In this document: piece after piece, positions 1-64,000 of the stretch
Position numbering within the stretch: position 1 is the stretch's first letter
How the letters are laid out: each line of letters begins with the position of its first letter
Assembly: GCA_965238135.1 (NCBI GenBank)
Contig: OZ250177.1
Span: 541,744-605,743, forward strand
Direction of reading: 5' to 3'
DNA: 64,000 nt
DNA from: Candidatus Multivorans sp.
GTDB lineage: Bacteria; Acidobacteriota; Thermoanaerobaculia; Multivoradales; Multivoraceae
Position numbers and translations under genes: made by a program
The notes under the pieces: generated by a model
Database searches by the model: none
What the model was told of the DNA's origin: nothing
The model's input: the letters and a program-made list of their open reading frames with translations, nothing else

Positions 1-921
1 GACGGCGACGGCCTGGTCGATCTCTACGTGGCGAACGACCAGGCGGTGAACCACCTGTGGCTGAACCGGGGCGACGGCACGTTCCGGGAGGACGCGCTGG
101 CGCGCGGGGCGGCGCTCAACGAACTCGGCCAGCCGGAGGCCGGCATGGGGATCGCGGTCGCGGACCCGGACGGCGACGGCGACCTGGACCTGTTCCTGAC
201 CCACCTGGCCGGTGAGACGAACACCTACTACCGGAACGACGGCCACGGTTTCTTTCAGGATGTGACCGACGAGAAGGGACTCGGCGGCGTCAGCCAGGCT
301 TACACCGGGTTCGGCACCTCCTGGTTTGACTACGACGGCGACGGCACGCTCGACCTCTTCGTCGCCAACGGCAAGGTGACGCCGGGCGACACGGCCGCCT
401 TCGACTACCGCGAGCCGAACCAGTTGCTGCGCGGCCTGCCGTCGGGCCGTTACGAGGACGTCTCGGGCCGGGCCGGCGCCGCGTTCGAGCTCCTCGAGGT
501 AAGCCGCGGCGCCGCCTTCGGCGACCTCGACAACGACGGCGATATGGACATTCTGGTGGTCAACAACGAAGGACGGGTCCGGCTGTTGCGGAACGAAGTG
601 GGGAACAGCCGCTCGTGGCTGGCCGTCGACCTCTGCGGCGGCGGCATCCTCGATCGTTCCGCCGTCGGCTCGCGCGTGACCATCAAGGCGGGGGGCAGAA
701 GCTGGACCCGGGACGTGCGGCCGGCGCGCAGCTTCGCCGTTGCCAACGATCCGCGGGTTCACTTCGCGTTCGGTGACACTTCGAGCTTGGATCATCTGAC
801 GGTGCGCTGGTCGCACGGCGGGGTTACCGAGCGTGTGGGGCTGCCGATCAACAGCGTTCTGCGGTTGCTCGCGCCGGGTGGCACCGCACCGGCTGAGGGA
901 GTGTGTCGTGACGCGCGTTGA
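1..921 (+). CDS. ASPIC/UnbV and FG-GAP repeat (CRTAC1-like) protein, 5'-truncated by window edge
   Basis: Frame 1 is open from nt 1. Repeated DxDGDGxxDL FG-GAP/VCBS motifs (DGDGLVDLYVAND, DPDGDGDLDLFL, DYDGDGTLDLFVANG, DLDNDGDMDILVVNN). The C-terminal LTVRWSHGGVTER segment is typical of the ASPIC/UnbV domain. Stop at 919-921. Confidence 0.8.
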   Translation, partial: DGDGLVDLYVANDQAVNHLWLNRGDGTFREDALARGAALNELGQPEAGMGIAVADPDGDGDLDLFLTHLAGETNTYYRNDGHGFFQDVTDEKGLGGVSQAYTGFGTSWFDYDGDGTLDLFVANGKVTPGDTAAFDYREPNQLLRGLPSGRYEDVSGRAGAAFELLEVSRGAAFGDLDNDGDMDILVVNNEGRVRLLRNEVGNSRSWLAVDLCGGGILDRSAVGSRVTIKAGGRSWTRDVRPARSFAVANDPRVHFAFGDTSSLDHLTVRWSHGGVTERVGLPINSVLRLLAPGGTAPAEGVCRDAR

Positions 922-2119
922 TTGCCGGCGACACCGCTCCGGGCGCTCGCAGCGAAAGACCGACGTTCAGAGTAGAGAGTCTCGTCGGAGCAACACCCGT
1001 GCTCTGGGTGCGCGGGCCTTCTGGCCCGCATCCGGATTCCTGGCCGCAGTGGTCGCGTTCACGGCCGCGTGCGGTGAGCCGCCTCCTCAAGCATCGGCCG
1101 CCGAAGAGATCCCCCGCATCCCGAACCTGAGCGAACTCGACCCGGGGTTCGTGACCGCGGTCCGCGACGCGTGGTCAGCCGTCGACCGCGACCCGTCGAA
1201 CGGCGCGGCGGTCGGTGCCTTGGGCCGCCTATACCAGGCGCACCTCTACCTGGACCAAGCCCGGCAGTGCTACGAGCGCGCTCAACAGTTGGATCCAACC
1301 ACCCCCGACTGGCCTTACTACCTCGGCTTCCTGGCCGCCGGCCGCGGCGCCCACGAAGAAGCGGCGGACTACTTCGAGCGCGCCCTGCAACTCCGGCCAT
1401 CGTACTGGGTGGCTCGGGTGCGGCTCGGCAACGCGCTGCTCGCGGCCGCTGACCTCGACGGCGCCGAGCAGGCCTTCCGGGCCGCGCGGTCGGCGGCGCC
1501 GGGCACGCCTTGGGGCGAGCTTGGTCTGGGCAAGACGGCACGGCGCCGGGGACGCTTCGAGGAGGCAGCGGAGCACCTGCGCGCGACCCTTGCGCTCGAC
1601 CCGGAACATCGCGAGACGAGGTATCTGCTGGCGATGACCGAGCGGGAACTCGGCAATCCGGGACGAGCCGGCGAACTGCTCGAGGGACTGGCCAACGCCG
1701 AGGTCTCCAGCCTCGAGGACCCGATGATGCAGGCGGTGTTCGCCTTGGTGCGCGACACGCAGTCGCTGATTCGCACCGCGAACGAGCGTCTGGCGGAGGG
1801 GGACCACCGGACAGCGGAGCGGCTCTACCGTGAGGTGCTGCTGCTGGACCCCGATTCCTACGATGCCCATCTCAACCTGGGCGTGCTTTTTGGGTTGGCC
1901 GACCGGAACCAGGAGGCCGCCGCGTCACTGGAACGGGCGGTCGAGATCGATCCCGAGCGGGCGGACGCGTACGCCCTGCTGACCATCGCCTACATCAAGA
2001 GCGGCCGCGCGGAGGAGGGGCTGCAACAGTTGGAGAGGGCGCTCCAAATCGACCCGGACCATCCCCGGGCCGGCGAGATTCTCTACAGCCTGGGCGGCAA
2101 CCCGGAGCAACTGCGCTAA
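908..2119 (+). CDS. TPR-repeat lipoprotein
   Basis: Multiple 34-aa TPR-like units (e.g. LGRLYQAHLYLDQARQCYERAQQLDP, ADYFERALQLRP, AHLNLGVLFGLADRNQEAAASLERAVEIDP). Lipobox-like FLAAVVAFTAAC follows a basic N-region. Start is uncertain: the most upstream candidate is 833; the GTG at 908 is the first start after the stop of the upstream gene. High GC3 codon usage. Confidence 0.72.
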   Translation: MTRVDCRRHRSGRSQRKTDVQSRESRRSNTRALGARAFWPASGFLAAVVAFTAACGEPPPQASAAEEIPRIPNLSELDPGFVTAVRDAWSAVDRDPSNGAAVGALGRLYQAHLYLDQARQCYERAQQLDPTTPDWPYYLGFLAAGRGAHEEAADYFERALQLRPSYWVARVRLGNALLAAADLDGAEQAFRAARSAAPGTPWGELGLGKTARRRGRFEEAAEHLRATLALDPEHRETRYLLAMTERELGNPGRAGELLEGLANAEVSSLEDPMMQAVFALVRDTQSLIRTANERLAEGDHRTAERLYREVLLLDPDSYDAHLNLGVLFGLADRNQEAAASLERAVEIDPERADAYALLTIAYIKSGRAEEGLQQLERALQIDPDHPRAGEILYSLGGNPEQLR

Positions 2120-2281
2120 CACTCTTGTTTGGTCCCACCGGGTTGGCCCCACCGGGATGGCTCTGCGCCGCCTGGTGGGCGGCGCGCCGGCGGTTGCGCT
2201 TTACTCGGTCTTTACAAACGAAGGGGAGGATCGCGCGCCGTGACCGGAAGTAACGGGGCGCACACCAGAACGAGGGGCACA

Positions 2282-5083
2282 ATGAGAGAAAGCAACGCGA
2301 AGCAGAGAAGCCGGTCAAGTCAGCAAGATCCAATACGGCATGGACGCCGTTTGACCATCCTCGCGCTCGTAGTAGTCATGCACCTGCCGACCCTTTTCGC
2401 GGCTGCCCACGGGCAGACGAACTCGGCACCGGTTGTTCTACTCTCGATCGACGACGTGACCCTCACGGTGGGCTACGGGGCGACACAGTTCGACCTTGCT
2501 ACGCACTTCAATGATCCTGACGGCGATAGCCTCTCGTACGGAGTTTGGCACAGCAACAACGTTGGGGTCCTGTTCTCCGGGAGCACGATGTCTCTGACCG
2601 GCAGGGCAGCCGGCATGAGTACCGTCACAGTGCGAGCCACGGATCCTTCGGACCTCTACGCCGAATTGAGCTTCGCAGCGACGGTCAGAGCGAACACTGC
2701 GCCGGTTGTCCTTCTGCCGATCCCTGACGCGACGCTGACGGTCGGCGGCCGCACCGGGACGGTGGTCCTTTCGTCCCACTTCCAGGATGCTGAGGAGGGC
2801 GACCTGACCTACGCGGCGACATCGGCCGACCCTGCGATAGCGACGGCGACGGTGGCCGAGGGTGTGCTGTCCGTGACTGCCGTTGCGGCAGGAGCGACTA
2901 CCGTCACGGTGACGGCGAGTGACCCGGCCGCGGCGACTTCGGCTCCCGATGTATTCGCGGTGACCGTCGGGTCGCCAGTGAGTGTCACGGTACCGGATGC
3001 CAATCTTCGGACCGCGGTGGAGGCCGCGTTGGCAAGACAGGCCGGCGCGACGATCAACAGTGCCGAGATGGAAGGTCTGGGTCGGCTTGAGTGTGACAGT
3101 TGTGGCATTCAGAACCTCACCGGTTTGGAGTTCGCGACTGGATTGACCGCGCTGGCACTTGGCGGCAACTCGATTACTGACCCGACACCGCTCTCGGGTC
3201 TCACCGGTCTGACGGACCTGGATCTCGGCAGCAACTCGTTGACGGACGTTTCTCCGCTCTCGGGTCTCACCGGCTTGACGGACCTGGATCTCGGCAGCAA
3301 CTCGTTGACGGACGTTTCTCCGCTCTCGGGTCTCACCGGCTTGACGGACCTGGATCTCGGCAGCAACTCGTTGACGGATGTATCTCCGCTCTCGGGTCTC
3401 ACCGGTCTGACGGACCTGGATCTCGGCAGCAACTCGCTGACGGACGTTTCTCCGCTCTCGGGTCTCACCGGCTTGACGGACCTGGATCTCGGCAGCAACT
3501 CGTTGACGGATGTATCTCCGCTTTCGGGTCTCACCGGTCTGACGGACCTGGATCTCGGCAGCAACTCGTTGACGGACGTCACTCCCCTCTCGGGTCTCAC
3601 CGGCTTGACGGACCTGGATCTCGGCGGCAACTCGTTGACGGACGTTTCTCCGCTTTCGGGTCTCACCGGCCTGACGGACCTGGATCTCGCCAGCAACTCG
3701 TTGACGGACGCTTCTCCGCTTTCGGGGCTCACTGCCCTGACCGACGTGGAACTCGACGGCAACTCGCTGACGGACATCTCTCCGCTCTCGAGCCTGACCA
3801 GCCTCAGCCGACTGTATCTGCGCCACAATTGCCTTACGGGTATTCACGCGCTGACGAGCAACACCGGCTTGGGCCAAGGCGACCACATCGCGCTCGAGTG
3901 GAACCCTCTGGTAGCGAGCGCGGTTGCCGGCGATCTTGCCGCGCTGCGGGGCCGCGGAGTGACCGTGCTGGTCTCGGAGACGGCCTCGGTTGAAGTCGTA
4001 GCCCCGCTCAACGTGAGCGCGACCCCCGGTGACGGCGAACTGACATTGACCTGGGACTCCCCTCGAGACCCGGACGACGTAACCGTCTACGAAGTGCGCT
4101 GGCGTTCGGCCACGGGGACGTTCAGCGCCTGGACGATCGTTCCTTGTTCGTCAAAGCGCCGGCACAAGCTGACCGGTCTGGACAACGGCACGGCCTACAC
4201 GGTTGAACTACGGGCCGCAGGCCATGCCGACAACGGCGTCGCGACCGTAGGCCCCACAACAGTGAGGCCGCCCAACAGGGCACCGGTTGTCTCGCTCTCG
4301 ATCCCCGACGTGAGTCTCACAGTCGGCTACGGGGCGACGCAGTTCGACCTGTCGAACCACTTCAGCGACCCGGACGGCGACGAGCTCCTGTTTACAGCCA
4401 GCCCCCCGACTATCGTCACCGCCACCGTCACCGGAAACACGATGACCGTGGCACCGGTCGCAGCGGGCACTGGCGTGGCCACTGTGCGGGCGGCGGATCC
4501 TTCGGGACTCTTCGTTGAGCAGACGTTCAACGTGACCGTAGGCGCCAACGGCGCGCCGGAGGTGTCGCTGGCCATCGACAACATGACGCTCACGGTTGGT
4601 GGCCGGTCGGAAACCGTCACATTGTCAGCGCACTTTCGGGATCCCGAACAGGGGGCGCTGACCTACTCGTCCGTTTCCGCAAGTCCCGCCGTGGCAACCG
4701 CCACGGTATCTGATGGAGTACTGACAGTGAGCGGGGTGTCGGTCGGGACCGCACGGATGACCGTCACGGCGAGTGACCAGGGCGGCGCGACATCGGCTGG
4801 CGCTGTGTTCACGGTGACGGCAAGGGCCGCCGTGAATGTCGAGATACCGGACGCCAATCTCCGCACCGCCGTGGAACAGGAGTTGGGCAAACAGGCGGGG
4901 GCGACGATCACCAGCGCCGAGATGGAACAGATCGTCAGCTTCATGTGTCAAGATTGCAACATTGAAGTCTTGAGTGGTTTGGAGTACGCGACGGGAATGA
5001 CGGACCTCGACCTTGGTGACAATGTTTCAATTGCGGATCTGGCGGCTCTCTCAGGTCTCACTAACCTAACCTTGATTCGCTAG
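2282..5083 (+). CDS. Giant surface protein, 5' portion (signal peptide, 3 cadherin-like/Ig-like DPDGD domains, ~9 LRRs with LRR C-cap, FN3, 2-3 more cadherin-like domains, LRRs); truncated by IS insertion at 5066-5069
   Basis: ATG 2282 preceded by a GAGGGG RBS. Signal peptide RLTILALVVVMHLPTLFAAAHGQ. Repeated ~95-aa domains with a xxHFxDPDGDxLxY motif. 22-aa LRRs LSGLTGLTDLDLGSNSLTDVSP. FN3 segment VYEVRWRS...TAYTVELRA. The reading frame runs straight into the IS terminal inverted repeat, which supplies the stop (LIR*). Confidence 0.85.
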   Translation: MRESNAKQRSRSSQQDPIRHGRRLTILALVVVMHLPTLFAAAHGQTNSAPVVLLSIDDVTLTVGYGATQFDLATHFNDPDGDSLSYGVWHSNNVGVLFSGSTMSLTGRAAGMSTVTVRATDPSDLYAELSFAATVRANTAPVVLLPIPDATLTVGGRTGTVVLSSHFQDAEEGDLTYAATSADPAIATATVAEGVLSVTAVAAGATTVTVTASDPAAATSAPDVFAVTVGSPVSVTVPDANLRTAVEAALARQAGATINSAEMEGLGRLECDSCGIQNLTGLEFATGLTALALGGNSITDPTPLSGLTGLTDLDLGSNSLTDVSPLSGLTGLTDLDLGSNSLTDVSPLSGLTGLTDLDLGSNSLTDVSPLSGLTGLTDLDLGSNSLTDVSPLSGLTGLTDLDLGSNSLTDVSPLSGLTGLTDLDLGSNSLTDVTPLSGLTGLTDLDLGGNSLTDVSPLSGLTGLTDLDLASNSLTDASPLSGLTALTDVELDGNSLTDISPLSSLTSLSRLYLRHNCLTGIHALTSNTGLGQGDHIALEWNPLVASAVAGDLAALRGRGVTVLVSETASVEVVAPLNVSATPGDGELTLTWDSPRDPDDVTVYEVRWRSATGTFSAWTIVPCSSKRRHKLTGLDNGTAYTVELRAAGHADNGVATVGPTTVRPPNRAPVVSLSIPDVSLTVGYGATQFDLSNHFSDPDGDELLFTASPPTIVTATVTGNTMTVAPVAAGTGVATVRAADPSGLFVEQTFNVTVGANGAPEVSLAIDNMTLTVGGRSETVTLSAHFRDPEQGALTYSSVSASPAVATATVSDGVLTVSGVSVGTARMTVTASDQGGATSAGAVFTVTARAAVNVEIPDANLRTAVEQELGKQAGATITSAEMEQIVSFMCQDCNIEVLSGLEYATGMTDLDLGDNVSIADLAALSGLTNLTLIR
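3191..3784 (+). repeat. Nine tandem 66-bp repeats encoding 22-aa leucine-rich repeats; the first eight are >=90% identical at DNA level
   Basis: Unit ctctcgggtctcaccggcttgacggacctggatctcggcagcaactcgttgacggacgtttctccg is reiterated head-to-tail with only a few substitutions per copy. The last unit (3719-3784) is more diverged. Confidence 0.9.
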
Positions 5084-6575
5084 AAACTTCACGCACAGAT
5101 GGCGTTCTGGATGGCAAGGAAATGGTTGGCGACGGCTGGCGAGGCGCCGAGATGGAGCGTCGTCTTTCCTCTCGGTCTCAGCAGGACGGCGGCTCGTCCG
5201 AGGAGCTTGTAGCGGAGGGTGTGGATGCTCTGGAATCGGCGGCGCGTGCGGCGCTTGCGGTTGGTGTTCCTGGCCGGGGCGAGGGTTTGGGCCTGGAAGG
5301 CTCGGGAGAGGTTGAAGGCGAGCACGCTGAGCATCTGCCAGGCGGCGTTGGCGTGCTCTTCGAGGCTGGGCACGCAGTCGAAGGCGAAGCCTCCCTTGAG
5401 TTCGCCGTAGACCTTCTCGTGGCTGCCCCGGCCGTTGTAGAAGTGCCACAGGGTACGGCCCTGAATGCGCTTGTTGGTGAGGATGGCCGAGTACTCGTAG
5501 TGGCCGTCGTCGGGATCGAAGAGGTCGAGCTGGAAGTTCTTCCTGGTCTCGTGCGCGACATGGCGCCGGTAGAGCACGATTCTGCGGACCCGGCCCCAGA
5601 GCGTCTGCCGGGTCTCGTAGCACCAGGTGCGGTCGTCGACGCGCTTCCAGTGCGCCCTGGCGGCGATCTGCTTGAAGTCCAGCCACGGATAGAACGGGGC
5701 CTTGATCGCGTACTCGACGCCTGCGGGGTCGAGGACATCGAGCAGGTCTTCGCGGAAGAAGGCCCCGTCCATGCGGAGTTCCAGGATGCGGCGCTTGCCC
5801 ACGGCGTCGCGGACCTGCCGGATCAGGTCGTCGATGAAGCCGACGGCGGCCTTGCCGTCGTGGATGTTGCCGGGGCGGTTCCGGAGCCGCACGATCTGCC
5901 CCTCCTGGGCCTCGCAGGCGGTAACCGGGTAGTAGCTGGGGGCCTTCCGGCGGTGGGGGTTGTAGCCCCGGAAGGCTCCCTTGACCTTCAGTCCGGTGCT
6001 GACCACCGAACCATCGACGTCGAGGGTGAGCCGGCGACCGCCGGTCCGCCGCAAGACGTTCCCGACCAGCTCCTCGTTGAGCTTCGAGAGCCGTTCCACG
6101 TCCTCGCTGCGGATGCGTTGCATCCAGGCGCTCGCCGTCCGCGGCGCCGGCAGCCTGGAGAGGCCGGCGAAGCGGGCCAGGACGGGGTCGCCCTGCTCGT
6201 GGCGCAGGTGCAGGATGCGCCTTCCTCCGACCAGGATCAGGCCGAGCAGGACCAGGATCATCGGCACGGCGCCGAAGTCGGTGGCGGGGAATCCCGAACC
6301 CACGGCGCGGCGGAGAATGGCGACGAAACCGCTTCGTTTCATGTACTCCCGGACCAGCTCGAGCCCGGCATGAGAGGTAACTTCCTGGCGCCCGGTTCTG
6401 TAATGCGCGTTGCCGTTGACACGGCGCTTCAGATCTGCTCTTCTAGATCGCACTGGGAGTGGCCTTTCGTGGAGGGCGTTCGTGATCTATTCCAACCACG
6501 AGAATACCCCATCCCGCAAGGCCCTCCCGGCCTTCACGTCAGGTCGAACTAACGCATTGTTCTAGCGAATCAAGG
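5070..6575 (-). mobile_element. Intact insertion sequence of the IS4 superfamily (IS701/IS1380-like), 1,506 bp, with 16-bp perfect terminal inverted repeats and a 4-bp target site duplication CTAA
   Basis: Left TIR ccttgattcgctagaa at 5070-5085 is the exact reverse complement of 6560-6575. Flanking direct repeat ctaa at 5066-5069 and 6576-6579. Removing the element and one ctaa restores a continuous LRR reading frame (GLTNLRSLLLFGNAITDLSPLSGLT). Contains a single 454-aa transposase ORF. Confidence 0.9.
5089..6453 (-). CDS. DDE transposase, IS4 superfamily
   Basis: 454-aa ORF occupying the IS interior. Carries the Y(2)R(3)E(6)K signature (YNGRGSHEKVYGELK) characteristic of IS4-like DDE transposases. 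Confidence 0.8.
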   Translation of the reverse strand: MRSRRADLKRRVNGNAHYRTGRQEVTSHAGLELVREYMKRSGFVAILRRAVGSGFPATDFGAVPMILVLLGLILVGGRRILHLRHEQGDPVLARFAGLSRLPAPRTASAWMQRIRSEDVERLSKLNEELVGNVLRRTGGRRLTLDVDGSVVSTGLKVKGAFRGYNPHRRKAPSYYPVTACEAQEGQIVRLRNRPGNIHDGKAAVGFIDDLIRQVRDAVGKRRILELRMDGAFFREDLLDVLDPAGVEYAIKAPFYPWLDFKQIAARAHWKRVDDRTWCYETRQTLWGRVRRIVLYRRHVAHETRKNFQLDLFDPDDGHYEYSAILTNKRIQGRTLWHFYNGRGSHEKVYGELKGGFAFDCVPSLEEHANAAWQMLSVLAFNLSRAFQAQTLAPARNTNRKRRTRRRFQSIHTLRYKLLGRAAVLLRPRGKTTLHLGASPAVANHFLAIQNAICA

Positions 6576-8051
6576 CTAAGGAGCCTGCTGCTTTTTGGCA
6601 ACGCGATCACGGACCTGTCGCCACTCTCGGGCCTCACTGCCCTCGCGGAGTTGGAACTCGACACCAACTCGATCGCGGACGTGTCGCCGCTCTCGGGTCT
6701 GACTGGACTTTCCTCGCTGGATCTCGCCGGAAACCGGATCACGAGTGTGTCGCCGCTCTCCGGTCTTTCCGGCGTTGAGGGGCTGAATCTCTCCACCAAC
6801 GGGATCACGGACGTATCGCCGTTGTCGGGGCTGACCGCCCTGAGACGTCTGTACCTTCGCAACAACGCGATCGCGGACATAGCGGCGCTCTTGGGCCTCA
6901 CGGACCTCAGGCAACTGAACCTCGATGGCAACAGGATCACGAATGTGTCTCCGCTCTCAAGTCTGACGAAGCTCGATCGGCTGGTTCTCCAGAACAACTC
7001 GATCGCGGAGATAGCGCCACTCTCAGGTCTCACCGGCCTTACGCAACTCGACCTCGACGACAACTCGCTCACGGCCCTGGGTGCGCTCTCAGGCCTGACG
7101 AATCTCAGGTGGCTGTATCTTGAAAGGAACTGCTTGACGAGCATCGACGCCTTGACGAGCAATACTGGATTGGGTGCCGGTGACCGCATCGGACTTCGGG
7201 AGAACGCCCTGGACGCTGACTCGCTCGCCAACGGCGTAACCGCACTGCGGGACCGCGGAGCGACCGTCCTAGTGACGGAGGCGCCGACGGCCAGAGTCGG
7301 CGCGCCGGCACACCTGATTGCGATGCCGGGGAACGGGGAGCTAGCTCTGACCTGGCCTGCCCCGCGAGCCGCGGTCGACATCCCGGCTTATGAGGTGCGC
7401 TGGCGTTCGGCCATCGGGACCTTCAGCGATTGGTCGACCGTTCCGTGCTCGTCGAAGGGTCGGCACCTGCTGAGTGGTCTAGTCAACGGCACGACATACA
7501 CGGTGGAACTACGGGCGGCTGGCCATGTCAGTAATGGCGTGAAGAGCGTTACCGCCACACCCACCAGCACGGCCGTTGTCGAGCCGGTGGAGACGATGTT
7601 GTGGGCAGCTTTGACGACACCGGGTGAGGTACCGTCGATATACGACGACACCTTTGAGTGGCTAGTCTCGGCGAGAGGAGCTTGGCCGATGCTGGTAGCG
7701 GAGGCGACCGTTTACCAGCCGCCGGTATACCTCCGTGAACTTGAGATTGCTCAGGGTCAGGAGCGAGGTTCCCACGTTGAGATTGCGCTCTCGACAACAT
7801 CGACGGGTTTGTCGTCGCTACCACCGTGGATGTTCGGTTGGCGAGTCCTGTTCTCGGTTCACGATGTCGGGCTGAACGAAGCGCTCCTCGACGAGGACGG
7901 CTTACCGCTTGTTCAAGCACAACTGAATGCTCGCGGGGAGGGCCGGTTCGCTGGAACGCTCGAGGGCGAGCTCGACACGTTCTGGGCCGCGATCTCGGAT
8001 AGCGGCGACTACGACTGGAGTGAGGGCCTGTACGTTGAACTGAGGCCCTGA
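6576..8051 (+). pseudogene. 3' portion of the IS-disrupted giant surface protein gene (LRRs, LRR C-cap, FN3, C-terminal domain of unknown function)
   Basis: Frame is open from the first base after the right IS end (LRSLLLFGNAITDLSPLSGLTALAELELDTNSIADVSPLS...). It continues the LRR register of the upstream fragment and has no signal peptide or start of its own. It repeats the module order of the upstream part (LRR - LYLxxNCLTxIxALTSNTGLGxGD cap - FN3 YEVRWRS...TYTVELRAAGH). Confidence 0.85.
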
Positions 8052-8090
8052 AGGTGGGGCTCCCGTCGTGTGGACGGGAAGCTGCGTCAG

Positions 8091-8240
8091 TTGGAGAAGG
8101 CGCTTGAGATCGACGCGGATCACCCGCGCGCTCTGCAGGTTCTTTTCCACAGCCTGGACGAAACTAGGAATTCCGGCTAACATTCTTTGTTTGGCCCCAC
8201 CGAGACGGCTCTTGCGCCGCCTGGTCATCGGCGCGACGGA
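8091..8240 (+). repeat. ~150-bp degenerate duplicate of the TPR-gene 3' end plus downstream leader (copy of 2030-2190)
   Basis: 8091-8180 encodes LEKALEIDADHPRALQVLFHSLDETRNSG*, paralogous to the TPR protein C-terminus LERALQIDPDHPRAGEILYSLGGNPEQLR*. It is followed by the shared motif ctaacaYtctttgtttggYcccaccg...ggctctKgcgccgcctggt in both copies. Roughly 75-80% identity. Confidence 0.75.
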
Positions 8241-8527
8241 GTTGCCTTGGTGGGACCCTGAGTCGGGCCGGTCCGGGTTGGACAAGTGCCTGACCGGGAG
8301 CGGCTTGGAGTCGAACGGGCAGTCGGAAGAATGATCGTCGCGGCCGTCGGCCGCGAGACGCCTCCGGGCTTCATCGGGTTTTTTCCATTCCCAGGGAGAA
8401 TCACCAGGGCGTGATCGGTTTTGTCCGATACGCCCGCAGGAGTATTGATCGTGTTTCCGTCCCAGGCTGTCCCGAGGGCGTGTGGATGGCTTGGTGGAAG
8501 GTCGACTAACTAAGTGGGGGGCAATAG

Positions 8528-11500
8528 ATGAGTTGGACGTTTGGTCGCGCGGCATTGCGTGTGGCGGCGGGCTGCGTGTTGGTCTTTGGGGGGACAGGGC
8601 TTGCGTTCGGGCAGATCGTGATCAACGAGTTCATCCAGGACCCGACCCAGGTCAACGACAACGCCGGAGAGTGGTTGGAGCTGTACAACGCGGGCGGTAC
8701 GCGGGTCGACATCAATGGCTGGAAGCTCGATGACGACGCCACGCTGACCGGAGACCACACGATAAACAACGGCGGAAGCCTGTGGATCGAGATCGGTGGC
8801 TACCTGGTCCTGGGAATCAACGACGACACTGGGACCAACGGCGGCGTGACGGTCCACTACGAGTGGAGCAGCTTCGGTCTGACCCAAGGCTCGGACAAGA
8901 TCATCCTGCTCAACGCCACGAACGCCGTGCAGGACCGGGTCGAGTACGACGACGGCGCCACCTTCCCGGACGCCAGCGGCGCTGCCGCGGCCCTCAGGAG
9001 CCCGGACCTGCCCAACGACGTGGGCCGCAATTGGTGCGAGGCGACGACGCCCTACGGCGACGGTGACAAGGGCACCCCCGGCGCCGCGAACGACTGTCCG
9101 CCTTTGATCCCCTCAATCGACTGTTCCGGTGGGGTTGCAATTCACGTGATTCAGGGCAGCGGCGCCGCTAGCCCCTGTACGGAGCAAGACGGGATGGCAA
9201 CCACGAACGACAACATCGTCACCGCGGTCGGTGCCGGTGGCTTCTTCATCCAGACGCCGACGGCGAGCAGCGACAACGATGTCGACACGTCGGACGGCAT
9301 CTTCGTCCTGTACGACGGTACGACGATGATCAACGTCGGCGACCAGGTAGATGTCACCGGAACGGTCGAGGAGTTCTTCGCCTTCACGCGGATCGATGCG
9401 ACTACGTCGGTTACCGACGCCTCGGTGACGATCGATGCCAGCAACCAGACGTTGCCCGCGCCGGTCGAGTTCGGCGCGACGGTGCCTTCGCCCGACCCCG
9501 CCAGTCCAAGTTGTGCGATCGAATACGAGTGCTACGAGGGCATGCGGATTCGGGTCGCGACGGGCACGACAAGCACGCCGAGCCAGTCCTTCGGGGGGAG
9601 GCAGCCGGACCCGGTGGCCGAGATGTTCGTCACCCCGACCTCGTCACGAGCTTTTCGCGAAAAGGGCGTCGAGTACCCGGGTTTGACCTCAAATCCCGGT
9701 ATTCCGGTGTGGGACGGCAATCCGGAGCTGTTCGAACTGGACCCCGACAAGCTGGGGCTGCCGAACGCGTCCTGGGTTCCGGGGACGACGTTCTCCGCCA
9801 CCGGTGTGCTTGGCTATGACTTCGGCGACTATGAGATTTGGCCGACCGAACTGAGGCGCCTCACCGCGGCGCCTCCGCTGCCGCATCCGGTGCGAGTGAG
9901 AACAGCGGGTGAGGTCTCTGTCGGCTCGCTGAACATGTTGAACCTGAATGACGAATCGTCGAACTACAACACCAAGCTCAGCAAGCTGTCGCGCTACGTC
10001 CGTCAGGTGCTCAGGTCGCCCGACATCCTCGGAGTGCAGGAGGTGAACACGATCACGGCGCTCACGGGCCTCGCCGCCAAGATCCGGGCGGACGATCCGA
10101 GCGTCAACTACGCCGCCTACCTGGAGGAAGGGCCAATAGCCGACAGAATTGACGTCGGCTTCCTCGTGCGCTCGGGGGTTACTGTCCAATCGGTGACCCA
10201 GCTCAACAAGACCGAGACCTTCCTCAACCCGACGACGAACATGAACGATATCCTGAACGACCGGCCACCGTTGCTGCTGGAGGCGGCCGTTGAGGGCATT
10301 GAATTCTCGGTCCTCGTCATCCACAACCGCTCGCTTAGAACCTTCGAGACCGAGCGAGTCCAGGCGAAGAGACTGGCGCAGGCGCAGTCCGTCGCCCGCA
10401 TCGCGCAGTCGCGCCAGAGCTCGAAGCTGGTCATCGTGGGGGACTACAACGCGTACCAGTTCACCGATGGCTACGTCGACGTTGTGGGCCAGATCTCCGG
10501 CAACGTGACGCCGAGCGAGAACCTTCGCTCAGGACCGGATCTGGTCACCCCGAATCTCGTCAATCTGATTGACCGTGTGCCCGAACCGCAGCGCTACTCC
10601 TACATCTTCGAAAACAACATGCAGGTGCTCGACCACGCTCTCGTGAACCAGGAGATGGTTGGAAGCGTCGTCGGGATCACCTATGCCCGCGGCAATGCGG
10701 ACGCCCGCCGCTCAGTGGAGGAGGACAATCCGGACTCGGCTCTATTCGCTTCCGACCACGACGGTTTCGTGGTCTATCTGTCGGCGCCGGGGAATCCCGC
10801 TCCGCCGGCCAGTATCAATCCGGACATCGGCGGTGGCGGCGAGCCCGAGCCGGATCCCGAGGCCGACCTCGACCTCGACGCGGAGAGCCAGATCGTCTCG
10901 GCGAGCAAGGTCCGGTACAGCGTCAACGTCGAGAACGCCGGGCCGGGTACCGCTCGGAACGTCGTGGTCACGAGTACCTTCTCAGGTGCGGCCGTCTCGG
11001 TCGTGGCGACGACCTCCGGCTGCGACGAGGATCCGGATGGTGTGCCCGACTGCACCTTGGGCGACATCGCGGCAGGCGACTCGGCCTCCTTCACCATCGA
11101 TGTCGATACCGGTGGGGCAAGCGAATCCTCGCTCAGGTACAACGGTTCCGCCGGCAGCGACACGACGGACCCGGCGCCCACGGACGATGACGACTCCGTC
11201 GTTCAGCCGCTTGGGCCGCCGAACGCGCCGTCCGATCTCACCGCGACCGCGATCAGCTCGACGGCGATCGAGGTCCGCTGGCGGGACAACTCGCGCGTGG
11301 AGACCCAGTTCGATGTCTTCTTGCAAGGTCCGGGCGACCCCAGGCCGCGGTTGTTCGGGTCCGTGCCGGCGAACAGGACATCTCTGGTCGTCGACGACTT
11401 GGTGCCAAGCGTCACGTACGACTTCGCGGTCGAGGCGCGGAACGGGCTGCTCCGCTCCGGGCGGACGCCGACGTCGACCGCGACCACGTGGGACGAGGCG

Positions 11501-12952
11501 GATCTGCGCATTGAGGCGGAAGGCCTGATCGTCTCGGAGGAGCTCGTCCGCTACACCGTCAGCGTCAGCAACGCAGGTCCCGAAGATGCAGCGACTGTCG
11601 TCGTGACCAGTGCTCTGATGGCGGCGGAAGGCGCTTTCGAGACTTCGACGTCCGGCTGTCGCGAGGATCCGGGTGGGGTGCCGGAGTGCAGTCTGGACGA
11701 CATCGACGTCGGAGAGTCGGAGTCGTTCACGATCGATGTCCGGATCGAGGCGGCGAGCCGGAACTCGCTCACGTACGGCGGCGCTATCGGCGACGCGGCG
11801 GATCCGAGAACTGACGCACGCATGGTCGAGATGACACTGCCTCTTGGTCGGCCCGAAGCGCCGTCCCATCTCGAGGCCTCCGCGGTCGGCGGGATGGAGG
11901 TCGAACTCCGGTGGCGGGACAACTCGGACAGAGAGACGGGATTCGGCGTCTTCCTGCAGGGACCGGGCGACTTGAAGCTGAGGATGATCGGAACGGCGCC
12001 GGCGAACACGACCTCAATGGTCGTCAACGAACTCGTACCGACCGTCACCTACAGCTTCGCCGTGGAGGCTCTGAACGGAGCGCTTCGTTCGGAGCGCACG
12101 CCCGAGGCCACGGCGACCACCTGGACCGCGGATGCGGCCCGATGCGGCGAAGAGGACGCTCTGTGCGTCGGGGCTTTTCAGGTGGAGGTCGAGTGGGACG
12201 ACGGCAAGGGCCGGATGGGGCGGGGATTCGCCGAGCGCCTGACGGCGGATGCCGGAGACTTCTGGTTCTTCCATCCCGCCAACATCGAGCTCGTGGTCAA
12301 GGTGCTGAATGGCTGCGCGATGAACGACCACTACTGGGTCTACGCCGCCGGCTTGACGGATGTTGGAGTGACGATGACGGTGCGCGATCTCCGTAACGGC
12401 GTCGAGAAGAGCTGGACGAACCCCCTCGGCAGGCGGTTCAGGCCGATCACGGATTCCTTGGCGTTCGCCACCTGCGACAGCGGACCGAGCGTGACCACTC
12501 AGAGCCGGAGCGTGCTGAGCGGCGCCCCGCGGGGCCGGGGCGAAGAGCTGTACGAGGCCAGCCTGAGCGCTGCCGACCTGATCGACTCGGCCAGCAGTGC
12601 TTGCACTGCGGGCGACGCGACCCTCTGCCTGATGGGCTCACGTTTCGAAGTGCGGGCCGACTGGGAAGTCGGTGGTCAAAGCGGCTTCGCAACCGCCATT
12701 CCGCGCACCCCGGATACGGGGATGTTCTGGTTCTTCAGCTCGGACAACGTCGAGCTGGTGGTCAAGGTGCTCGACGGCTGTCGAGAGAACGGTTACCGAT
12801 GGGTGCTCATGGGTGGCTTGACCGACGTTGGAGTGGAGGTAACGGTGACCGACAGCGAGTCGGGCAAGGCGAAGATGTACCGGAATCTCGAGGGGACGCC
12901 GTTTGCGACGATGTTCGACGTGACCGCCTTTGCCTGCAGCGCGGGGCCGTAG
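8528..12952 (+). CDS. Secreted multidomain extracellular nuclease: signal peptide, lamin-tail domain (LTD), EEP-family nuclease domain, two DUF11-like + FN3 modules, and two copies of a C-terminal Cys-containing domain of unknown function
   Basis: GGGGGG RBS then ATG. Signal peptide ALRVAAGCVLVFGGTGLAFGQ. LTD motif IVINEFIQDP...GEWLELYN...VDINGWKLDD. Endonuclease/exonuclease/phosphatase motifs (VGSLNMLNLND..., GVQEVNT, VIVGDYNAYQF, SDHDGFVV). Duplicated DUF11-like units (VRYSVNVENAGPGTARNVVVTS..., VRYTVSVSNAGPEDAATVVVTS...), each followed by an FN3 (IEVRWRDNS...TYDFAVEA). Two ~115-aa C-terminal repeats with four conserved Cys (C...LC...FWFF...VELVVKVL(N/D)GC...). Architecture resembles ExeM/NucH-type extracellular nucleases. 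Confidence 0.8.
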   Translation: MSWTFGRAALRVAAGCVLVFGGTGLAFGQIVINEFIQDPTQVNDNAGEWLELYNAGGTRVDINGWKLDDDATLTGDHTINNGGSLWIEIGGYLVLGINDDTGTNGGVTVHYEWSSFGLTQGSDKIILLNATNAVQDRVEYDDGATFPDASGAAAALRSPDLPNDVGRNWCEATTPYGDGDKGTPGAANDCPPLIPSIDCSGGVAIHVIQGSGAASPCTEQDGMATTNDNIVTAVGAGGFFIQTPTASSDNDVDTSDGIFVLYDGTTMINVGDQVDVTGTVEEFFAFTRIDATTSVTDASVTIDASNQTLPAPVEFGATVPSPDPASPSCAIEYECYEGMRIRVATGTTSTPSQSFGGRQPDPVAEMFVTPTSSRAFREKGVEYPGLTSNPGIPVWDGNPELFELDPDKLGLPNASWVPGTTFSATGVLGYDFGDYEIWPTELRRLTAAPPLPHPVRVRTAGEVSVGSLNMLNLNDESSNYNTKLSKLSRYVRQVLRSPDILGVQEVNTITALTGLAAKIRADDPSVNYAAYLEEGPIADRIDVGFLVRSGVTVQSVTQLNKTETFLNPTTNMNDILNDRPPLLLEAAVEGIEFSVLVIHNRSLRTFETERVQAKRLAQAQSVARIAQSRQSSKLVIVGDYNAYQFTDGYVDVVGQISGNVTPSENLRSGPDLVTPNLVNLIDRVPEPQRYSYIFENNMQVLDHALVNQEMVGSVVGITYARGNADARRSVEEDNPDSALFASDHDGFVVYLSAPGNPAPPASINPDIGGGGEPEPDPEADLDLDAESQIVSASKVRYSVNVENAGPGTARNVVVTSTFSGAAVSVVATTSGCDEDPDGVPDCTLGDIAAGDSASFTIDVDTGGASESSLRYNGSAGSDTTDPAPTDDDDSVVQPLGPPNAPSDLTATAISSTAIEVRWRDNSRVETQFDVFLQGPGDPRPRLFGSVPANRTSLVVDDLVPSVTYDFAVEARNGLLRSGRTPTSTATTWDEADLRIEAEGLIVSEELVRYTVSVSNAGPEDAATVVVTSALMAAEGAFETSTSGCREDPGGVPECSLDDIDVGESESFTIDVRIEAASRNSLTYGGAIGDAADPRTDARMVEMTLPLGRPEAPSHLEASAVGGMEVELRWRDNSDRETGFGVFLQGPGDLKLRMIGTAPANTTSMVVNELVPTVTYSFAVEALNGALRSERTPEATATTWTADAARCGEEDALCVGAFQVEVEWDDGKGRMGRGFAERLTADAGDFWFFHPANIELVVKVLNGCAMNDHYWVYAAGLTDVGVTMTVRDLRNGVEKSWTNPLGRRFRPITDSLAFATCDSGPSVTTQSRSVLSGAPRGRGEELYEASLSAADLIDSASSACTAGDATLCLMGSRFEVRADWEVGGQSGFATAIPRTPDTGMFWFFSSDNVELVVKVLDGCRENGYRWVLMGGLTDVGVEVTVTDSESGKAKMYRNLEGTPFATMFDVTAFACSAGP

Positions 12953-13095
12953 CCGGCGCCGCTACTCCGGCGTGTACCAGATCGGCGACGTGTAGGCGCG
13001 CTGCCGGGTGACCATGTAGCCGGGGGCCCGGTGGGCTATCGTCGGCCGGTCGAAGGCGGCGGAGTCGCGCCGCATGGAACGCGGAGGCAGGTCAC

Positions 13096-14145
13096 ATGGG
13101 TGAAGGCGGGAACGTGTTGAAGGCGGTTCAACTGGGGCGGAAGTGCGGGCTCCGGGTGTCGGAGTTGTGCCTGGGGACGATGAACTTCGGCGAGCCGGGC
13201 CGGGGTCACCAGGGTGACTGGACGCTCGACCTGGACGCTTCGCGCCCGATCTTCCAGGCGGCGATCGAGCACGGGTTGTTCTACTTCGACTGCGCCGACA
13301 TCTACGGCATCGGCGCCTGCGAGCGACTCGTGGGTTCGCTCCTGCGCGAGCTGCTGCCGCGCGACGAGTACGTCCTCTCGACCAAGGTGTCGATGCCGAT
13401 GGGCAGGTCGCCGAACCAGGGCGGCCTGTCGCGCAAGCACATCATGGAAGGGGTCGACGGCTGTCTGAAGCGTCTCGGTCTCGACTATGTGGACCAGTTG
13501 ATCATCCACCGCCATCCGCACGGGATTCCAGGTCAGGTGCGGGCGCCGATCGAGGAGACGATGGAGGCCCTGCACGACGTGGTGAAGGCCGGCAAGGCGC
13601 TGTACCTGGGCGCCTCGTCCATGTACGCGTGGCAGTTCGTGGAGCTCCAGATGACGGCGCGGCACAACGGCTGGACCGAGTTCGTCTCGATGCAGAACCA
13701 CTACAACCTGGTGTACCGCGAGGAGGAGCGGGAGATGAACCCGTACTGCGCCCGAACCGGCGTGGCGCTCACGCCGTGGTCACCGCTTGCGCGCGGCATC
13801 CTCACCGGTTCCTACAAGGGCAGCTTCGATGAGGGCGGCACCGACCGCTCGAAGGGCGGCGACCGGGTGCGCACGGAAGGCCTGTACCGCGGCGCCGCCA
13901 CGTTCGACATCGCCGACCGCGTGGTCGAGGTGGCGAAGAAGTACGGCCGCACGCCGGCGCAGATTTCGCTTGCCTGGCTGGTGAACAAACCCGAGGTCTG
14001 CGCGCCGGTGGTGGGCGTGTCGAAGGTCGGCCAGTTGGAGCAACTCGTCGAGGCGACGAAGATCGAGCTCGACGCGGAAGATGTGGCCTACATGGAGGAG
14101 CTGTACCAGCCGGTGGAGAACCTGCTGGCGCTCGGCCACTCCTGA
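13096..14145 (+). CDS. Aldo/keto reductase family oxidoreductase
   Basis: N-terminal LRVSELCLGTMNFG and ...DCADIYG...E..VG motifs; typical AKR (Kv-beta/YajO-like) length and conservation. Start may be the GTG a few codons downstream. Confidence 0.8.
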   Translation: MGEGGNVLKAVQLGRKCGLRVSELCLGTMNFGEPGRGHQGDWTLDLDASRPIFQAAIEHGLFYFDCADIYGIGACERLVGSLLRELLPRDEYVLSTKVSMPMGRSPNQGGLSRKHIMEGVDGCLKRLGLDYVDQLIIHRHPHGIPGQVRAPIEETMEALHDVVKAGKALYLGASSMYAWQFVELQMTARHNGWTEFVSMQNHYNLVYREEEREMNPYCARTGVALTPWSPLARGILTGSYKGSFDEGGTDRSKGGDRVRTEGLYRGAATFDIADRVVEVAKKYGRTPAQISLAWLVNKPEVCAPVVGVSKVGQLEQLVEATKIELDAEDVAYMEELYQPVENLLALGHS

Positions 14146-14251
14146 GGGGTTTGTGGCCGCGCGCCGCGCCCGCTGCCGCGACGACAGCACGGCGCCTCAG
14201 CCCAGGCGCTATCATCGGCACCGATCTTCGCACTCAAAGGGGGAACCCCGG

Positions 14252-16108
14252 TTGCAGCATCGCGCCCTTCCTGGATTTCGCACGGCAGCGGTGGCCGCCT
14301 GCGCGCTTTCGCTCGCGGCGCCGGCCCTCGGCGCGCCGGTCGACTCCGCGCTGCACGCCTGGATCGGCGACCTGGAACCTCTCGCTGAAGCGGAGTTCGG
14401 CTACGAGCAGGCGGCGCATCTCCTGGAACGCGCCGGTTTCGGCGGCACGCCGGCGCAGATCGAGGAACTCGTCTCCCTGGGCCTCGAGGGTGCGGTCACG
14501 AGACTCGTGGACTACGAGCAGGTAGACGACTCCGATCTTCCGCCCTTCGACGAATCGGGGATCTGGGACAGGGGGATGGACCCGTTCCCGGCCAGCCGCG
14601 CCCAGGCGGTGCGGATCGGGCGCCGGGACGGAAGGGCGCTGGGCGTCGATGTGCTGGCCGAAGGGTCCTCGCGTCCGGTGCAACCCGTGGTCGACAAGTT
14701 CTTCTACGGTCTGCGCAGCAACGTGCTGGAAACGCGGCGGCTGGCGTTGTGGTGGGGCAAGCGCATGGTCACCACACCGCGGCCGCTCGAAGAGAAGATG
14801 ACCCTCTTCTGGCACGACCACTTCGCGACCTCGGAGGTCAAGGTCCGCGACGTCCGGAAGATGGCCCTGCAGAACCGGACCCTGCGCGCCCACGCCACCG
14901 GCGACTTCCGCAGTTTGGTGCTCGCGGTCATGCGCGACCCGGCGATGCTCGTCTACCTGGACAACCGGGAGAACGTAAAGGACCACCCGAACGAGAACTT
15001 CGGCCGCGAACTGCTCGAACTGTTCACGATGGGCCTGAACAACCTGGGAAACGCGAGCAACTACACCGAGCAGGACATCCGGGAGGCTTCGCGGGCGTTC
15101 ACCGGCTGGACCAACGACGTGCTCGACTTCCGGTTCGACGCCGAACTCCACGACGACGGCGCCAAGACCTTCCTGGGTCGCGAGGGCAACCTGGGCGGCG
15201 AGGACGTGCTCGACACCATCCTCGAGCAGCCGGCAACCGGCGAGTTCATCGCCGGCAAGCTCTTCCGCTACTTGGTGCGCGCGGATTTGGCGCCCGCGCT
15301 CCAGGCGGAACTGGGGCGTCGCCTGCGGGAATCCGGATACGAGTTGAAGGCTCTGCTGCGCACGATCCTCTCGTCGCGCGACTTCTACAGTCCGCCGTCG
15401 GTCGCGACGCAGATCAAGAGTCCGGTCCAGCTTGTCGTCTCGACCTACCGGAAACTCGGCGCCCCGACCGCGCCCACAGTGCCGGACATGAACAGTCTGA
15501 CCGGCCGTCTGGGGCAACAGTTGCTCTACCCGCCGAACGTCGCCGGCTGGGCGGGCGGACGGACCTGGATCACGCCGGCGACGCTGCTCGAACGGGGCAA
15601 CGCGATGCGCTCCGTGCTCTTCCCGCCCAGTCTCGAAGAGTTCGGACACCCGGACCGGCGCATGCCGGGCATCTACCGGCAGGTCGGCGAGCGGTTGGCG
15701 CAGGGCATGACGATCACGGCGGCGACGAAGCAGGGCGATGCGGCCTCGAACGCGATGGCCGACGCCGACGAGGAGTACAACACGCGGTACGGCGGCTACC
15801 GCGGCTACGCGATGGCGTACGAACGGGTCAAGTTGGTCCCGCGTCACGTCCTCGACGTCGACCTGCGCGCCATGGTGCTGGCGGCGGGAGCGACCGACGC
15901 GGAGGGGGCGGTCGACCATCTGCTGCGCCGGTTCCTGCGCGTGCCGGTGACCGAGCCGGGCCGCCGGGCGTTGGTGGACTACCTTGCCGCGGAACTGGAT
16001 TCGATCGCGCTGGACGAAGAAGCCGAGGGAGCGCCGGGGAAGGTGGAGAAGGCGCTCCGTTCGACGCTCTACCTGGTCTTCAGTTCGCCGGAGTACCAGT
16101 TGGGCTGA
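14252..16108 (+). CDS. DUF1800 domain-containing protein (secreted)
   Basis: TTG start 7 nt after an AAGGGGGA RBS. Signal peptide FRTAAVAACALSLAAPALGAP. Conserved WHDHFATS motif typical of DUF1800. The track start at 14081 is too far upstream and has no RBS. Confidence 0.75.
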   Translation: MQHRALPGFRTAAVAACALSLAAPALGAPVDSALHAWIGDLEPLAEAEFGYEQAAHLLERAGFGGTPAQIEELVSLGLEGAVTRLVDYEQVDDSDLPPFDESGIWDRGMDPFPASRAQAVRIGRRDGRALGVDVLAEGSSRPVQPVVDKFFYGLRSNVLETRRLALWWGKRMVTTPRPLEEKMTLFWHDHFATSEVKVRDVRKMALQNRTLRAHATGDFRSLVLAVMRDPAMLVYLDNRENVKDHPNENFGRELLELFTMGLNNLGNASNYTEQDIREASRAFTGWTNDVLDFRFDAELHDDGAKTFLGREGNLGGEDVLDTILEQPATGEFIAGKLFRYLVRADLAPALQAELGRRLRESGYELKALLRTILSSRDFYSPPSVATQIKSPVQLVVSTYRKLGAPTAPTVPDMNSLTGRLGQQLLYPPNVAGWAGGRTWITPATLLERGNAMRSVLFPPSLEEFGHPDRRMPGIYRQVGERLAQGMTITAATKQGDAASNAMADADEEYNTRYGGYRGYAMAYERVKLVPRHVLDVDLRAMVLAAGATDAEGAVDHLLRRFLRVPVTEPGRRALVDYLAAELDSIALDEEAEGAPGKVEKALRSTLYLVFSSPEYQLG

Positions 16109-16139
16109 GGCGCCCGCAACCAGGAACCAAGGAGCCGAT

Positions 16140-17396
16140 ATGCCTGAACGACTACCCTGCGGCTGCTCGCGGCGCGACTTCCTGCGCCGGGGCCTCTACG
16201 GCATCGGCGTTGCCGCCGGTTTGCCCGCGGTACTGGGCCGCGCCTCCGCGGCGCTGGCGCTCGAGGAACTGCAGAGCGGCGTCTCGGACGCGTCGCGCCG
16301 CATCCTCGTCGTGGTCGAGCTGTCCGGCGGCAACGACGGCCTGAACACGGTCGTCCCGTTCCGCAACGACGAGTACTACCGGGTACGGCCGAACCTCGGC
16401 ATCCGCCCGAAGCGCGTGATCGGGCTCACCGAGGAGGCCGGGTTCCATCCGTCGCTGAGCGGCATGGAGCGCCTGTACAAGGAGGGGCAGATGGCGGTGG
16501 TCGAAGGCTGCGGCTACCCGAACCCCAGTCTCTCCCATTTCTCGTCGATGGGCTTCTGGCACACCGGCGTACCGAATGGCGGCGAGGCCCTCGGCTGGCT
16601 CGGCCGCTTCGCCGACGACCACGGTCCCGACGGCACCCCGAACTACATCATCAACGTCGCCCGTTCGCAGTCGCTCGCGGTGCGCGCCGCTCGCCATTCG
16701 CCCCTGGTGTTCGACGATCCGGGACGCTTGCGGCGTCAGGGTACGCCGCAGCAGAAGCGGGCGCTCGCGCAGCTCGGCAGCGACGAGGCGAGCGGCAACG
16801 ACGCCCTCGACTTCCTGCGCGGTACGGCCTCGAACGCCGCCACGAGCGCGGCTCTCGTGCGCGACGCCTGGTCGGGCTACAAGACACCGGTCGACTACGG
16901 CATAGGCGGGCTCGGCGCCGACCTGCGCAAGGTGGCGGCGCTGATCCAGGCCGAGTTGCCGACCCGCATCTACTACGTCAGCTTCCGGGGCAACTCCTTC
17001 GACACCCACGTCCACCAGGCCGACACCCACGCCCGGCTGCTCATGTACATGTCCGACGCGGTGGCCGGTTTCGTGCGCGACATCGAGCGCATGGGCCGCG
17101 CCGACGACGTGGCCGTGCTCATGTTCACCGAGTTCGGACGCCGGGTGGAGGAGAACGGGAGCCTCGGCACCGACCACGGCACCGCCGGTCCGATGTTCGT
17201 CGCCGGCAACGGTGTCGACGGCGGCTTCTACGGCGATACCCCCAGCCTCACCGACCTCGACGACGGCAACCTGAAGATGACCACCGACTTCCGGCGGGTC
17301 TACGCGTCGATGATCGAGGGTTGGATGGGCATGGACGACGCCTCGGCCATCCTCAAGGGCGAGTTCGCGGCGCTGCCGGTCTTCGGCGTGACGTAG
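16140..17396 (+). CDS. DUF1501 domain-containing protein (Tat-secreted, sulfatase/alkaline-phosphatase-like fold)
   Basis: ATG at 16140. Twin-arginine signal SRRDFLRRGLYGIGVAAGLPAV. Conserved DUF1501 C-terminal block (FTEFGRRVEENGSLGTDHGTAGPMFVAG). Canonical partner of DUF1800. Confidence 0.8.
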   Translation: MPERLPCGCSRRDFLRRGLYGIGVAAGLPAVLGRASAALALEELQSGVSDASRRILVVVELSGGNDGLNTVVPFRNDEYYRVRPNLGIRPKRVIGLTEEAGFHPSLSGMERLYKEGQMAVVEGCGYPNPSLSHFSSMGFWHTGVPNGGEALGWLGRFADDHGPDGTPNYIINVARSQSLAVRAARHSPLVFDDPGRLRRQGTPQQKRALAQLGSDEASGNDALDFLRGTASNAATSAALVRDAWSGYKTPVDYGIGGLGADLRKVAALIQAELPTRIYYVSFRGNSFDTHVHQADTHARLLMYMSDAVAGFVRDIERMGRADDVAVLMFTEFGRRVEENGSLGTDHGTAGPMFVAGNGVDGGFYGDTPSLTDLDDGNLKMTTDFRRVYASMIEGWMGMDDASAILKGEFAALPVFGVT

Positions 17397-17471
17397 AGTC
17401 GGCGTCTCAGGGATGTCTGGATACGACATGCCTGAAGTGACGCGGGACGCTACGGGAGGTCGCCTAACCAG

Positions 17472-19823
17472 ATGGACAAGCGAGATCTCTCAGAGCGCGA
17501 TATCTGCACGAAGTTCATCACGCCCGCCCTGCGCGGGGCCGGATGGGACGAGATGTCACAGCTTCGCGAGGAGGTGAGCTTCACCGATGGCCGCATCACC
17601 GTGCGAGGAAAGATGGTTTCGCGCGGAAAGCGGAAGCGCGCCGACTACATCCTCGACTTCAAGCCGAACATTCCGCTCGCGGTGATCGAGGCCAAGGACA
17701 ATACCCACAGCGTGGGCGACGGCATGCAGCAGGCCTTGGACTACGCCGGGACCCTGAACATCCCGTTCGCGTTCTCGTCGAACGGCGACGGCTTCGTGTT
17801 CCACGACCGCACGGGGGCCAGTACGCCCCGCGAGACGAACCTGCCGCTCGACGCGTTTCCGTCGCCGGCCGATCTGTGGGCGCGCTATCGGGCCTGGAAG
17901 GGCCTGACGCCGGAGGCCGAGAGGATCGTCCTCCAGGACTACTTCGAGGACCGTGGCGGCAAGACGCCGCGCTACTACCAGATCAACGCCGTCAACGCGA
18001 CGATCGAGGCCATCTCCAAGGGGCAGGACCGCATCCTGCTCGTCATGGCCACGGGCACGGGCAAGACGTACACCGCTTTCCAGATCATCTGGCGGCTGTG
18101 GAAGGCGCGGCGCAAGAAGCGCATCCTGTTCCTTGCCGACCGCAACGTGCTCATCGACCAGACGATCGCGAACGACTTTCGCCCGTTCGGCGGGGCCATG
18201 ACCAAGCTCTCGCGCGACATCGACGCCTCCTTCGAGGTGTATCTCGGCCTCTATCAGGCGATCACGGGGCCGGACGACCACCAGAAGGCGTTTCGGAAGT
18301 TCTCGCCGGAGTTCTTCGATCTGATCGTGATCGACGAATGCCACCGGGGAAGTGCAGCTGACGATTCGGCGTGGCGCGAGATCCTCGAGTACTTCTCCTC
18401 CGCAACCCAGATCGGCCTCACCGCCACGCCGAAGGAGACGAAGTATGTCTCCAACATCGACTACTTCGGGGAGCCCGTCTTCTCCTACTCCCTGAAACAG
18501 GGCATCCGCGACGGCTTCCTCGCGCCCTACAAGGTGGTCAAGGTCCACATCGACCGGGACGTCGAAGGCTACCGTCCGGAAAAGGGCCAGCTTGACCGCG
18601 ACGGAGAGGAGGTTGAGGACCGCATCTACAATGTCAGGGACTTCGATCGCACGCTCGTCATCGACGGGCGGACGAAGCTGGTGGCTGAGAAGGTCACGAC
18701 GTTTCTGCGGGAGAGCGGCGACCGCTTCCAGAAGGCGATCGTTTTCTGCGTCGATCAGGAGCACGCCGCCCGGATGCGCCAGGCGCTCGTCAACGAGAAT
18801 GCCGATCTTGTCGAGCGCAACGCACGGTATGTCATGCGGATCACGGGCGCGGACGAGGCTGGAAAGGCCGAACTGGGGAACTTCATCGATCCCGAATCGA
18901 GTCACCCGGTGCTCGTCACCACGTCGCGCCTGCTGTCCACCGGCGTCGATGTCCAGACGTGCCGGGTCATCGTGCTCGACCGGGAGGTAGGCTCGATGAC
19001 CGAGTTCAAGCAGATCGTCGGCCGCGGCACCCGAGTGCATGAGGACACCGGGAAGTTCTACTTCACGCTCATCGACTTCCGGAACGCGAGCGGCCACTTC
19101 GCGGACCCGGACTTCGACGGCGAGCCGGTGCAGATCTACGAACCAGGCGTGGGGGATCCGATCCTTCCTCCCGATACGCCCGAGGATGAAGACCTCGGTG
19201 AAGAGGAGATGGCCGCTATCGGGGGCGGCAACGGCCTGCCGCCCACGGAGACGCATCCCCTGAAGATCTTTGTTGATGGCATCGAGGCGACCATCGTCGC
19301 CGAGCGGGTCGAGTACCTCGACGAGCACGGCAAGCTCATCACCGAGTCGCTACGCGACTTCACGAGGAAGGCGCTGCGCAGGCGCTTCGCGAGCCTGGAC
19401 GACTTCCTGAACCGTTGGAATGCTGCGGAGCGCAAGCAGGCGATCATCGACGAGATGGCGGCCGAGGGCCTGCCACTTACTGCGATTGTCCCTGAATTGG
19501 GCAAGGATCTCGACCCCTTCGATCTCGTCTGCCACATCGCCTTCGACGTCAAGCCGCTAACCCGCCGGGAACGGGCCGAGAACGTCAGGAAACGGGACGT
19601 GTTCACGAAGTACGGAGGACAGGCCCGCGCCGTGCTCGACGCACTGCTCGACAAGTACGCCGACGAGGGCGTCATCAATCTCGACGACGCCAACGTGCTC
19701 AGGATTCCGCCGCTCGACAGTCTCGGCACCCCGGTCGAGCTCGTCCGCGCCTTCGGCGGAAAGCCCGGCTTCGAGCGGGCCGTGCGCGATCTTCAGTCGG
19801 CGCTCTACAGGGAGGTCGCCTAA
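17472..19823 (+). CDS. hsdR: Type I restriction-modification system, restriction (R) subunit HsdR
   Basis: N-terminal HsdR_N PD-(D/E)xK nuclease motif (DYILDF...IEAKD). SF2 helicase motifs I LVMATGTGKT, II DECHR, III LTATP, VI QIVGRGTR. GGGAGG RBS upstream. Confidence 0.9.
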   Translation: MDKRDLSERDICTKFITPALRGAGWDEMSQLREEVSFTDGRITVRGKMVSRGKRKRADYILDFKPNIPLAVIEAKDNTHSVGDGMQQALDYAGTLNIPFAFSSNGDGFVFHDRTGASTPRETNLPLDAFPSPADLWARYRAWKGLTPEAERIVLQDYFEDRGGKTPRYYQINAVNATIEAISKGQDRILLVMATGTGKTYTAFQIIWRLWKARRKKRILFLADRNVLIDQTIANDFRPFGGAMTKLSRDIDASFEVYLGLYQAITGPDDHQKAFRKFSPEFFDLIVIDECHRGSAADDSAWREILEYFSSATQIGLTATPKETKYVSNIDYFGEPVFSYSLKQGIRDGFLAPYKVVKVHIDRDVEGYRPEKGQLDRDGEEVEDRIYNVRDFDRTLVIDGRTKLVAEKVTTFLRESGDRFQKAIVFCVDQEHAARMRQALVNENADLVERNARYVMRITGADEAGKAELGNFIDPESSHPVLVTTSRLLSTGVDVQTCRVIVLDREVGSMTEFKQIVGRGTRVHEDTGKFYFTLIDFRNASGHFADPDFDGEPVQIYEPGVGDPILPPDTPEDEDLGEEEMAAIGGGNGLPPTETHPLKIFVDGIEATIVAERVEYLDEHGKLITESLRDFTRKALRRRFASLDDFLNRWNAAERKQAIIDEMAAEGLPLTAIVPELGKDLDPFDLVCHIAFDVKPLTRRERAENVRKRDVFTKYGGQARAVLDALLDKYADEGVINLDDANVLRIPPLDSLGTPVELVRAFGGKPGFERAVRDLQSALYREVA

Positions 19824-19826
19824 GAG

Positions 19827-21278
19827 ATGTCCGTCAGCACTCTGGTCAAGTCCATTCAGAACATCATGCGCCAGGACGCTGGGGTGGACGGCGACGCGCA
19901 GCGCATCAGCCAACTGTGCTGGATGTTCTTCCTCAAGATCATCGACGACCAGGACCAGGAACTCGAGCTCTTTGACGACGGCTACGGCTCGCCCGTCCCT
20001 GCAGATCTGCGATGGCGGAGCTGGGCGGCCGACCCGGAAGGCATCACCGGCGAAGAGCTGCTCGACTTCGTCAACGGCGATCTCTTTCCACAGCTCAAGG
20101 AACTCCCGCCCAGGGCAGGCCCTCGCGCGAACGTCGTGCGCGACGTGTTCGAGGACGCCTACAACTACATGAAGTCTGGTCAGTTGATGCGGCAGGTGGT
20201 CAACAAGATCAACAGCATCGACTTCAACAACCTGGCCGCCCGCCAGCACTTCGGCGACATCTACGAGCAGATTCTGAACGACCTGCAATCGGCCGGCAAC
20301 GCGGGTGAGTACTACACCCCGCGGGCCGTGACCACCTTCATGGCCCGGATGATCGACCCGAAGCCGGGCGAGATCCTGTTCGACCCGGCTTGCGGCACGG
20401 GCGGGTTCCTCACCTGCGCTATGCAGCACATGCGCGAGCGGTATGTGAAGCGGCCCGAGGACGAGGCGAGCATGCAGGTTTCGCTGCTCGCGGTGGAGAA
20501 GAAGCCGCTTCCCCACATGCTCGCCGTCACGAACATGCTGCTGCACGGCATCGAGGATCCGTCCTTCCTGCGCCACGACAACACCTTGGCGCGGCCCTAC
20601 ACCTCCTGGGGCCGCGACGAGCGCGTGGACATCGTGCTGACCAATCCGCCGTTCGGCGGCAAGGAGGAGGATGGCATTGAGTCGAACTTCCCACAGCACT
20701 TCCGAACGCGAGAGACGGCGGACCTGTTCCTGGCCCTGATCATCCGGCTACTCAAGCCTGGAGGCAGGGCCGCCGTCGTCCTGCCAGACGGCTCCCTGTT
20801 CGGCGAAGGCGTCAAGACGCGGCTCAAGGAGCACCTGATGAAGGAGTGCAACCTTCACACCATCGTGCGCCTGCCGAACTCGGTGTTTCGCCCCTACGCC
20901 TCGGTCGGAACGAACCTGCTGTTCTTCGAGAAGGGCGAGCCGACGAGGGACATCTGGTTCTGGGAGCATCTCGTACCCGAAGGCCAGAAGGCCTACTCCA
21001 TGACACGGCCCGTACGGGTGGAGCATCTCGACGACTGCGCCGATTGGTGGGGTGGGACGGAGCGCACCGGCCGGGAGGAGGGTGGCCGGGCCTGGAAGGT
21101 GAGCGCCGACGAGATCAAGGCGCGCGGCTACAACATCGACATCAAGAACCCTCATACCGAGGAGGAGGACCTTGGCGATCCCGAGACGCTTCTGGAGGAA
21201 CTGACGAGCGCCGAGGCTGAGGTGCTGTCGGTGCGGAGTGAGTTGAGGCGAATTCTGACTGAGGCGCTCCTACGGTGA
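19827..21278 (+). CDS. hsdM: Type I R-M N6-adenine DNA methyltransferase subunit HsdM
   Basis: Motif I FDPACGTGGFL and motif IV LTNPPFGG; HsdM N-terminal domain. Start is 4 nt after the hsdR stop. Confidence 0.92.
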   Translation: MSVSTLVKSIQNIMRQDAGVDGDAQRISQLCWMFFLKIIDDQDQELELFDDGYGSPVPADLRWRSWAADPEGITGEELLDFVNGDLFPQLKELPPRAGPRANVVRDVFEDAYNYMKSGQLMRQVVNKINSIDFNNLAARQHFGDIYEQILNDLQSAGNAGEYYTPRAVTTFMARMIDPKPGEILFDPACGTGGFLTCAMQHMRERYVKRPEDEASMQVSLLAVEKKPLPHMLAVTNMLLHGIEDPSFLRHDNTLARPYTSWGRDERVDIVLTNPPFGGKEEDGIESNFPQHFRTRETADLFLALIIRLLKPGGRAAVVLPDGSLFGEGVKTRLKEHLMKECNLHTIVRLPNSVFRPYASVGTNLLFFEKGEPTRDIWFWEHLVPEGQKAYSMTRPVRVEHLDDCADWWGGTERTGREEGGRAWKVSADEIKARGYNIDIKNPHTEEEDLGDPETLLEELTSAEAEVLSVRSELRRILTEALLR

Positions 21279-23044
21279 ACGCCGACCGCTTGCTCGCCCT
21301 CTACGACCGCGTGGCGGACGCGCCGGACGCCATCGGCCGCCTGAGCCGGTTCGTGCTTGACACCGCCGTGCGCGGCAAGCTCGTGAAGCAGGATCCGGCG
21401 GATGAACCGGCATCAGAGTTGCTGCGACGGATCGACGCCGAGAAAGCGCGAATGGTCAAGGCGGGAGAGATCAGAAAGCCCCGCAATCTGTCGACCGGTG
21501 AGGACTTGGTGGCACTCTTTGAGGTTCCGGCCAAATGGTGCTGGCGGCGCCTCGATACAATAGGAGCTATCGTTGGTGGTGGCACGCCATCGGCTGGCGA
21601 TCCTGCGAACTTCTCGGAGCCCGGAGAGGGCGTCGCGTGGTTGACACCCAAGGACCTCGGCAGCCTCGGAAGCTCATACATCGGCCGCGGTAGCCGCGAT
21701 CTCTCGGGAAAGGGCTTTCGTTCGTCATCGGCCACTCTCATGCCGACTGGGACTGTCCTCTTTTCAAGTCGAGCGCCGATCGGGTACGTCGCGATCGCTG
21801 CAAACCCGGTTGCGACGAATCAGGGGTTCAAATCCGTCGTCCCCTATGTTTCTGATTGTTCGAGGTACATAGCGCTGGTGATGCAGGCGTTTGGGCCTGC
21901 AATCGACGCCATGGCGTCAGGGACCACCTTCAAAGAGGTTTCGGGAAGGACTGTCGCCGGCGTTCCCTTCCCTCTCCCGACGCTCGCCGAGCAGCACCGC
22001 ATCGTCGCCAAGGTCGATGAACTCATGGCGCTGTGCGACCGTTTAGAGGAAGCTCGCGTCTCCCGGGAGGGCGCCCGCGACCGGCTGACGAGGGCCAGCC
22101 TGTCGCGCTTGGTTGCGGCAGAGGCAGAAGAAGCGCAGGCAGCTACGTTCCGGGTTCTTGCGCGTTTCACAGTCGATGCCCTTCCCGCGCTGACGGCCCG
22201 CGCCGACCAAGTCCAGGGCTTTCGCCAGACCATTCTCGGCCTCGCGGTCCGGGGAAGGCTGGTCGAGCAGGATCCCGCTGACAAACCGGCGTCGGAACTC
22301 CTGAAGCGGATCGCCGCCGAAAAGGCGCGAATGGTGGGGGCGGGGGCGATCCGGAAGCCACGCAGTCTGCCGAACGGTGAGGACTTGGCAGCACCGTTCG
22401 GGATTCCGGACACCTGGTGCTGGGACCGCCTCGATGCCATTGGAGCAATCGTCGGTGGTGGCACACCGTCTGCGAGCGATCACAAGAACTTTGCGCAATC
22501 GGGAGAGGGTATTCCGTGGCTCACGCCGAAAGACCTCGGCGGCCATGAAGACCTGTACATCGAACGCGGCAGCCGCGATCTGTCGACGAGTGGTCTGCGA
22601 TCGTCCTCGGCGACACTCATGCCTGCGGAAACAGTCCTTTTCAGTAGCCGTGCGCCGATAGGGTACGTGGCAATCGCGGCGAACCCAGTTGCCACCAATC
22701 AGGGCTTCAAGTCCATCGTCCCGTACGTGCCGGGCTGCTCCAGATTCATCGCCTTGGCGATGAGGGCGTTCGGGCCTGAGATCGCTGCCAGTGCTCCGGG
22801 GACGACATTCAAGGAGGTGTCAGGAAAGCTCGTCGCTGGCGTTCCCTTTCCTCTCCCGCCACTCGCCGAGCAGCACCGCATCGTCGCCAGGGTCGACGAA
22901 CTCATGGCGCTGTGCGACGGGCTGGAGGGAAGTCTTGCGACTGCGGACGACACGCGCGGCCGCCTGCTTGACTCTCTCCTCGATGAAGCGTTGGCCGCCG
23001 ACTGGGCCGCCACGGTCCAACACGTCGCGGAGTCTCAGCCATGA
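21275..23044 (+). CDS. hsdS: Type I R-M specificity subunit HsdS with two near-identical target-recognition halves
   Basis: Overlaps the hsdM stop (ATGA). Two ~290-aa halves, each with a TRD and the conserved LAEQHRIVA(K/R)VDELMALCD(R/G)LE spacer; halves are ~75-80% identical to each other. Confidence 0.88.
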   Translation: MNADRLLALYDRVADAPDAIGRLSRFVLDTAVRGKLVKQDPADEPASELLRRIDAEKARMVKAGEIRKPRNLSTGEDLVALFEVPAKWCWRRLDTIGAIVGGGTPSAGDPANFSEPGEGVAWLTPKDLGSLGSSYIGRGSRDLSGKGFRSSSATLMPTGTVLFSSRAPIGYVAIAANPVATNQGFKSVVPYVSDCSRYIALVMQAFGPAIDAMASGTTFKEVSGRTVAGVPFPLPTLAEQHRIVAKVDELMALCDRLEEARVSREGARDRLTRASLSRLVAAEAEEAQAATFRVLARFTVDALPALTARADQVQGFRQTILGLAVRGRLVEQDPADKPASELLKRIAAEKARMVGAGAIRKPRSLPNGEDLAAPFGIPDTWCWDRLDAIGAIVGGGTPSASDHKNFAQSGEGIPWLTPKDLGGHEDLYIERGSRDLSTSGLRSSSATLMPAETVLFSSRAPIGYVAIAANPVATNQGFKSIVPYVPGCSRFIALAMRAFGPEIAASAPGTTFKEVSGKLVAGVPFPLPPLAEQHRIVARVDELMALCDGLEGSLATADDTRGRLLDSLLDEALAADWAATVQHVAESQP

Positions 23045-24189
23045 CCCGCGTCCCGGTATCGTCCGAGATGCTGCGCTGGGCCTGCGAGCGCTCCGGTCGC
23101 GACGTCGCGGACCTCGCGGCCCGTGTTCCTCAGCTTCCGGCTTGGGTCCGAGGCGAGAGACAGCCGACGCTCAAACAGTTGGAGAGGCTGGCCACGGCTA
23201 CGCGGACGCCATTCGGTTATCTGTTCCTGACCGCGCCGCCGGAGGAGCGTCTTCCGGTTCCCGACTTTCGTACGGTGTGGGGTGCTTTCCGGGCGAGACC
23301 GACCCCCGACCTGCTGGACACGCTGTACAGCATGCAACGTCGCCAGGAGTGGCTCCGGGAGAGCTTGGTCGAGAGCGACGTGGGACCGCTGTCGTTCGCT
23401 GGAAGCGCCCGCCTGACGGATGACCCGGCCTCCGTGGGTCGGGAGATGCGGCGAGCACTCGGTCTCGATGACGGCTGGGCTGCGGAAGTGAGCACCTGGC
23501 AAGAGGCTGTGAGGGAGCTTCGCCGGGCCATTGAGCAGGTCGGCGTGATGGCGGTGATCAACGGAGTAGTCGGGAACAACACGAGCCGGAAGCTGAGCGT
23601 GGAGGAGTTTCGCGGCTTCGCGCTCACGGATCCTTACGCCCCGTTGATCTTCGTGAATGGCGCTGACGCCAAGTCGGCGCAGATGTTCACTCTCGCCCAC
23701 GAGTTGGCCCACATCTGGCTTGGCACGGAGGGGGTCTCCGGCTTCGAGTCCCTGTTCCCCGGCGGCTCGGACGTGGAGGACTGGTGCAACGCGGCCGCGG
23801 CTGAACTCCTCGTCCCTTCGGAGGAAGTGGCACCTCGTTGGAACGAGGTGAAGAGGGGACCAAGGCCGTTCGAGACGCTCGCCCGGGCGTTCAAGGTGAG
23901 TCCGGTTGTTGCCGCCCGCCGGGCCCTGGACCTGAGTCTTGTCGACCGCGACGCCTTTCGCGACTTCTACAAGGGGTACGTCAAGCGCGATCTCGCGAGT
24001 GGCGCGAGTTCCACCGGGGGCAACTTCTACAACAACCAGAACACCCGTGTCGGCGAGCTGTTCGCGTCCCACGTGCTCCGTGCGGCGATGGAGGGCCGAA
24101 TCGGGTTCAAGGAAGCCTACGACCTGACTGGCTTGCGTGGAGGAACCTTCCAGAAGTACGCGAGGCGACTGGGGGTGAATCTCCCATGA
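23041..24189 (+). CDS. HTH-domain plus ImmA/IrrE-family zinc metallopeptidase (COG2856-like)
   Basis: Overlaps the hsdS stop. Central HEXXH motif HELAHIWLG within an ImmA/IrrE-like region; N-terminal helix-turn-helix-like segment. Confidence 0.75.
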   Translation: MTRVPVSSEMLRWACERSGRDVADLAARVPQLPAWVRGERQPTLKQLERLATATRTPFGYLFLTAPPEERLPVPDFRTVWGAFRARPTPDLLDTLYSMQRRQEWLRESLVESDVGPLSFAGSARLTDDPASVGREMRRALGLDDGWAAEVSTWQEAVRELRRAIEQVGVMAVINGVVGNNTSRKLSVEEFRGFALTDPYAPLIFVNGADAKSAQMFTLAHELAHIWLGTEGVSGFESLFPGGSDVEDWCNAAAAELLVPSEEVAPRWNEVKRGPRPFETLARAFKVSPVVAARRALDLSLVDRDAFRDFYKGYVKRDLASGASSTGGNFYNNQNTRVGELFASHVLRAAMEGRIGFKEAYDLTGLRGGTFQKYARRLGVNLP

Positions 24190-24722
24190 CGAACGGCACG
24201 ACCTACCTCGTGGACTCGGATGTGTTCATCACGGCGAAGAACCTGTACTACGCGTTCGGCCTGTGCCCCGGGTTCTGGAAGAGCGTGCTGCACCACCATC
24301 GGAGGGGCCGGATTTTCAGCGTCGACAGGGTTCGCAGCGAACTCCTCGCGGGCACCGAGACAGAGGATCTCGTGCGGTGGGTCAAGGAAGAAGTTCCACG
24401 GGAGTTCTTTCTCCCGGTGGATGCCGACGCTGTCGTGAGTGCCTACACGGAGATCATGATGTGGGTGCAGCGCCACGGGAGGTACTTCGACCACGCCAAG
24501 GCGAAGTTCGCCACCGGAGCGGACGGCTGGTTGGTCGCCTGCGCACGGGTTCAGGGCGCCGCCGTGGTCACGAACGAACGGGAGGCGCCGGAGTCCCGGA
24601 GGGAGATCAAACTGCCCGACGTGTGCGAGGAGTTCGGTGTGGAGCACCCCAACGTCTTCGAGATGCTTCAGGCGTTGGACATCCAGTTCGACTGGACGGA
24701 GGACCGGAAGCCGGCGTCGTGA
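24186..24722 (+). CDS. DUF4411 family (PIN-like) protein, partner of the ImmA/IrrE peptidase
   Basis: ATGA overlap with the upstream gene. N-terminal YLVDSDVFITAKNLYYAFGLCPGFW motif characteristic of DUF4411. Confidence 0.7.
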   Translation: MTNGTTYLVDSDVFITAKNLYYAFGLCPGFWKSVLHHHRRGRIFSVDRVRSELLAGTETEDLVRWVKEEVPREFFLPVDADAVVSAYTEIMMWVQRHGRYFDHAKAKFATGADGWLVACARVQGAAVVTNEREAPESRREIKLPDVCEEFGVEHPNVFEMLQALDIQFDWTEDRKPAS

Positions 24723-24813
24723 GTCCGGTACGCGACGGTCGGTCCCGACCGGGCTTTGCGGAGTGGATTCGGACGTGTTCACTACGGCGAAGAACCTGCC
24801 GGCGGCTGGCTGA

Positions 24814-25095
24814 TCAGCCAGCGCGTTCGAAGCCGACCGTTAGCCGCGCGCCGGTCGCTCCCGCATAGCGCCGCAGCGTCGCGTACGACGGCGACACCCG
24901 GCCCCCTTCCAGCCGCGCGATCGCCGATTGGGTCGTGCCGAGCCGTTCGGCCAGTTCCGCCTGCGTCAGCTTCGCCGCCGTCCGGGCGCAGATCATCGCC
25001 TCGATCAGCGCATACTCGCTGTCGGCACTGGCGTACTCCTCCCGAAACGCCGGATCCTCCAGCAGGCGCGCCTTCAGATCCTTCAGCTTCGTCAT
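24814..25095 (-). CDS. XRE-family helix-turn-helix DNA-binding protein (HigA/antitoxin-like size)
   Basis: 93 aa; HTH segment LTQAELAERLGTTQSAIARLEGG. No adjacent toxin ORF recognised. Confidence 0.8.
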   Translation of the reverse strand: MTKLKDLKARLLEDPAFREEYASADSEYALIEAMICARTAAKLTQAELAERLGTTQSAIARLEGGRVSPSYATLRRYAGATGARLTVGFERAG

Positions 25096-25262
25096 GGCCT
25101 CACTTCGCGGTCCTCATAGCGTATCCGCTATGCCGACGCGCGTGGAATCCAGAGTCGGCCAACGCCCGACGCACCCGCCTGCGCCGGCCGGTATCGCAGC
25201 GGTTTGGAGGGACGTGCGCAGGGCGCCGCGTTAGCGCCTTCCGGCCTACCAACCTTGGCGGG

Positions 25263-25895
25263 CTACCGGATCTCGACGTACCGCGCCAGCCGTTCGACCT
25301 CGTCGTCGTCAACGTACTTGCCGATCTCGCGCCGGAACTGAGACATCGCCTCGTAGGGTCGGTACTCCTCGAACTCGTGCCGCATGCGTCGGCCGACGCC
25401 GGGGATGTTCAGGATGTCCTCGCCGGACGCCGTGTTCAGGTCGATGCGGGCGTACACGTACTGGGCGAGCCGCGTCACCTCATCGTCGTCGACGTACTTG
25501 CCGATTTCCCGGTGGAACTGGGCAAGCGCCGTGTAGGGGCGGTACTCCTCGAACTCGTGGGTCATCCGCCGGCCGACCCCCGGGATGAGCCCGATCTCCT
25601 CGGAGGTCGCGTCGTTCAGGTCGATGGGGACCCAGATCGCCCCGTAGACCTCGTCGTACCGGTCTTCGGTGACGTGGGCCGAGATCACGGCGTGGAGGTC
25701 GGCGGCCCGCAGGAAGGGGCGGCCGTCGAGCAACGCCTTGAGGGCGTCACCGTCGAGGCCGTCCACGTCGGCTAGCTCCTCCTCGCTGGCGAGGTTTGGG
25801 TTGAGCAGGCCGTGGTTGGCCCCGACCTGGGGTGTGATAGGTAGGGCGGCTAGGAACAGGGCTGATGTAGTCCACATTAGGGCCGAGCACTTCAT
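25263..25895 (-). CDS. Secreted ComEA-like protein with three tandem helix-hairpin-helix DNA-binding units
   Basis: Start at 25895. Signal peptide MKCSALMWTTSALFLAALPITPQVGA. Three repeated ~70-aa units containing (D/E)LN(D/T)A(S/T)xE(E/D)(I/L)xxIPGVGRRMxHEFEEYRPY. The last two units are ~85% identical at DNA level. Confidence 0.75.
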   Translation of the reverse strand: MKCSALMWTTSALFLAALPITPQVGANHGLLNPNLASEEELADVDGLDGDALKALLDGRPFLRAADLHAVISAHVTEDRYDEVYGAIWVPIDLNDATSEEIGLIPGVGRRMTHEFEEYRPYTALAQFHREIGKYVDDDEVTRLAQYVYARIDLNTASGEDILNIPGVGRRMRHEFEEYRPYEAMSQFRREIGKYVDDDEVERLARYVEIR

Positions 25896-25924
25896 CTGGA
25901 GATTCGTCCTCTTGCTGCTTCTTG

Positions 25925-26398
25925 CTAGTTGTGCGGTGTGGCGGGGTCCGCCGCGTCGCTGTCTTCTGACGTGGCGGCGGATCTGCCGGCCGCGGGGTGC
26001 TGGAGGGCGACGAGTATACCGAGCAGGCCGAGCAGGATCATGGCCCCCGGGGCCAGAGTCGGCATGGCGCCTCCCAGGCTCTCGTTGACCAGTTCGAGGC
26101 CGCTCGAGTTCGGATGAAGTTCCCGCTCGAACTCGACGTTGGACTGGAAGTGGAAGTAGACGCCGAGCAGACCGGCTGGGACGTAGGCGACTAGCAGAAT
26201 CCGGAAAGTCCGCACTGCCGCGACGGACGGACGCGCTGCCAACCACAAGCTGGCTGTGGTGCCAGCTGCCAGGAGCACGAGCGGGATCCACTGCTTGCTG
26301 TCCTCGTAGTGATCCAACAGGTACAACTCGGCAAGCAGACCGAGTGCCCCGAAGAGCAGGATGTACAACAGGTACCGTCGCCAGCCCTCGATGTTCAC
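25925..26398 (-). CDS. Small integral membrane protein (4 predicted TM helices), co-oriented upstream of the ComEA-like gene
   Basis: 157 aa with hydrophobic stretches YLLYILLFGALGLLAELYLL, WIPLVLLAAGTTASLWLAA, ILLVAYVPAGLLGVYF, AMILLGLLGILVAL. Gene-like GC3. Confidence 0.6.
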   Translation of the reverse strand: MNIEGWRRYLLYILLFGALGLLAELYLLDHYEDSKQWIPLVLLAAGTTASLWLAARPSVAAVRTFRILLVAYVPAGLLGVYFHFQSNVEFERELHPNSSGLELVNESLGGAMPTLAPGAMILLGLLGILVALQHPAAGRSAATSEDSDAADPATPHN

Positions 26399-26982
26399 GG
26401 TGTTCCGCGTCGCCCCTCGAACCGACCCTAGAGCCCGGCCGTGGATTTCCCGCTACGGCCGCGGATCCGCTTGCTGTGGTGTGACGCGTCACCCTGGTCG
26501 GACGAGGGAAGGCTCGGCCAACCGACAACGTCGAACCCGCGGAGGGGCCGGGGAACGCCACACTACCGCAGCCGTTCGGATCCATCGGAGAGGCATGTCG
26601 GGTGCTGCTGCCGGTGGCAGTTTCGGCCCCACCGGTCTGGGTGGCCTTGAAGTCTTCCCGCAGGGATCAACTCTTGACGGGAGCGACCCCGCCGGTGGAA
26701 GCCGGCGTATTGCCGGCGCGCCGCACCGGGGACCGGGGCCACGGGGTCGCTCCCGTCACGCTCTGGACGCATGTCGCGGCCGGGGCGTTTCATTCTCGGG
26801 AGGGGATCCACTGGTGAGAAGAGAAGACTCAGTTGCACGTTCCTGGAAGTCGCTCGGGCCGATTGGTGGAAGTGAGCGGCTGTTGTTGCCCTTCCGTCGC
26901 TGTACGGGGCCTGGCGCGGCTAGACTGTGGAACTGGACCGGAGCCGGGCGGCTGGGTTCTGGCGGCGAGAGGTAGACAGGGG

Positions 26983-27828
26983 ATGGACATTCGAGAGCGT
27001 CAGAATTGCCAGCGGTCGTTGGAGAGGCTGGTCGCCGTAGGTTGGCTCTATGGACGGGTCAAGAAGGTGGAAGGCTGGCGGCTGGTGTTCATAGTAGGCG
27101 TCGCGGGTCTGCTGCTGTCGGGTCTGGCCGTGGAAGCGGATGCCTACAGCCGAGTGGCGGCGATCGTCGTCGTCTTGCTCTGGTGCATAGACCAGGCGGT
27201 TCTGGTTGCATGCGCCGACAGGATGAAGGAAGAGGCGGCGGCGATTCAAGAAGACTTCGACTGTTTCGTCCTCGGCCTACCGTGGCCGGAGCACTGCGGT
27301 GTCGGGCGGCCGACGGATGACAGGGTGAGAGACTTGGCGACGATGGCAGGTGGGCGAGGCGAGCAGAGGGAGGAGCTGGCTGACTGGTACGGAAGGGACG
27401 GTATTCCCGAGGAACCGCTGTCAGCGCGGCTGTATTGCCAGAGAACCAACTGCCGGTGGGACGAACGACTGCGCAAAGAGTGGATCTGCGCCATCAGATC
27501 CTTCGCGGGCGGGTCGCTGGCTGTGGGCCTCGTTGTGGCAGCGCTGGCCGGCGTCTCGCTGCTCGGGGTGGTTCTTGCGGCGGCGGCGGGACTCAGGCTT
27601 GTTGCGTGGTTGGCGATGGAAGTCAGGGCTCAATCGGCGGCGAGGAAGCGTATGAAAGAGCTGCATGGCTTCCTGTCGCGGCCCGGCGCGCAGACCGGCA
27701 GGCTGACCCTTTGCGACTCCCGGCTCGTGCAGGCGCGACTCTTCGAGCACCGGCGGCTTAGCCCGACTGTGCCGGATTGGTTTTATCGGTTGAGGAAGAC
27801 GGATCACGAGGCGATGGAACCGGGTTGA
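26983..27828 (+). CDS. Membrane protein with 2TM + soluble linker + 2TM architecture (candidate pore-forming effector, SLATT/S-4TM-like)
   Basis: ATG at 26983. TM pairs LVFIVGVAGLLLSGLAVEA / VAAIVVVLLWCIDQAVLVACA and GGSLAVGLVVAALAGVSLLGVVLAAAAGLRLVAWLAMEV, separated by a ~90-aa soluble region; charged C-terminal tail. No catalytic motifs. Confidence 0.55.
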   Translation: MDIRERQNCQRSLERLVAVGWLYGRVKKVEGWRLVFIVGVAGLLLSGLAVEADAYSRVAAIVVVLLWCIDQAVLVACADRMKEEAAAIQEDFDCFVLGLPWPEHCGVGRPTDDRVRDLATMAGGRGEQREELADWYGRDGIPEEPLSARLYCQRTNCRWDERLRKEWICAIRSFAGGSLAVGLVVAALAGVSLLGVVLAAAAGLRLVAWLAMEVRAQSAARKRMKELHGFLSRPGAQTGRLTLCDSRLVQARLFEHRRLSPTVPDWFYRLRKTDHEAMEPG

Positions 27829-27950
27829 ATAGGCACCGTAGCCAACTGGCTGGCCGGACGTGGAAGCAGCCGTCGAGAAGGCCACGGTCTGGGCGCGGAG
27901 GGGCTTCGGATCGTGGAGCGTCCGCCGGTGTCTTCGAAGGGAAGGGTCGA

Positions 27951-28376
27951 CTACGTTCGTCGCTTGCGCAGGATGGAGTCCACGAAGCGGAGAACCGTGG
28001 CCCGTTCGTCGGCGTCGAGTTCCAGTATCTGTCGAACCAGCACGACGGTTGAGTTACGCCGCTGTGCGTCCGACGGGTCCCCGTCGGTGGGAACCCAATG
28101 TGCCCAGGCCGCTAAGGTCTGAAAGTTCAGCCCATAGAGGTCGGCTAGTTCCAGGAGCACGATCGGGTCGGGCTGTCTGATTAGGCCCCGTTCGATCTGG
28201 GACAGGTATGCGTTGGATCGCCCGATGCGTCGTTCTACCTCGCGAAGAGACAGTTGGTAGTGCAGGCGAGCGCGGCGCAGAACGCCACCCACCTGCGGAG
28301 GATCTTGGCGGTGAGTGCGATCTGGCTTAGCCGGGGACCGGGCGGTCGCTGATCTACGGGAAGCGTGATCGGTCAT
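27951..28376 (-). CDS. XRE-family HTH transcriptional regulator with C-terminal extension, divergent from the TRIP13-SMODS operon
   Basis: HTH segment LSLREVERRIGRSNAYLSQIERG followed by a ~70-aa C-terminal domain. Start uncertain (28376 or 28490). Confidence 0.65.
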   Translation of the reverse strand: MTDHASRRSATARSPAKPDRTHRQDPPQVGGVLRRARLHYQLSLREVERRIGRSNAYLSQIERGLIRQPDPIVLLELADLYGLNFQTLAAWAHWVPTDGDPSDAQRRNSTVVLVRQILELDADERATVLRFVDSILRKRRT

Positions 28377-28601
28377 GGTTCTGGGGCCGCTACGACCGAG
28401 GAGCCCGGGAGCCGCAGTGTGTGTGTGTCGAGCGACCCGGCGTTTCGGTTGTTCCGAGCGCGATCCTCTCGGTGCGAGAGGGGCTCGCATGGCTTCGCGG
28501 CTGTCCAGCGCAGGCGACGCTCGCCCTTCCGCCGCCGGGGGAGTTCCAGTCGGTGGAGCCGGGGGTTGCGGTCGATCGGAATGCGAAGTAGAGTTGCACC
28601 T

Positions 28602-29522
28602 ATGCAAACCAGAAGCGCAAATGGGCTGATGGCGGAGTCGGTACGCGTCGTGCGCGTGATGCCAGATCCGGCGTACGCGGGCCTATGGGACTCGATTGTA
28701 GTGGATGCCTCGGTAAAGGACCGGCTGCTCCGAGCGACAGTGTTGAATCTCCGGCTACGCGCCGAGCTGCCGTTCGAGACGACGGCGCTGCACGGGCTCG
28801 TCCTGCTGCATGGACCGCCAGGAACGGGCAAGACGACGTTGGCGCGCGGGCTGGCCCAGGAACTGGCGAAGATCACGGCGGACCGTAAGGCTCGACTGGT
28901 CGAGGTCAACCCGCATGGTCTCATGAGCGCCGAACATGGGGAGAGCCAACGAGCGGTAACGCAACTGCTTACAGAGTACGTGCCGAGCCTTGTTGACGAC
29001 GGGATGGCAACGGTGGTTCTCCTCGACGAGGTCGAGTCGATGGCCATCGCGAGGAGTGAAGCGTCGCTGGGCGCGAATCCAGCAGACGTGCATCGAGCGA
29101 CGGATGCAGTGCTGGCGGCGCTCGACTTGAATACGACGGAGGTCCCCAATTTGGTCTTCGTGGCGACGAGCAACTTCGTCGACGCGCTGGACGAGGCATT
29201 CTTGTCGCGGGCAGACGTCCATATCTGCGTCCCGGCGCCGGATTCTGCGGGGATCGTGGAGATTCTGAAGCACGCGTTTCGGTCGATGGCGCCGGCTTTT
29301 TCCTGCCTCGGCGAGTTGGCCTCCGACCCTCGACTCAAAGAGGTCGCAGGGCGTCTGGCGGGCGCGGACGGCCGACGAGTCCGCAAGACGATCATGGAAG
29401 CGATGTTAGGGCGCCAGGAGACGGTACTGGATCCGGGAAGCACAACGATCGATGATCTGCTCGCGGCGGCGACGCGGGTTATGGAGAACAGCGACATCGA
29501 GCATGGAAGCTCGGAGGGCTGA
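28602..29522 (+). CDS. TRIP13/Pch2-like AAA+ ATPase (CBASS Cap6-like)
   Basis: Walker A [23 protein letters not shown]. The blocks [69 protein letters not shown] align closely with conserved TRIP13 blocks ([22 protein letters not shown] / [21 protein letters not shown] / VLIDEVESL / [30 protein letters not shown]). Start could be 28581-28629. Confidence 0.8.
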   Translation: [306 protein letters not shown]

Positions 29523-29523
29523 A

Positions 29524-30018
29524 ATGGAGCGACAGAGGACAATCGCCGCGTCACCGGTTCGGAGCGCCGCCGAAGCGTGGGACGTTGTAACTACACTGAT
29601 CGCAGAGACGCTTGAGCGCAGCCCTGAGGTCCCGGATGGGAGCGTAGCCGAGGAGTTTGCGGCGCTGGAGGGGCTGGGCCCGGCTCTCATCGCGGCCGGG
29701 CATTTGGAATCGGACGGCCTGGTGCTCTGCGACGATGGCCTGCATGTGACGATTCGGGTCTTGACCGCGGATGCGGCACTCGCAGTCAAGGAGAATCTCA
29801 ATCCCGTGCCCGGTGGCGGGCGTGCTTCGGGTGCGTGGATCCTCTATCTACCTTCGCCCGGAGCACTCGAAACGAGCGTGGCCGGCGCGGCGAAGCGGTC
29901 TGCGCATCTATCTGTAGACGCACCGCCGAAGTCGGCGCCGTTGGCAAAGGGGAAGAAACGGGAGGCAGGTTCGGTCATTGATCTGGGCGCACTCCGCAAG
30001 GCGACATCGAAATGGTGA
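29524..30018 (+). CDS. Small protein of unknown function (164 aa), translationally coupled between TRIP13-like ATPase and SMODS; candidate HORMA-domain protein
   Basis: GGAGGG RBS overlapping the TRIP13 stop. No recognisable motifs; basic disordered C-terminal tail (PPKSAPLAKGKKREAGSVIDLGALRKATSKW). HORMA assignment is inferred from context only. Confidence 0.5.
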   Translation: MERQRTIAASPVRSAAEAWDVVTTLIAETLERSPEVPDGSVAEEFAALEGLGPALIAAGHLESDGLVLCDDGLHVTIRVLTADAALAVKENLNPVPGGGRASGAWILYLPSPGALETSVAGAAKRSAHLSVDAPPKSAPLAKGKKREAGSVIDLGALRKATSKW

Positions 30019-30518
30019 CATCGACCTCGGTCTCGACCTATACGCGCACTCATACGGCTACGCACTTGGCGGACGTCATTCTGGGCTCGATTGCCGACAT
30101 CTTGGGAACGCTTCGCATTGATCCCACGCGGCTGTTTGCGGATTGGGAGACGGATCAGGCGGCCATCTCGAACTGGATTGCGGAAGGCTCGCTCAAGTGC
30201 GTCGCACTCGAATGCCACCGCCCGGACGGAACGGTGAACCCGATCTTCGAGTTCCCGCTGTCGTACACGGGCACGGGGCCGGGGAATCGGAAGTTCACGG
30301 CTGATCGGGCCGCGCTGGCACGCTATCTGGCGAAGCTGCAGCTAGTGCCGGCTGGAACTACATATCGCCTCTTCTGCAGCTTCAATGGACCCCATTCGGT
30401 GCAGGCGGGATGGTCCCCTGGGACAAGGGCGTCCGTTGGGGGCCTGCGCTCGGTGAGCTTTGGGACCCTCGCTGCCGGACCGCACGCCGGCGCGGGAATG
30501 CGCTACTACCGAAAGTAG
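30012..30518 (+). CDS. Small protein of unknown function (168 aa), translationally coupled (ATGGTGA overlap); candidate HORMA-domain protein (Cap7-like size)
   Basis: Overlaps the previous ORF's stop by 7 nt. Gene-like codon usage. No sequence motif recognised. Confidence 0.5.
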   Translation: MVTSTSVSTYTRTHTATHLADVILGSIADILGTLRIDPTRLFADWETDQAAISNWIAEGSLKCVALECHRPDGTVNPIFEFPLSYTGTGPGNRKFTADRAALARYLAKLQLVPAGTTYRLFCSFNGPHSVQAGWSPGTRASVGGLRSVSFGTLAAGPHAGAGMRYYRK

Positions 30519-30526
30519 GTGAGAGG

Positions 30527-31384
30527 ATGAGCTACGTCGACGACGCGTTCGATAAGTTGAAGTCGAATCTCGAGATTACGAAGACCGAGAGCCACCAGGC
30601 GCAGATTCGGCACCAGTTGGTGCGCGAGCACATCGAGGCCTCGTGGGAGTTGGTGGAGCATTTTCTCACCGGCAGCTACAAGCGACACACCAAGACGAAG
30701 AAGCTGAAGGACGTCGACATATTCGTCGTCGTCGATCCAGAGGGGCCGCAGGCCGCATTGGCTGACGGTACGGGAACGGCGGCTGTGCTTGCGTTGCACG
30801 ACTTACTGGCCGAACGCTGGAACGATCTGGGCGCCGACGACAACGTGGTGACGATCCACTATGGCGACGAAGACGTCGCGTCGTACGAGGTCGCTCCGGT
30901 CTTCCCGCGAAGCGGTGGCGGCTATTCGATGCCCAACGGCGTGGCGTGGATGGACACCGACCCGCAGGAGCAAGCGGAGCTCGTGACGGTGAAGAACAAG
31001 GAGTGCGACGCGAAGTTCGTGCCCTTTGTGAAGATGGTCAAGGGAATCAACCGCGAGGCAGGAGACCCAATCGAGCCCGCGTTTCTGATGGAGGTGATGG
31101 CGCTGGACCTTGTGGTAGAGCCGTTTGGCCGGTACAGGGACGAGATCAGGTTCTACCTGGCTTCGGTCGCGGACCAGATTACCGACGACTGGCGGGATCC
31201 AGTCGGGCTTGGTCCGGACGTGAATGCCCGGATGGGGGCCCGCCGTCGGAAAGAGCTGTCGGAGATTGTGCGCGGGTGGCTGGGTGTCGCCGAGGAGGCG
31301 TTGCAGCTTGAATACGAAGGCAAAGAACGGGCGGCGGTAGAGGCGTGGCGCGAGCTGTTCGGCTGGCGCATGCCGAGGCCATGA
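30527..31384 (+). CDS. SMODS / CD-NTase-family nucleotidyltransferase (cGAS/DncV-like cyclic-oligonucleotide synthase)
   Basis: Hallmark pol-beta NTase active site GSYKRHTKTKKLKDVDIFVVVD (GS...[DE]h[DE]h) plus a downstream acidic triad residue in VTIHYGDEDVASYEVAPV. 285 aa. GGTGAGAGG RBS 8 nt after the preceding stop. Confidence 0.8.
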   Translation: MSYVDDAFDKLKSNLEITKTESHQAQIRHQLVREHIEASWELVEHFLTGSYKRHTKTKKLKDVDIFVVVDPEGPQAALADGTGTAAVLALHDLLAERWNDLGADDNVVTIHYGDEDVASYEVAPVFPRSGGGYSMPNGVAWMDTDPQEQAELVTVKNKECDAKFVPFVKMVKGINREAGDPIEPAFLMEVMALDLVVEPFGRYRDEIRFYLASVADQITDDWRDPVGLGPDVNARMGARRRKELSEIVRGWLGVAEEALQLEYEGKERAAVEAWRELFGWRMPRP

Positions 31385-31573
31385 GTTTCGAGTGCCTTCT
31401 ACAGACGCCCGGCCCCGACCGACCGTCATGTCCCACAAGTGCTTACATTGTCTGTTACTTCGCCAACTCCGAGCGGGAAGAAGTGAGCGCTCCCGTCCCA
31501 CCAACCCAGCAAAGCGAACGGCCGATGGGGACCTCTCCGCGGGCCCACCGCTGGCGGGTGCGCTGTACGGCGC

Positions 31574-33041
31574 TCACGGCGCCTCGCCCGCTACCGCCGC
31601 CTGTTCGTCGGCGAGCATGTTGCGGCGGTGGAGGACGTACGCCTTGATCAGCGCGACATCATCGCCGTCGAGGACCGGGGAGAAGTCGGGCATGCCGAGG
31701 TCGACAAGAGCGCCCTCGATCAGGGCGGCCTCGTAGGAGTCGAAGACGCGCTGCGACGACTCGCGCAGGTCGGGCGTGACGCCGCCGGAGACCGCGCCGT
31801 AGCCGTGGCAGACCAGGCAGTACTGGTTGAACAGCCGCCGCCCGGCGTCGATGTCCCTGGTCGAGGCGCCGTGCTCGACGCGGGTGACGCGCACCTCACG
31901 TCGCTCCTGCCGTTCGATCGGCTGGCCGGTGGCGCCCAGGGCATAAACGACGATGCGGCCCTCGCTTTCGACCGCCTGCCGGGCCGAGCGGGTGCCGACG
32001 GTGCCGAAGGCGCCGCCCCAGCCGGACATCACCGCGATGTACTGCGTGCCGCCGCTCTCGAAGGTGATCGGCGGCGCGTCCTCGGCCAGCATCTGACCCG
32101 AGAGGCCGGTGGCGTCGACGACTGCTTGAGGGATGTCCTCGGGTGCCGCGGGGCGCACGCCGAGGTTCCACTGGCCGGGGGTGTACTTGAAGTTCGGGTC
32201 CGGCACGTAGAAGTTCGCCATCTCCATCGCCGGGATGTAGACCAGCCCCGTTTGCGGGCTGAACGACATCGGATGCCAGTTGTGCCCGCCGAGTGGCCCG
32301 GGCGAGACGGCGACTGCCTGGTCGGTGTAGCGGGCGCCGGCCAGTTCGACCGGGCGGCCGGTGGCGAGGTCGACGTGACTGGCCCAGGTCACGGTGACGA
32401 ACTCCTCGGCCGAGATCAGCTCGCCGGTGCGGCGGTCGAGGACGTAGAAGAAGCCGTTCTTGGGCGCCTGCATCAGCACCTGGCGCACCCGGCCGTCAAT
32501 CGGCAGCTCGGCAAGCATGATCGGTTGGGTGGCGGTGTAGTCCCAGGTGTCGCCCGGCGTCGTCTGGTAGTGCCAGACGTGCTCGCCGGTGTCGGGGCGC
32601 AGCGCCACGATCGAGGACAGGAACAGGTTGTCGCCACCGCCGGGGCTGCGGATGTTCCGGTCCCACGGCGAGCCGTTGCCGACGCCGATGTAGAGCAGGT
32701 CGAGTTCGGGGTCGTAGACGATCGAGTCCCACACGGTGCCGCCGCCACCTGCGGTCCACCATTCGCCGGTCCAGGTCTCGGCGGCCATGCGCATCGCCTC
32801 GTTCTCGAAGCCGTCGGCCGGGTTGCCGGGCACGGTGTAGAAGCGCCACGCCAGCTCGCCGGTCTCGGCGTCGTAGGCGTCGACGTAGCCGCGCCCGCGG
32901 CACCGACCAGGGCCGCGTCGTCGACTCCGTAGGCGGCCTCCGCGCGACGGGCCGGCGGCTGGGAGAAGACGGAGGTTATACGACCAGAAACGCCGTGGCT
33001 GCCAAGCCGGCATGGGCGAGAAAGGTGCGCGATGGTCTCAT
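31574..33041 (-). pseudogene. PQQ-dependent quinohemoprotein alcohol dehydrogenase pseudogene (signal peptide joined to distal propeller + cytochrome c domain; internal deletion and at least two frameshifts)
   Basis: ATG at 33041 encodes MRPSRTFLAHAGLAATAFLVV then a stop. The frame then shifts to ...SQPPARRAEAAYGVDDAALVGAAGA, and again near 32887 to GYVDAYDAETGELAWRFYTVPG... through to a C-terminal CLVCH heme-binding cytochrome c domain. About 250 aa of the N-terminal propeller are absent relative to intact paralogs in this window. Confidence 0.7.
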
Positions 33042-33080
33042 CGTGCGAGATCTCCTGCGGTGCGGCGCCGGCCTTCGGCG

Positions 33081-35111
33081 CTACTCGCCGGGGTCGTCGC
33101 CCGCGGCGCTTGCGGGCAGCGCCAGGACGACGAGCTCGGGAGGCGTACCGCCGCCGCCGATGGCGAAGCGGCCGCCGCCGGTGGCGACGGCGAGGTACTG
33201 CCGGCCGCCGTGTTCGTAGCTGATGACGTTCGAGTTCGGTGTCTTCGGCAACTCGATGCCGCCGAGGTATTCGCCGGTCGCCTTGTCGTAGACGCTGATC
33301 TCGGCCGGTATGTCGCGCTGTTCGGCTTTCGGGTCGCCCGAGTGTTCCGGGTTCGCGGTGACGAACAGCAGCGTGGGCGTGACCAGGGGCGCCGCGGTGT
33401 GGTTGACCTGGCCGAGCCGGCCGAGTTCCAGGTGGGCGATGGCTGGATGGTTCACCGGCCCTACGCCGTGCGGCACCATCCACAGGTGCTCGCCGGTGTT
33501 CAGATCGATCGCCGTGATCCGCCCGTACGGCGGCTTCACCAGCGGCAGGCCCCGGGGTCCTTCGACCGTCTGGTACCAGCGATCCGGCACGAAGTTCAGG
33601 TCGGAGCGGTTCGGATCGGGCTTGGTCAGGGACACGCTGGCCGAACGGGTATGCGAGACGACGTAGAGGATCCCGGCTTCGGGATCGACCGCGGCGCCGG
33701 TCCAGTTCGCGCCGCCGCCGTCGGCCGGCAACTGGATCGTCGGCTTGCCCGACTTCCCGAAGCGTGGCGGCGTGTAGAGCGGTACCAGGTCGTAGTCGGC
33801 TGCGATCTCGAGGGCCTCGGCGCGGAGTTCGGGAGTCCAGTCGATCAGGTCGTCTTCGGTGATGCCCTGGCGATCGAAAGCGGCCGGCCGGGTCGGGAAC
33901 GGCTGGGTCGGCGCGGCGCGTTCGCCGGGCACGTCGCTGGGCGGCGCCTCCCGTTCCTCGATCTCCCACACCGGCTCGCCGTTCGTCCGATCGAAGACGA
34001 AGGCGAAGGCCTGCTTGGTGACCTGAGCCACGCCGAGCACCTGCTTGCCGTCCACCGTGGCCTCGAACAGGTTCGGGGCGGTCGGCGGGTCGTAGTCCCA
34101 CAGGCCGTGGTGGACGAACTGGTAGTGCCACTGGCGCTCCCCGGTCTCGCAGTCGACCGCCACGATGCTCTCGGCGTACAGGTTGTCGCCGAGGCGGTGG
34201 CCGCCGTACAAGTCGTTGGTCGGCGTGCCGATCGGCAGGTAGGCGACGCCCGCCTCCTCGTCTACCGCGATCATCGACCAGACGTTCGTGTTGCCGCTGT
34301 AGCGCCAGGAGTCGTCCTCCCAGGTTTCGACACCGAGTTCGTCGTCCTGGGGAATCGTGTGGAACACCCAGGCGAGCTCGCCGGTGGGGATGTCGTAGGC
34401 GCGCACGAAGCCGGGCGGTGCCTCCTTGTGGGTGGCGAAGTCGGCGACGATCGAGCCCACGATCACCGTGTTGCCGCAGATTGCGGGCGGCGAGCTGTGG
34501 GTCGTCAGGCGCTCCATCACCTCGCGGCCGAGGTGGGGGGTCATCTCGACCGCGCCGCCGTCGCCGAAGGCTGGGTCGGGGTCGCCGGTCGCGGCGTCGA
34601 GGGACACGAGCCGGCGGTCGTGGGTCGGAATGAGCACCCGTTCGCGTTCGCCGTCCGTCCAGTAGGCCACCCCGCGGTGCTGGAAGCCCAGGTTTGCCGG
34701 CCGGCCGGCGCGCCAGCTTTCGGGATCGTAGCTCCAGAGCGTCTCGCCGCTGTCCGCATCGATCGCGGCGACCTGGCTGAGCGATGTGGACACGAAGATC
34801 CGGCCCGCGACCTCGAGCGGAATCGCCTTGAACTGGCTGCGCCGTACGGTGCTCGGGACCTCCGTGTCGGCGGCGATCGACCGCCAGCGCCAGACGACCT
34901 CGACGTCCTGGAAGTTGTCGCGGTCGATCTCGTCGAGCGTCGAGTACTTGCTGTTGCCGGGATCGCCGCCGAAAGCCGGCCAGTCGCCGGAGGCGCCGGT
35001 CTGAGCCGGGAGGGGTGGGCTCGCCAGAGCGGCGGCGAGTGCCAGGGCCGCCGCAGCCAGGAGAGGAGTGGAGTGCGGGGTCAGGACAGCAGGCCGATCA
35101 GGCGGGCCCAT
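33081..35111 (-). CDS. PQQ-dependent dehydrogenase (quinoprotein, 8-bladed beta-propeller), secreted
   Basis: Signal-like N-terminus then W-rich propeller repeats (GELAWVFHTIPQDD..., GERQWHYQFVHHGLWDYD...). No cytochrome c domain. Start at 35111 overlaps the upstream membrane-protein gene by ~30 nt; start uncertain. Confidence 0.75.
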   Translation of the reverse strand: MGPPDRPAVLTPHSTPLLAAAALALAAALASPPLPAQTGASGDWPAFGGDPGNSKYSTLDEIDRDNFQDVEVVWRWRSIAADTEVPSTVRRSQFKAIPLEVAGRIFVSTSLSQVAAIDADSGETLWSYDPESWRAGRPANLGFQHRGVAYWTDGERERVLIPTHDRRLVSLDAATGDPDPAFGDGGAVEMTPHLGREVMERLTTHSSPPAICGNTVIVGSIVADFATHKEAPPGFVRAYDIPTGELAWVFHTIPQDDELGVETWEDDSWRYSGNTNVWSMIAVDEEAGVAYLPIGTPTNDLYGGHRLGDNLYAESIVAVDCETGERQWHYQFVHHGLWDYDPPTAPNLFEATVDGKQVLGVAQVTKQAFAFVFDRTNGEPVWEIEEREAPPSDVPGERAAPTQPFPTRPAAFDRQGITEDDLIDWTPELRAEALEIAADYDLVPLYTPPRFGKSGKPTIQLPADGGGANWTGAAVDPEAGILYVVSHTRSASVSLTKPDPNRSDLNFVPDRWYQTVEGPRGLPLVKPPYGRITAIDLNTGEHLWMVPHGVGPVNHPAIAHLELGRLGQVNHTAAPLVTPTLLFVTANPEHSGDPKAEQRDIPAEISVYDKATGEYLGGIELPKTPNSNVISYEHGGRQYLAVATGGGRFAIGGGGTPPELVVLALPASAAGDDPGE

Positions 35112-35554
35112 ACCGAGACGCTGGTCCAGATGCCGATCGACAGCGCACCGACCACCTTGGGCCAGTGTCCCAGCGTTCCTTCTTCGGCGAACGCGACGCG
35201 GCGTCGGATGGTGAAGTTGAAGAGCAGCCCGATGACGATGATCTGCATCTTCCACCAGAAGAACGGGCTGTAGTACTGCTTGAGCGCCGTGGACAGGACC
35301 TGCGGCGCGCCGGTGACGAACAGGGCCACGAAGCTCCAGATCATCCAGCGGTCGGCCTCGCGGGCGAGCCGGGCGGTCGATGTCTTGATCAGACCGCGAC
35401 CGAGCAGCCGCATGTCGACCAGCAGCACGGCACCGGCAAACGCCACCAGGGCGACGAGGTGCACGCACTGGATGATCGGCGATGCCCAGGTCTCCTCCAG
35501 CATCCAGGCGCTGAAGGACAGACCCTGCATCCACTCGAAGAAGGACTGCATCAC
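35081..35554 (-). CDS. Small integral membrane protein (4 TM), paralog of the next gene
   Basis: 157 aa, FEWMQGLSFSAWMLE... N-terminus; shares motifs with 35577-36107 (FEWxxxL...S...; W...L..M..G.N; M.Y.GL). Confidence 0.6.
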   Translation of the reverse strand: MMQSFFEWMQGLSFSAWMLEETWASPIIQCVHLVALVAFAGAVLLVDMRLLGRGLIKTSTARLAREADRWMIWSFVALFVTGAPQVLSTALKQYYSPFFWWKMQIIVIGLLFNFTIRRRVAFAEEGTLGHWPKVVGALSIGIWTSVSVWARLIGLLS

Positions 35555-35576
35555 TGATCGATCCTCCGTTGTCGGC

Positions 35577-36107
35577 TCACGCGCCGATGTTCAGGTTGTC
35601 CCACCAGTCGGGCATCAGGCCGGCGTAGGCCATCATGCGGCCGGTCACCACGACCGCCGCCCACAGCAGCAGGGAGACAACGCCGGCGACCCGGGCGTTG
35701 AACGGGATCTCCCGGCCCTGGTCCCAGGCCTGGACGGACTTGTAGGTCGCGTAGTGGAACCAGAACATGTTGATGCCGGCGACCACCATCAGCAGCATCT
35801 TGGCCCAGAAGTAGAAGTTGCCGTAGTAGCGCATCGGCTGGCTGTAGAGCAGCAAGCCGCCGGTGATCAGGTTGATCGCGTATCCGGTCAGCGCCCACGG
35901 GAAGAGACGGGTCGGGATGTTCGACACCGGCACCTTCTTGAGCGTCAGCCCGACCAGCCGCATGTCCCAGAAGGCGATCAGGCCGGCGAACAGGCACATG
36001 CTGACCACGTGGGTCGTCAGCAGTGTCGGGTACGCGTTCAGCGATTCCCGCAGCGCGACGCTGCTGGGAAGCGCATCGACCCACTCGAAGGCGCTACGGA
36101 TGAACAT
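35577..36107 (-). CDS. Small integral membrane protein (4 TM), tandem paralog
   Basis: 176 aa, MFIRSAFEWVDALPSSVALRESLNAYPTLLTTHVVSMCLFAGLIAFWDMRLVG...; similar topology and motifs to 35081-35554. Confidence 0.6.
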   Translation of the reverse strand: MFIRSAFEWVDALPSSVALRESLNAYPTLLTTHVVSMCLFAGLIAFWDMRLVGLTLKKVPVSNIPTRLFPWALTGYAINLITGGLLLYSQPMRYYGNFYFWAKMLLMVVAGINMFWFHYATYKSVQAWDQGREIPFNARVAGVVSLLLWAAVVVTGRMMAYAGLMPDWWDNLNIGA

Positions 36108-36153
36108 CGGAAGGTGACCCTGTTCGGCTCAGACCGGCAGGAGCCGGAACGGC

Positions 36154-36687
36154 CTACTTGCGGCAGCGGTCCTGGTACTTCCGGTAGATCGCGTGGCAGT
36201 CTTCGCAGGCGCCCGCGAGTTCGTTGGTCAGGTCGCTGACCTTCTCCTGATCCTCTTCGTGCGCCGCGGCGTAGATCTGCTTGGCGACGGAGGTCAACTG
36301 CTTGGCGTACTTCTGGAAGTCCTCGTTGCCGACCGGCGCGGGCTTGCCGTTCTCGCACTTGCGGTCGGCATTCATGATCAGCGGCTCGACCTCGGCCAGG
36401 GCGAGGGCTGCCTGCTGCGGCACCTGCCAGCCGGTGTAGATGCCGGAGAAGAGGGACGATGCGGAGCGGTCGTCTTCGCTGCCGGCCTCGGGCGGGGCGC
36501 CCGGGTCCGTGGTCTGGACGTCGAACAGGAAGTTCGAGTTCGGGAACAGGATGGCGCGCATCAGTTCGGCCAGGTTGCCGACCGGTTCCTCGTGCTCCGA
36601 GGCGGCGAGTGGCGTCGCGGCGATCGTCGTGCAGGCAGCGAGAAGCACTGCCGTGGCGAGGAGCGGCGCAAGTCTGGTCAAGCGCAT
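36154..36687 (-). CDS. Class II c-type cytochrome (cytochrome c'/c556-like), lipoprotein
   Basis: Lipobox LLAAC; single C-terminal heme-binding motif CEDCH in a ~150-aa helical protein. Confidence 0.7.
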   Translation of the reverse strand: MRLTRLAPLLATAVLLAACTTIAATPLAASEHEEPVGNLAELMRAILFPNSNFLFDVQTTDPGAPPEAGSEDDRSASSLFSGIYTGWQVPQQAALALAEVEPLIMNADRKCENGKPAPVGNEDFQKYAKQLTSVAKQIYAAAHEEDQEKVSDLTNELAGACEDCHAIYRKYQDRCRK

Positions 36688-36763
36688 TTGCGGGATCTCC
36701 TTACCCCTGAGGGAACAGTCGTTAGTTGACTTGGGTCGCGGGCTCGCGAGCCGGGAGTGTAAC

Positions 36764-37270
36764 TCAGTCGTTCGACGCCTCGTCCGGTGAGTTTGCGACC
36801 AGTTCGGCCGCAGTCGTCGACGCGATCAGCCACTGCATCTCCAGGCCGGCGGTGCGGTGAACCGAGTACTCGGCCACCCGCGGATCGCCGACGATGCGCA
36901 GGAACTCCGCGCGCGACGGGTACTCGACCAGGGCGATCGTGTCGAAGCGTTCTTCCGTGTCGCCGATCACCATCGAGTCGACCCGGCCCGACCAGATCAG
37001 GCGGCCGCCCTGGGACGTGATCCACTGGATCATCTGGGCGCCGTAGCGCTGGTAGGCCTCGGCCCCGCTCAGGCCCTCGTCGGCCGCGTCGGCCTGGTCC
37101 TTGAACCGCAGCAGGTTGACCATGACGACCGGCGTATCGGCCGGTCCCTTCATGAGTTCTTCGATCTGTTCGGGTCTGGGCCCGATCTGTCCCATGGCGG
37201 CGCCGCCGGTAGCGAGAGCGGCGACGGCGAAGAAGAGAATGCACGTTGCGACGGAGAGCTTGCGGTTCAT
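36764..37270 (-). CDS. DUF1330 domain-containing secreted protein
   Basis: Signal peptide ILFFAVAALATGGAAMG; core VVMVNLLRFKD...AEYSVHR typical of DUF1330. Confidence 0.65.
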   Translation of the reverse strand: MNRKLSVATCILFFAVAALATGGAAMGQIGPRPEQIEELMKGPADTPVVMVNLLRFKDQADAADEGLSGAEAYQRYGAQMIQWITSQGGRLIWSGRVDSMVIGDTEERFDTIALVEYPSRAEFLRIVGDPRVAEYSVHRTAGLEMQWLIASTTAAELVANSPDEASND

Positions 37271-37360
37271 GGGGGTTCCTTTCGGTGGGGTTGCTTGCGC
37301 GGCAGAACTACCGGATGCCGGCGGGGACGCCGCCGCACCCAGTTTGTGCCGCGCAAGTTG

Positions 37361-38626
37361 CTAGGCAGGTGTGCCCACGGTCATCGGTTGGAGTCTCAGG
37401 TAGGTGAGGGAGCGCCACAGCCACTCCAGCGGTCCGAAGCGGAAGCGGGCCAGCCACCAGGGCGACCAGATCAGTTGCAGAGCCCAGATCAGGGCGACGA
37501 TCGCGGTCTGGGCGAGGCGGTCGACCTGCTCGAACAGGCCGAGGCCATGGCCGTAGAAGATCAGGGTGCAGATGAGGCTCTGGCTCACGTAGTTCGTGAG
37601 CGCCATCCGTCCCGCGGCCTGGAGTCGCCGTTGCACGGCGGGGAGCCAGCCGCTCCGGACCGCCAGCATGACCAGGGCGACGTAGCCGAGGAAGACGCCG
37701 ATCGAACCGACGTAGTTGACCATCTGGCCCTGGAACATCGAGAACTCGAAGGCGAAGTCGTGCTGAGTGTTGTAGATCACTCCGGCGACCACGATCGGCA
37801 GGCCGAGCGCGAGTCCGGCCGCGGCCATACGCCGGTAGAACGCGGACGAGCGCCGCGCCGAGAGCACACCGAGCTTGTAGAGCCCCATGCCGACAAGCAT
37901 CAGGCCGCCGGAACGCCAGAGGAACAGGAGCAGGAAGACGGTGGTCTCCAGGCCAATGGCGGTGGCGCTGCGCTCCGGCATCTGGGTCAGCCAGCCCGAT
38001 TGGTAGGTCGCGATCTCGGCCTCCACTTCGGCCGCCGCCGGCGCCCAGCCCCGCTCCAGGCCGTCGCGGGCCTCGGCGGGCATGTTCGGTATCGACGATG
38101 CGGCCAGGAGGAAGAAAACCGGGGTCACCGCGGTCATGGCGAACCCGGCGATCACCAGCTTCCTCGGCTTGAGACCGCGCAGGCTGTAGAGCAGGAATCC
38201 GCACAGCGCGTACGGCACCAGGATGTCGCCGTACCAGATCAGATGAGCGTGGGCGAGGCCCAGGAGCAGCAGCCAGAACTGCCGCCGGTAGTGGACGCCG
38301 GTGGCCGAGACGCCGCGGGAGGCGGCGCGCTCGGCCATCAGGGCCATGCCGGCACCGAACAGCGTCGAGAAGATCGACATGAACTTGGTATCGGCGAACA
38401 CGTGGGTCAGCAGCCAGACCGAGAAACCGGCGCCCGCCAGCTTGTCGTTCGCGGCCGGGTTCAGGTACGCCGCCGAGATCATCGAGTAGCTCTGCACGTT
38501 CATCACCAGGATGCCCAGCACGGCGAAGCCGCGCAGGACGTCGATGGCGGCGATCCGCTCGCCGGCCTGGACCGGGGCCGCCCTCGGCGCGGCGGCGGTC
38601 TCGATGGGCGATTCGGCTGTTGTCAC
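37361..38626 (-). CDS. DUF418 (YeiB-like) multi-pass membrane protein
   Basis: N-terminal ERIAAIDVLRGFAVLGILVMN and C-terminal FRFGPLEWLWRSLTY motifs are diagnostic of DUF418. Confidence 0.8.
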   Translation of the reverse strand: MTTAESPIETAAAPRAAPVQAGERIAAIDVLRGFAVLGILVMNVQSYSMISAAYLNPAANDKLAGAGFSVWLLTHVFADTKFMSIFSTLFGAGMALMAERAASRGVSATGVHYRRQFWLLLLGLAHAHLIWYGDILVPYALCGFLLYSLRGLKPRKLVIAGFAMTAVTPVFFLLAASSIPNMPAEARDGLERGWAPAAAEVEAEIATYQSGWLTQMPERSATAIGLETTVFLLLFLWRSGGLMLVGMGLYKLGVLSARRSSAFYRRMAAAGLALGLPIVVAGVIYNTQHDFAFEFSMFQGQMVNYVGSIGVFLGYVALVMLAVRSGWLPAVQRRLQAAGRMALTNYVSQSLICTLIFYGHGLGLFEQVDRLAQTAIVALIWALQLIWSPWWLARFRFGPLEWLWRSLTYLRLQPMTVGTPA

Positions 38627-38717
38627 GACGGTCGTTGCGCTAGCGCGCCAAACCTGTCGCAGGCTCCATGTTTGGCCCCAGCCCCCACCTCACCAGGTCT
38701 TTGCCCCGCAGAACTCA

Positions 38718-39650
38718 CTACGTCTCGTTCCGCGGCGCAAGCTCCTGGTCGGCGAGGAAAGCTCGGGTTGTGGCCACGAACTCGTCGAGTTGGTCGTGGT
38801 GGACCCAGTGCCCGGCGCCCTGGAAGTTGCGCAACTCCGCGTTCTGGAACGCGTCGATGCGGCCGTCCTCGGCCGGGTCGCTGGCCCAGCTCTCCGTGCC
38901 CCGCACCAGCAGGGTGGGGCAGGTGATCCGGCCCCAGATGCTGCGCAGTTCCTCCTCGTCGTAGCGGTAGGGCGGGAAGGAGCGGACGTAGTTGTCGAAT
39001 TTCCAGGTGTAGGTGCCGTCCTCGTTGCGCGCCATGCCGTTGACCGTGAGGTGCCGGGCCTGCTCGGGGCTCAGGAAGCTGTTCACCTCCTGCATCCGCT
39101 CGGCCGCGGCGTCGAGCGACGGGTAGCGCCGCGGCTGCCGACCGGCGAGCTTCTGCATGTTGCCGATCCAGTCCCGCATTCGTTCGTCGACGGCGGCGGT
39201 GATCCGGCCGCTGAGGATTTGAGGGGGCGGCCCCATGCCCTCGATCGCCACCAGCTTGTGGACGTTGTCGGGGTAGAAGCCGGTGTAGTGGAGCGCGATG
39301 TTCGCGCCCAGGGAGTGGGCCACGATGCGCACCGGAAAGCGGTCGAGCGCCTCGAGCAGTTGCGCGATGTCGAGCACGAAGTCGGTGATCGCGTACATGC
39401 CGCCGATTGCCCACTCGCTGTCCCCGTGGCCGCGCAGGTCCGGGGCCACGATGTGGTAGTCGGAGCGCAGCGCGTTCGCCACCCAGTCCCAGTTGTGCGC
39501 GTGGTCCCGGCCGCCGTGGATCAGCACCAGGGGCGGCTTGTCCTCGTTGCCCCAGCTCAGGTAGTGAAGCCGGAGGCGCTGCGAGATGTAGAACTGCGAC
39601 GACGGGCCGACAATGTCCCGGAAGGGACTGTCGCTGAAGGCGGTGCTCAT
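38718..39650 (-). CDS. Alpha/beta-hydrolase fold protein
   Basis: HGG oxyanion motif LVLIHGGRDHAHNW, nucleophile elbow AHSLGAN (GxSxG), C-terminal His region. Confidence 0.8.
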   Translation of the reverse strand: MSTAFSDSPFRDIVGPSSQFYISQRLRLHYLSWGNEDKPPLVLIHGGRDHAHNWDWVANALRSDYHIVAPDLRGHGDSEWAIGGMYAITDFVLDIAQLLEALDRFPVRIVAHSLGANIALHYTGFYPDNVHKLVAIEGMGPPPQILSGRITAAVDERMRDWIGNMQKLAGRQPRRYPSLDAAAERMQEVNSFLSPEQARHLTVNGMARNEDGTYTWKFDNYVRSFPPYRYDEEELRSIWGRITCPTLLVRGTESWASDPAEDGRIDAFQNAELRNFQGAGHWVHHDQLDEFVATTRAFLADQELAPRNET

Positions 39651-39678
39651 CGATCCTTGGGCGCGGTTGGAGCCGTGA

Positions 39679-40254
39679 TCACTGTTGGTCCGGGCGCGGC
39701 GGATTGATCATCACGTGAGCGCCTGCAGTGCCCGGCGCCATGAGCCAGGGCGCTCCGGGGACCGGTCGGGTCGTGAGGCCGGTCGACTCCGGAGTGGCGT
39801 AGGGCGTGTAGATGACCCACCGCAGGTAGGGATCGATCACCTTGCCGCTCTCCGCGTCGAATCCGCTGCCGTGAAGCACATACAGCGTGCGCGGCTCGCG
39901 CGGCATGGGCAGGCTGCCCTCCGCGATCTCGTTTTCGCGCATCGCTACCCTTTCCTCACCGGTGATCCCCTGGGCCAGAAGCTCGCGGCCGCGCGCCATG
40001 AACGGCTCGAGCGACTCGTGGTAGCAGGCGACGCTCCAGCGCTCCTCGCCGGGCCGCGCGGCCAGGCAGACCAGGTCGTTGCTGCCCGCACGCAACTCGA
40101 CGACCTTGCCGTCGCCGTCCCAGCCGAGCACGCGCGCGCCGTCCCGGCGGTCGTCGGGTGCGGCCTGGATGGCGGCGGCAAGCTGCGCCGCGGCGTCGGG
40201 GGGCTCGGCGGCGCGGGAAGTGGCGCCCGGAAAAGCGAGAGCGAGCACGCCCAT
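39679..40254 (-). CDS. Secreted hypothetical protein
   Basis: Signal peptide MGVLALAFPGATSRAAEP; gene-like codon bias; start uncertain. Confidence 0.45.
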   Translation of the reverse strand: MGVLALAFPGATSRAAEPPDAAAQLAAAIQAAPDDRRDGARVLGWDGDGKVVELRAGSNDLVCLAARPGEERWSVACYHESLEPFMARGRELLAQGITGEERVAMRENEIAEGSLPMPREPRTLYVLHGSGFDAESGKVIDPYLRWVIYTPYATPESTGLTTRPVPGAPWLMAPGTAGAHVMINPPRPDQQ

Positions 40255-40358
40255 GGTTGCTGCGAGAGTGGTCGTCCTGTTGTGCACGTCGTACCTCCTG
40301 TTGCGCCCACCGGGTGTTGGGCAGGCCGGCGACAGCGTATCGCGGTGCTGATCCTGTT

Positions 40359-42206
40359 CTAGTGCTTGGAAGCTGCGCTTCGTCGGCGTGTCCGTTTGAG
40401 CCCTTGGAGCAAGCGAAGTGTCTTCTGGACATCGGTCGGCACAACCTTCATGTTCTCGACGATTGCCTCTGGAGTCAGGTGCGACGGGAACTCCTTCGTC
40501 TGCAGCCAACCTCTCAAGCCGCTCAGAACCTTCTTCGCGTCGCCCCACCTTGGCAATTGCTCGTCGTCGAGTGGCACCTGCTTTCGGGCTTGCTCCATCG
40601 CTGTTGCGAGGGCTAAGCGACGGTCTTCTTGGTGGATTCGCTCGGCGACTCTCTCCCAGATTCGCTGCCGCTGATCGCCTAACAGGCGATCCCATTCACG
40701 CGCGAAGCGACCCCGCAGCCTTCTCCAGACGCCTTTCTTGTTGGCTGCGGCGGCCTGGGAGTCGAGCAGTCGCAGAACAGCATCGCGGTCGAGCAAGTAG
40801 TTCTCTAGCTCGTTCTTCTCCCAGAGCACGAGCCGGAAGTCGAGTTTGTAGGCTTCGCTCTTGGAGCGCTTGTTGCGATCAAGTAGGGCCCCCCGCCTCG
40901 CCCTGTCGGTTCGGTAGTCGCGATCACCGATAGCGACGAACTTCATCGGTGCAGGGCTGTCCAGCACCGGGCTGCTAGCGATGTCGCGGACCTGACGCGC
41001 CAAGTCGAGGACCCGGGCCTCAATCGGGCCTTGGTAGGTGTACAAGAACGTCAGGTCTCGCCAGATGGCCTGTTGTTTCTTGGTGCCCCAGTGCTTGCGT
41101 GCGAACGCCTCGATCAGCTTGCGGTCGCTCTTGTTCTCGACGAAGACCACCGCGCGATTCACGAGCAGGGGCACCAGTTCCATCTGGTCCATAGCGCCGA
41201 GATCACCTAGCAGTTGGAGTTGCTCGGGTTGTACCGACAATGGCACGGCTCGGCCGTCCATGCAGACCCGAACAGAGCCTGCCGGCGCCGAGTTCAGGAG
41301 TTGGGGCGAGTGGGTGGCGAGAACGAACTGCTCCTCTTCCTCGACTGCCAGACGCTGCAGGATGCCCATCAACTGCCCCTGAAGGCGCGCGTGGAGGTGA
41401 GCGTCCGGTTCATCCAGGAGGAACATCGCTGCCCCTGGCGCTAGGACGGAAGCCAGGATCTGGAGAGCTTGGTGGAATCCGGATCCGGCAGTGATCACGT
41501 CTCGCTTGCGTCGCAGTGCCTTGTCGCGATAGCTAGCTTTCAGGAAGCGGTCGATGTCAAGGTTGAAGTCGACCTCGATGCTGCTCTCGGGAAACAGCTC
41601 AGCCAATAGCGCCTGGAGTTTCTTCCACTGGTGCGGTTCGTCCTGCTGGAGATGCCAAAGCTGGTTGCGGACCATTTCGCCGTGCCGCTGTAGACGTAGG
41701 CGGTCCTGCCGTGCTGGCGGCGTCAGGTACTCCTCCTGCGGCAGGAAGCCGGCGAAGATGGGAATCAGTCGGATCTCGCGACGGTGGATAGCTTCTTGCC
41801 AGGCCCCCTTTGTGCTCGGCTGGATGCTGAAACGGTTGTAGCTGATGCGAATCTGAAACGCGATCTCAGCGCCGCTTGCGAACATAGCCTTGAGCGAAAT
41901 GGGTCTCGGTTTCGACTGGTGGGTGATCAGCCCGTCGGGCCAGAGATCGCCTGGATGAGCGGCCGGCAACGCGCCGAACTCGTCGAAACCAACGGTTCGG
42001 CTGGAGAGTGCGAGATCGGCGGAGTCTCGCCCGTTGCCGTTGAGTTTGCGAGTTGTCTCGATGCAGTACTGGAACAGCGTCAGGGCCTGGAGGATGGTCG
42101 ACTTGCCGCTGTTGTTGGCACCGACGAGCAACGTGATGTCCTCAAAGTCGACGCTCGTCGCGTCGCGGAAGCGCTTGAAGCCCTTGATCGTGAATCTGCG
42201 GAGCAT
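40359..42206 (-). CDS. OLD-family ATP-dependent endonuclease (AAA_21/ABC ATPase + Toprim), stand-alone (class 1 OLD / fused PARIS-like)
   Basis: Walker A LLVGANNSGKSTIL, Walker B MFLLDEPDAHLH, C-terminal Toprim-like segment VVFVENKSDRKLIEAF...FVAIGDRDYR. 615 aa. No adjacent UvrD-like helicase. Confidence 0.72.
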   Translation of the reverse strand: MLRRFTIKGFKRFRDATSVDFEDITLLVGANNSGKSTILQALTLFQYCIETTRKLNGNGRDSADLALSSRTVGFDEFGALPAAHPGDLWPDGLITHQSKPRPISLKAMFASGAEIAFQIRISYNRFSIQPSTKGAWQEAIHRREIRLIPIFAGFLPQEEYLTPPARQDRLRLQRHGEMVRNQLWHLQQDEPHQWKKLQALLAELFPESSIEVDFNLDIDRFLKASYRDKALRRKRDVITAGSGFHQALQILASVLAPGAAMFLLDEPDAHLHARLQGQLMGILQRLAVEEEEQFVLATHSPQLLNSAPAGSVRVCMDGRAVPLSVQPEQLQLLGDLGAMDQMELVPLLVNRAVVFVENKSDRKLIEAFARKHWGTKKQQAIWRDLTFLYTYQGPIEARVLDLARQVRDIASSPVLDSPAPMKFVAIGDRDYRTDRARRGALLDRNKRSKSEAYKLDFRLVLWEKNELENYLLDRDAVLRLLDSQAAAANKKGVWRRLRGRFAREWDRLLGDQRQRIWERVAERIHQEDRRLALATAMEQARKQVPLDDEQLPRWGDAKKVLSGLRGWLQTKEFPSHLTPEAIVENMKVVPTDVQKTLRLLQGLKRTRRRSAASKH

Positions 42207-42493
42207 CTTCTTTGTCTATTGGCGGTTGTCAGCGGGGCGCCCGGGTCAGTTGCTCGAGGCTCTGCGCTGACGACCGAGAGTTCCCCAGCGCAGAGCCAGA
42301 GCCGGTCACTGGCCGGTGCGTCTCTGGCGAGTGAATCCTACGGCAACTCGTAGCTTCATGGAGCCTCCGGAGGTCGGGCACGGCTCCGTTTCCGCTATCG
42401 TCGTCGCAGACGTATGGAAGCGGGCGACGGAGTTCTTCGCGTGCCATCGGAAGGCCGGCGGTTGAACCCGGCGTCGATACAGGAGCCAAGCTC

Positions 42494-43228
42494 ATGATCG
42501 ATCTGCACTACTGGCCTACGCCGAACGGCAAGAAGGTCACGATCCTGCTGGAGGAGTGCGGGCTGCCCTACCGCATCGTGCCCTGCCGGATCGGCTTCGG
42601 CGATCAGTTCAAGGACGAGTTCCTCGAGATCTCGCCCAACAACCGGATGCCGGCGATGGTCGACCACGAGCCGGCCGACGGCGGTGAGCGGGTCGCGCTG
42701 TTCGAGTCCGGCTCGATCATGATCTACATCGCGGAGAAGGCCGGACAGTTCTATCCGGAGGAGCTGCGGGCACGCCACGAAGTGAACCAGTGGCTCATCT
42801 GGCAGATGGCGAACCAGGGGCCGAAGTCGGGCGAGTGCGGCCACTTCCGGCGCCTCGGCGACACCGAGGGCGACCAGAGCTACGCCGTGCGACGCTTCAC
42901 CGACGAGGTGAACCGCCTCTACGGGGTGATGAACAACCGCCTCTACGACCGCCGCTATCTGATCGGCGACGAGTACACGATCGCCGACATGATCTGCTAC
43001 CCGTGGACGGTCCGCTGGCAGGACCAGGAGCAGGATCTCGCCGACTTCCAGTACTTCAAGCGCTGGTTCCACGAAGTCGGCGCGCGCCCGGGAGTGCAAC
43101 GGGGCATGGAGGTCCAGAGCGACCTCGCCATCGACTACGCGAACCTCTCCGACGAAGAGCGCGCGCGGTTGAAGAAGATGCTCTACAACCAGCGCGCCCG
43201 CCCTGCGCCCGAGGGCGGCCTGCTGTAG
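42494..43228 (+). CDS. Glutathione S-transferase (Nu-class, YfcG/YghU-like)
   Basis: N-terminal thioredoxin-like HYWPTPNGKKVTILLEE, ESGSIMIYIAEK, C-terminal helical domain ICYPWTV. Confidence 0.8.
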   Translation: MIDLHYWPTPNGKKVTILLEECGLPYRIVPCRIGFGDQFKDEFLEISPNNRMPAMVDHEPADGGERVALFESGSIMIYIAEKAGQFYPEELRARHEVNQWLIWQMANQGPKSGECGHFRRLGDTEGDQSYAVRRFTDEVNRLYGVMNNRLYDRRYLIGDEYTIADMICYPWTVRWQDQEQDLADFQYFKRWFHEVGARPGVQRGMEVQSDLAIDYANLSDEERARLKKMLYNQRARPAPEGGLL

Positions 43229-43234
43229 CAGCCC

Positions 43235-44152
43235 TCAGCGGTCGAGAAGAGCTGCCGCCTTCGCGCGGAGCTCCCCGTACGAGGCGCATCCGGTCGCCGG
43301 TTCGACGACGTTTTTCCATTCGCGGCGCCAAACTTCGGCGACCCTGGCCGGCAGCTCCCGCTTGCTGTCGCCGACGCGGCCCTTGCGGACCTTCGTGCTG
43401 CTGGCGTCTGCGGGCAGGCCGCACGCGGCGTTGCGGGTGCGGCGGACCAGGTTGTCGTCGAACTTCGATCCGTGCTGGCGCATGAAGTCGATCGACGCCT
43501 GACGGGTCGCGATCTCGACGTTCGGGCGCTCCGGGTCGAGGCCCAGGAATCGGGCCACGCGAACGGTGGCGGCGGGCAGGTCGGCAACGATGTCCTCGAA
43601 GGACAGCCAAAGCGTGTCGGGGTCGAGGCGGCGGGGCCACCAGGACACGAGGTGGTCCCAGTACCGGCCGCTGCGCGAGCCGCGGTGCACGTACTCGAGA
43701 GCGAAGTCCTCGATCGAGACGCTGCCGGCCTCGAACACCCAGCCGTTGAAGAAGTGGAAGAAGGAGACCAGGGAGTCGGCCGGGTCGCGGACGACGTAGA
43801 TCGTGCGGCCGCCCTTCGGCGCTTCGTTCCAGTCGAAGTGGGTCTTGAAGGCCCTCGGTTCGGCGCGCTGCGGGGCGTCGAGGTCGAGGCCGAGGTCGTG
43901 GGCGAGTTCGAGCCAGGGCACGACCTCCGTGATCTCGCCGAAGTCCATGTCGCCGCCGGTGCGCAGCCCGTGGACGATCTGCTGCATCAGGGTGGTGCCG
44001 GCCTTGGGGTAAGTGGCGATCAGGATGTCGGTCGGCCGCAGCCGGAAGCTCCGTCCCCGCGCCAGGCCCTCCGGCGTCGCGAAGCCGGCCATGCGCCGCC
44101 GGATTCCCTTCGCTGTGGTCGCCCGGCTCGGCGCGGAGGCCGCGTCGCTCAC
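43235..44152 (-). CDS. Sulfotransferase-domain protein (PAPS-dependent)
   Basis: 5'-PSB loop TYPKAGTTLMQQI and 3'-PB motif region RDPADSLVSFFHF. Confidence 0.75.
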   Translation of the reverse strand: MSDAASAPSRATTAKGIRRRMAGFATPEGLARGRSFRLRPTDILIATYPKAGTTLMQQIVHGLRTGGDMDFGEITEVVPWLELAHDLGLDLDAPQRAEPRAFKTHFDWNEAPKGGRTIYVVRDPADSLVSFFHFFNGWVFEAGSVSIEDFALEYVHRGSRSGRYWDHLVSWWPRRLDPDTLWLSFEDIVADLPAATVRVARFLGLDPERPNVEIATRQASIDFMRQHGSKFDDNLVRRTRNAACGLPADASSTKVRKGRVGDSKRELPARVAEVWRREWKNVVEPATGCASYGELRAKAAALLDR

Positions 44153-44958
44153 GACAGAACCTCAGCCGACAGGTCGACGCCCACCGGACAGTGATCGGAG
44201 CCGGTGACGTCTGTCGCGAGGAAGGCGCGATCGACGAAGCGCATCGCGGTCTCTGAGGCCAGCACGAGGTCGATCCGCCAGCCCACGTTGCGCTCGCGCG
44301 CATTGAAGGCCTGCCGCCACCAGCTATAGCGCACCGTGTCCGGGTGCAGGTGGCGGAAGGTGTCGATCCAGCCGGCGTCGAGCCATCGCTGGAGTTCCTC
44401 GCGCTCTTCCGGCAGGAAGCCCGAGTTGCGGACGTTCTGCTTCGGCCGCGCCAGGTCGATCGGCTGCGGCGCGGTGTTGAAGTCGCCCATCACGAGGACG
44501 CGATAGCCGGCCTCACGCGCCTGGTCGACCTGCTCGAACAGCGCCCGGTAGAAGTCCAGCTTGTACGGCACCCGGCTGTTGTCGCGCTTGCTGCCGCTGC
44601 CCTTGGGGAAGTAGACGTTGGCCACCAGCAGCTTGCCGAACAGGGCCAGTTGCAGTCTGCCCTCCGCGTCGAAGCGATGCTCGCCCAGCGAGGTCTGGAC
44701 CCAAGCGGGTTCCAGGCGCGAATAGAGGCCGACGCCCGAGTAGCCGGGCCGTTCAGCGCTCGAGAACGCCGTGTACCAGCGGCTCGGCCGGCGCAGTTCA
44801 GGAACCAGTTGCTCGGCGCGGGCCTTGGTCTCCTGCAGACCCACGATCTGCACCCGGCTGGTCCCGAGCCAGTCGAGGAAGCCCTTGCGCGCGCAGGCGC
44901 GCAGGCCGTTCACGTTCCAGGAGACGACGCGGATGCGGCGCCGCGCTCGCTGACTCAG
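44149..44958 (-). CDS. xthA: Exodeoxyribonuclease III (Xth/EEP family)
   Basis: IRVVSWNVNGLRA, LQETK, GDFNTAP, WRIDL and SDHCPV motifs. The 5' end has no ATG/GTG: the frame begins right at the stop of the upstream GNAT gene (CTGA overlap), so the start is uncertain. Confidence 0.82.
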   Translation of the reverse strand: MSQRARRRIRVVSWNVNGLRACARKGFLDWLGTSRVQIVGLQETKARAEQLVPELRRPSRWYTAFSSAERPGYSGVGLYSRLEPAWVQTSLGEHRFDAEGRLQLALFGKLLVANVYFPKGSGSKRDNSRVPYKLDFYRALFEQVDQAREAGYRVLVMGDFNTAPQPIDLARPKQNVRNSGFLPEEREELQRWLDAGWIDTFRHLHPDTVRYSWWRQAFNARERNVGWRIDLVLASETAMRFVDRAFLATDVTGSDHCPVGVDLSAEVLS

Positions 44959-45596
44959 GTGCCGCTCCGGTTCTCCGCGTCCACGTCGAAGGACATGATC
45001 ATCATGTCGCGCGTGCGCCCGGAGCGGTCGATCACCCAGTCCGTGAGCAGGGCCTCGGCCGAGAAGCCGAGCCGTTCGAAGAGCCGGCGGGCGCCGATCT
45101 GCTCGCGCGTCATCTGCGCCACGAGCTTGAGCAGGCCCAGGTCGTGCGCCGTGTCGAACACGCGCTGGGTCAGGACGCGGCCTAGACCGGAACGTCGGTG
45201 GCCTTCCGCGATGATCACGCGGATCTCGCCTAGGTGGCTCATCCACTGCAGGTCCCTCAGATTCAGGCTTCCATAGCCCACCAGCTCGTCCTCGTAGTAG
45301 GCAAGGGTCGTGAAACGGCTGCCGGAACTGGCGTCGCGGATCCAGCCCTCGACCACGTCCGGATCGGTGAGGTCGGAGCGCAGGAACTGCAGATCGATCT
45401 CGGGCAGGGCGCGGGCGAGGCTCACGATGTCGTCACGGTCTTCGGGCCGCAGGCGGCGCAACGCGTAGACGCGGTCGCCGCATTGGACCCGCTCGCCGAC
45501 GTCGTTGTTTTCGCTGCGCTGAGTCGAACCGTCGGCGCCGGGATCGGTTCCCGGCAGCAGGACAGAGGCAGTCAGGGCACTGCGGAGGTCGGACAT
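44955..45596 (-). CDS. GNAT-family N-acetyltransferase
   Basis: Acetyl-CoA binding motif HRRSGLGRVL... and GNAT fold motifs (LVGYGSL, RLFERLGF). Confidence 0.8.
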   Translation of the reverse strand: MSDLRSALTASVLLPGTDPGADGSTQRSENNDVGERVQCGDRVYALRRLRPEDRDDIVSLARALPEIDLQFLRSDLTDPDVVEGWIRDASSGSRFTTLAYYEDELVGYGSLNLRDLQWMSHLGEIRVIIAEGHRRSGLGRVLTQRVFDTAHDLGLLKLVAQMTREQIGARRLFERLGFSAEALLTDWVIDRSGRTRDMMIMSFDVDAENRSGT

Positions 45597-45751
45597 GCGC
45601 GAAGCGAACGCGTTGACGGCAGGGCCTTTCGAAGAGGCGCCCAGTGGGCCAACCAGCCAACGCTAGCACCATGCGCCGCTCCGCACCACACGCGCGTTGC
45701 CGCATCCCGGTCGGGTATCGTCGCGCGAACCAAACCGAAGGAGAAAGCGAG

Positions 45752-46831
45752 ATGGCTCCGATACCGAAGGGCGGCACGGTCGCGGTCACGGGCAGCGCCG
45801 GTTTCGTCGGCGGCTGGGCGGTCCGCCTGCTGCTGGACAAGGGCTACCGGGTGCGCGCCTGTGTGCGGGACGCGAACGACCCGGAGAAGACGACCTTTCT
45901 GCGCGAGATGCCGGGGTACGCCTCGGGCCGGCTGACCATCCACTCCGCGAACCTGGACGAAGCGGGCTGCTTCGACGACATCTTCGCCGGTTGCCACGGC
46001 GTCGCACACATCGCGCACGTCAGCGACTACAACGACTTCGACTACGTCAAGAACGTGTGCGACCACATCGTCGCGAGCATCGAGAAGTCGGGATCGGTGA
46101 CGCGCGTCGTCGTCACCTCGAGCATCGCCGCGGTGATCATGGAGGCCGACATCTACGAGTTCGTCCGGCGGCCCGTCCTGTACGAGGACCGCTATCCGGA
46201 CGAGCAGAACCCGAAGCGCACGCCGGAGCGCGGCCACGGATACTCGATGAGCAAGGTGTACGCGCAGCGAGCGTTCACGGACGCGGCGGAGAAGAGCGGC
46301 CGCTGGGACGCGATCACCTGTTGCCCGGGCGACAACGTCGGCCCCATCCTGTCGGCGCACCAGAAGGACAAGGGGCCCTGGCAGCACAACATCGAGTTGA
46401 TGCTGAGCGGCTCGTGCACGCAGACCCAGGCCTACCGGCCTTGGATGACGGTCGATGTCCGCGACGACGCGGAGTGCCACATCCGGCTGCTCGAGAGTGT
46501 CGACGTACACAACGGCGAACGCTTCATCGCCTGGTCGACGGACGCCGTGCCGGTGGAGGAGATCAACGCGGGCATCGATCGCCTGCTGCCGGAGATCCGC
46601 CACGCCACGCCGGAGGTGGCGGACAACCATCCCGAGCACGTGCAGAAACGGGAGGAGGAGCTGCGCGGGATCTGGGCCGGCTGCGAACTGCGCAACGACC
46701 GGATGCGGGCGGCCACGGGCATCGCCTTCCGGCCCTTCGACGAATCGCTGCGCGACTGCGTGGAGTCGCTGCTCGCGGTGGCCGGGGTGGAACCGAAGCG
46801 ACGGCCGGAGACGGAGGGCGGTGGGGAGTAG
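45752..46831 (+). CDS. NAD(P)-dependent epimerase/dehydratase-family oxidoreductase (extended SDR, cinnamoyl-CoA/dihydroflavonol reductase-like)
   Basis: AAGGAGAAAG RBS. Rossmann motif VTGSAGFVGGWAVRLLLDKGYRV; catalytic YxxxK (YSMSKVYAQRA). Confidence 0.8.
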   Translation: MAPIPKGGTVAVTGSAGFVGGWAVRLLLDKGYRVRACVRDANDPEKTTFLREMPGYASGRLTIHSANLDEAGCFDDIFAGCHGVAHIAHVSDYNDFDYVKNVCDHIVASIEKSGSVTRVVVTSSIAAVIMEADIYEFVRRPVLYEDRYPDEQNPKRTPERGHGYSMSKVYAQRAFTDAAEKSGRWDAITCCPGDNVGPILSAHQKDKGPWQHNIELMLSGSCTQTQAYRPWMTVDVRDDAECHIRLLESVDVHNGERFIAWSTDAVPVEEINAGIDRLLPEIRHATPEVADNHPEHVQKREEELRGIWAGCELRNDRMRAATGIAFRPFDESLRDCVESLLAVAGVEPKRRPETEGGGE

Positions 46832-46834
46832 CAG

Positions 46835-47637
46835 TGGCTGGCCGCAGCCAAGCCCGCTTTGCTGGCGTAGCGGTCGCGCTGTTGCTTTTCCTGCCGGCCG
46901 CAGCCATCGGGCAAACCGCGGAGGGACCGGAGAACCCGTACACCAGCAGCGTCGACGCCCGGATGGGAGCACGGCAGTACGGGTTGAGATGCGTCAGTTG
47001 CCACGGGCTGCTCGGCACCGGGGGAGAGGAGGGCGACGGCCCGGACCTCACGACCGGGCGATTCCGGCACGCGACGACGGACGCCGGGCTCTACCGGGTC
47101 ATCCGGAATGGCGTCGAGGGCACCTCGATGCGGGGCTTGCGGCGCGCCAAGGACCAGGTGATCTGGCAGTTGGTCACCTACCTTGGTTCGCTCTCGGATG
47201 CCGTCGATCTTGCCTCCCTTCCCGGGTCGGTGGAGGCCGGCAGGGAAGCGTTCGAGCGTTTCGACTGCGGCCGCTGCCACATGGTTCACGGCCGCGGCGG
47301 CCGTCTCGGTCCCGATCTGTCGAGGGTCGGCGAGCGGCGCAACCCCACAGAGTTGGTTGAGGACCTGACGGAACCGAATGCCGAGGTCGCGCCGCGCTGG
47401 TGGACGCTGCGGGTCACGCGCGCCGACGGCGCCGTGATCGAGGGCCTGAGAATGGGCGAGGACACCTTCAACCTGCGGATCATGGACGGTGACGACGAGC
47501 TCCGATCCTTCTCGAAGGCGGCGGTTGGCAAGGTCGAGCGGATAGAGGAATCGTCGATGCCGGTGGAGCCGCTTTCGGACGAAGAGCGCGACGACCTGGT
47601 CGCCTATCTGTCCTCGCTTCGGAGGAGCGAATCGTGA
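46835..47637 (+). CDS. Diheme c-type cytochrome (likely electron acceptor for the downstream PQQ dehydrogenase)
   Basis: GTG start 3 nt after the SDR stop. Signal peptide FAGVAVALLLFLPAAAIGQ. Two CxxCH motifs (CVSCH, CGRCH). Confidence 0.75.
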
Positions 47638-49271
47638 GGTGGCTCATCGCGGCGCCGGCCATCCTGCTGCTGGCCTCCGCGCCGGTCCTCCTGGCCCAGG
47701 AAGGGGTGGGTGAGGGAGGACCGGTGCTGTCGCCGGTGACCTGGGATCGGCTGTTGAACTCGGACGACGAGCCGCACAACTGGCTGATGTACCACGGCGC
47801 CTTGCATGGGCAGCGTTTCAGCCGCCTCGACCAGATCGACCGCGAGAACGTCGGTCGGCTCGAACTGAAGTGGGCCCACCAGATCCGGCAGCTCGACCGG
47901 AACGAGACGACGCCCCTGGTGGTCGACGGCGTGATGTTCATCACCGAGTCGCCCAGCAACGTGACCGCCGTCGATGCGGCGACGGGGCGCCCCTACTGGC
48001 GCTACGAACACCCGGTGCCGGATGACATCCGGGTCTGCTGCGGTCGCAACAACCGGGGTGTCGCGATCCTGGGCGAGACGCTCTACATGAGCACGAACGA
48101 CGCCCACCTGGTGGCGATCGACGCGCGCTCCGGCTCCCTGCTGTGGGAAACGGAGGTCGAAGAGCACACGAAGGGCTACAGCAAGACCTCGGCGCCGCTC
48201 GTCGTCGGCGACACGGTCGTTACCGGCATCGCCGGTGGCGAGTACGGCATCCGCGGCTTCATCGACGGCTACGACGCCGCGACCGGCGAACGTAGGTGGC
48301 GTACCTACACGGTCCCGGGCCCTGGCGAGCCGCACAACGACACCTGGGCGGGTGACTCCTGGCGTACGGGCGGCGCGCCGACTTGGCTCACCGGCGTCTA
48401 CGACCTGGATCTCGACCTCATCTACTGGGGCACAGGCAACCCGGCGCCGGACTGGAACGGCGACCTGCGGCTCGGCGACAATCTGTACTCGTCGTCGGTG
48501 CTGGCGCTCGACGGGAAGACCGGGAAGATCGTCTGGCACTTTCAGTTCACGCCCCACGACGTCTGGGACTGGGACGCGATCCAGGTGCCGGTGCTGGCTG
48601 AGGTTGAAGTCTCCGGCGAGCCGATGAAGGCGATGCTGTGGGCCAACCGGAACGCCTTCTACTACCTGCTGAACCGGCAGAACGGCAAGTTCGTGCTCGG
48701 GGAGGCGTTCGCCATGCAGAACTGGGCCGACGGACTCGACGAGGAAGGGCGGCCGCTGCTGCGCGAGAACGTGTTTCCGACCGAGGAGGGCACCCTCATC
48801 GCGCCGATGGCCGGCGGCGCCACGAACTGGTGGTCGCCGGCCTACAGTCCGCAAACGGGGCTGCTCTACGTGAACGCCTTCGACGGCGAGGCCATCTACT
48901 ACCAGCGTGACGACGAGTACGTGGAGGGCAGCAACTTCCTCGGCGGCGGCATGCGAATGGCAAAACCGACCGAGCACTACCAGAGCGCCATCCGGGCGGT
49001 CGAGGCTGTGACCGGCGAGGTGCGCTGGGAGTTCCCGATCACGCCGAGAACCCGCAGCGGCGTCCTGGCCACGGCCGGCGGCCTGGTCTGGAGCGCCAGC
49101 GTCGACGGCTACTTCTTCGCCCTGGACGAGGAGACCGGGGAGCCGCTGTGGCGGATCTCGCTCGGCGCCGCGCCGCACGCCTCGCCGATGACCTACGCGG
49201 TCGGCGGCGAGCAGCGGGTCGTGGTGGCGATGGGCAACGTCGTCTTCGTGTTCGGGCTCGCGGACGAGTAG
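47634..49271 (+). CDS. PQQ-dependent alcohol/methanol dehydrogenase family quinoprotein (type I, XoxF/PedH/ExaA-like)
   Basis: GTGA overlap with the cytochrome stop. Signal peptide. Vicinal disulfide CC (DIRVCCGRNNRG). Propeller W-motifs. Active-site region TPHDVWDWDAIQ with D-x-D. Confidence 0.85.
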   Translation: MRWLIAAPAILLLASAPVLLAQEGVGEGGPVLSPVTWDRLLNSDDEPHNWLMYHGALHGQRFSRLDQIDRENVGRLELKWAHQIRQLDRNETTPLVVDGVMFITESPSNVTAVDAATGRPYWRYEHPVPDDIRVCCGRNNRGVAILGETLYMSTNDAHLVAIDARSGSLLWETEVEEHTKGYSKTSAPLVVGDTVVTGIAGGEYGIRGFIDGYDAATGERRWRTYTVPGPGEPHNDTWAGDSWRTGGAPTWLTGVYDLDLDLIYWGTGNPAPDWNGDLRLGDNLYSSSVLALDGKTGKIVWHFQFTPHDVWDWDAIQVPVLAEVEVSGEPMKAMLWANRNAFYYLLNRQNGKFVLGEAFAMQNWADGLDEEGRPLLRENVFPTEEGTLIAPMAGGATNWWSPAYSPQTGLLYVNAFDGEAIYYQRDDEYVEGSNFLGGGMRMAKPTEHYQSAIRAVEAVTGEVRWEFPITPRTRSGVLATAGGLVWSASVDGYFFALDEETGEPLWRISLGAAPHASPMTYAVGGEQRVVVAMGNVVFVFGLADE

Positions 49272-49353
49272 CACGGCGACCCTGCTCATCGGCGACGCGC
49301 TGGACGCGGCCGACGGCGTTGTCGACGGGTCGGCCGGCTGTCCCACCGTCTCG

Positions 49354-49746
49354 GTGACGAACGGTTTGCCCGACCAGGACGCGCTCGCCCGCGTGTTCGC
49401 CGATCCGAACTGCTTCAGCTTCCAGGAGATGTTCCCGGGCGGCTTCCAGCCCGTGTTCGGCGGCGAACGAACCGACGCTTCCCTGGTCGGCGGCGTGCGC
49501 GGGTACACCGCCTCGGGGACGATCTGGGACGTGAGCGTCAGCGCCCATCTGGTCGACCTGGAAGCCGCGGCCACGCTCGACGCCTCGACCCGGCTCGTGA
49601 TCGGAGGCCGCAATGCGCTGGACGAAGCCGCGGACCGCAATCCGAATCCGACTGTGATCGGCAACCTCTACAGCACGCGTGCTCCGTTCGACATCAACGG
49701 CGGCTTCTACTACGCCCGGTTGCAGTACCGCTGGGGCGGGGGCTAG
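49354..49746 (+). CDS. Hypothetical protein (possible gene remnant), no signal peptide
   Basis: 130-aa ORF with strongly gene-like GC3. The frame is open upstream into the PQQ-ADH 3' end with no better start. Ends ...FYYARLQYRWGGG. Confidence 0.3.
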   Translation: MTNGLPDQDALARVFADPNCFSFQEMFPGGFQPVFGGERTDASLVGGVRGYTASGTIWDVSVSAHLVDLEAAATLDASTRLVIGGRNALDEAADRNPNPTVIGNLYSTRAPFDINGGFYYARLQYRWGGG

Positions 49747-49832
49747 CAACCAGCGGTTGTCGCTCCGACCCTGGGAACGCGGGCGTCTCGCCCGCATCCG
49801 GCGTGAAGCGCTGGCTCGGTTGGCGCTAGCTG

Positions 49833-50840
49833 CTACAAGTCAGCGCCTTCAGGCCGGGGTCCGCGTTCGTTTGCGGCGCAGAGTTCCAGGAACTCCGCTT
49901 CGCTCCGGCACCTGAGCGCGGCGCGAATCAACTCGGCCACCGGTACCTCCCCGAGTTCCAGGAGCCGGACCTTCAGGGCGGGCGTGGTCGGGATGCCGCG
50001 CTCCCTGAGGACTGCCGTCACCGTCTCGTAGCCTGTCTCGGATCGTATCTCGGCCCGGCCCTCGTCGCGGTGGCGGCGAAGCCATCGATCGTCGTCCGGA
50101 CCGGTGCCTTCCGCGGCGCCAAGGGCTCTCCCGACGCGATGCAGTGCGGCCTCCGTCGAGGCCGACATCGTGTGCTCGTTCAGCGCTCGGTGGATCTCCT
50201 TCGCGGTCCAACTGGGGAAGGCGCGGCTGGTTCGCGCGGTGCGGAAGCGGCCTCCTTCGAGAACATGGATCATAAGTCCCGAGACACGAGACTTCGGCCG
50301 GCTCGGCGACGGCGCGTCGGGCACGTCGACCCAGACCTCGGGGAAGCCACACGCTTCGTACAGCGGCAGCTTGCGTACCCTGACATCGGTCGAGTAGTCG
50401 ACCTCCAGGATCACGTCCGGCAGAGCATCGCCGTCCACGTCAACCTTCGGGGTCAGTTCATCGGCTGGCGGTGGGTGCAGGTAGAGGATCTGGTCGGCCT
50501 GCATCAGGACATGAGGTCTACCGCCAGCATCGAACCGTACGAGGTCTGTCGTCCCGTACGCCTCGATCGGCGATCCGCGTTCCGCAGCCAGTCGTTCCGA
50601 CAGCTTGGCGAGCCGGTGTGACGGGCCTTCGTGGAACCGCGTGGTCGGTTCGCCGACGACCATCGCCGTTTCGGTGCGCGCCTCCCAGTACTCGAGGCGG
50701 CCCTCGTAGTCCTCGATGTCTTCGAGTGGAATGTGAACCGGCCGGCAACCGGGGAAGTCGGCCGGATCGAGCGGCGCCGCTTCCGGGTCGCGCTCTTCCT
50801 CCGACGGCGACAGCGTCGCCGTGTGCGCGGGCTCAGCCAT
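49833..50840 (-). CDS. Uma2-family (DUF820) PD-(D/E)xK endonuclease-like protein with C-terminal extension
   Basis: Core DVILEVDYSTDVRVRKLPLYEACGFPEVWVVD (D...E.K region) typical of Uma2/DUF820. Start at 50840 (alternative 50870). Confidence 0.65.
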   Translation of the reverse strand: MAEPAHTATLSPSEEERDPEAAPLDPADFPGCRPVHIPLEDIEDYEGRLEYWEARTETAMVVGEPTTRFHEGPSHRLAKLSERLAAERGSPIEAYGTTDLVRFDAGGRPHVLMQADQILYLHPPPADELTPKVDVDGDALPDVILEVDYSTDVRVRKLPLYEACGFPEVWVDVPDAPSPSRPKSRVSGLMIHVLEGGRFRTARTSRAFPSWTAKEIHRALNEHTMSASTEAALHRVGRALGAAEGTGPDDDRWLRRHRDEGRAEIRSETGYETVTAVLRERGIPTTPALKVRLLELGEVPVAELIRAALRCRSEAEFLELCAANERGPRPEGADL

Positions 50841-50937
50841 GGCGGTGATCCTATCGGGCCCGAGGACCATGGCTGAACCACTACACCTCCATCTTCGCCT
50901 GTCCGTGACGGGAGAGCTGCTGGGATCCTGCTTGGCC

Positions 50938-51600
50938 CTATGCTGCGATTCTCGGCTCCTCCGCCGAGAACGCCTTGTCGGCTGACTCAAAGCGCGTATG
51001 GAGCTCATCGAGACGGTGGGTGAAGTCCATGGTGCCCGTCGTCTTACGGTCCGTCCAGTACTTCCCCGTGAGAGTGGTTGGTCGAAGCCGCGGCCCATGC
51101 GTCCCGACGACGATGGCTCCATGATGCATCTCGCTGATCCGCTCGTTACGCAGATGAATGTTGGGCTCGTTGGCGTAGACACCGATCACTTGGAAGCCCT
51201 CTCCGTTGGGTGACGGTTGCACATGGCTGGCGATGAAGGACGACTCCGACTCAGGTGTCATGAGGTGCATCTGAAGAGTCGACAGCGTCTGCTTCACCCC
51301 CATGTAGCAGAGGATCGTTGGGATTGTCTCGCCCGTGTCGGGATCAATGTAGCTGGACTGAAGTTCGACTCGCCAAGTGCCTCGTAGATCCGGTCTGTTG
51401 ACAAGCCAGCCTTGCAGAAAGGACTGCCGCCAAGCGTAGCGCTCGAAGAGAAAGCCAAGCGAGACCAAAACTCCCACGACGCTGGAGAAGGGCGCGGCGT
51501 GATCCCAAGAAACAGGGGTGCCGCGAGCCACCAACACGGTGGACCATACGATCGCGGAGATTCCGACAAAAACGGTGATGTGGAGGCGCTCAAGCCTCAC
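50938..51600 (-). CDS. N-terminal 2-TM + C-terminal beta-rich domain protein; candidate membrane effector of the adjacent SMODS gene (Cap15/S-2TMbeta or SLATT-like)
   Basis: GTG at 51600, 3 nt after the SMODS stop (translational coupling); alternative ATG at 51666 overlaps SMODS. TM helices ITVFVGISAIVWSTVLVA and FSSVVGVLVSLGFLF, then a ~150-aa region rich in alternating hydrophobic residues. Lies in a lower-GC islet. Confidence 0.55.
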   Translation of the reverse strand: MRLERLHITVFVGISAIVWSTVLVARGTPVSWDHAAPFSSVVGVLVSLGFLFERYAWRQSFLQGWLVNRPDLRGTWRVELQSSYIDPDTGETIPTILCYMGVKQTLSTLQMHLMTPESESSFIASHVQPSPNGEGFQVIGVYANEPNIHLRNERISEMHHGAIVVGTHGPRLRPTTLTGKYWTDRKTTGTMDFTHRLDELHTRFESADKAFSAEEPRIAA

Positions 51601-51602
51601 GA

Positions 51603-52258
51603 CTAGCGTGCTCCCAGGTAGGCCCACGCGGCATTGATGAAGGCGCGTGCCTGGACCGGTGTCCACGGTTGAGACTGTGCAAAGAGGAGCTTAACTTTGT
51701 CGACCTCACGCCACGTCTGCCAACTCGATCCGCTGTCGATCTGGGTCCCGAGATACCCCAACACGGCTCCGAGTCGGGCATACCAGCCGTAGCGATCGAA
51801 ACAGGTGTCGGGAGCGTTCCAGGTCAAGCACTCGAGGAGGTATCCTGGGATCGACTGAGCGGCAGGATGGCCGGCGTCGTCCAGTTCGCTGCGGAGATTC
51901 TTCAGGATGCGCACCAAACCACGGTAGCGCCGATGTGTGCGATCGTTCTTGTCGCGTCCGTTCTCATAGTGCTCCTTTGGCCACGAAGCGAAGAGTGCCT
52001 CCGGGTACTGTCCAACGCCGAGAAGGCGTCCGTGTAGAGCACGCCGACGTCTACATCACTATCGGCCCGGACGTTTACACGGTTGCGATAGGAACCCTGA
52101 ACGAAGACACGGACAGAGTGCGAGCGCAGCTTCGGACCAAGTACAGCGTGGCGGTCTATCGCGTTCCTGATGATCCCAACAGCGTTGTCGCAGCGAGTCT
52201 GCTCAGTCGAGCCTGGCGACTGAGCAGACTGCGTGAAGGTAGTTTCCCAGTCCGGCAT
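51603..52258 (-). pseudogene. SMODS/CD-NTase nucleotidyltransferase with an apparent +/-1 frameshift near 51990
   Basis: N-terminal frame encodes ...VRVFVQGSYRNRVNVRADSDVDVGVLYTDAFSALDS (GS...DxDh NTase motif) then runs into non-protein-like sequence and a stop. A second frame continues ...PEALFASWPKEHYENGRDKNDRTHRRYRGLVRILKNLRSELDD...AWAYLGAR* to 51603. Either a genuine pseudogene or an assembly/sequencing indel. Confidence 0.65.
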
Positions 52259-52560
52259 TCTTCGGGGCCTCTATAGATGCACTGGCAAGGTATCGTCGGT
52301 CCGGCTAGCGTGATCCGTACGTCCGAGAGAATCCTCTGGAGGTGACCTGCGTTGGTCATAGCCCGGTGGGCGCAAGGAGTATGGTCGCCGCTGCACGACA
52401 TCGAGCCGGCGCTCGGCGCTGGAGACTATGGTCGCTGCTGAACGTGGTCAAGCGAGTTGGCCCACCGCCGTGGCGATCCGACTTTCGTGTCTCGTCCGCA
52501 TGGATGTCGTTGAAGAGAGGTCCCGGTTCGCCGGACGGCAGTTGGTCTGACTGGCCGCGT

Positions 52561-55500
52561 TCACGAACCCCGCAGCGCCGGAGCGCCGTGTGGGATGTTC
52601 AGGCCGGCGCTCCGCGACGCTTTCCGGCGCGCACGCATCGCCCGGCGGCGTTCGCGTCCGCGCTCGACCAGCAGGTAGAGCGAGGGCACGAAGATCAGCG
52701 TGATCAACGTCGAGGCGAGCAGGCCGCCGACCACGACCCGCGCCAGGGGCGCCTGCAGTTCGGCCCCCTCGCCGATTCCGAGGGTAAGCGGCAGCAGGCC
52801 GAGCGCGGTGGTCAGCGTCGTCATCAGGATCGGCCGCAGGCGGCGCCGGGAGCCGCGGATCAGCGCCTCGTGGAGGGTGCAGCCGACCTCCCGGCGCATC
52901 CGGTTCACGTTGTCCACCAGCACGATCGCGTTGTTGACCACGATGCCGACCAGAACGACGAGGCCGAGGAAGGAGTTCATGTTCAGGGTGGTGCCGGTGA
53001 TAGCGAGCGTCAGGAGCACACCGAGAAGGGAGAACGGCACCGCGGTCATGATCACCAAGGGCTGGACCAGGGACTCGAACTGGACCGCCATCACGGTGTA
53101 GACGAGGAAGACCGCAAGCAGCACGCCGATCACGAGTTCCAGGAACACCTGGCGTTGCTCCTCGAGTTCGCCGCCCATGTCGATGGTGAAGCCGTAGGGT
53201 GTCTCGACCCGCGCCAGCGCGGCCTCGACGTCGTTCGCCACGTCGCTGAAACGGCGGCCGTCGATGCCGGCCAGGACCTGCATGATGCGCTGCTGGTTCT
53301 CACGGTTGATGGACAGCGGCCCCTCCCCGGGTTCGATGCTCACGATCGAGCCCAGGCGCACCACGTCGCCGTACGGGGTGACGATGGGCAGTTGCGGTAG
53401 CTGCTCGAGGCGCAGCCGGTCCTCCGGCTGGAGCTGGACCCGGATGTCGAACTCGTCGCCCTGGTCGCGGAACCGCGTCGCCACGCGCCCGAGGATGTAG
53501 TGCTCGACCGCGTCGGCGACCTGGCTGCCGTTCAGACCCAGTTCGGCCAGCCGGGCGCGATCGACCCGCAGCGTGCGTTCGAGCTGGCCGGCCTCGCGGT
53601 CGAGGCGGGGGTGGACGACTCCCGGAACTGTCGCCATCGCGTCGACCACGCGCTGGGCGAGCTCGTTGCCCTGGTCCAGGTCGTGGCCGCGGATCTCGAC
53701 CACCAGGCGGGCGTCCTGGCCGCCGCGCATCATGCGCATCATCATGTTGCTGGAGGAGGCGTAGAGTTCGATGTCGGCTGCCGGCACGTCGGCGATCGCG
53801 CGGCGGATCGACGCCACGATCTCGTCCTGGCCGCGACTCCGCTCGGTGATGGGGGTGAGCAGGATCTCCATCGTGCCCTGGTTGGACTGGGCGGGCCGCC
53901 ACCAGCTCTCGGGCCCGGCGGTGGTGAGCAGATTGTCGAGTTCTTCAGGCTGCACGGCGCCGCGGACCCGCGCCTCGATCTCAGCCATGGTGGAGGTGGT
54001 GACGTCGAGCGGCGAGCCGACCGGCATCTCGACCTGCATGTTGAGGCGGCCCTCGTCGCTTTCGGGCATCAACTCGAGCCCGATCACCGGCACCAGGGTG
54101 AAGGACCCGAAGAGCAGCACGACGGCCGTGGCCAGGACCAGGCCGGGCCGGCCGAGGGCCCACTTGATCATGCGGCCGTAGGCGAGGTCGACCGGACCGA
54201 GGGCGGCTACGCGTTCGTCGTCGGTTCGGCGGCTTGCCGGCACCTTGCGCAGCCACCTCGCGGCCGCCGCGGGAATCAGGGTCAGGGCGACGAATAGTGC
54301 GCACAGCAGCGAGAAACTGACCGTGATCGCCAACTGGTTGAAGAAGATGCCGGCGAACCCGGAGATGAAGACCACGGGCAGGAACACGGCCACGGTGGTC
54401 AGGGTGCCGGCGGCGATCGCCATCGCCACCTCGTTGCTGCCGGCGATCGCCGCGGCGGTGGGGCGTTCGCCCTCGTGGAGCCGGCGGTAGATGCTCTCGA
54501 GCACCACGATCGAGCCGTCGACGAGCATGCCGATCCCGAGTGCGATGCCGGCCAGGGAGATGACGTTCAGCGTGAAGCCGTTGAAGTACATCAGGGCGAT
54601 CGTGGCCAGCACCGAGATCGGGATGGCGGCGCCGACGATCAGGGTCGCCCGCAGGTCACGGAGGAAGAAGAAGAGCACCAGGACTGCCAGCGTGGCGCCG
54701 AACATCGCCCCCACCTGGACGTTGTTCACGGCTTGACGGATGAAGGCGGCGCTGTCCATGAGGATCGAGATCTCGGCTCGGCCGGCGTAGTCGCGATTGA
54801 TCGCGTCGATCTCCCGCTTCAGCCGGTCCACGACCTCGACCGTGTTCGAGCCGGACTGCTTCTGCACGAACATCCGCATGCCGGGCGCGCCGTTGATCCA
54901 GAGCTCGTTCGTCAACTCGCGGATGCCGTCTTCGACCCGCCCGACGTCGCGCACGAGGATCGGGCGCCCGTCACGGATCGCGACGATCGTGTTCTCGACA
55001 TCGACCTTGCGCTCGAATTCACCGATCGTACGGATGAGGACCTCGCGCCCCGTCTCGAGCATGTCGCCGGCCGAGACGTTGCGGTTCTCCCGTGACAGGG
55101 CCATCGTGACCTCGCTGGGTGTGATGCCGAGCGCGGCCATCCGGTCGGCGGCGAGCTGGACCTGGATCTCCCGCACCCGGCCGCCCTGGATGTCGACGGC
55201 GGCGACCCCTTGCAGGCGCTCGAGGCGGCGGCTGATCGTCTCCTCGGCCAGGTGGCGGATCTGGCGGGCGTCTCCTGCGCCGGAGAGGCCTAGGAAGACG
55301 ACGGGCATGTCCGAGAGATTGAACTTGAACAGGGTCGGCGCGGAGGCGTCTTCCGGCAGCGTGCCGCGTACGAAGTCGAGCTGCTCGCGGATGTCGTTCA
55401 CGACCTCGTTCAGGTCGACTCCCCAGTCGAACTGGGCCTGAATGCTGCTCATGCCCTCCGCGGACATGGAGCTCAGTTGGTCGAGGCCGGTGACGGTGGC

Positions 55501-55713
55501 GAGGGCCTGCTCGACCGGCCGCGTGATCAGGGTCTCCATCTCCTCGGGCGCCACGCCCTCGTAGGTGGTGGTGACCGAGATCCGGGGCATGTCGACCTCG
55601 GGCATCAGGTCGACGGCGAGTTGGCGAGCGGCGACCAGGCCCAGCACGGCGATGCAGACGTAGAGCATGCCGACGCCGACCGGACGGTTGGCGGAGAGAC
55701 GGGGGAGGTTCAT
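52561..55713 (-). CDS. RND-family efflux transporter permease (AcrB/CzcA-like, 12 TM)
   Basis: 1,050 aa. N-terminal MNLPRLSANRPVGVGMLYVCIAVLG; duplicated 6-TM + periplasmic loop structure; conserved RND motifs. Confidence 0.92.
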   Translation of the reverse strand: MNLPRLSANRPVGVGMLYVCIAVLGLVAARQLAVDLMPEVDMPRISVTTTYEGVAPEEMETLITRPVEQALATVTGLDQLSSMSAEGMSSIQAQFDWGVDLNEVVNDIREQLDFVRGTLPEDASAPTLFKFNLSDMPVVFLGLSGAGDARQIRHLAEETISRRLERLQGVAAVDIQGGRVREIQVQLAADRMAALGITPSEVTMALSRENRNVSAGDMLETGREVLIRTIGEFERKVDVENTIVAIRDGRPILVRDVGRVEDGIRELTNELWINGAPGMRMFVQKQSGSNTVEVVDRLKREIDAINRDYAGRAEISILMDSAAFIRQAVNNVQVGAMFGATLAVLVLFFFLRDLRATLIVGAAIPISVLATIALMYFNGFTLNVISLAGIALGIGMLVDGSIVVLESIYRRLHEGERPTAAAIAGSNEVAMAIAAGTLTTVAVFLPVVFISGFAGIFFNQLAITVSFSLLCALFVALTLIPAAAARWLRKVPASRRTDDERVAALGPVDLAYGRMIKWALGRPGLVLATAVVLLFGSFTLVPVIGLELMPESDEGRLNMQVEMPVGSPLDVTTSTMAEIEARVRGAVQPEELDNLLTTAGPESWWRPAQSNQGTMEILLTPITERSRGQDEIVASIRRAIADVPAADIELYASSSNMMMRMMRGGQDARLVVEIRGHDLDQGNELAQRVVDAMATVPGVVHPRLDREAGQLERTLRVDRARLAELGLNGSQVADAVEHYILGRVATRFRDQGDEFDIRVQLQPEDRLRLEQLPQLPIVTPYGDVVRLGSIVSIEPGEGPLSINRENQQRIMQVLAGIDGRRFSDVANDVEAALARVETPYGFTIDMGGELEEQRQVFLELVIGVLLAVFLVYTVMAVQFESLVQPLVIMTAVPFSLLGVLLTLAITGTTLNMNSFLGLVVLVGIVVNNAIVLVDNVNRMRREVGCTLHEALIRGSRRRLRPILMTTLTTALGLLPLTLGIGEGAELQAPLARVVVGGLLASTLITLIFVPSLYLLVERGRERRRAMRARRKASRSAGLNIPHGAPALRGS

Positions 55714-55723
55714 CTGCTAGTCC

Positions 55724-57118
55724 TCAAGGCCCGGCAGCGCCGGCGGGGGAGGCTCCGCCCGGCGCCTCGTTCGCGTTGACCACCCGTACCGGAGCGCCGT
55801 TGCCGAGCTGCGCGTGTCCCAGCGTCAGCACCAGGTCGCCGGCCTCGAGGCGACCGTCCACCGCGCTGAACTCGCCGGAGCGCCCCGCGACGGTAACGGC
55901 CCGCCACTCGGCCAGGCCGTCGACCGGCACCAGGACGCCGACCGAGCGGGCGCCATCCATTGCCACCCGCTCGAGCAGGGCGGCGCCGGGGATGATCAGC
56001 GCGTCGTCCAGGTCGCGCAGGCTGACGGAAACATCCGCGTACATGCCGGGCCGCAGTAGTTCGTCGGTGTCCGCGAGTTCGCCCTCGACCAGGACGGTGC
56101 GATCGTTGCGGCGAACCTCGCCGGCTACCCGCCGCACGAATCCAGAGAAGATCTGCTCGCCCGTGGCCTCGGTCGAGACGTCGAAGGCCGCGCCGGCCTG
56201 AACAGCGGCCAGATCGCGTTCGGGCACCCGGAACTGGACCATCAGCGGCGCCTCCTCGACCAGGCGGAGGATCGGGGTTCCTGGCTGCACCAAGGCGCCC
56301 CGGTCGAGGTAGCGGTCGGCGACCACGGCGTTGAACGGGGCGCGCACGCGGGTGTTGGCGAGCTGCTCCGCGAGCTGCGCCTCGCGCGCCGCGGACTGCC
56401 GGACCTGGGCTTCGGCGGCGGCCAGGTTCGCCTTCGCCGTCCCGTACTTGGAAGTGACCTGCTGCTGTTCCTGCTCCGAGAGCAGGCTCTGGTCGTAGAG
56501 CTCCATCGCCCGTTGGTAGTCCGCCTCGACGCCGATCAGCTCGGCAGCCGCGCGGTCGCGGTTCGCCTGGGCGACGCCAAGCTGACCGCTGGCCTCCTGG
56601 AACTGACTCTTCAGGTCGATGTCCTCGATCACGGCGAGCACGGAGCCGGCCGCTACCCGCTGGCCGATTCGGGTGGGCATTTCGACCAGCAGACCCGAGA
56701 CCTGGGGCGAGATGTCGGCGACCTCGCCGACCAGTTCGCCGGAGTAGGCGGTGCGCACCGAGAGGTGTCCCCGGCGGGCGGCCTCGGCGCGCACCGGCAC
56801 CGCCTGGGCCAGCGCGGCGTCGGCGCCGGACAACGCCGACCCGGACTGCGGCGAACGGCCCAGGGCGATGACGGCAGCCGCGGCCAGAACCACTGTTCCG
56901 GCCACGCCAACGGCGACCCAGGGGCCGCTGATACGGCGCCGGGGCCTTGCGGGGGGGCGGGCGCCGGCCGGGACAAAGCCGCCCGCGGCGGGGTCGAAGC
57001 GCTCGGCGCCGCCGGCGTGCCCCGACTGACGGGGCGCGTTGGCTGTCGGTCCAGCGGCTGCTCGGGAGCGGGGCGGCACGGGGCCGGTTCCAGCTCCTCC
57101 GGGTCTGACTATCGCCAT
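55724..57118 (-). CDS. RND efflux periplasmic adaptor (membrane fusion protein, HlyD family)
   Basis: N-terminal TM anchor WVAVGVAGTVVLAAAAVIAL, coiled-coil region, biotinyl/lipoyl-like and beta-barrel segments (VTVAGRSGEFSAVDGRLEAGDLVL...). Confidence 0.85.
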   Translation of the reverse strand: MAIVRPGGAGTGPVPPRSRAAAGPTANAPRQSGHAGGAERFDPAAGGFVPAGARPPARPRRRISGPWVAVGVAGTVVLAAAAVIALGRSPQSGSALSGADAALAQAVPVRAEAARRGHLSVRTAYSGELVGEVADISPQVSGLLVEMPTRIGQRVAAGSVLAVIEDIDLKSQFQEASGQLGVAQANRDRAAAELIGVEADYQRAMELYDQSLLSEQEQQQVTSKYGTAKANLAAAEAQVRQSAAREAQLAEQLANTRVRAPFNAVVADRYLDRGALVQPGTPILRLVEEAPLMVQFRVPERDLAAVQAGAAFDVSTEATGEQIFSGFVRRVAGEVRRNDRTVLVEGELADTDELLRPGMYADVSVSLRDLDDALIIPGAALLERVAMDGARSVGVLVPVDGLAEWRAVTVAGRSGEFSAVDGRLEAGDLVLTLGHAQLGNGAPVRVVNANEAPGGASPAGAAGP

Positions 57119-57176
57119 GGTTGTCGTTCTCTCTGGTTGGTTGTGCTGCCGTTCGGATCGTCTACGCGGTTCCAGG

Positions 57177-57704
57177 TCAGGAGTTGCCGTCGCCGTCCTC
57201 CATCGCGGCGAGCACGGAGTGGAGGCTGTCGGCGAGGATGGCGTAGAAGCGGACGAAGCCGTCCAGGCGGTTAACGACGACGCTGCCGCCGCCGCCGGGA
57301 AGGAGCGCCTGCTTCATCTCTTCGGCCATGGCCTGCCGGTCGCGGAAGCGGTCCGCGACCCGTTGCAGCAGGCCGGGCTGCTCGTTGATCTGGAAGTAGT
57401 CGCGGCGGTCGCCCGGGCGAGTGACCCGTTCGATGACGCCCATGTTCTCCAGCAGACGGGTGTTCGTGCTGATGCTGCCGCGGCTCACGCGCAGGCGCTC
57501 GGCCAGGCGGTCGAAGCGAAGTGGCTGCGGCGACAGGATGAGCAGGCCGACCAGGCGGCCCGCGATGCGGGGTAGACGGTCCTCTTCGAGCGCCAGGCCC
57601 ATGCCCTCGATGAAGCGTTCCTCCGCGGCGTCGGGGCTGAAGTCGGCCGCGGCGGAGGGCTCGGCGGATCGATCCAGAACGGAAACTGGCTCGGAGACAG
57701 TCAT
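57177..57704 (-). CDS. MarR-family transcriptional regulator (first gene of the efflux operon)
   Basis: Winged-helix segment RFDRLAERLRVSRGSISTNTRLLENMGVIERVTRPGDRRDYFQI. Confidence 0.8.
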   Translation of the reverse strand: MTVSEPVSVLDRSAEPSAAADFSPDAAEERFIEGMGLALEEDRLPRIAGRLVGLLILSPQPLRFDRLAERLRVSRGSISTNTRLLENMGVIERVTRPGDRRDYFQINEQPGLLQRVADRFRDRQAMAEEMKQALLPGGGGSVVVNRLDGFVRFYAILADSLHSVLAAMEDGDGNS

Positions 57705-57881
57705 GAGTCAGAGATGTTGGAACATCCGGTTTGTTTTGTCAACACTGAACAAGATGAACGGCATGAACAGGCTGGTCCTTGCAGAGAGCCGGTGCCGGTC
57801 CTAGGAGCTTGCGCGGCAGAGACTGGGTGGGCCGGCGTCCCCGCCGGCCTCCGGGAGTTCTGCCGCGCTAGGCTCGCGGCG

Positions 57882-58274
57882 ATGCAGTCCTCAAGGCGTC
57901 GCCCGAGCCCCGGGCTCCTGCCGCTGGTCATGGGCCTGGTCATGCTGGTCTTCGCCCTGCTGCAGCTCAACGACCCGGACCCCCTGGTCTGGGTCGCCTA
58001 CTACGCGGCGGTAGCCTGCGCCTGTACGGTCGCCGCCTACCGGCCGCTGCCCACGGTCGCGTTCCTGGGCTTGGCCGCGGTGACCTTGGCAGGCGCTGTG
58101 CTCACCCTGCCGGGCTTTGCCGACTGGGTGCTGAACCGCCCGACCAGCGATCTATGGGCACCGATGTCGGCCGACCGGATGTACATCGAGCACAGCCGGG
58201 AACTTCTGGGTCTGGCGATCGCCGGCGCCTTCCTGGTAACCGCGCACCGGCTCTCGCATCGGCGGCGACGCTAG
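57882..58274 (+). CDS. Small integral membrane protein (hypothetical)
   Basis: 130 aa, 3-4 hydrophobic helices (LLPLVMGLVMLVFALLQL, LVWVAYYAAVACACTVAAY, VAFLGLAAVTLAGAVLTL). Confidence 0.5.
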   Translation: MQSSRRRPSPGLLPLVMGLVMLVFALLQLNDPDPLVWVAYYAAVACACTVAAYRPLPTVAFLGLAAVTLAGAVLTLPGFADWVLNRPTSDLWAPMSADRMYIEHSRELLGLAIAGAFLVTAHRLSHRRRR

Positions 58275-58394
58275 AGCGGTCGCCGCTCCGCGGCGCGCTG
58301 TTGCCCGCGGGTCAGAACCCGGGTGGCGCGATCCGCGCCACTCGTGAACCAGTCCGTGCGCCCGTCATCGGGCGCACGGATGGCAGACCCGCGG

Positions 58395-59699
58395 TTACGG
58401 CTCGTTCTCCGGCGTGGCCGCGCTCATCATGAAGCCCATCATCATCTCGTCCGTCGACGGCTGGCCGAAGCGGACGGTGCGGCCGGAGTTGAAGCCGTAG
58501 CGCTGGGCCTTCTCGGCCGAGTTGTCGTACCAGGCCGTGTACTCGACCCGGGTGCCCTCGGGGATCCGTTTCAACTGGTCGTAGTAGTAGACCGTCTGCC
58601 ACGAGAAGTCGAACTGGGGCACATCCAGCAGCACCTCGGTGGTGCCGTCGGGGTAGAAGGCCTCGAAACGGGCCGCCTTGCCGCGCATGTGCATGTGCGG
58701 CATCAGGGCGATGATGTCGGTGTCTTTCCGGGCCACGGTGGAGTAGGGGCCGACCTGGTGGTTGCCGTCGTTCGGCGGAATCGCGAAGGTGAAGTTCATG
58801 ATCGGGCGGAGCCCGGAGCCCAGCGACCGGGTCACCGGCTTGTCGGCGAAGACGAAGCCGATCGACGACTGGTCCCACACGCCGGTGCCGTCGCCGGCTT
58901 CCTTGTGGTAGTGGATGTCGAAGGTCACCCGGGAACCCTTCTTGAGCAGGAAGCCGTAGCCCTCCGGATAGCGGTTGGCGTCGCTGCCGGAGGAGACGCC
59001 GCCCATGTAGTTGCCGGCGTTCTCAGGCGACGGGGCGATCTGATCCTGGTTCGGGAACTCCGGCGGCGGCGGCAGTTCGCCGTTCTCGTTTGGTTCCAGG
59101 AGATGGAGGTTGAAGTGGTGGATGATGTCGCTGTCCGGCTTGCACTGGAAGGCGACGACCCAGCGGTCCTCCGGCAGATCCTCCTCGGTGAGGACGTAGG
59201 AGAAGGCGGCGTAGAGGTCGTTGACCGTGTCCTCGACGAAGTAGGGCTCGGGCATCGTCACCACCAGGTTGGGCTCGCCCACGACCCATCCTCCAAAGCT
59301 GGGGAACTCGCGCGGGGGCGGGGCGTCGGCGGCGTTGCCGGCCGCGGCGCCGGTCGCGGCCCAGCTCACCAGGGTTTCGATCTCGGCCGTGCTGAGCACG
59401 CGCTCGTTGGCGAAGGTCCCGTCGTGTTGGGGGTGCGCGTCCCACGGCGGCATCTCGCGGGCGGCCACGGTGCGGGCGATCGATTTGGCCCAGGGCCGCA
59501 CGTCGGCGTAGCTGGTCAGCGCCATCGGCGCCCGCATGCCGCCATAGTTCGCGCCCGCCGGCCGGTGGCAGTCCTGGCAGTGCACCTGGAGCACCGGCAG
59601 CACGTCGGCGTAGAAGGTCGGCGCGTCGCGGTCGGCCGCGGCGGCCGGCCCGGCGAAAGAAGCGAAAAGGACGGCGGCGGGCAGGGCTGAGCGCTTCAT
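58395..59699 (-). CDS. Secreted cytochrome c domain fused to a copper type-II ascorbate-dependent monooxygenase-like (PHM/DBH-like) domain
   Basis: Signal peptide AAVLFASFAGPAAAA. Heme motif CQDCH. His clusters IIHHFNLHL, HYH and HMHMRG with spacing resembling the CuH (HH...H) and CuM (HxH...M) sites of PHM/DBH. Confidence 0.55.
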   Translation of the reverse strand: MKRSALPAAVLFASFAGPAAAADRDAPTFYADVLPVLQVHCQDCHRPAGANYGGMRAPMALTSYADVRPWAKSIARTVAAREMPPWDAHPQHDGTFANERVLSTAEIETLVSWAATGAAAGNAADAPPPREFPSFGGWVVGEPNLVVTMPEPYFVEDTVNDLYAAFSYVLTEEDLPEDRWVVAFQCKPDSDIIHHFNLHLLEPNENGELPPPPEFPNQDQIAPSPENAGNYMGGVSSGSDANRYPEGYGFLLKKGSRVTFDIHYHKEAGDGTGVWDQSSIGFVFADKPVTRSLGSGLRPIMNFTFAIPPNDGNHQVGPYSTVARKDTDIIALMPHMHMRGKAARFEAFYPDGTTEVLLDVPQFDFSWQTVYYYDQLKRIPEGTRVEYTAWYDNSAEKAQRYGFNSGRTVRFGQPSTDEMMMGFMMSAATPENEP

Positions 59700-59725
59700 G
59701 GCGTCAGCGTAGCAGCGGTCGCTGT

Positions 59726-62700
59726 TCAGGCGGTCGCCAACTGCTGCTCCGGGTGCATCTCGTCGACATCGACGCCGACGATCTTCGACACGCCCTGTTC
59801 CTCCATCGTGACGCCGTAGAGCGTGCTCGCGGCCTGCATCGTCAGCTTGTTGTGGGTGATGACGAGGAACTGGGTGTCCGCCGACATCCGCTTCAGCATG
59901 TCGACGAAGCGCAGGATGTTCGCGTCGTCGAGCGGCGCGTCGACTTCGTCGAGGATGCAGAAGGGCGAAGGCTTGGTCTGGAACAGGGCGAACAGCAGAG
60001 CGATCGCGGCCAGCGCCTTCTCGCCGCCCGACAGCAGCATGATGTTCTGCGCCCGTTTGCCGGGTGGCCTGGCGGTGATCTCGATGCCGCAGTCCAGCGG
60101 GTCGTCCTCGTCCATCAGGCGCATCTCCGCTTGGCCGCCGCGGAACAGCTCCGTGAAGATGTGGCCGAAGCTCTCGTTGACCTCGCGGAAGGTGGTAACG
60201 AAGCGCTCGGAAGAGGTCTTGTCGATGTCGCGGATCGTGCGCTTCAGACTCTCGATGGACTCGGTGACGTCGTTGCGCTGTGCGGTCAGGAATTCGTGAC
60301 GCTCCTGGTGCTCGTCGTATTCGTCGGCGGCGAGAACGTTGACCGGCCCCATCCGCTCCAGCAGAGCGCGCCGGCGTTCCAGTTCCCCGGTCATCGCTTC
60401 CAGGTCGGGCGCCTCGTCGGCCCCGGCTGCCCGGAACTCCTGCCCGACCAGCTCGCGCCCGAACTCCTGGTTGTAGTCCTGGCCCAGATGCTCCGACTCC
60501 TGTTGCAGGCCGGCCTGGCGCACGCGCAGTTCCTCGATCCGGCCGCGCAGTTCGTCGCGGCGCACGTTGAGTTCCCGGAGTTGCGCCTCGAGCGTCCGGC
60601 CCCGTTCCCGTTCGTCGTCGAGGGCGCGCTGGGCGCCGGCGGCTTCGTCCTGGGCATTCGTGCGCTCGGCGAGCGCCTCGTCCAGCTCGCGCCGGGCGGT
60701 AGCCGTGGCCGCTTCATGCTCGCTGATCCGCCCGCGCAGCCGGTCCGTTTCGGCGGCCCAGGCTGCGTCGGCCTCCCGCAGCGAGGCGATCTGGCCTTCG
60801 ACGCGCTCCCGCTCGCTCCGTTCCGAGGCCGCGCGTTCTTCGATCAGGTCGAGTTGCCCCTGGAGCCCGGCGCCCGCGGTGATGCGCTCTTCGCGCTCCT
60901 CGCGGGCGCGCTCGACCGCGGCGCTCGCGTCGTCGGCGGCCTGTTCCAGGGTCGCAAGCCGGGTCTCGGAGTCCGCGATGTCCGTCTCGACCTTGGACCG
61001 CCTTGCCCCTCTCGTCTTGATTTCGCTCTCCAGCTCGTCGTGCTCTGACTGCGCCGTTCTGTGCTCGTGATGCAGAGCGGCACGTCGCTCGCCGATGTCC
61101 TGGAGACGGGCCTTGGCCACCGCCAGTTGCTGGCGAAGTTCCGCGGCTGCCCGCTCCAGACGCTGGCCCTCGGCGGCGGCCTGGCGAACACGCTCGCCGG
61201 CCGCTTCGATCTCCTTGGTGAGGGCCGCACGCTGTTGTTCCAGTTCGGCGATAGAGCGCTCCAGCTCGTCCATCTCGCGCTGGCGGCCCAGGGCGCCCAG
61301 CGCCGCCTCTTCGCCGCGTACCGTGACGCGGCCGGCCTCGATCCAGAGACGGTCCCGGCACAGGAAGGCCACGCCTGGATGGTCGGGCGCCAGACGCTCG
61401 GCATCCTCCGGACTCTCGACCAGGTAGGCGGGAGGAAGGGCGCTGCGAGCTTCCTCGGGGAGCCCGAGCGCCGCGGCGAGGTCGCCGACGATTGCCGGAT
61501 CTTCGACCACCGGCAGCAGCTTCGCGCCCTTGCCGGCGCGCAGCAGAGTGGCCTCGAAGTCGGAACCGCCGATGGAGCGGGCGATGGCCAGGGCGTCTTC
61601 GTCGTCCGGTGTCATGACGGCGTTGCGCAGCGGGCCGAGGAACAGATCGAGGCTGTGCTCCCAGCCCTCGGGCACCGTCACTTCATCGCCCAGGAAGCGC
61701 GGCGCCGGAAGACCCAGTTCGAGCAGAGCCTGGCGAATCTCGCCCCTTTCTTCGGCGTCGCGCTGGCCCAGTTCACCGAGCACGGCAGCCCTCTTCTGCG
61801 CCTCGACCAGCTCCTCGCGACAGGTTTCGAGTTCGACTTGGGCCTCCTGTCGCCGACTTCGGCTCGCTTCGAGATCGGCCGCCACCCGTTGGGCGGTCCT
61901 GGTCTCGGCGGTCAGGGCGACTTCCAGGGATTCGATCTTGGTTCGGACCGCCTCGACTTCGACATCGATGGCCTTGAGGGCATCCCGGCTGCGGTCGAGG
62001 ATCTCTTCGGCGCGGTCGCGGCGGTCGACGGCCTTCTCGCTGCCGATGCGCTCGGCGACTAGGCGGCTGCGCAGCTCGCCCTGCCGCGCCCGGCAGGTGG
62101 CGAGCTCGCCAAGGAGCAGGCGCTGCCGCTTGCGGGCTTCCGCAATCGCGGCGTCGGCGTTGCCGATGCGCCGACGGTCCTCCTGCACGTCGGCCAGGGC
62201 CTGCTCGCGCTTGGATTGGAGCATCTGGCGCCGGCCGAGGAGACTGGCAAGCCGCTCTTCGGCCGCGGCGAGGTCGCGGCGGCGCCGCTCAGCGCTCACG
62301 CCGCCGGATTCGAGCCGCCCGGCGATCTCCGCGAGGGTGGTGCGGGCGCCCTTGATCAGTTCCTGGCGGCCCTCGATCACGGCGAGCAGATTCGCCTGGT
62401 GCTCGTGGGAGCGCACGGCGTCCTCGGTGCGGGCGTCGATCACCTGCCGGCAGGCGGCGAGCTGCGCATTGGCGCGCGCGAGTTCGGCCAGTAGATCGGC
62501 TTCGCGGTCGGTGTCCTGCTTCAGGGTCGAGGCCAGATCGTCCAGGTCTGCATGGAGCAGGACCCAGCGCTCCTTGAGCACGGCGTCGAACAGCTCGCGG
62601 TAGGCCTGCCGGCGTTCCCCGTAGCGGCGGGCGGCGTTCGCCTGCCGCTTCAGGGAGCGCAGCCGGCGCTCCACCTCGGCGATGATGTCGTCCAGACGAA

Positions 62701-63268
62701 GCAGGTCGGCGGTCGCGTCCTCGAGCTTCAGCATGGCGAGCCGCTTACGGTTCTTGTAGCGGGTGATGCCTGCCGCCTCTTCGATCAGCTTGCGACGGTC
62801 CTGGGGCTTGCCGGACAGGATCATTCCGATCCGCCCCTGCTCGATCACGGAGTAGGCGCGGATACCAAGACCCGTGTCCATCAGGATGTCGCGAACGTCC
62901 TTGAGCCGGACAACCCGGTCGTTCAACCGGTACTGGCCCTCGCCGCCGCGGAAGAAGCGGCGCCCGATCGTGATCCGGCCGTCCTCGGCCTGCTCGATGC
63001 TGCCGTCGGTGAGAAAGGAGAGGCTGACCTCGGCGAGCCCTGAGGGCTTGCGCTGGTGGGTGCCGTTGAAGATGACCTCCTCCATGGAGCTGCCGCGGAG
63101 CGACTTGGCGCTCTGCTCGCCCAGCACCCAGGTGATCGCCTCGGCCAGGTTGCTCTTGCCGCAGCCGTTCGGCCCGACGATCGCCGTGATTCCGGGCGCG
63201 AAGTGACTCACAACCGGCTCCACGAAGGTCTTGAAGCCGTTAACCTCGAGGCGTTCCAGTTTGAGCAT
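59726..63268 (-). CDS. smc: Chromosome segregation protein SMC
   Basis: N-terminal Walker A AIVGPNGCGKSNLAEAI, long coiled coils, hinge, C-terminal signature LSGGEKALAAIALLFA and Walker B ILDEVDAPLD. 1,180 aa. Confidence 0.95.
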   Translation of the reverse strand: MLKLERLEVNGFKTFVEPVVSHFAPGITAIVGPNGCGKSNLAEAITWVLGEQSAKSLRGSSMEEVIFNGTHQRKPSGLAEVSLSFLTDGSIEQAEDGRITIGRRFFRGGEGQYRLNDRVVRLKDVRDILMDTGLGIRAYSVIEQGRIGMILSGKPQDRRKLIEEAAGITRYKNRKRLAMLKLEDATADLLRLDDIIAEVERRLRSLKRQANAARRYGERRQAYRELFDAVLKERWVLLHADLDDLASTLKQDTDREADLLAELARANAQLAACRQVIDARTEDAVRSHEHQANLLAVIEGRQELIKGARTTLAEIAGRLESGGVSAERRRRDLAAAEERLASLLGRRQMLQSKREQALADVQEDRRRIGNADAAIAEARKRQRLLLGELATCRARQGELRSRLVAERIGSEKAVDRRDRAEEILDRSRDALKAIDVEVEAVRTKIESLEVALTAETRTAQRVAADLEASRSRRQEAQVELETCREELVEAQKRAAVLGELGQRDAEERGEIRQALLELGLPAPRFLGDEVTVPEGWEHSLDLFLGPLRNAVMTPDDEDALAIARSIGGSDFEATLLRAGKGAKLLPVVEDPAIVGDLAAALGLPEEARSALPPAYLVESPEDAERLAPDHPGVAFLCRDRLWIEAGRVTVRGEEAALGALGRQREMDELERSIAELEQQRAALTKEIEAAGERVRQAAAEGQRLERAAAELRQQLAVAKARLQDIGERRAALHHEHRTAQSEHDELESEIKTRGARRSKVETDIADSETRLATLEQAADDASAAVERAREEREERITAGAGLQGQLDLIEERAASERSERERVEGQIASLREADAAWAAETDRLRGRISEHEAATATARRELDEALAERTNAQDEAAGAQRALDDERERGRTLEAQLRELNVRRDELRGRIEELRVRQAGLQQESEHLGQDYNQEFGRELVGQEFRAAGADEAPDLEAMTGELERRRALLERMGPVNVLAADEYDEHQERHEFLTAQRNDVTESIESLKRTIRDIDKTSSERFVTTFREVNESFGHIFTELFRGGQAEMRLMDEDDPLDCGIEITARPPGKRAQNIMLLSGGEKALAAIALLFALFQTKPSPFCILDEVDAPLDDANILRFVDMLKRMSADTQFLVITHNKLTMQAASTLYGVTMEEQGVSKIVGVDVDEMHPEQQLATA

Positions 63269-63453
63269 GGCGTGGTTGTTTCAGGAGTGGCCGCGGTCGT
63301 TTCAGTATGAGGCACGGTCGGCAGCGAAGGGGATCGACTGCCATGGAGGAACTTAGCAGCTTTCGCGCATAGGTCACAACTCGTTGTGCCTGTCCGGGCC
63401 TGGGTCCACAACATGTAGCAGTGACGCCGGCCGGCTGATACGCTGCCGCGCCA

Positions 63454-64000
63454 GTGGCCACCCTGACCGTCAAGAGGACGCTGTTCGACGCCCGCCAGAT
63501 GGCGCGCATGATGCGCCGGATGGCAGCCGAACTCGTCGAGCGCGCCGGGGGCACGGAGGCGCTGATGCTGGTCGGCGTGCGCACCCGCGGCGTTCCGCTG
63601 GCGGATTTCGTCGCTGCCGAGATCGTCCGCACCGAGGGTGTCGACGTGCCGGTCGGCGTGCTGGACATCACGCTCTACCGCGACGACCTGTCGACGATCG
63701 CGCCGCAACCGGTGGTCAAGGAGAGCGTGCTGCCGGTGTCGCTCGACGACAAGATCGTCGTACTCTGCGACGACGTGCTCTACAGTGGCCGGACGATCCG
63801 CGCGGCGATGGACGCGTTGATGGACTATGGCCGGCCGCTGGCGATCCGGCTCGCCGTGCTGATCGACCGCGGTCACCGCGAGTTGCCGATTCACGCCGAC
63901 TGTGTCGGTGAGAACGTCCAGACGACGGACACCGAAGTGATCAAGGTCTCCTACGCCGCGACCGACGACGGCAAGGAGATGGTCCAGCTTCTCGAGCGCG
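63454..64000 (+). CDS. pyrR: Bifunctional pyrimidine operon regulator / uracil phosphoribosyltransferase PyrR (3' end beyond window)
   Basis: GTG start. LVGVRTRGVPLADFVAAEI...VGVLDITLYRDDLS...VVLCDDVLYSGRTIRAAMDAL closely matches PyrR conserved blocks including the PRPP-binding motif. Open to the window end. Confidence 0.85.
   Translation, partial: MATLTVKRTLFDARQMARMMRRMAAELVERAGGTEALMLVGVRTRGVPLADFVAAEIVRTEGVDVPVGVLDITLYRDDLSTIAPQPVVKESVLPVSLDDKIVVLCDDVLYSGRTIRAAMDALMDYGRPLAIRLAVLIDRGHRELPIHADCVGENVQTTDTEVIKVSYAATDDGKEMVQLLER

What the first reader, a model, noticed from the sequence alone, without database searches (positions are those of the whole stretch)
28376..31384. Type III CBASS-like operon in inverted order: TRIP13-like ATPase - two small unknown proteins - SMODS/CD-NTase, with no canonical effector
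Four tightly coupled + strand genes (RBS overlapping the preceding stop, a 7-nt ATGGTGA overlap, and an 8-nt gap) encode: (i) an AAA+ ATPase whose blocks align with eukaryotic/bacterial TRIP13 (Pch2); (ii) and (iii) two ~165-aa proteins with no recognisable motifs, at the size and position expected for HORMA-domain (Cap7/Cap8) proteins; (iv) a CD-NTase/SMODS nucleotidyltransferase with an intact GS...DVD...D active site. From established knowledge, CD-NTase + HORMA + TRIP13 defines type III CBASS, but there the cyclase is first and a nuclease/phospholipase/TIR/TM effector follows. Here the order is reversed. Nothing downstream of the cyclase looks like an effector; the next gene is a decayed PQQ-ADH. 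Upstream there is only a divergent HTH regulator and, beyond it, a 4-TM protein. So this is either a CBASS variant with a non-adjacent or unrecognised effector, or a TRIP13-HORMA-regulated nucleotide-signalling module with a different output. The two small proteins may be novel.
Basis: partly seen in the sequence, partly recalled or inferred. Interest (0 to 1): 0.88.

Follow-up and report, generated by a model that had tools for sequence, protein, structure and literature searches.

The report
Ordinary two-HORMA type III CBASS
This is a complete, ordinary anti-phage CBASS system of the two-HORMA "type III" kind; its "missing" killer protein is the four-helix membrane protein just upstream, and its "inverted" gene order is the normal order for this subtype.

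Summary
The four coupled + strand genes are real. They are Cap6 (TRIP13-like AAA+ ATPase), Cap8 (the "locked-open" HORMA), Cap7 (HORMA2) and a CdnD-type CD-NTase. All four match CBASS profiles and the solved P. aeruginosa ATCC27853 proteins.

The two small proteins are not novel. The effector is not missing either. The 4-TM protein at 26983-27828 is an S_4TM effector (Pfam 1.6e-45).

In about 60 related loci from many phyla the order Cap6-Cap8-Cap7-CdnD does not change. The effector varies: S_4TM, TIR-SAVED, another SAVED fusion, or SLATT-like. It lies just downstream of the cyclase or, in this window's clade, upstream beyond a divergent 141-aa XRE regulator. RefSeq plasmids are annotated with the same order, and published tables list "Type III (HORMA2/3) 4TM" systems.

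One detail is mildly new. This clade has no CapH/CapP pair. It has a stand-alone HTH, which co-occurs with a 17-bp palindrome (TGCGAAGTAGAGTTGCA, 28582-28598) over the -10 element of the cap6 promoter. The palindrome is found in about 27 of 36 loci with the HTH and in none of 27 without it.

Verdict: a new member of a known kind, of low interest.

The parts
26983..27828 (+). S_4TM (SMODS-associating four-transmembrane) effector, 281 aa. It has two TM hairpins, at about residues 31-80 and 167-214, with a soluble insert of about 90 aa between them.
   Evidence: Pfam S_4TM scores 1.6e-45 (156 bits against a cutoff of 26.9), matching 2-277 of a 291-position profile. PADLOC 'Effector 4TM' scores 2.1e-42. 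The gene lies in conserved synteny with the core in L002-L014, L018-L020, L045 and L071.
27951..28376 (-). Stand-alone XRE-family HTH regulator, 141 aa, transcribed divergently from cap6. It is the putative repressor of the operon.
   Evidence: Pfam HTH_3 scores 4.9e-10 and HTH_31 7.6e-10; the PADLOC capH match is only weak at 0.0036. About 40 related loci carry homologues at 42-77% identity, all ending at the same C-terminus. The AF2 model has a disordered 1-23, a five-helix HTH at 29-91 and two C-terminal helices. The gene was not called in the source assembly.
28566..28598 (+). Putative cap6 promoter and operator. The -35 element TTGCGG is at 28566-28571, followed by a 17-nt spacer and the -10 element TAGAGT at 28589-28594. 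The 17-bp palindrome TGCGAAGTAGAGTTGCA is at 28582-28598. ATG 28602 lies 8 nt after the -10 element, which suggests a leaderless transcript (inference).
   Evidence: This is the only conserved block in the intergenic alignment across phyla. The palindrome TGCnA-N7-TnGCA lies next to the cap6 start in about 27 of 36 distinct loci with the HTH and in 0 of 27 without it. It occurs once in the 64-kb window. The simple sigma-70 scan did not flag the site.
28602..29522 (+). Cap6, a TRIP13/Pch2-like AAA+ ATPase of 306 aa (297 aa if it starts at ATG 28629).
   Evidence: PADLOC TRIP13 scores 1.8e-110 over 10-297 of a 302-position profile. Pfam AAA scores 6.8e-23. Human TRIP13 is the best PDB hit at 1.4e-34. 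Walker A GPPGTGKT, Walker B DE, sensor-1 N191 and R203 are conserved in 58 relatives.
29524..30018 (+). Cap8, the second HORMA protein, 164 aa. It is homologous to P. aeruginosa HORMA1 of the preprint, called HORMA3 in later papers, which is described as locked open and acting as a scaffold.
   Evidence: PADLOC HORMA PDLC00885 scores 4e-35. The precomputed Pfam annotation for this exact protein is PF27322 Cap8. The PDB 6P8P sequence hit scores 5e-5. The AF2 model (pLDDT 76.5) hits only 6P8P and 6P8S_C in Foldseek, with probability 1.00 and TM 0.66.
30012..30518 (+). Cap7, a HORMA2-type closure-motif-binding HORMA protein, 168 aa. Its N-terminal tail has Thr at nearly every odd position from 3 to 17.
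   Evidence: Pfam bacHORMA_2 scores 9.1e-22. PADLOC HORMA scores 5.1e-78. PDB 6P8R and 6P8S P. aeruginosa HORMA2 score 2.9e-17. The N-terminal pattern is read directly from the sequence and is conserved in relatives.
30527..31384 (+). CdnD-type CD-NTase (SMODS), 285 aa. The active site is G49-S50, D62, D64 and E121.
   Evidence: NCBIfam CBASS_cyclase_b scores 7.8e-70 (235.6 bits against a cutoff of 200). PADLOC Cyclase scores 1.4e-89. Pfam SMODS scores 2.6e-13. PDB 6P8U P. aeruginosa CdnD scores 1e-38. Motif conservation was checked in 60 sequences.

Best explanation
The locus at 26983-31384 is an intact six-gene, two-HORMA type III CBASS anti-phage system. It comprises an S_4TM effector, a divergent XRE repressor, and the operon cap6 (TRIP13)-cap8-cap7-cdnD.

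**Shown here.** The identity of every protein, intact catalytic and ATPase motifs, conserved synteny, and a conserved palindrome over the cap6 promoter that co-occurs with the HTH gene.

**Inferred by homology with the P. aeruginosa and E. coli systems (Ye et al., bioRxiv 10.1101/694695).**
1. Cap7 binds a peptide "closure motif" that appears on infection. It then closes and activates CdnD, with Cap8 as a scaffold.
2. CdnD makes a cyclic oligonucleotide, probably a cyclic trinucleotide such as cAAA.
3. The Cap6 hexamer threads the Thr-rich N-terminus of Cap7 and takes the complex apart. This keeps the system silent in uninfected cells.
4. The nucleotide activates the S_4TM protein. It damages the inner membrane and aborts the infection.

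**Inferred from sequence.** The 141-aa HTH dimer binds TGCGAAGTAGAGTTGCA over the -10 element and holds cap6-cdnD transcription low. The effector gene lies outside that operon.
For: - All six proteins match the relevant profiles: Pfam, PADLOC and NCBIfam and solved structures.
- The Cap8 fold was confirmed with AF2 and Foldseek.
- The source's precomputed annotation of this very contig reads S_4TM / AAA / Cap8 / bacHORMA_2 / SMODS.
- The core order is invariant in about 60 loci from Spirochaetia, Gemmatimonadetes, Alphaproteobacteria, Acidobacteria, Pseudomonadales, Actinomycetota, Chloroflexi and Verrucomicrobia. S_4TM lies upstream or immediately downstream of the core.
- Other relatives carry different effectors in the downstream slot: TIR-SAVED, another SAVED fusion, or SLATT_4-like.
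- RefSeq annotates the same order with an 'S-4TM family putative pore-forming effector' in Rhodococcus opacus pLPS8.
- Lau et al. Table S1 lists 'Type III (HORMA2/3) 4TM' systems.
- A CdnD-4TM type I CBASS defends E. coli experimentally (bioRxiv 10.1101/2023.05.21.541620).
- Catalytic and ATPase motifs are conserved.
- The operator co-occurs with the HTH gene.
Against: - Nothing here is experimental.
- The nucleotide product, the trigger peptide and the way S_4TM senses the signal are unknown. S_4TM has no recognised nucleotide-binding domain and no solved relative.
- The effector is on a separate transcription unit from the core, so co-regulation is assumed, not shown.
- The -35/-10 assignment did not pass the generic sigma-70 scan.
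- The palindrome could be a conserved promoter feature rather than a repressor site.
- The HTH gene was not called by the source's gene finder.
Confidence: 0.9

Rival explanations
1. The four genes form a TRIP13/HORMA-regulated nucleotide-signalling module with no dedicated cell-killing effector, or with an unrecognised, non-adjacent one, and with an output other than abortive infection.
For: Nothing effector-like lies downstream of the cyclase in the window; the next gene is a truncated PQQ dehydrogenase on the other strand. The effector is separated from the core by an oppositely oriented gene.
Against: A full-length S_4TM effector lies 774 bp upstream of cap6. It keeps that position in at least 12 loci from different phyla. 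In other relatives the same effector family lies directly after the cyclase.
Confidence: 0.04
2. The locus is a decaying remnant. The effector was moved away from the operon by a rearrangement, and the system is no longer functional in this genome.
For: The neighbouring region shows decay and mobile DNA: a truncated PQQ dehydrogenase at 31574-33013 and an IS inside an LRR gene at 5089-6453. The source assembly did not call the HTH gene.
Against: All six reading frames are intact, with conserved catalytic, Walker and HTH residues. The same layout recurs at 47-86% protein identity in many phyla. That pattern indicates selection on the whole module, not a one-off rearrangement.
Confidence: 0.04
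3. The divergent HTH is a CapH orthologue. It is still relieved by a CapP-type metallopeptidase supplied in trans, for example the HTH-Peptidase_M78 fusion at 23041-24189. The system would then be induced by DNA damage, as in E. coli MS115-1.
For: The position and orientation match CapH, upstream and divergent (Lau et al.). The architecture is the same: an HTH plus two C-terminal helices. There is a weak PADLOC capH hit at 0.0036. More distant relatives of the same CBASS family do carry CapH-CapP fusions or pairs at that position. An M78 protein lies 4 kb upstream in the window.
Against: None of the other loci with the HTH has an M78 peptidase within ±8 kb. The window's M78 gene is paired with DUF4411 after a type I R-M operon and is unrelated to the CapPs of relatives (30% over 83 aa). 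Similarity to a relative's CapH is limited to the generic HTH (30% over 56 aa). Foldseek gives only generic SinR/DdrO/ImmR-type hits.
Confidence: 0.12

Closest known systems
P. aeruginosa ATCC27853 two-HORMA type III CBASS: CdnD, HORMA2 (Cap7), HORMA1/3 (Cap8), Pch2/TRIP13 (Cap6) and NucC (Ye et al., bioRxiv 10.1101/694695; PDB 6P8P, 6P8R, 6P8S, 6P8U)
   Same: All four core proteins are sequence homologues: CdnD 1e-38, HORMA2 2.9e-17, HORMA1 5e-5 plus a fold match. The ATPase is closer to eukaryotic TRIP13 than to other AAA+ proteins, as reported for two-HORMA operons.
   Different: The effector is an S_4TM membrane protein, not the NucC nuclease. A dedicated XRE regulator lies between the effector and the core. 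The third catalytic acidic residue is Glu, not Asp.
'Type III (HORMA2/3) 4TM' CBASS of Lentzea, Frankia and Streptomyces (Lau et al., bioRxiv 10.1101/2022.04.27.489752, Table S1), and the annotated Rhodococcus opacus pLPS8 locus (NZ_CP093381.1)
   Same: The core order is the same: AAA ATPase, two small proteins, then the cyclase. The effector family, S-4TM, is also the same. Cyclase identity to the Rhodococcus locus is 62.8%.
   Different: In those systems the effector follows the cyclase, and the regulator is a CapH-CapP fusion or is absent. Here the effector is upstream and the regulator is a stand-alone 141-aa HTH.
E. coli MS115-1 one-HORMA type III CBASS (CdnC-HORMA-TRIP13-NucC with CapH/CapP)
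   Same: The logic is the same: a HORMA sensor, a TRIP13 reset and a CD-NTase, with a divergent HTH repressor acting at the promoter.
   Different: The E. coli system has one HORMA protein, a cyclase-first order, a clade C cyclase, a nuclease effector and the CapP protease partner.
EcCdnD12-4TM type I CBASS (bioRxiv 10.1101/2023.05.21.541620)
   Same: A clade D cyclase paired with a 4TM effector. Anti-phage activity is shown experimentally.
   Different: It has no HORMA or TRIP13 regulators.

Membership tests
Type III CBASS, two-HORMA subtype | CD-NTase (SMODS) with an intact GS / [DE]x[DE] / acidic active site | tested here: met
   NCBIfam CBASS_cyclase_b scores 235.6 bits against a cutoff of 200. 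The best PDB match is P. aeruginosa CdnD at 1e-38. G49-S50, D62 and D64 are invariant, and position 121 is always acidic (E or D) in 60 relatives.
Type III CBASS, two-HORMA subtype | HORMA2-type (Cap7) protein encoded next to the cyclase | tested here: met
   Pfam bacHORMA_2 scores 9.1e-22, above its cutoff. PADLOC scores 5.1e-78. PDB 6P8R scores 2.9e-17. Open/closed switching and peptide binding cannot be tested here.
Type III CBASS, two-HORMA subtype | Second, diverged HORMA protein (Cap8 / HORMA3) | tested here: met
   PADLOC HORMA scores 4e-35. The precomputed Pfam annotation is PF27322 Cap8. The AF2 model matches only 6P8P and 6P8S_C, with probability 1.00.
Type III CBASS, two-HORMA subtype | TRIP13/Pch2-clade AAA+ ATPase (Cap6) | tested here: met
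   PADLOC TRIP13 scores 1.8e-110 over the full length. TRIP13 proteins are the top five PDB hits, ahead of VCP/Cdc48. The ATPase motifs are conserved.
Type III CBASS, two-HORMA subtype | A nucleotide-activated effector encoded in the same locus | tested here: met
   S_4TM lies at 26983-27828 and its linkage to the core is conserved. Activation by the signal was not tested.
Type III CBASS, two-HORMA subtype | Cyclic oligonucleotide synthesis and protection against phage | not testable with these tools
   This needs biochemistry and phage challenge.
CD-NTase clade D05 | Phylogenetic placement with the clade D05 enzymes of two-HORMA operons | tested here: inconclusive
   The nearest solved enzyme is the D05 member P. 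aeruginosa CdnD (clade as stated in the paper). No tree with reference clades was built.
S_4TM effector family (Pfam PF18159) | Full-length match to the family profile and four transmembrane segments | tested here: met
   The match scores 156 bits against a cutoff of 26.9, covering 2-277 of a 291-position profile. Two hydrophobic hairpins were found.
CapH/CapP regulatory module | HTH repressor gene upstream of the CBASS core and divergent from it | tested here: met
   The HTH gene at 27951-28376 (minus strand) faces cap6 across a 225-bp intergenic region that carries a conserved palindrome.
CapH/CapP regulatory module | Adjacent CapP Zn-metallopeptidase (Peptidase_M78 / DUF955), or a CapH-CapP fusion | tested here: not met
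   All HTH homologues are stand-alone proteins of about 140 aa. No M78 gene lies next to them in any locus. CapP-type genes occur only in relatives that lack this HTH.
CapH/CapP regulatory module | Sequence homology to CapH beyond the generic HTH | tested here: inconclusive
   PADLOC capH scores only 0.0036. Similarity to a relative's CapH is 30% over 56 aa, in the HTH only. The two-helix C-terminal domain has a similar outline, but no specific structural hit was found.

The most novel reading that the evidence does not exclude
In this widely transferred clade of two-HORMA CBASS, the CapH/CapP damage-responsive switch has been replaced. In its place is a stand-alone XRE repressor that binds a 17-bp palindrome over the -10 element of a probably leaderless cap6 promoter. 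The membrane effector gene lies outside the repressed operon. This would be a CapP-independent mode of CBASS transcriptional control, and its inducing signal is unknown.
Probability: 0.5. Interest if true: 0.25.

Novelty: new member of a known kind. Interest (0 to 1): 0.15.

Why it matters
It matters little beyond correct annotation. The locus adds one more environmental example of a type III CBASS with a 4TM effector.

Two points could be useful to people who work on CBASS:
- The survey shows that TRIP13-HORMA-HORMA-cyclase is the fixed core order of two-HORMA systems, and that the effector and regulator slots are swappable.
- This clade offers a compact, testable repressor-operator pair that has no CapP partner.

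The 4TM effector family still lacks a structure and a known ligand-sensing mechanism. Any well-conserved member is therefore a reasonable candidate for study.

Tried and rejected
- **CapH assignment for the HTH.** Sequence comparison with a relative's CapH and with a CapH-CapP fusion, a PDB sequence search and Foldseek of an AF2 model gave only generic XRE similarity. I therefore did not file it as CapH.
- **CapP in trans.** I searched all loci for the three M78 peptidases available. None is linked to this HTH.
- **Solved relative of S_4TM.** None was found.
- **Generic promoter and terminator scan.** It found no sigma-70 sites and no convincing terminator between the convergent S_4TM and HTH genes. 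The promoter proposal rests on cross-locus conservation instead.
- **Second operator upstream of S_4TM or elsewhere in the window.** None was found within three mismatches. The inverted repeat at 28458-28488 fits the loose palindrome pattern but is not conserved in relatives.
- **Literature.** I could not retrieve Burroughs et al. 2015, Millman et al. 2020 or the published Ye et al. 2020. Statements about them rest on citing papers and on my own knowledge. The gene order of the P. aeruginosa reference operon could not be read from the preprint text.
- **tRNA or integrase boundary of the island.** There is no tRNA in the window.


Full report
**1. Observation**

Reading the sequence confirms four tightly packed + strand ORFs.
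- The ATPase stop TGA is at 29520-29522. The next ATG is at 29524, with a GGAGG 8 nt upstream.
- The second and third ORFs overlap by ATGGTGA at 30012-30018.
- Eight bases separate the TAG at 30516-30518 from the cyclase ATG at 30527. The cyclase ends at 31384.

It is the first base of the start codon of the divergent HTH gene (27951-28376, minus strand). The ATPase begins at ATG 28602. The source assembly's gene caller chose ATG 28629.

**2. What the proteins are**

Profile searches identify every component.

| Gene | Coordinates | Key matches |
|---|---|---|
| Cap6 (TRIP13 ATPase) | 28602-29522 | PADLOC TRIP13 1.8e-110, full length |
| Cap8 (second HORMA) | 29524-30018 | PADLOC HORMA 4e-35 |
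| Cap7 (HORMA2) | 30012-30518 | Pfam bacHORMA_2 9.1e-22; PADLOC HORMA 5.1e-78 |
| CdnD (CD-NTase) | 30527-31384 | NCBIfam 'CBASS oligonucleotide cyclase' 235.6 bits (cutoff 200); PADLOC cyclase 1.4e-89 |
| S_4TM effector | 26983-27828 | Pfam S_4TM 1.6e-45; PADLOC '4TM effector' 2.1e-42 |
| HTH regulator | 27951-28376 (-) | XRE-type HTH (HTH_3 4.9e-10) |

Against solved structures, three of the core proteins match the P. aeruginosa ATCC27853 proteins:
- the cyclase matches CdnD (6P8U, 1e-38);
- the third ORF matches HORMA2 (6P8R, 2.9e-17);
- the second ORF matches the chain deposited as HORMA1 (6P8P, 5e-5).

Human TRIP13 is the best solved relative of the ATPase (1.4e-34), ahead of VCP/Cdc48.

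The second ORF was the weakest case, so I modelled it from 36 homologues (pLDDT 76.5, pTM 0.72). Foldseek against the PDB returned only the four P. aeruginosa HORMA1 chains as significant hits (probability 1.00, TM 0.66). The precomputed annotation of the window's own contig (ENA ERZ26167216, 4.45 Mb) reads S_4TM / AAA / Cap8 / bacHORMA_2 / SMODS.

Naming varies between sources. The preprint and the PDB call the locked-open protein HORMA1. Later papers call the pair HORMA2/HORMA3 or Cap7/Cap8.

**3. Integrity**

- In an alignment of 60 cyclases, G49-S50, D62 and D64 are invariant. The third catalytic position is always acidic. It is Glu in the window (E121); overall E occurs in 43 and D in 17.
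- In 58 ATPase relatives the Walker A (GPPGTGKT), Walker B (D142-E143), sensor-1 (N191) and R203 are conserved.
- Cap7 begins MVTSTSVSTYTRTHTATH, with Thr at nearly every odd position from 3 to 17. Ye et al. report a similar alternating Ser/Thr pattern in one-HORMA proteins, where it is gripped by the Pch2 pore loops. Applying this to Cap7 is inference.

**4. Gene order and effector in relatives**

The cyclase has more than 1300 homologues at E <= 1e-20 and more than 120 at 74-100% identity.

I fetched 62 loci from species-representative genomes and several metagenomic contigs. I mapped the six window proteins onto them by tblastn.
- **Core order.** Cap6-Cap8-Cap7-CdnD is the same in every locus that holds the core, down to 37% cyclase identity. 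The loci come from Spirochaetia, Gemmatimonadetes, Alphaproteobacteria, Acidobacteria, Pseudomonadales, Actinomycetota, Chloroflexi and Verrucomicrobia.
- **Effector position.** In the window's close clade (L002-L014, L018-L020, L045, L071) S_4TM lies upstream on the same strand, with the HTH gene between it and the core. In L017, L021, L027 and L028 it lies upstream on the opposite strand. In most actinobacterial loci, and in L024-L026, L072 and L073, it lies directly after the cyclase.
- **Other effectors.** Some loci gave no BLAST hit to S_4TM. Those I checked with Pfam carry TIR-SAVED, another SAVED fusion, a SLATT_4-like protein or a divergent 4TM protein in the downstream slot.

Annotated RefSeq plasmids show the same order.
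- Rhodococcus opacus pLPS8 has AAA ATPase, two hypothetical proteins, 'CBASS oligonucleotide cyclase' and 'S-4TM family putative pore-forming effector'.
- A Methylobacterium plasmid has a divergent 360-aa XRE regulator, then AAA, a hypothetical protein, HORMA, cyclase and DUF6602.

Table S1 of Lau et al. lists 'Type III (HORMA2/3) 4TM' systems in Lentzea, Frankia and Streptomyces. Their regulator and CD-NTase gene numbers are four apart, which fits the same order.

The 'inverted' order is therefore the rule for two-HORMA systems. The effector is present, only displaced.

**5. The regulator**

Homologues of the 141-aa HTH (42-77% identity) lie next to the core in about 40 loci. All end at the same C-terminus, so they are stand-alone proteins, not CapH-CapP fusions.

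Relatives that lack this HTH carry, at the same divergent position, either a CapH-CapP fusion (HTH_3 plus Peptidase_M78, L056) or a separate HTH and M78 pair (L058). Ten such loci were found. None of the other loci with the HTH has an M78 gene within 8 kb.

The window's M78 gene (23041-24189) is paired with DUF4411 behind a type I R-M operon. It is unrelated to those CapPs.

The AF2 model of the HTH (pLDDT 75.4) has three parts:
- a disordered N-terminus (1-23);
- a five-helix HTH (29-91);
- two C-terminal helices (101-118 and 122-140).

This outline resembles SinR, DdrO and CapH. However, Foldseek hits are generic, and similarity to a relative's CapH is confined to the HTH. I describe it as working like a CapH-type repressor but do not file it as CapH.

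**6. Operator and promoter**

The HTH-cap6 intergenic regions of six loci from different phyla share only one conserved block, just before the cap6 start.

In the window the block reads as follows:
- TTGCGG at 28566-28571;
- a 17-nt spacer;
- TAGAGT at 28589-28594;
- 7 nt, then ATG at 28602.

The palindrome TGCGAAGTAGAGTTGCA (28582-28598) lies across the -10-like hexamer.

A loose pattern, TGCnA-N7-TnGCA, is found next to the cap6 start in about 27 of 36 distinct loci with the HTH and in none of 27 without it. Extra copies precede the duplicated operons of L027 and L028. The exact motif is unique in the window.

In the close clade the ATG at 28602 is conserved, while the codon equivalent to 28629 is often not a start. 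Together with the -10 spacing, this suggests a leaderless transcript. The repressor-operator assignment and the leaderless start are inferences. The generic sigma-70 scan did not flag the site.

**7. Mechanism**

By homology with the characterised systems:
1. Cap7 senses an infection-associated peptide, closes, and activates CdnD, with Cap8 as scaffold.
2. CdnD makes a cyclic oligonucleotide. P. aeruginosa CdnD makes mainly cAAA.
3. Cap6 disassembles the complex to prevent spurious firing.
4. The signal activates the S_4TM protein, which kills the cell through membrane damage.

A CdnD-4TM type I operon has been shown to defend E. coli. The HTH keeps the sensor and cyclase operon at a low level. 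What relieves the repression is unknown.

**8. Context**

The system lies at the end of a defence island with lower G+C (about 0.64, against 0.70 downstream). The island holds a type I R-M operon (hsdR, hsdM, hsdS at 17472-23044), an M78-DUF4411 pair and an HTH gene.

Identities of 80-86% with MAGs of other phyla point to recent horizontal transfer.

**9. Verdict**

This is a standard two-HORMA type III CBASS with an S-4TM effector. The three claims that made the finding look special do not hold: reversed order, missing effector and novel small proteins.

The only modestly new element is the stand-alone repressor with its conserved operator, in place of CapH/CapP.

Interest is low.

Noticed in passing
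window 28566-28619: A conserved promoter/operator block lies before cap6. The 17-bp palindrome TGCGAAGTAGAGTTGCA overlaps a -10-like TAGAGT that ends 7 nt before ATG 28602, so the mRNA is probably leaderless. A second, weaker copy (TGCAAACCAGAAGCGCA, 28603-28619) starts inside the start codon, 21 nt after the first.
   Followed up: partly
window 17472-24722: A type I restriction-modification operon (hsdR 17472-19823, hsdM 19827-21278, hsdS 21275-23044) is followed by an HTH-Peptidase_M78 fusion (23041-24189) and a DUF4411 protein (ending at 24722). Together with the CBASS this forms a defence island.
   Followed up: partly
window 2129-8051: A DDE transposase gene (5089-6453, minus strand) lies between two leucine-rich-repeat ORFs (2129-5083 and 6651-8051). 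This looks like an IS insertion that split one large LRR surface protein gene.
   Followed up: no
window 31574-33013 (minus strand): This PQQ dehydrogenase with a cytochrome c domain has only 479 aa. Its first ~40 residues look non-homologous, and it directly follows a full-length 676-aa PQQ dehydrogenase. It borders the end of the CBASS island.
   Followed up: partly
L027 about 7049-8996 and L028 about 9448-11554: Two loci (Bryobacterales and Rubritalea MAGs) carry a tandem second copy of Cap8-Cap7-CdnD, preceded by only a fragment of Cap6. Each second copy has its own palindromic operator.
   Followed up: no
L015/L016 8889-9809 and L025 9820-10665: A second, very divergent SMODS nucleotidyltransferase (21-23% identity to CdnD; Pfam SMODS 5.5e-10 for the L015 copy) lies between the cyclase and the 4TM-like effector.
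   Followed up: partly
L003-L008 (Chloroflexi contigs), about 3556-5362 and 8929-9675: In this lineage S_4TM is preceded by a DUF6932 gene and a second, 177-aa HTH gene that overlaps the S_4TM start. An Endonuclease_1 (PF04231) gene follows the cyclase by 70 nt and may be a second effector.
   Followed up: no
L001 (the window's own contig) and L002: The source assemblies' gene calls omit the conserved 141-aa HTH gene between S_4TM and cap6. Many database homologues are called with shortened N-termini (104-114 aa). The regulator is therefore easily missed in automated annotation.
   Followed up: partly
window 24814-25095 (minus strand): A 93-aa HigA-like HTH antitoxin gene has no obvious intact toxin ORF next to it.
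   Followed up: no

Follow-up and report, generated by a model that had tools for sequence, protein, structure and literature searches.

Lanthanide-dependent PedH, a type I PQQ ethanol dehydrogenase from Pseudomonas putida KT2440, has been crystallised (6ZCV/6ZCW). Where the calcium enzyme PedE has Ser295, PedH has an Asp, and PedH is active with rare earths only (PMC5487730). The distinction between D-x-D and D-x-A/S/T is the accepted diagnostic rule for lanthanide enzymes, and the characterised D-x-D enzymes that these papers cite, namely the XoxF clades and the PedH-containing PQQ-ADH type 2b, require lanthanides (PMC11996626, PMC5487730). Many lanthanide-PQQ dehydrogenases have been predicted in marine and soil Acidobacteria (Voutsinos et al. 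2025, PMC11996626; 2026 preprint, 10.64898/2026.07.10.737718). These sets are catalogue-level predictions; in them, single genomes carry numerous PQQ dehydrogenase paralogues, and TonB-dependent transporters and small exported proteins are associated.

Here we describe a locus from the same phylum, judged by the same D-x-D criterion. Its PQQ alcohol dehydrogenase (ADH) has in common with PedH the propeller, the Cys-Cys pair, the Glu/Asn/Asp ligands and the extra Asp. PedH is soluble and periplasmic and passes its electrons to a separate c-type cytochrome, and we propose likewise for the ADH described here. The two enzymes differ in length, ours being ∼30–50 residues shorter (545 aa including the signal peptide), and in motif (D-W-D-A vs D-F-D-G in PedH). 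Our enzyme is partnered with a 267-aa dihaem TIGR02603 cytochrome whereas PedH is served by the monohaem c550 PedF, and the locus is without the ped-cluster context of an aldehyde dehydrogenase and the PedS2/R2 regulator.

XoxF (4MAE, 6DAM, 6OC5) shares with our system the D-x-D motif, PQQ, periplasmic location and a dedicated cytochrome (XoxG), but its similarity is lower than that of PedH; in addition, the locus has no XoxJ and no C1 assimilation context, and its cytochrome is not of the cL/XoxG type. Type II quinohaemoprotein ADHs (1KV9, 1YIQ, 1KB0) have a similar propeller and a haem c acceptor near the PQQ domain. These are calcium-dependent, with D-F/Y-T, and carry one haem domain fused C-terminally, whereas our cytochrome is encoded by a separate upstream two-haem gene and is N-terminal in related fusion proteins.

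A proposed three-gene operon from Candidatus Multivorans

The source DNA is from Candidatus Multivorans sp. (Acidobacteriota, Thermoanaerobaculia), a marine acidobacterium of an uncultured genus; from its sample names we take it to be presumably sponge-associated. A literature search for Candidatus Multivorans gave nothing relevant. The window is the whole 64-kb stretch of DNA that was analysed (64,000 nucleotides). In the window sequence three tightly packed genes lie on the + strand in the order SDR, dihaem cytochrome c, PQQ ADH, followed by the remnant of a fourth:

45752..46831, + strand: extended SDR, 359 aa, predicted cytoplasmic; ATG at 45752 preceded by AGGAGA, stop TAG at 46829-46831
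46834..47637, + strand: dihaem cytochrome c, 267 aa, predicted periplasmic; GTG at 46834 preceded by GGGGAG, stop TGA at 47635-47637
47634..49271, + strand: PQQ alcohol dehydrogenase, 545 aa, predicted periplasmic; GTG at 47634 preceded by GGAGGAG, stop TAG at 49269-49271
49276..49746, + strand: TonB-dependent receptor remnant, degraded; from blastn, tblastn and translation comparison with relatives

The initial annotation had described an SDR/dihaem cytochrome/PQQ-ADH operon, and every feature that it described is present here. Its account of translational coupling needs one correction: the GTGA overlap between cytochrome and ADH is exact, and the SDR-cytochrome gap, given there as 3 nt, is really 2 nt (CA, 46832-46833).

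Scanning of 45400-49900 gave zero promoter-like sites. Terminator-like matches in the same scan are weak (4 vs 1.7 expected by chance) and located within genes; those at 46863-46885 fall within the cytochrome gene, and the 2-nt gap itself holds no terminator. Genes for pqq biosynthesis, lanmodulin or lanthanide uptake were not found within the 64-kb window.

The alcohol dehydrogenase and its predicted metal site

Among NCBIfam models the ADH matches TIGR03075 (methanol/ethanol family) best, with 543.2 bits against a cut-off of 480.05, over profile positions 4–527 of 530. Second is TIGR04528, ‘acido-empty-quinoprotein group A’, at 499.2 bits, below its cut-off of 650; we take this family to have been defined from acidobacterial genomes without PQQ synthesis. 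The protein has a signal peptide and no CxxCH motif, and its chain ends with the propeller. A type II quinohaemoprotein ADH was ruled out, the 545-aa ADH having no C-terminal fused cytochrome c domain.

The top PDB sequence match is the lanthanide-dependent PedH (6zcv/6zcw, E 2e-109, 370 bits), ahead of type II ADHs (292–337 bits) and XoxF (246–280 bits). An AlphaFold2 model built from a 40-sequence alignment has a pTM of 0.76 and a mean pLDDT of 69, with weak loops. Its pLDDT is below 50 precisely at the active-site loops 135–140, 201–206, 269–285 and 309–316, so that the model suits fold search and not metal-site geometry. Foldseek ranks PedH first for this model (TM 0.71, ∼35% identity over the alignment); the best 30 PDB matches are all PQQ ADH, MDH or sorbose dehydrogenase (TM 0.64–0.73), which indicates an eight-bladed beta-propeller.

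By sequence comparison, the ADH is nearer to ethanol-type enzymes than to methanol-type XoxF. We regard it as very unlikely that the enzyme is an XoxF-type methanol dehydrogenase and the operon one for methylotrophy. Although the D-x-D motif and a partner cytochrome are present and the XoxF structures match the ADH significantly, PedH and the type II ADHs outscore any XoxF or MxaF. No XoxJ-like or periplasmic binding protein gene was found nearby, the cytochrome fails the MoxG model (19.7 bits vs a cut-off of 147.8) and was rejected as a cL-type cytochrome, and the surrounding genes, an SDR and the remnant of a TonB receptor, are not C1 genes.

Residues were aligned using the five best PDB matches (PedH and calcium ADHs). 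C135-C136, E203, N269, D312 and D314 of the query lie gapless over C131-C132, E199, N281, D323 and D325 of PedH, with D312-W-D314 over D323-F-D325 inside an alignment of 74 residues without gaps. In the same columns the calcium-dependent quinohaemoprotein ADHs 1kv9, 1kb0 and 8gy2 have D-F/Y-T, placing Thr where the query has D314. The initial annotation had noted a vicinal CC disulfide and a PHDVWDWD strand with an Asp two residues past the catalytic Asp, and had taken D-x-D for a lanthanide signature. The Cys pair is indeed at 135-136 and the strand at 307–314, and the signature reading agrees both with these alignments and with the rule used in the field. The concern that the second Asp might align away from the metal site is answered by its gapless match to PedH D325; its correspondence with XoxF D301 is indirect, by way of PedH.

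The CC pair, E203, N269 and D309/D312/W313/D314 do not vary among 40 homologues of 67–86% identity. TPHDxxDWDA and CCGRNNRG are kept in all 87 related loci that were fetched, and both Asp residues of D-x-D occur in 132 of 149 distant representatives (50%-cluster level). Given the TIGR03075 score and the invariant residues, the features of the predicted ADH gene are beyond chance. Our literature search found no assayed or characterised member of the 545-aa D-W-D-A clade, and metal, cofactor and substrate are therefore predictions.

One alternative is a calcium-dependent or metal-promiscuous PQQ ADH, whose second Asp would be a clade-specific residue carrying no rare-earth dependence. Seawater, with Ca at about 1e-2 M and Ln at about 1e-11 M (PMC11996626), would favour it, as would our finding no assayed D-W-D-A enzyme, the Ala that follows the motif where PedH has Gly, and the loss of the adjoining TonB receptor from beside an ADH that shows no visible decay. 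Yet characterised D-x-D enzymes need lanthanides, the Asp at the D314 position is invariant over the 87 loci, and every aligned calcium enzyme has Thr there; we consider this alternative unlikely. As attempts to engineer calcium enzymes have indicated, the extra Asp is possibly necessary but not sufficient. Lanthanide dependence of the ADH stands as a strong prediction.

Another very unlikely alternative is an ‘empty’ quinoprotein, a propeller that makes no use of PQQ, or lies idle in a host that does not produce it, and has a non-redox role. It would fit the strong yet sub-threshold match to TIGR04528 (499 bits vs 650), the absence of pqq genes from the 64-kb window, and the occurrence of Acidobacteria that encode PqqU without PQQ biosynthesis (PMC12124388). 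[quoted passage not shown] Moreover, the ADH is translationally coupled to a cytochrome c and has homologues fused to cytochromes, arrangements that are sensible for a redox enzyme only.

The cytochrome partner and the SDR

The cytochrome has a signal peptide and two haem motifs, CVSCH at residue 53 in a class I domain and CGRCH at residue 145 in a TIGR02603-type domain. It matches Cytochrome_CBB3 and Cytochrom_C in Pfam, and TIGR02603 with 91.2 bits (cut-off 68.15) over residues 132–261. The usual partner of type I ADHs, the PedF/ExaB c550 (TIGR04494, for which a monohaem protein of about 130–150 aa is expected), was considered and rejected, with 32.1 bits vs 122 and two CxxCH motifs in 267 aa.

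In 50 of the 87 loci (Thermoanaerobaculia and Vicinamibacterales) the cytochrome gene immediately precedes that of the ADH; 37 loci of the same ADH clade have no adjacent cytochrome. The 4-nt cytochrome/ADH overlap recurs in each of the five relative loci for which genes were called. An N-terminal haem extension is found on 38 of 150 ADH representatives, and eight fused relatives (P0283, P0281 and six others) align with the entire window cytochrome, N-terminal to the ADH. The domain order in P0283 and P0281 is class I cytochrome c, TIGR02603, TIGR03075; the TIGR02603 domain is found in P0282 as well. As this two-haem cytochrome is found fused to the ADH in eight relatives, we consider it very probable that it accepts the electrons of the ADH. 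Conserved adjacency, the overlap and the natural fusions thus bear out the view, put forward on first reading, that the dihaem protein immediately upstream (CVSCH, CGRCH) is the cognate cytochrome. We know of no prior study of a dihaem TIGR02603-domain cytochrome as the partner of a quinoprotein ADH.

The SDR has the Rossmann motif GSAGFVG at residue 14 and the catalytic YxxxK motif as YSMSK at 164. It matches Pfam Epimerase PF01370 (E 1.6e-13, 51 bits vs 20.9), and in the PDB it comes closest to dihydroflavonol 4-reductase, cinnamoyl-CoA reductase and ketoreductases (E 1e-27 to 1e-20). These matches assign it to the extended type, in the DFR/CCR/aldehyde-reductase branch. A link to a divergent upstream GNAT gene, hinted at by the context of locus L088, was rejected, the two GNATs being unrelated.

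The place of the SDR in the operon, part of the original description, holds for the window and for the Multivorans-type loci, where the order SDR, cytochrome, ADH is kept in 18 of 18; elsewhere it is conserved in one other acidobacterial lineage only, represented by L023, in which an SDR of 77% identity lies downstream of the ADH (order cytochrome, ADH, SDR). Homologues of 72–78% identity occur in Pseudomonadales, Burkholderiaceae and others with no PQQ enzyme nearby; a general link between this SDR and PQQ enzymes was rejected on three such contexts in other phyla.

The SDR might accordingly be a mere neighbour, the functional unit being the cytochrome-ADH pair, plus the receptor where that survives. 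Several observations speak for this: the homologues in other phyla stand alone or with acyl-CoA genes, a second PQQ protein instead of an SDR precedes cytochrome-ADH in Vicinamibacterales, and SDR-cytochrome spacing of ∼50–300 nt is apparent in more distant Multivorans-type loci (most clearly L002, with ∼270 nt between gene calls). The 2-nt gap in the window, with no terminator in it, and the association in all 18 Multivorans-type loci, together with the other order in L023, speak against it. We give this possibility somewhat less than even odds and retain the SDR in the proposed operon.

Receptor remnant, proposed pathway and significance

Related genomes continue the operon with a small exported protein and a TonB-dependent receptor, and an intact receptor (823–887 aa matched) follows the ADH in 12 of 18 Multivorans-type loci. 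What is left of it in the window is a remnant of 470 bp, defined by blastn against loci L002, L008, L010 and L011 together with tblastn and translation comparison. In this remnant an internal piece at 49276-49545 (∼residues 351–440) is joined to a C-terminal piece at 49547-49742 that runs to the native stop; deletions have removed the N-terminal plug and some 370 codons of the central part. A CBASS island is inserted beside the remnant. For the receptor of the relatives, NCBIfam gave generic matches only, and the PDB sequence search gave plug-domain matches only (PirA, FepA, CirA, BtuB). The PDB search gave no match to PqqU/YncD. The receptor possibly serves in cofactor or metal uptake.

We propose that the operon serves periplasmic alcohol oxidation, with a predicted lanthanide-PQQ ADH, a dihaem cytochrome as its acceptor and a cytoplasmic SDR, and we put the probability of this reading at roughly 0.7. 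The computed part comprises gene structure and family membership, the correspondence of residues to PedH, their conservation, the synteny of the cytochrome and the fusions; what we infer is the occupancy of the site by a lanthanide and PQQ, the path of the electrons, the nature of the substrate and the part played by the SDR. The ADH would be exported through its Sec signal peptide. E203, N269, D312 and the additional D314 are the residues by which it is predicted to hold PQQ and a trivalent lanthanide, and with D312 as the base it would convert an alcohol to a carbonyl compound. Two electrons would leave PQQH2 through the C135-C136 disulfide for the exported dihaem cytochrome c, which would hand them on to the respiratory chain. 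The SDR, encoded by the first gene, most likely acts with NAD(P)H on the carbonyl product or on a related compound, reducing it or processing it in another way; of all these steps, its role in processing that product is the one we hold least firmly.

A wider reading is tentative, and we lean against it. Together with their cytochrome of two domains, class I and TIGR02603, the 545-aa D-W-D-A enzymes may form a distinct electron-transfer module of lanthanide ADHs, widespread in marine Acidobacteriota and present as two coupled genes or as one fused polypeptide. Ca. Multivorans would ancestrally have had its own small exported protein and TonB receptor for metal or PQQ, and this uptake arm would have been lost here by deletions beside the CBASS insertion. 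If it has been lost in this strain, the ADH must rely on another supply route.

Both the D-x-D rule and the fact that such enzymes abound in Acidobacteria and in the ocean have been published before, and the locus alone leaves existing knowledge unchanged: its ADH is a new, uncharacterised member of an already catalogued enzyme group. As an instance of a predicted rare-earth enzyme in an uncultured genus of marine acidobacteria, the locus is clean and complete. It points to a dihaem TIGR02603 protein as the type of partner cytochrome, and the natural fusion proteins make the pairing of cytochrome and ADH directly testable.

The operon and the class of its dehydrogenase

Three genes with high third-position G+C lie on one strand of the window, in the arrangement proposed by the initial annotation: a short-chain dehydrogenase/reductase (SDR), a dihaem cytochrome c and a PQQ alcohol dehydrogenase (ADH).

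45752 (ATG) to 46831 (TAG), +, SDR, AGGAGA 5′ of the start
46834 (GTG) to 47637 (TGA), +, dihaem cytochrome c, GGGGAG 5′ of the start
47634 (GTG) to 49271 (TAG), +, ADH, GGAGGAG 5′ of the start

The same genes are called independently on contig L001, a related locus identical to the window except for a 5-nt indel. The GTGA overlap of cytochrome and ADH genes is exact in the sequence; the SDR-cytochrome gap, initially put at 3 nt, is 2 nt (CA), a spacing that argues for co-transcription. Signal-peptide-like N termini are present on the cytochrome and the ADH, and no such N-terminal sequence is found on the SDR. The motifs first read from the DNA were recovered in the proteins: CVSCH and CGRCH at cytochrome residues 53 and 145, and the vicinal CC and PHDVWDWD at ADH residues 135-136 and 307-314.

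The enzyme class can be assigned with high confidence. The ADH carries a PQQ beta-propeller (Pfam, E 7.5e-91) and scores 543 bits against NCBIfam TIGR03075 (PQQ-dependent dehydrogenase, methanol/ethanol family; cut-off 480); its 499 bits against TIGR04528, ‘acido-empty-quinoprotein group A’, fall under the cut-off of 650. Among solved structures its best match is PedH, the lanthanide-dependent enzyme of Pseudomonas putida (6zcv/6zcw; E 2e-109, 370 bits), followed by type II quinohaemoprotein ADHs (292-337 bits), with XoxF, ExaA and MxaF at 222-280 bits. Foldseek with an AlphaFold model (pTM 0.76, mean pLDDT 69) also ranks PedH first (TM 0.71). Since PedH is best both by sequence and by fold, the ADH is an ethanol-type type I quinoprotein, and its identification as a XoxF methanol dehydrogenase is rejected.

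The metal site

In a HMMER alignment whose relevant stretches are gapless, ADH residues C135-C136, E203, N269, D312 and D314 lie over PedH C131-C132, E199, N281, D323 and D325, numbering being counted from the coordinates printed in the alignment. The metal motif was compared over a 74-residue window, gapless against five structures.

Metal-site motifs (protein, metal, motif)
PedH, lanthanide, D-F-D
1kv9, calcium, D-F-T
1kb0, calcium, D-Y-T
8gy2, calcium, D-Y-T
Window ADH, lanthanide (predicted), D-W-D

The initial annotation had placed the second Asp at the lanthanide-type position. An alignment run as a check on this, which could have refuted it, sets D314 over D325, the extra Asp of PedH, where calcium enzymes have Thr. 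That Asp replaces Ser295 of the calcium enzyme PedE, and PedH is active with rare earths only (PMC5487730); D-x-D versus D-x-A/S/T is the rule applied in recent surveys (PMC11996626). Given this rule and the match of D312-W-D314 to PedH, the lanthanide reading stands as a prediction from sequence, with a probability of about 0.8. The low-confidence segments of the AlphaFold model are the active-site loops, and the model adds nothing on the metal site.

The cytochrome as a probable partner and the SDR as a possible one

The cytochrome has two haem-binding domains, class I cytochrome c on the N-terminal side and TIGR02603 (91 bits, cut-off 68) after it. It fails the models of both usual partners, PedF c550 for ADHs (32 bits, cut-off 122) and MoxG cL for methanol dehydrogenases (20 bits, cut-off 148). 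A homologue lies directly 5′ of the ADH in 50 of 87 related loci, and in all five relatives with gene calls (L002, L003, L005, L006 and L007) its gene ends 4 nt past the ADH start; some of the five are from Vicinamibacterales, with an ADH of just ∼70% identity. Against universal pairing count the other 37 loci, in which the ADH has no adjacent cytochrome of the window type. Independent support for the cytochrome being cognate, as first annotated, comes from fusion proteins. N-terminal extensions with one or two CxxCH motifs occur in 38 of 150 ADH representatives; 26 align with the window cytochrome, and eight, with both haems present, match essentially the whole of it. One representative, P0283 (E 1e-38, essentially full length), reads class I cytochrome c, then TIGR02603, then TIGR03075 from its N terminus. 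From adjacency, overlap and fusion together, the dihaem cytochrome is very probably the electron acceptor of the ADH, a partnership we hold with high confidence.

The vicinal Cys-Cys is replaced (CI, QN, AA, AS, AT, AL) in seven of the eight dihaem-fused homologues (P0281, P0286, P0296, P0308, P0328, P0350 and P0358) and retained in the window ADH, which is not fused to its cytochrome; tethering of the cytochrome may make the disulfide unnecessary.

The SDR is of the extended type (Pfam Epimerase; motifs GSAGFVG and YSMSK), and its nearest solved relatives are dihydroflavonol reductases, cinnamoyl-CoA reductases and ketoreductases, which together point to a putative NAD(P)H-dependent carbonyl reductase. 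It stands 5′ of cytochrome-ADH in all 18 Multivorans-type loci, those sharing the window's gene order, and 3′ of the ADH in L023, one other acidobacterial MAG (77% identity). Homologues 72-78% identical in Pseudomonadales, Burkholderiaceae and one further genome have unrelated contexts, and the upstream place that it holds here is taken in Vicinamibacterales by a glucose-dehydrogenase-like PQQ protein of 660 aa. In acetic acid bacteria, quinoproteins that oxidise substrates in the periplasm are paired with NADPH reductases in the cytoplasm; by analogy the SDR would process the ADH product in the cytoplasm, a role we propose tentatively. The mechanism overall is judged likely.

Neighbouring genes and spread of the enzyme

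The related operons go on 3′ of the ADH with genes for an exported protein of 149 aa and a TonB-dependent receptor of 887 aa; 12 of the 18 Multivorans-type loci retain an essentially complete receptor gene. What survives of it in the window is two pieces fused in frame:

49276-49545, ∼ receptor residues 351-440
49547-49742, last ∼65 residues, native stop kept

In a PDB sequence search the relatives' receptor matches PirA, FepA, CirA and BtuB in plug domains only, and does not match PqqU. The gene for the 149-aa protein (L002 9679-10128, equivalents in L012-L022), which overlaps the receptor-gene start and has no family match, is lost from the window. A 2026 preprint describes small exported/periplasmic proteins adjoining putative lanthanide receptors; the relatives' layout resembles this and is offered as a lead.

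Between the receptor remnant and conserved RND efflux genes lies a 2.8-kb type I CBASS island (49747-52560), missing from related loci such as L011. Compared with contig L001, the window has five extra nucleotides (CGCCG, 52016-52020) in the cyclase gene of this island, which break it into two ORFs. A type III CBASS (26818-31384) directly adjoins a truncated PQQ gene, so both islands adjoin degraded genes. The window as a whole is dense in defence genes, with others at 17436-24722 and 40359-42215.

49833-50840, -, Uma2-like protein (type I CBASS)
50938-51600, -, Cap15/2TM effector (type I CBASS)
51603-52258, -, cyclase (type I CBASS)
26818-27828, S_4TM effector (type III CBASS)
28365-29522, TRIP13 (type III CBASS)
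30012-30518, HORMA (type III CBASS)
30410-31384, cyclase (type III CBASS)
17436-19823, type I restriction-modification hsdR
19824-21278, type I restriction-modification hsdM
21263-23044, type I restriction-modification hsdS
22987-24722, M78 peptidase with DUF4411
40359-42215, -, AAA_15/AAA_21 ATPase

The window holds three PQQ dehydrogenase genes. The truncated one (31574-33013, -) is what remains of a quinohaemoprotein ADH of calcium type (D-Y-T): about 180 positions at the start of the profile and part of the C-terminal propeller are missing, but the C-terminal cytochrome c domain (CLVCH) is retained. The other, in the region 33081-36687 (-), encodes a glucose-dehydrogenase-like protein of ∼645 aa with a W-D-Y-D motif, 45% identical to the PQQ protein 5′ of cytochrome-ADH in Vicinamibacterales. 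After it the region holds a pair of DUF6644 membrane proteins and a cytochrome c′-like lipoprotein with CEDCH; the set may constitute another electron-transfer module built on a quinoprotein. Elsewhere, a leucine-rich-repeat/fibronectin III surface protein gene (2120-8051) is seemingly split by a DDE transposase (5089-6486, -), with LRR ORFs at 2120-5083 and 6486-8051.

More than 8000 proteins match the ADH at E <1e-30, the best 120 being 67-99% identical and ∼545 aa long. C135, C136, E203, N269, H308, D309, D312, W313 and D314 are invariant in 40 of these 120. Searching GTDB with one genome for each species gave 504 loci; the 80 kept are all from Acidobacteriota, and the 99% match is a chromosome of Candidatus Multivorans sp. 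(Thermoanaerobaculia). TPHDxxDWDA and CCGRNNRG occur in all 87 loci compared, and of 149 cluster representatives at the 50%-identity level, which share 35-60% identity with the window ADH, 132 keep both Asp residues. Lanthanide-type enzymes are reported to make up the majority (61%) of marine PQQ dehydrogenases, and some Acidobacteria are especially rich in them, a single genome having as many as 70 (PMC11996626). Given this published abundance, the ADH is a correctly identified, uncharacterised addition to an already known kind of enzyme; modestly new are the TIGR02603-type dihaem protein that partners it, the forms in which the two are fused, and the receptor's decay.

Follow-up and report, generated by a model that had tools for sequence, protein, structure and literature searches.

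In the canonical CdnE and Cap15 system, phage infection switches on CdnE, which yields a cyclic dinucleotide, often a uracil-containing one. The dinucleotide binds the beta-barrel of Cap15, Cap15 oligomerises via its two transmembrane (TM) helices, the inner membrane is disrupted, and the cell dies before phage release. Operons of this kind, with the cyclase followed by Cap15, are found in Cecembia lonarensis, Enterococcus faecalis and Legionella pneumophila, and their cyclases (ClCdnE, EfCdnE and LpCdnE) are Cap15-linked cyclic-dipyrimidine synthases (PMC10442399). The type I-B CBASS of Staphylococcus schleiferi (Ssc-CdnE03 and Cap15) is likewise a minimal operon of a clade-E cyclase and Cap15. 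This intact system protects in experiments: a phage RNA triggers its cyclase, which makes cGAMP, and its Cap15 disrupts the membrane once the cyclase is activated (PMC10686824). Ligand-induced oligomerisation and membrane disruption have been reported for other Cap15 proteins (PMC10419184, PMC10686824), and cyclic dinucleotides that contain uracil are reported as the ligands for which Cap15 is the receptor (PMC10419184). In the Panoptes system OptS-OptE (mCpol and S-2TMbeta), a short synthase-like gene also precedes a Cap15-family effector in a CBASS-bearing genome, and S-2TMbeta effectors can operate with opposite ligand logic (PMC12657218).

We analysed a 64,000-nt stretch of DNA, called the window here, in which a CD-NTase remnant and a Cap15 gene stand in the same order as in the three CdnE operons. 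The remnant shares the GS...DxD motif with ClCdnE, EfCdnE and LpCdnE, but the segment equivalent to LpCdnE residues 77-171, Asp139 included, is gone and the frame is shifted in this record. Unlike in the S. schleiferi system, no activation step is possible at this locus. The locus also differs from Panoptes: the Panoptes synthase is mCpol (Cas10 palm-like), whereas the gene that precedes cap15 at this locus is a CD-NTase, truncated and with an incomplete active site, homologous to CD-NTases over its whole retained length. Relatives of the locus keep Cap15 without any synthase, which would be lethal for a ligand-restrained effector as in Panoptes. The locus is an ordinary decaying defence cassette of a known kind, neither new nor working, and it is very probably a decaying type I CBASS with a deleted cyclase and an intact orphan Cap15 in an inserted islet.

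An inserted islet with a type I CBASS layout

The effector gene lies directly downstream of the cyclase gene, without Cap2/Cap3, HORMA/TRIP13 or other ancillary genes, and the neighbours of the cassette are an RND permease gene and an Uma2-like gene (Table 1). This is the layout of type I CBASS, and the first-pass annotation was right to read the pair as a two-gene module of a CD-NTase and a 2TM/beta-barrel effector.

Table 1. Features of the locus, in window coordinates
Feature	Position	Strand	Details
Inserted islet, ~2.8 kb	49747..52560	(-)	leader, CD-NTase remnant, cap15, Uma2-like gene
Uma2-like gene, putative restriction endonuclease fold, 335 aa	49833..50840	(-)	PF05685 E=1.6e-5, under its cut-off
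cap15, intact 220-aa S-2TMbeta effector	50938..51600	(-)	GTG start 51600, TAG stop 50938-50940
cap15 beta-barrel	~51010-51399	(-)	
cap15 TM2	~51427-51507	(-)	
cap15 TM1	~51526-51585	(-)	
CD-NTase (CdnE) pseudogene, whole	51603-52258	(-)	probable clade-E remnant
CD-NTase pseudogene, C-terminal part	51603..52015	(-)	...GQYPEALFASWPKEHYENG...AYLGAR, stop 51603-51605
Junction of 273-nt (91-codon) in-frame deletion	51999..52007	(-)	TACCCGGAG (Y-P-E)
5-nt insertion CGGCG (minus-strand reading), inside codon 80	52016..52020	(-)	assembly comparison
CD-NTase pseudogene, N-terminal part, codons 1-79	52022..52258	(-)	helix alpha1, GS motif, first two catalytic Asp GSYRNRVNVRADSDVDVGVLYTDAF
Putative operon promoter	52423..52451	(-)	TTGACC (52446-52451), 17 nt, TAGTCT (52423-52428)

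The islet is bordered by the stop codon of the RND permease gene (52561-52563) and that of a convergent TonB-receptor remnant (49744-49746). In the more distant relatives L052/L053 and L048-L051 the site is empty: only ~13 nt separate the RND stop from the convergent TonB-receptor stop, and the NTase, Cap15 and Uma2 genes are all absent between them. Homology with L052 stops at window position 52565 and restarts at 49742. The cassette was acquired horizontally as part of this islet, at whose ends no convincing repeats, direct or inverted, and no convincing target duplication were found. We propose that the islet entered the 13-nt spacer between convergent RND-permease and TonB-receptor genes in a Candidatus Multivorans-like chromosome (Acidobacteriota, Thermoanaerobaculia), and that it would have delivered a minimal type I CBASS operon (clade-E CD-NTase CdnE and Cap15) together with the Uma2-like gene. 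The latter is no conserved CBASS partner, and other genes lie downstream in L001 and L002, two intact cassettes.

The gene pair occupies the lowest-GC patch of the window, at ~59-60% GC. The drop in GC noted earlier was real but smaller than stated, with 0.58-0.61 (300-nt windows) in the pair and 0.65-0.73 in the flanks rather than ~55% versus ~70%; the whole window has 0.665. Cassette GC was below flank GC in every host examined. Between lineages the islet is 99.3-99.7% identical and the flanks are 93-96% identical. A recent transfer of the islet alone was rejected, because sliding identity showed that the >99% tract also spans 47.0-49.0 kb; the high-identity tract reflects ordinary mosaic recombination rather than movement of the cassette.

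Upstream, a single block is conserved in the intact cassettes closest to this one (86% over 50 nt against L001, and also in L002-L005): TTGACC/TAGTCT, a putative operon promoter separated from the ATG at 52258 by a leader of ~160 nt. A sigma-70 consensus scan did not call this block, since its -10 hexamer matches at 3/6 positions. A riboswitch or other known RNA in the leader was discarded as a candidate: Rfam on 49500-52800 gave only a chance miRNA match (E=0.91), and the upstream conservation, confined to the closest cassettes, resembles a promoter block.

The window also holds a complete type III CBASS with its own 4TM effector at 26.8-31.4 kb, ~20 kb away, so the earlier claim of two cyclase systems within ~20 kb stands. 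Its cyclase is closest to Pseudomonas aeruginosa CdnD (6p8u/6p82, 1e-38), whose product is a cyclic trinucleotide. Cross-talk of the orphan Cap15 with this system was judged unlikely, since its cyclase is CdnD-like.

The cyclase remnant and its two lesions

The minus-strand NTase with a cGAS/DncV-type motif, read by the first-pass annotation, was found in the 118-aa ORF at 51902-52258, whose translation contains GSYRNRVNVRADSDVDVGVLY. The remnant matched the PADLOC cyclase model PDLC00801 (3.8e-66) in two separated stretches, remnant residues 92-216 corresponding to profile positions 169-293 of 295. The N-terminal part aligned to LpCdnE residues 4-76, with 78-80% nucleotide identity to the intact L001/L003 genes, and the C-terminal part aligned to LpCdnE 172-292, with 74% identity to the intact homologue P0003. 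The best PDB matches of the remnant were LpCdnE (7.7e-38), EfCdnE (1.1e-35) and ClCdnE (6.5e-32), followed by EmCdnE (6e0m) and RmCdnE (6e0k); the same three enzymes were the best solved relatives of P0003 (6.3e-53). The Pfam SMODS profile PF18144, suggested earlier as a check, was not matched by the remnant; the reconstructed 218-aa product gave only a sub-threshold NTP_transf_2 match in Pfam (E=0.037), and for most intact homologues PF26305 CD_NTase_C is the sole annotation. The family identity is therefore taken from the PADLOC models, the homologues and the PDB CdnE matches, and the closest characterised relatives place the remnant, by sequence similarity, in CD-NTase clade E (CdnE).

Positions 6230-6510 of L001 have no counterpart in the window, and the missing cyclase segment corresponds to LpCdnE residues 77-171. 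The deletion takes the third catalytic Asp (EAD motif, LpCdnE Asp139), which is a metal-A ligand in LpCdnE (PMC10442399), as well as the Asp124-Ala126 loop, the acceptor-phosphate loop with its conserved RGNK, and three core strands, so that most of the beta-sheet core is lost. The GS motif and DVDV have been kept; what the catalytic set of a type I CBASS cyclase lacks here is the third Asp. Homologues are 304-357 aa long (best 120 of 1298), and the window product does not exceed 216 aa. The deletion contains 23 of the 89 columns conserved at >=95%; only one of the 66 retained columns deviates (W11S), which argues for recent decay. The AF2 model of the 216-aa product had a pLDDT of 41-54 over residues 50-100 and of ~90 in the C-terminal helical domain. 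Because the metal ligand and the acceptor loop are lost and the core is modelled with low confidence, cyclic nucleotide synthesis by the remnant is predicted to be absent. The cyclase gene is a pseudogene, internally deleted and not merely frameshifted. The first-pass annotation was right about inactivation but had not noticed the ~91-codon deletion, which is the main lesion, and the word "minimal" in its description of the pair reflects an artefact of this deletion. In intact relatives, the segment that is missing here has TACCC at either edge (...FFxxYP DG... and ...VNYP EALF), and the deletion seems to have arisen between these two microhomologies.

The frame switch seen by eye is present in the window record, at 52016-52020 and not near 51990. 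The frame changes directly after ...VLYTDAF and resumes as ...YPEALFASWPKEHYENG... until the stop, which leaves the C-terminal part in another frame than the N-terminal part. The CGGCG insertion causes this shift and makes a 5-bp inverted repeat, ACGCC-TTCTC-GGCGT. Over 20.6 kb, the window and ENA ERZ26167216 ctg495886 (4,448,627 bp), two assemblies of the same chromosome, showed 0 mismatches and 1 gap, and CGGCG was their sole difference. ctg495886 encodes an in-frame 216-aa protein (P0121), and the NCBI/ENA record of 4,448,661 bp carries a split 103-aa fragment (P0123); the 273-nt deletion is common to both versions. These results showed that the frameshift is not reproducible between the two public assemblies and that the cyclase is dead either way: the 273-nt deletion, rather than the frameshift, kills the enzyme. 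A continuous NTase ORF, taken earlier as evidence against an inactivated gene, does exist in the alternative assembly, yet it is 216 aa long and has neither the third Asp nor most of the beta-sheet core. As this ORF is uninterrupted and has the conserved promoter-like block upstream, it may have a residual non-catalytic role.

Cap15 and the stepwise loss of its cyclase

The cap15 GTG lies 2 nt past the cyclase stop; the gene had been correctly placed directly downstream, with a spacing given as 3 nt. Cap15 matched Pfam PF18153 (Cap15_CD_rec; 6.1e-13, 49.6 bits against a cut-off of 31.2), and Cap15_TM stayed sub-threshold (13.6 against 28.2 bits). The PADLOC 2TM effector model PDLC00694 matched at 1.2e-64 (4-212, 208-position profile), and all 17 PADLOC matches at E<=1 were "2TM" CBASS effector models. 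Of the "Cap15/SLATT-like" label, only the Cap15 half held: no SLATT family was found in Pfam at E<=1, and with the PADLOC matches all to "2TM" models, SLATT was ruled out. [quoted passage not shown] A sequence-level PDB search with Cap15 gave no match. The top Foldseek matches of the model were Yersinia aleksiciae Cap15 (7n34/7n35), on which the modelled C-terminal domain superposes with probability 1.00, an rmsd of 2.9-3.1 A and a target-normalised TM-score of 0.82-0.85, at just 21-22% sequence identity. The protein aligned over its full length, with 71-75% identity, to Cap15 partners of intact cyclases. It deviates at 4 of 79 family-conserved columns (W121S, R128Q, T143A, Q160H), against a mean of 1.5 in other members. 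[quoted passage not shown]

Sister genomes have lost more of the cyclase. L008 has no counterpart of window 51968-52518 and keeps a 103-aa cyclase fragment, and L009-L011, from other samples and assemblers, are without 51664-52518, the whole cyclase. The promoter-like block was lost along with the cyclase in both cases. Although cyclase loss has reached three different states, the window, L006, L008 and L009-L011 all have a full-length Cap15, with 1-2 substitutions in L008 and L009-L011 and 0-2 across the sister genomes. An orphan Cap15 was also found in a Terriglobia MAG (L035). Elsewhere the cassette is normally kept together, since a full-length NTase lies within 2 kb of Cap15 at 33/36 species-representative loci and Cap15 lies downstream in 58/59 metagenome loci that have a full NTase and enough downstream sequence. 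Among 80 metagenome loci, no internally deleted NTase was found; shortened NTase matches started <=30 nt from a contig end, except in L095 (residues 16-305). A literature search on orphan or decayed CBASS effectors found nothing relevant.

The lineages differ at 8 sites in a 364-nt NTase fragment, at 3 sites in the Uma2-like gene and at 3 sites in the 663 nt of cap15, a divergence too low to gauge constraint. All 8 NTase-fragment differences cluster in 51771-51957. A contrast in selection between Cap15 and the NTase remnant was set aside, because this cluster fits the edge of a recombination tract as well as relaxed constraint and the sites are few.

Probable decay of the cassette and rival explanations

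The explanation that we favour is recent and ongoing decay of a defence cassette. The 273-nt in-frame deletion has turned the cyclase into a pseudogene, to which this record adds the frame-shifting 5-nt insertion, and close relatives have shed more or all of the cyclase and retained Cap15. The locus could probably produce no signal, and Cap15 would be an orphan effector that stays silent and is tolerated, since an effector that needs a ligand does no harm in its absence.

It is scarcely credible that the cyclase is truly full-length, the system functional and the lesions products of mis-assembly or polishing of a metagenome-assembled genome. The two public chromosome versions do differ at the 5-nt site, and the same metagenome holds a close strain, ~5x more abundant (ctg495894; 114x vs 24x coverage), with a 551-nt deletion and a different structure ~50 nt away, whose reads could disturb the consensus. 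However, the 273-nt deletion is in both versions, the independent assemblies L008, L009, L010 and L011 also have no cyclase sequence at this site, and a microhomology of 5-8 nt would be too short for assembly collapse. A neo-functionalised 216-aa mini-NTase, which would sense for or regulate Cap15 without catalysis or work as a minimal cyclase with another active-site arrangement, is very improbable. The uninterrupted ORF in ctg495886, the 65 of 66 unchanged conserved positions, the C-terminal helical domain (pLDDT ~90) and the kept stop-start spacing to cap15 would fit such a protein, but it has lost the third catalytic Asp along with the RGNK loop and three strands of the core, and its active-site region is modelled at pLDDT <50. 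Moreover, no similarly short form occurs in the best 120 of 1298 homologues, the 80 metagenome loci speak against it as well, with short matches near contig ends except in L095, and the gene is wholly deleted in sister lineages and frameshifted in the other public record.

Intact Cap15 in at least three lineages with differing cyclase loss could reflect selection and not just lack of time. That the orphan is selectively kept, answering a cyclic nucleotide made elsewhere (e.g., by the CdnD-type cyclase of the type III CBASS in the window, or by another cyclase) or following a ligand-independent or inverse, Panoptes-like logic, is nevertheless unlikely. Its persistence across the three states of loss, the second orphan in L035, the complete second CBASS in the window and the opposite ligand logic possible for S-2TMbeta effectors are in its favour. 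Against it, the second cyclase is CdnD-like, which points to a cyclic trinucleotide as product, while the ligands described for Cap15 are uracil-containing cyclic dinucleotides, and the second system already owns a 4TM effector. The promoter-like block was deleted with the cyclase in L008 and L009-L011, more family-conserved columns have changed than in other members, and at an islet divergence of <0.5% between lineages an intact cap15 needs no selection; an inverse-logic Cap15 should be toxic without its inhibitory ligand. Quite unlikely, too, is a Cap15 kept, after its own cyclase was lost repeatedly, as a stand-alone "listening" effector, activated by cyclic nucleotides of non-cognate origin, from another CBASS in the genome or as a phage- or neighbour-derived signal; if true, it would show in a natural case that effectors can be re-wired between defence systems based on cyclic nucleotides.

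Decay of the cassette bears on annotation. HMM-based defence finders would score both genes high (3.8e-66 and 1.2e-64) and could report an active type I CBASS, although the strongly scoring cyclase has no catalytic core; a frameshift seen by eye is no test of function, as the inactivating lesion lies elsewhere. The sister genomes form a small decay series (internal deletion, loss of the N-terminal two thirds, complete loss) with the effector intact each time. This is a modest but usable case for the dismantling of abortive-infection cassettes, and it can address whether effectors that need a ligand survive as harmless orphans. The L008 and L009 deletions have a common left breakpoint at ~52506-52518, beside an imperfect hairpin, which possibly reflects sequential deletions or a hairpin-associated hotspot.

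Gene content and loss of the cyclase core

Translation revealed two neighbouring coding regions on the minus strand, from 52258 to 50938, and PADLOC, Pfam, AlphaFold2 and PDB matches bore out the architecture of a cyclase with a 2TM/beta effector proposed in the first-pass annotation. The upstream gene is a clade-E CD-NTase. The PADLOC cyclase model PDLC00801 matched it at 3.8e-66, split over two separate stretches, 1298 homologues were found, and its closest solved relatives in the PDB are the Legionella pneumophila, Enterococcus faecalis and Cecembia lonarensis enzymes (LpCdnE, EfCdnE and ClCdnE), cyclic-dipyrimidine synthases whose genes lie beside Cap15 in type I CBASS operons (PMC10442399). 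The gene downstream encodes a Cap15 / S-2TMbeta effector. This protein matched Cap15_CD_rec (PF18153) in Pfam at 49.6 bits (cut-off 31.2) and nearly the entire PADLOC profile of the CBASS '2TM' effector (PDLC00694, 1.2e-64), and it was 71-75% identical, over its full length, to the Cap15 partners of intact cyclases. Its hydropathy peaks were confined to the first 60 residues, and its AlphaFold2 model (pLDDT 82.5) consisted of eight strands preceded by two N-terminal helices and followed by one helix at the C-terminus, with the Yersinia aleksiciae Cap15 receptor domain 7n34/7n35 as best PDB matches (probability 1.00; TM-score 0.82-0.85 on target). The 'SLATT-like' label once given to this effector was dropped, since no SLATT model in Pfam matched the protein and Cap15 models did.

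Coordinates of the islet genes and of the other CBASS in the window
Feature	Position	Strand	Details
Islet	~49747-52560		leader with conserved promoter-like block, cyclase remnant, cap15, Uma2-like gene
Cyclase remnant	ATG 52258, stop 51603-51605	-	starts MPDWETTF...GSYRNRVNVRADSDVDVGVLYTDAF, other frame ...GQYPEALFASWPKEHYENGRDKNDRT...AWAYLGAR
Cap15 ORF, 220 aa	GTG 51600, end 50938	-	start 2 nt past cyclase stop
Complete type III CBASS	26833-31384	+	4TM effector, TRIP13, two HORMA proteins, cyclase
4TM effector	26833-27828	+
TRIP13-like ATPase	28365-29522	+
Two HORMA proteins	29452-30018 and 30012-30518	+
Type III CBASS cyclase	to 31384	+	nearest P. aeruginosa CdnD (6p8u/6p82, 1e-38)

The cyclase product totals about 216-218 aa in its two pieces, compared with 304-357 aa in the best 120 of the 1298 homologues. 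At the DNA level, positions 6230-6510 of a compared locus (L001) had no counterpart in the window, and at the protein level the product aligned only to LpCdnE 4-76 and 172-292. Of the 89 columns with at least 95% conservation across the family, 23 fall in the missing segment, among them the RGNK and (E)AD..P motifs; their LpCdnE counterparts are the acceptor-phosphate loop Asp124-Ala126 and Asp139, which binds catalytic metal A (PMC10442399). In the AlphaFold2 model of the in-frame product, the helical domain at the C-terminus was confidently predicted; there were just two strands, and pLDDT was 41-54 throughout the active-site region. TACCC flanks the deleted segment on both sides in intact relatives, as Tyr-Pro codons (FFxxYP... 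/ ...VNYPEALF), and the junction in the window reads CAG TAC CCG GAG, suggesting that the 273-nt in-frame deletion was microhomology-mediated. Only a single position (W11S) is altered among the 66 conserved ones that remain, so the deletion is evolutionarily recent. The cyclase had been called inactivated, which holds, as the catalytic core is absent; the frameshift is not the cause, as the deletion removes the core in either case, and the system is not 'minimal', its cyclase having been shortened internally.

GC content was 0.58-0.61 over 50,900-52,400 and 0.65-0.73 in both flanks (300-nt windows), and the 51-52 kb bin was the lowest in the window (0.596 vs 0.665 overall). The reported dip is thus real, with a contrast of about 60% vs 67-70% instead of 55% vs 70%. 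In the eight hosts examined, the cyclase-Cap15 cassette lay 2-9 GC points under its flanks.

The CGGCG insertion and repeats within the islet

We compared the window with a public circular contig (ENA ERZ26167216 ctg495886; 4,448,627 bp, 24x). Over 20.6 kb the only difference was one gap (0 mismatches), the five nucleotides CGGCG at 52016-52020, inside codon 80. When CGGCG is absent, the cyclase is a continuous 216-aa ORF (P0121, ...VLYTDAFFGQYPEALF...) that matches the FFGxYP of its homologues codon for codon, while the second record of this chromosome (4,448,661 bp, NCBI/ENA), the presumable source of the window, has a split gene with a 103-aa fragment (P0123). The frame change described earlier is therefore present in the window but not reproducible between public assemblies, and it could reflect either an artefact of the consensus or a true allele, whether minor or major; this disagreement is a mildly notable point. 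The same metagenome contains a related strain at roughly five times the abundance, whose breakpoint is different and lies approximately 50 nt away. The insertion makes a 5-bp inverted repeat (ACGCC-TTCTC-GGCGT), which would be compatible with a templated (quasi-palindrome) mutation. With or without CGGCG, the enzyme is devoid of its catalytic core.

The N-terminal coding part of the remnant also contains an inverted repeat whose 14-bp arms pair perfectly around a 7-nt loop (52196-52230, minus strand; AGTCTGCTCAGTCG-CCAGGCT-CGACTGAGCAGACT). In a manual base-by-base comparison of the alignment, only about 6-7 of 14 positions paired in intact homologues, and the nearly invariant Trp11 codon (TGG) is now TCT within one arm; from the alignment, this looks like a palindrome-perfecting templated change. 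The promoter-like block (GCTTGACC...GCGACCATAGTC) recurs 47 nt downstream as a direct copy (GCTCGATG...GCGACCATACTC) with 77% identity (52377-52406 and 52424-52453), which could be a duplicated promoter or an operator-site pair.

Stepwise loss in sister genomes and the usual state of the pair

The window genome is about 95% identical on the backbone to 'MAG: Candidatus Multivorans sp.' OZ251997.1 (L008; Acidobacteriota, Thermoanaerobaculia). In more distant relatives that share this synteny (L048-L053), about 13 nt separate the stop of the RND permease from that of the convergent TonB-dependent receptor, and no cyclase, Cap15 or Uma2-like gene was found at the site; this empty site defines the islet extent. 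L008 lacks window 51968-52518 and retains a 103-aa C-terminal cyclase fragment, and L009-L011, sister genomes recovered from three further samples by other assemblers, are missing 51664-52518, the entire cyclase. Cap15 is full-length in all of them, with one or two substitutions. This graded loss of the cyclase beside an orphan effector that stays intact is a mildly notable point. The left breakpoint and the leftmost 40-50 nt or so of the islet are common to L008 and L009. The >99% identity seen in the islet between lineages is not confined to it; the tract continues to 47 kb. Identity to L008/L009 over 47000-56250 is mosaic (>99% at 47.0-49.0 kb and 49.8-51.8 kb, ~91-96% at 49.0-49.75 kb, 86-99% over the RND operon), indicating recent homologous recombination between co-occurring lineages.

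On the islet's other side, a 130-aa ORF (49354-49746, plus strand, ending ...GGFYYARLQYRWGGG) represents what is left, at the C-terminus, of a TonB-dependent receptor. L048-L051 have this receptor at full length (890 aa), and L008, L009 and L052 have it in partly decayed form, indicating gene decay there too. A REP/MITE-like element of ~71 nt, which forms two perfect hairpins (CCGTGCGCCCG-ATGA-CGGGCGCACGG and GTGTGGCGCG-GGT-CGCGCCACAC), occurs at window 58315-58385, near TMEM220/MarR genes. The sister genomes, and not the window, have a copy inserted at the islet right edge (L008:11824-11894 and L009:7763-7833; equivalent to window 49774/49775).

A full-length cyclase lay within 2 kb of Cap15 in 33 of the 36 species-representative genomes that encode a Cap15 of this family, and abutted it in 30; in the other three the cyclase was split (L044), reduced to a C-terminal fragment (the Multivorans genome) or absent (L035, Terriglobia). 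Of the metagenome loci identified by their cyclase, 59 had it in full with sufficient sequence beyond it; Cap15 followed downstream in 58 of these (52 in canonical form), and none of the metagenome loci showed an internal deletion like the window's. These results indicate that the pair normally stays together and that the window lineage departs from the pattern. Two or three deletion events are too few for a statistical case that the cyclase is targeted or Cap15 protected.

The L035 orphan, in a Terriglobia MAG, is independent and intact (L035:4001-4642, 213 aa); the 4 kb upstream contain no CD-NTase, the end of a transporter gene is found about 280 nt before it, and a serine-recombinase-like fragment follows downstream. 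Nested cassettes occur in two metagenomes and another Ca. Multivorans MAG (L003:991-4356, L004:773-4138, L023:1288-4633), in the order CdnE-1 (309 aa), 219-nt gap, CdnE-2 (292 aa), Cap15a (235 aa), Cap15b (212 aa): a complete second CdnE+Cap15 operon sits exactly between the first cyclase's stop and its Cap15 start, and the outer pair is nearest to the window's genes. The inner cyclase of such a nested arrangement in a sample related to that of L003 (L005:2084-2962) has a TAC>TAG nonsense change at codon 103, one of 3 substitutions in 879 nt, and is thus another cyclase knocked out beside intact effectors.

Signalling logic, alternatives and neighbouring defence genes

In the canonical mechanism, infection activates the clade-E cyclase, in Staphylococcus schleiferi by way of a phage RNA (PMC10686824). 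The enzyme then produces a cyclic dinucleotide that is bound by the Cap15 beta-barrel, followed by Cap15 oligomerisation and inner membrane disruption (PMC10419184, PMC10442399). At the window locus the first step, cyclase activation and synthesis, would be impossible, so that the cassette could not signal. The locus is of a known kind, a type I CBASS of CdnE and Cap15, in decay. An orphan Cap15 can linger because a ligand-activated effector without ligand is harmless. The related effector OptE of Panoptes works the other way, being kept in check by its ligand (PMC12657218), and an effector of that type could not outlive the loss of its synthase. Since Cap15 persists after that loss, it would appear to follow the canonical positive logic.

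Cap15 might instead be kept as a listener to another cyclase, and the window does contain a second CBASS (26833-31384). However, its cyclase is CdnD-like and has its own effector, and CdnD enzymes produce cyclic trinucleotides, which makes cross-talk unlikely. Still less probable are a neo-functional role for the 216-aa product as a mini-NTase, which has a very slight chance at most, and a pure assembly artefact, which is just as remote. We therefore retain decay of a type I CBASS as the reading of this locus.

A CapP-like peptidase ORF lies upstream of the type III CBASS, at 23041-24189. In a low-GC patch (0.61), an AAA_15/AAA_21 ATPase (40359-42215, minus strand) showed weak to moderate matches to the NsnB, AriA, AbiLi, Old and GajA models and is probably another defence gene.
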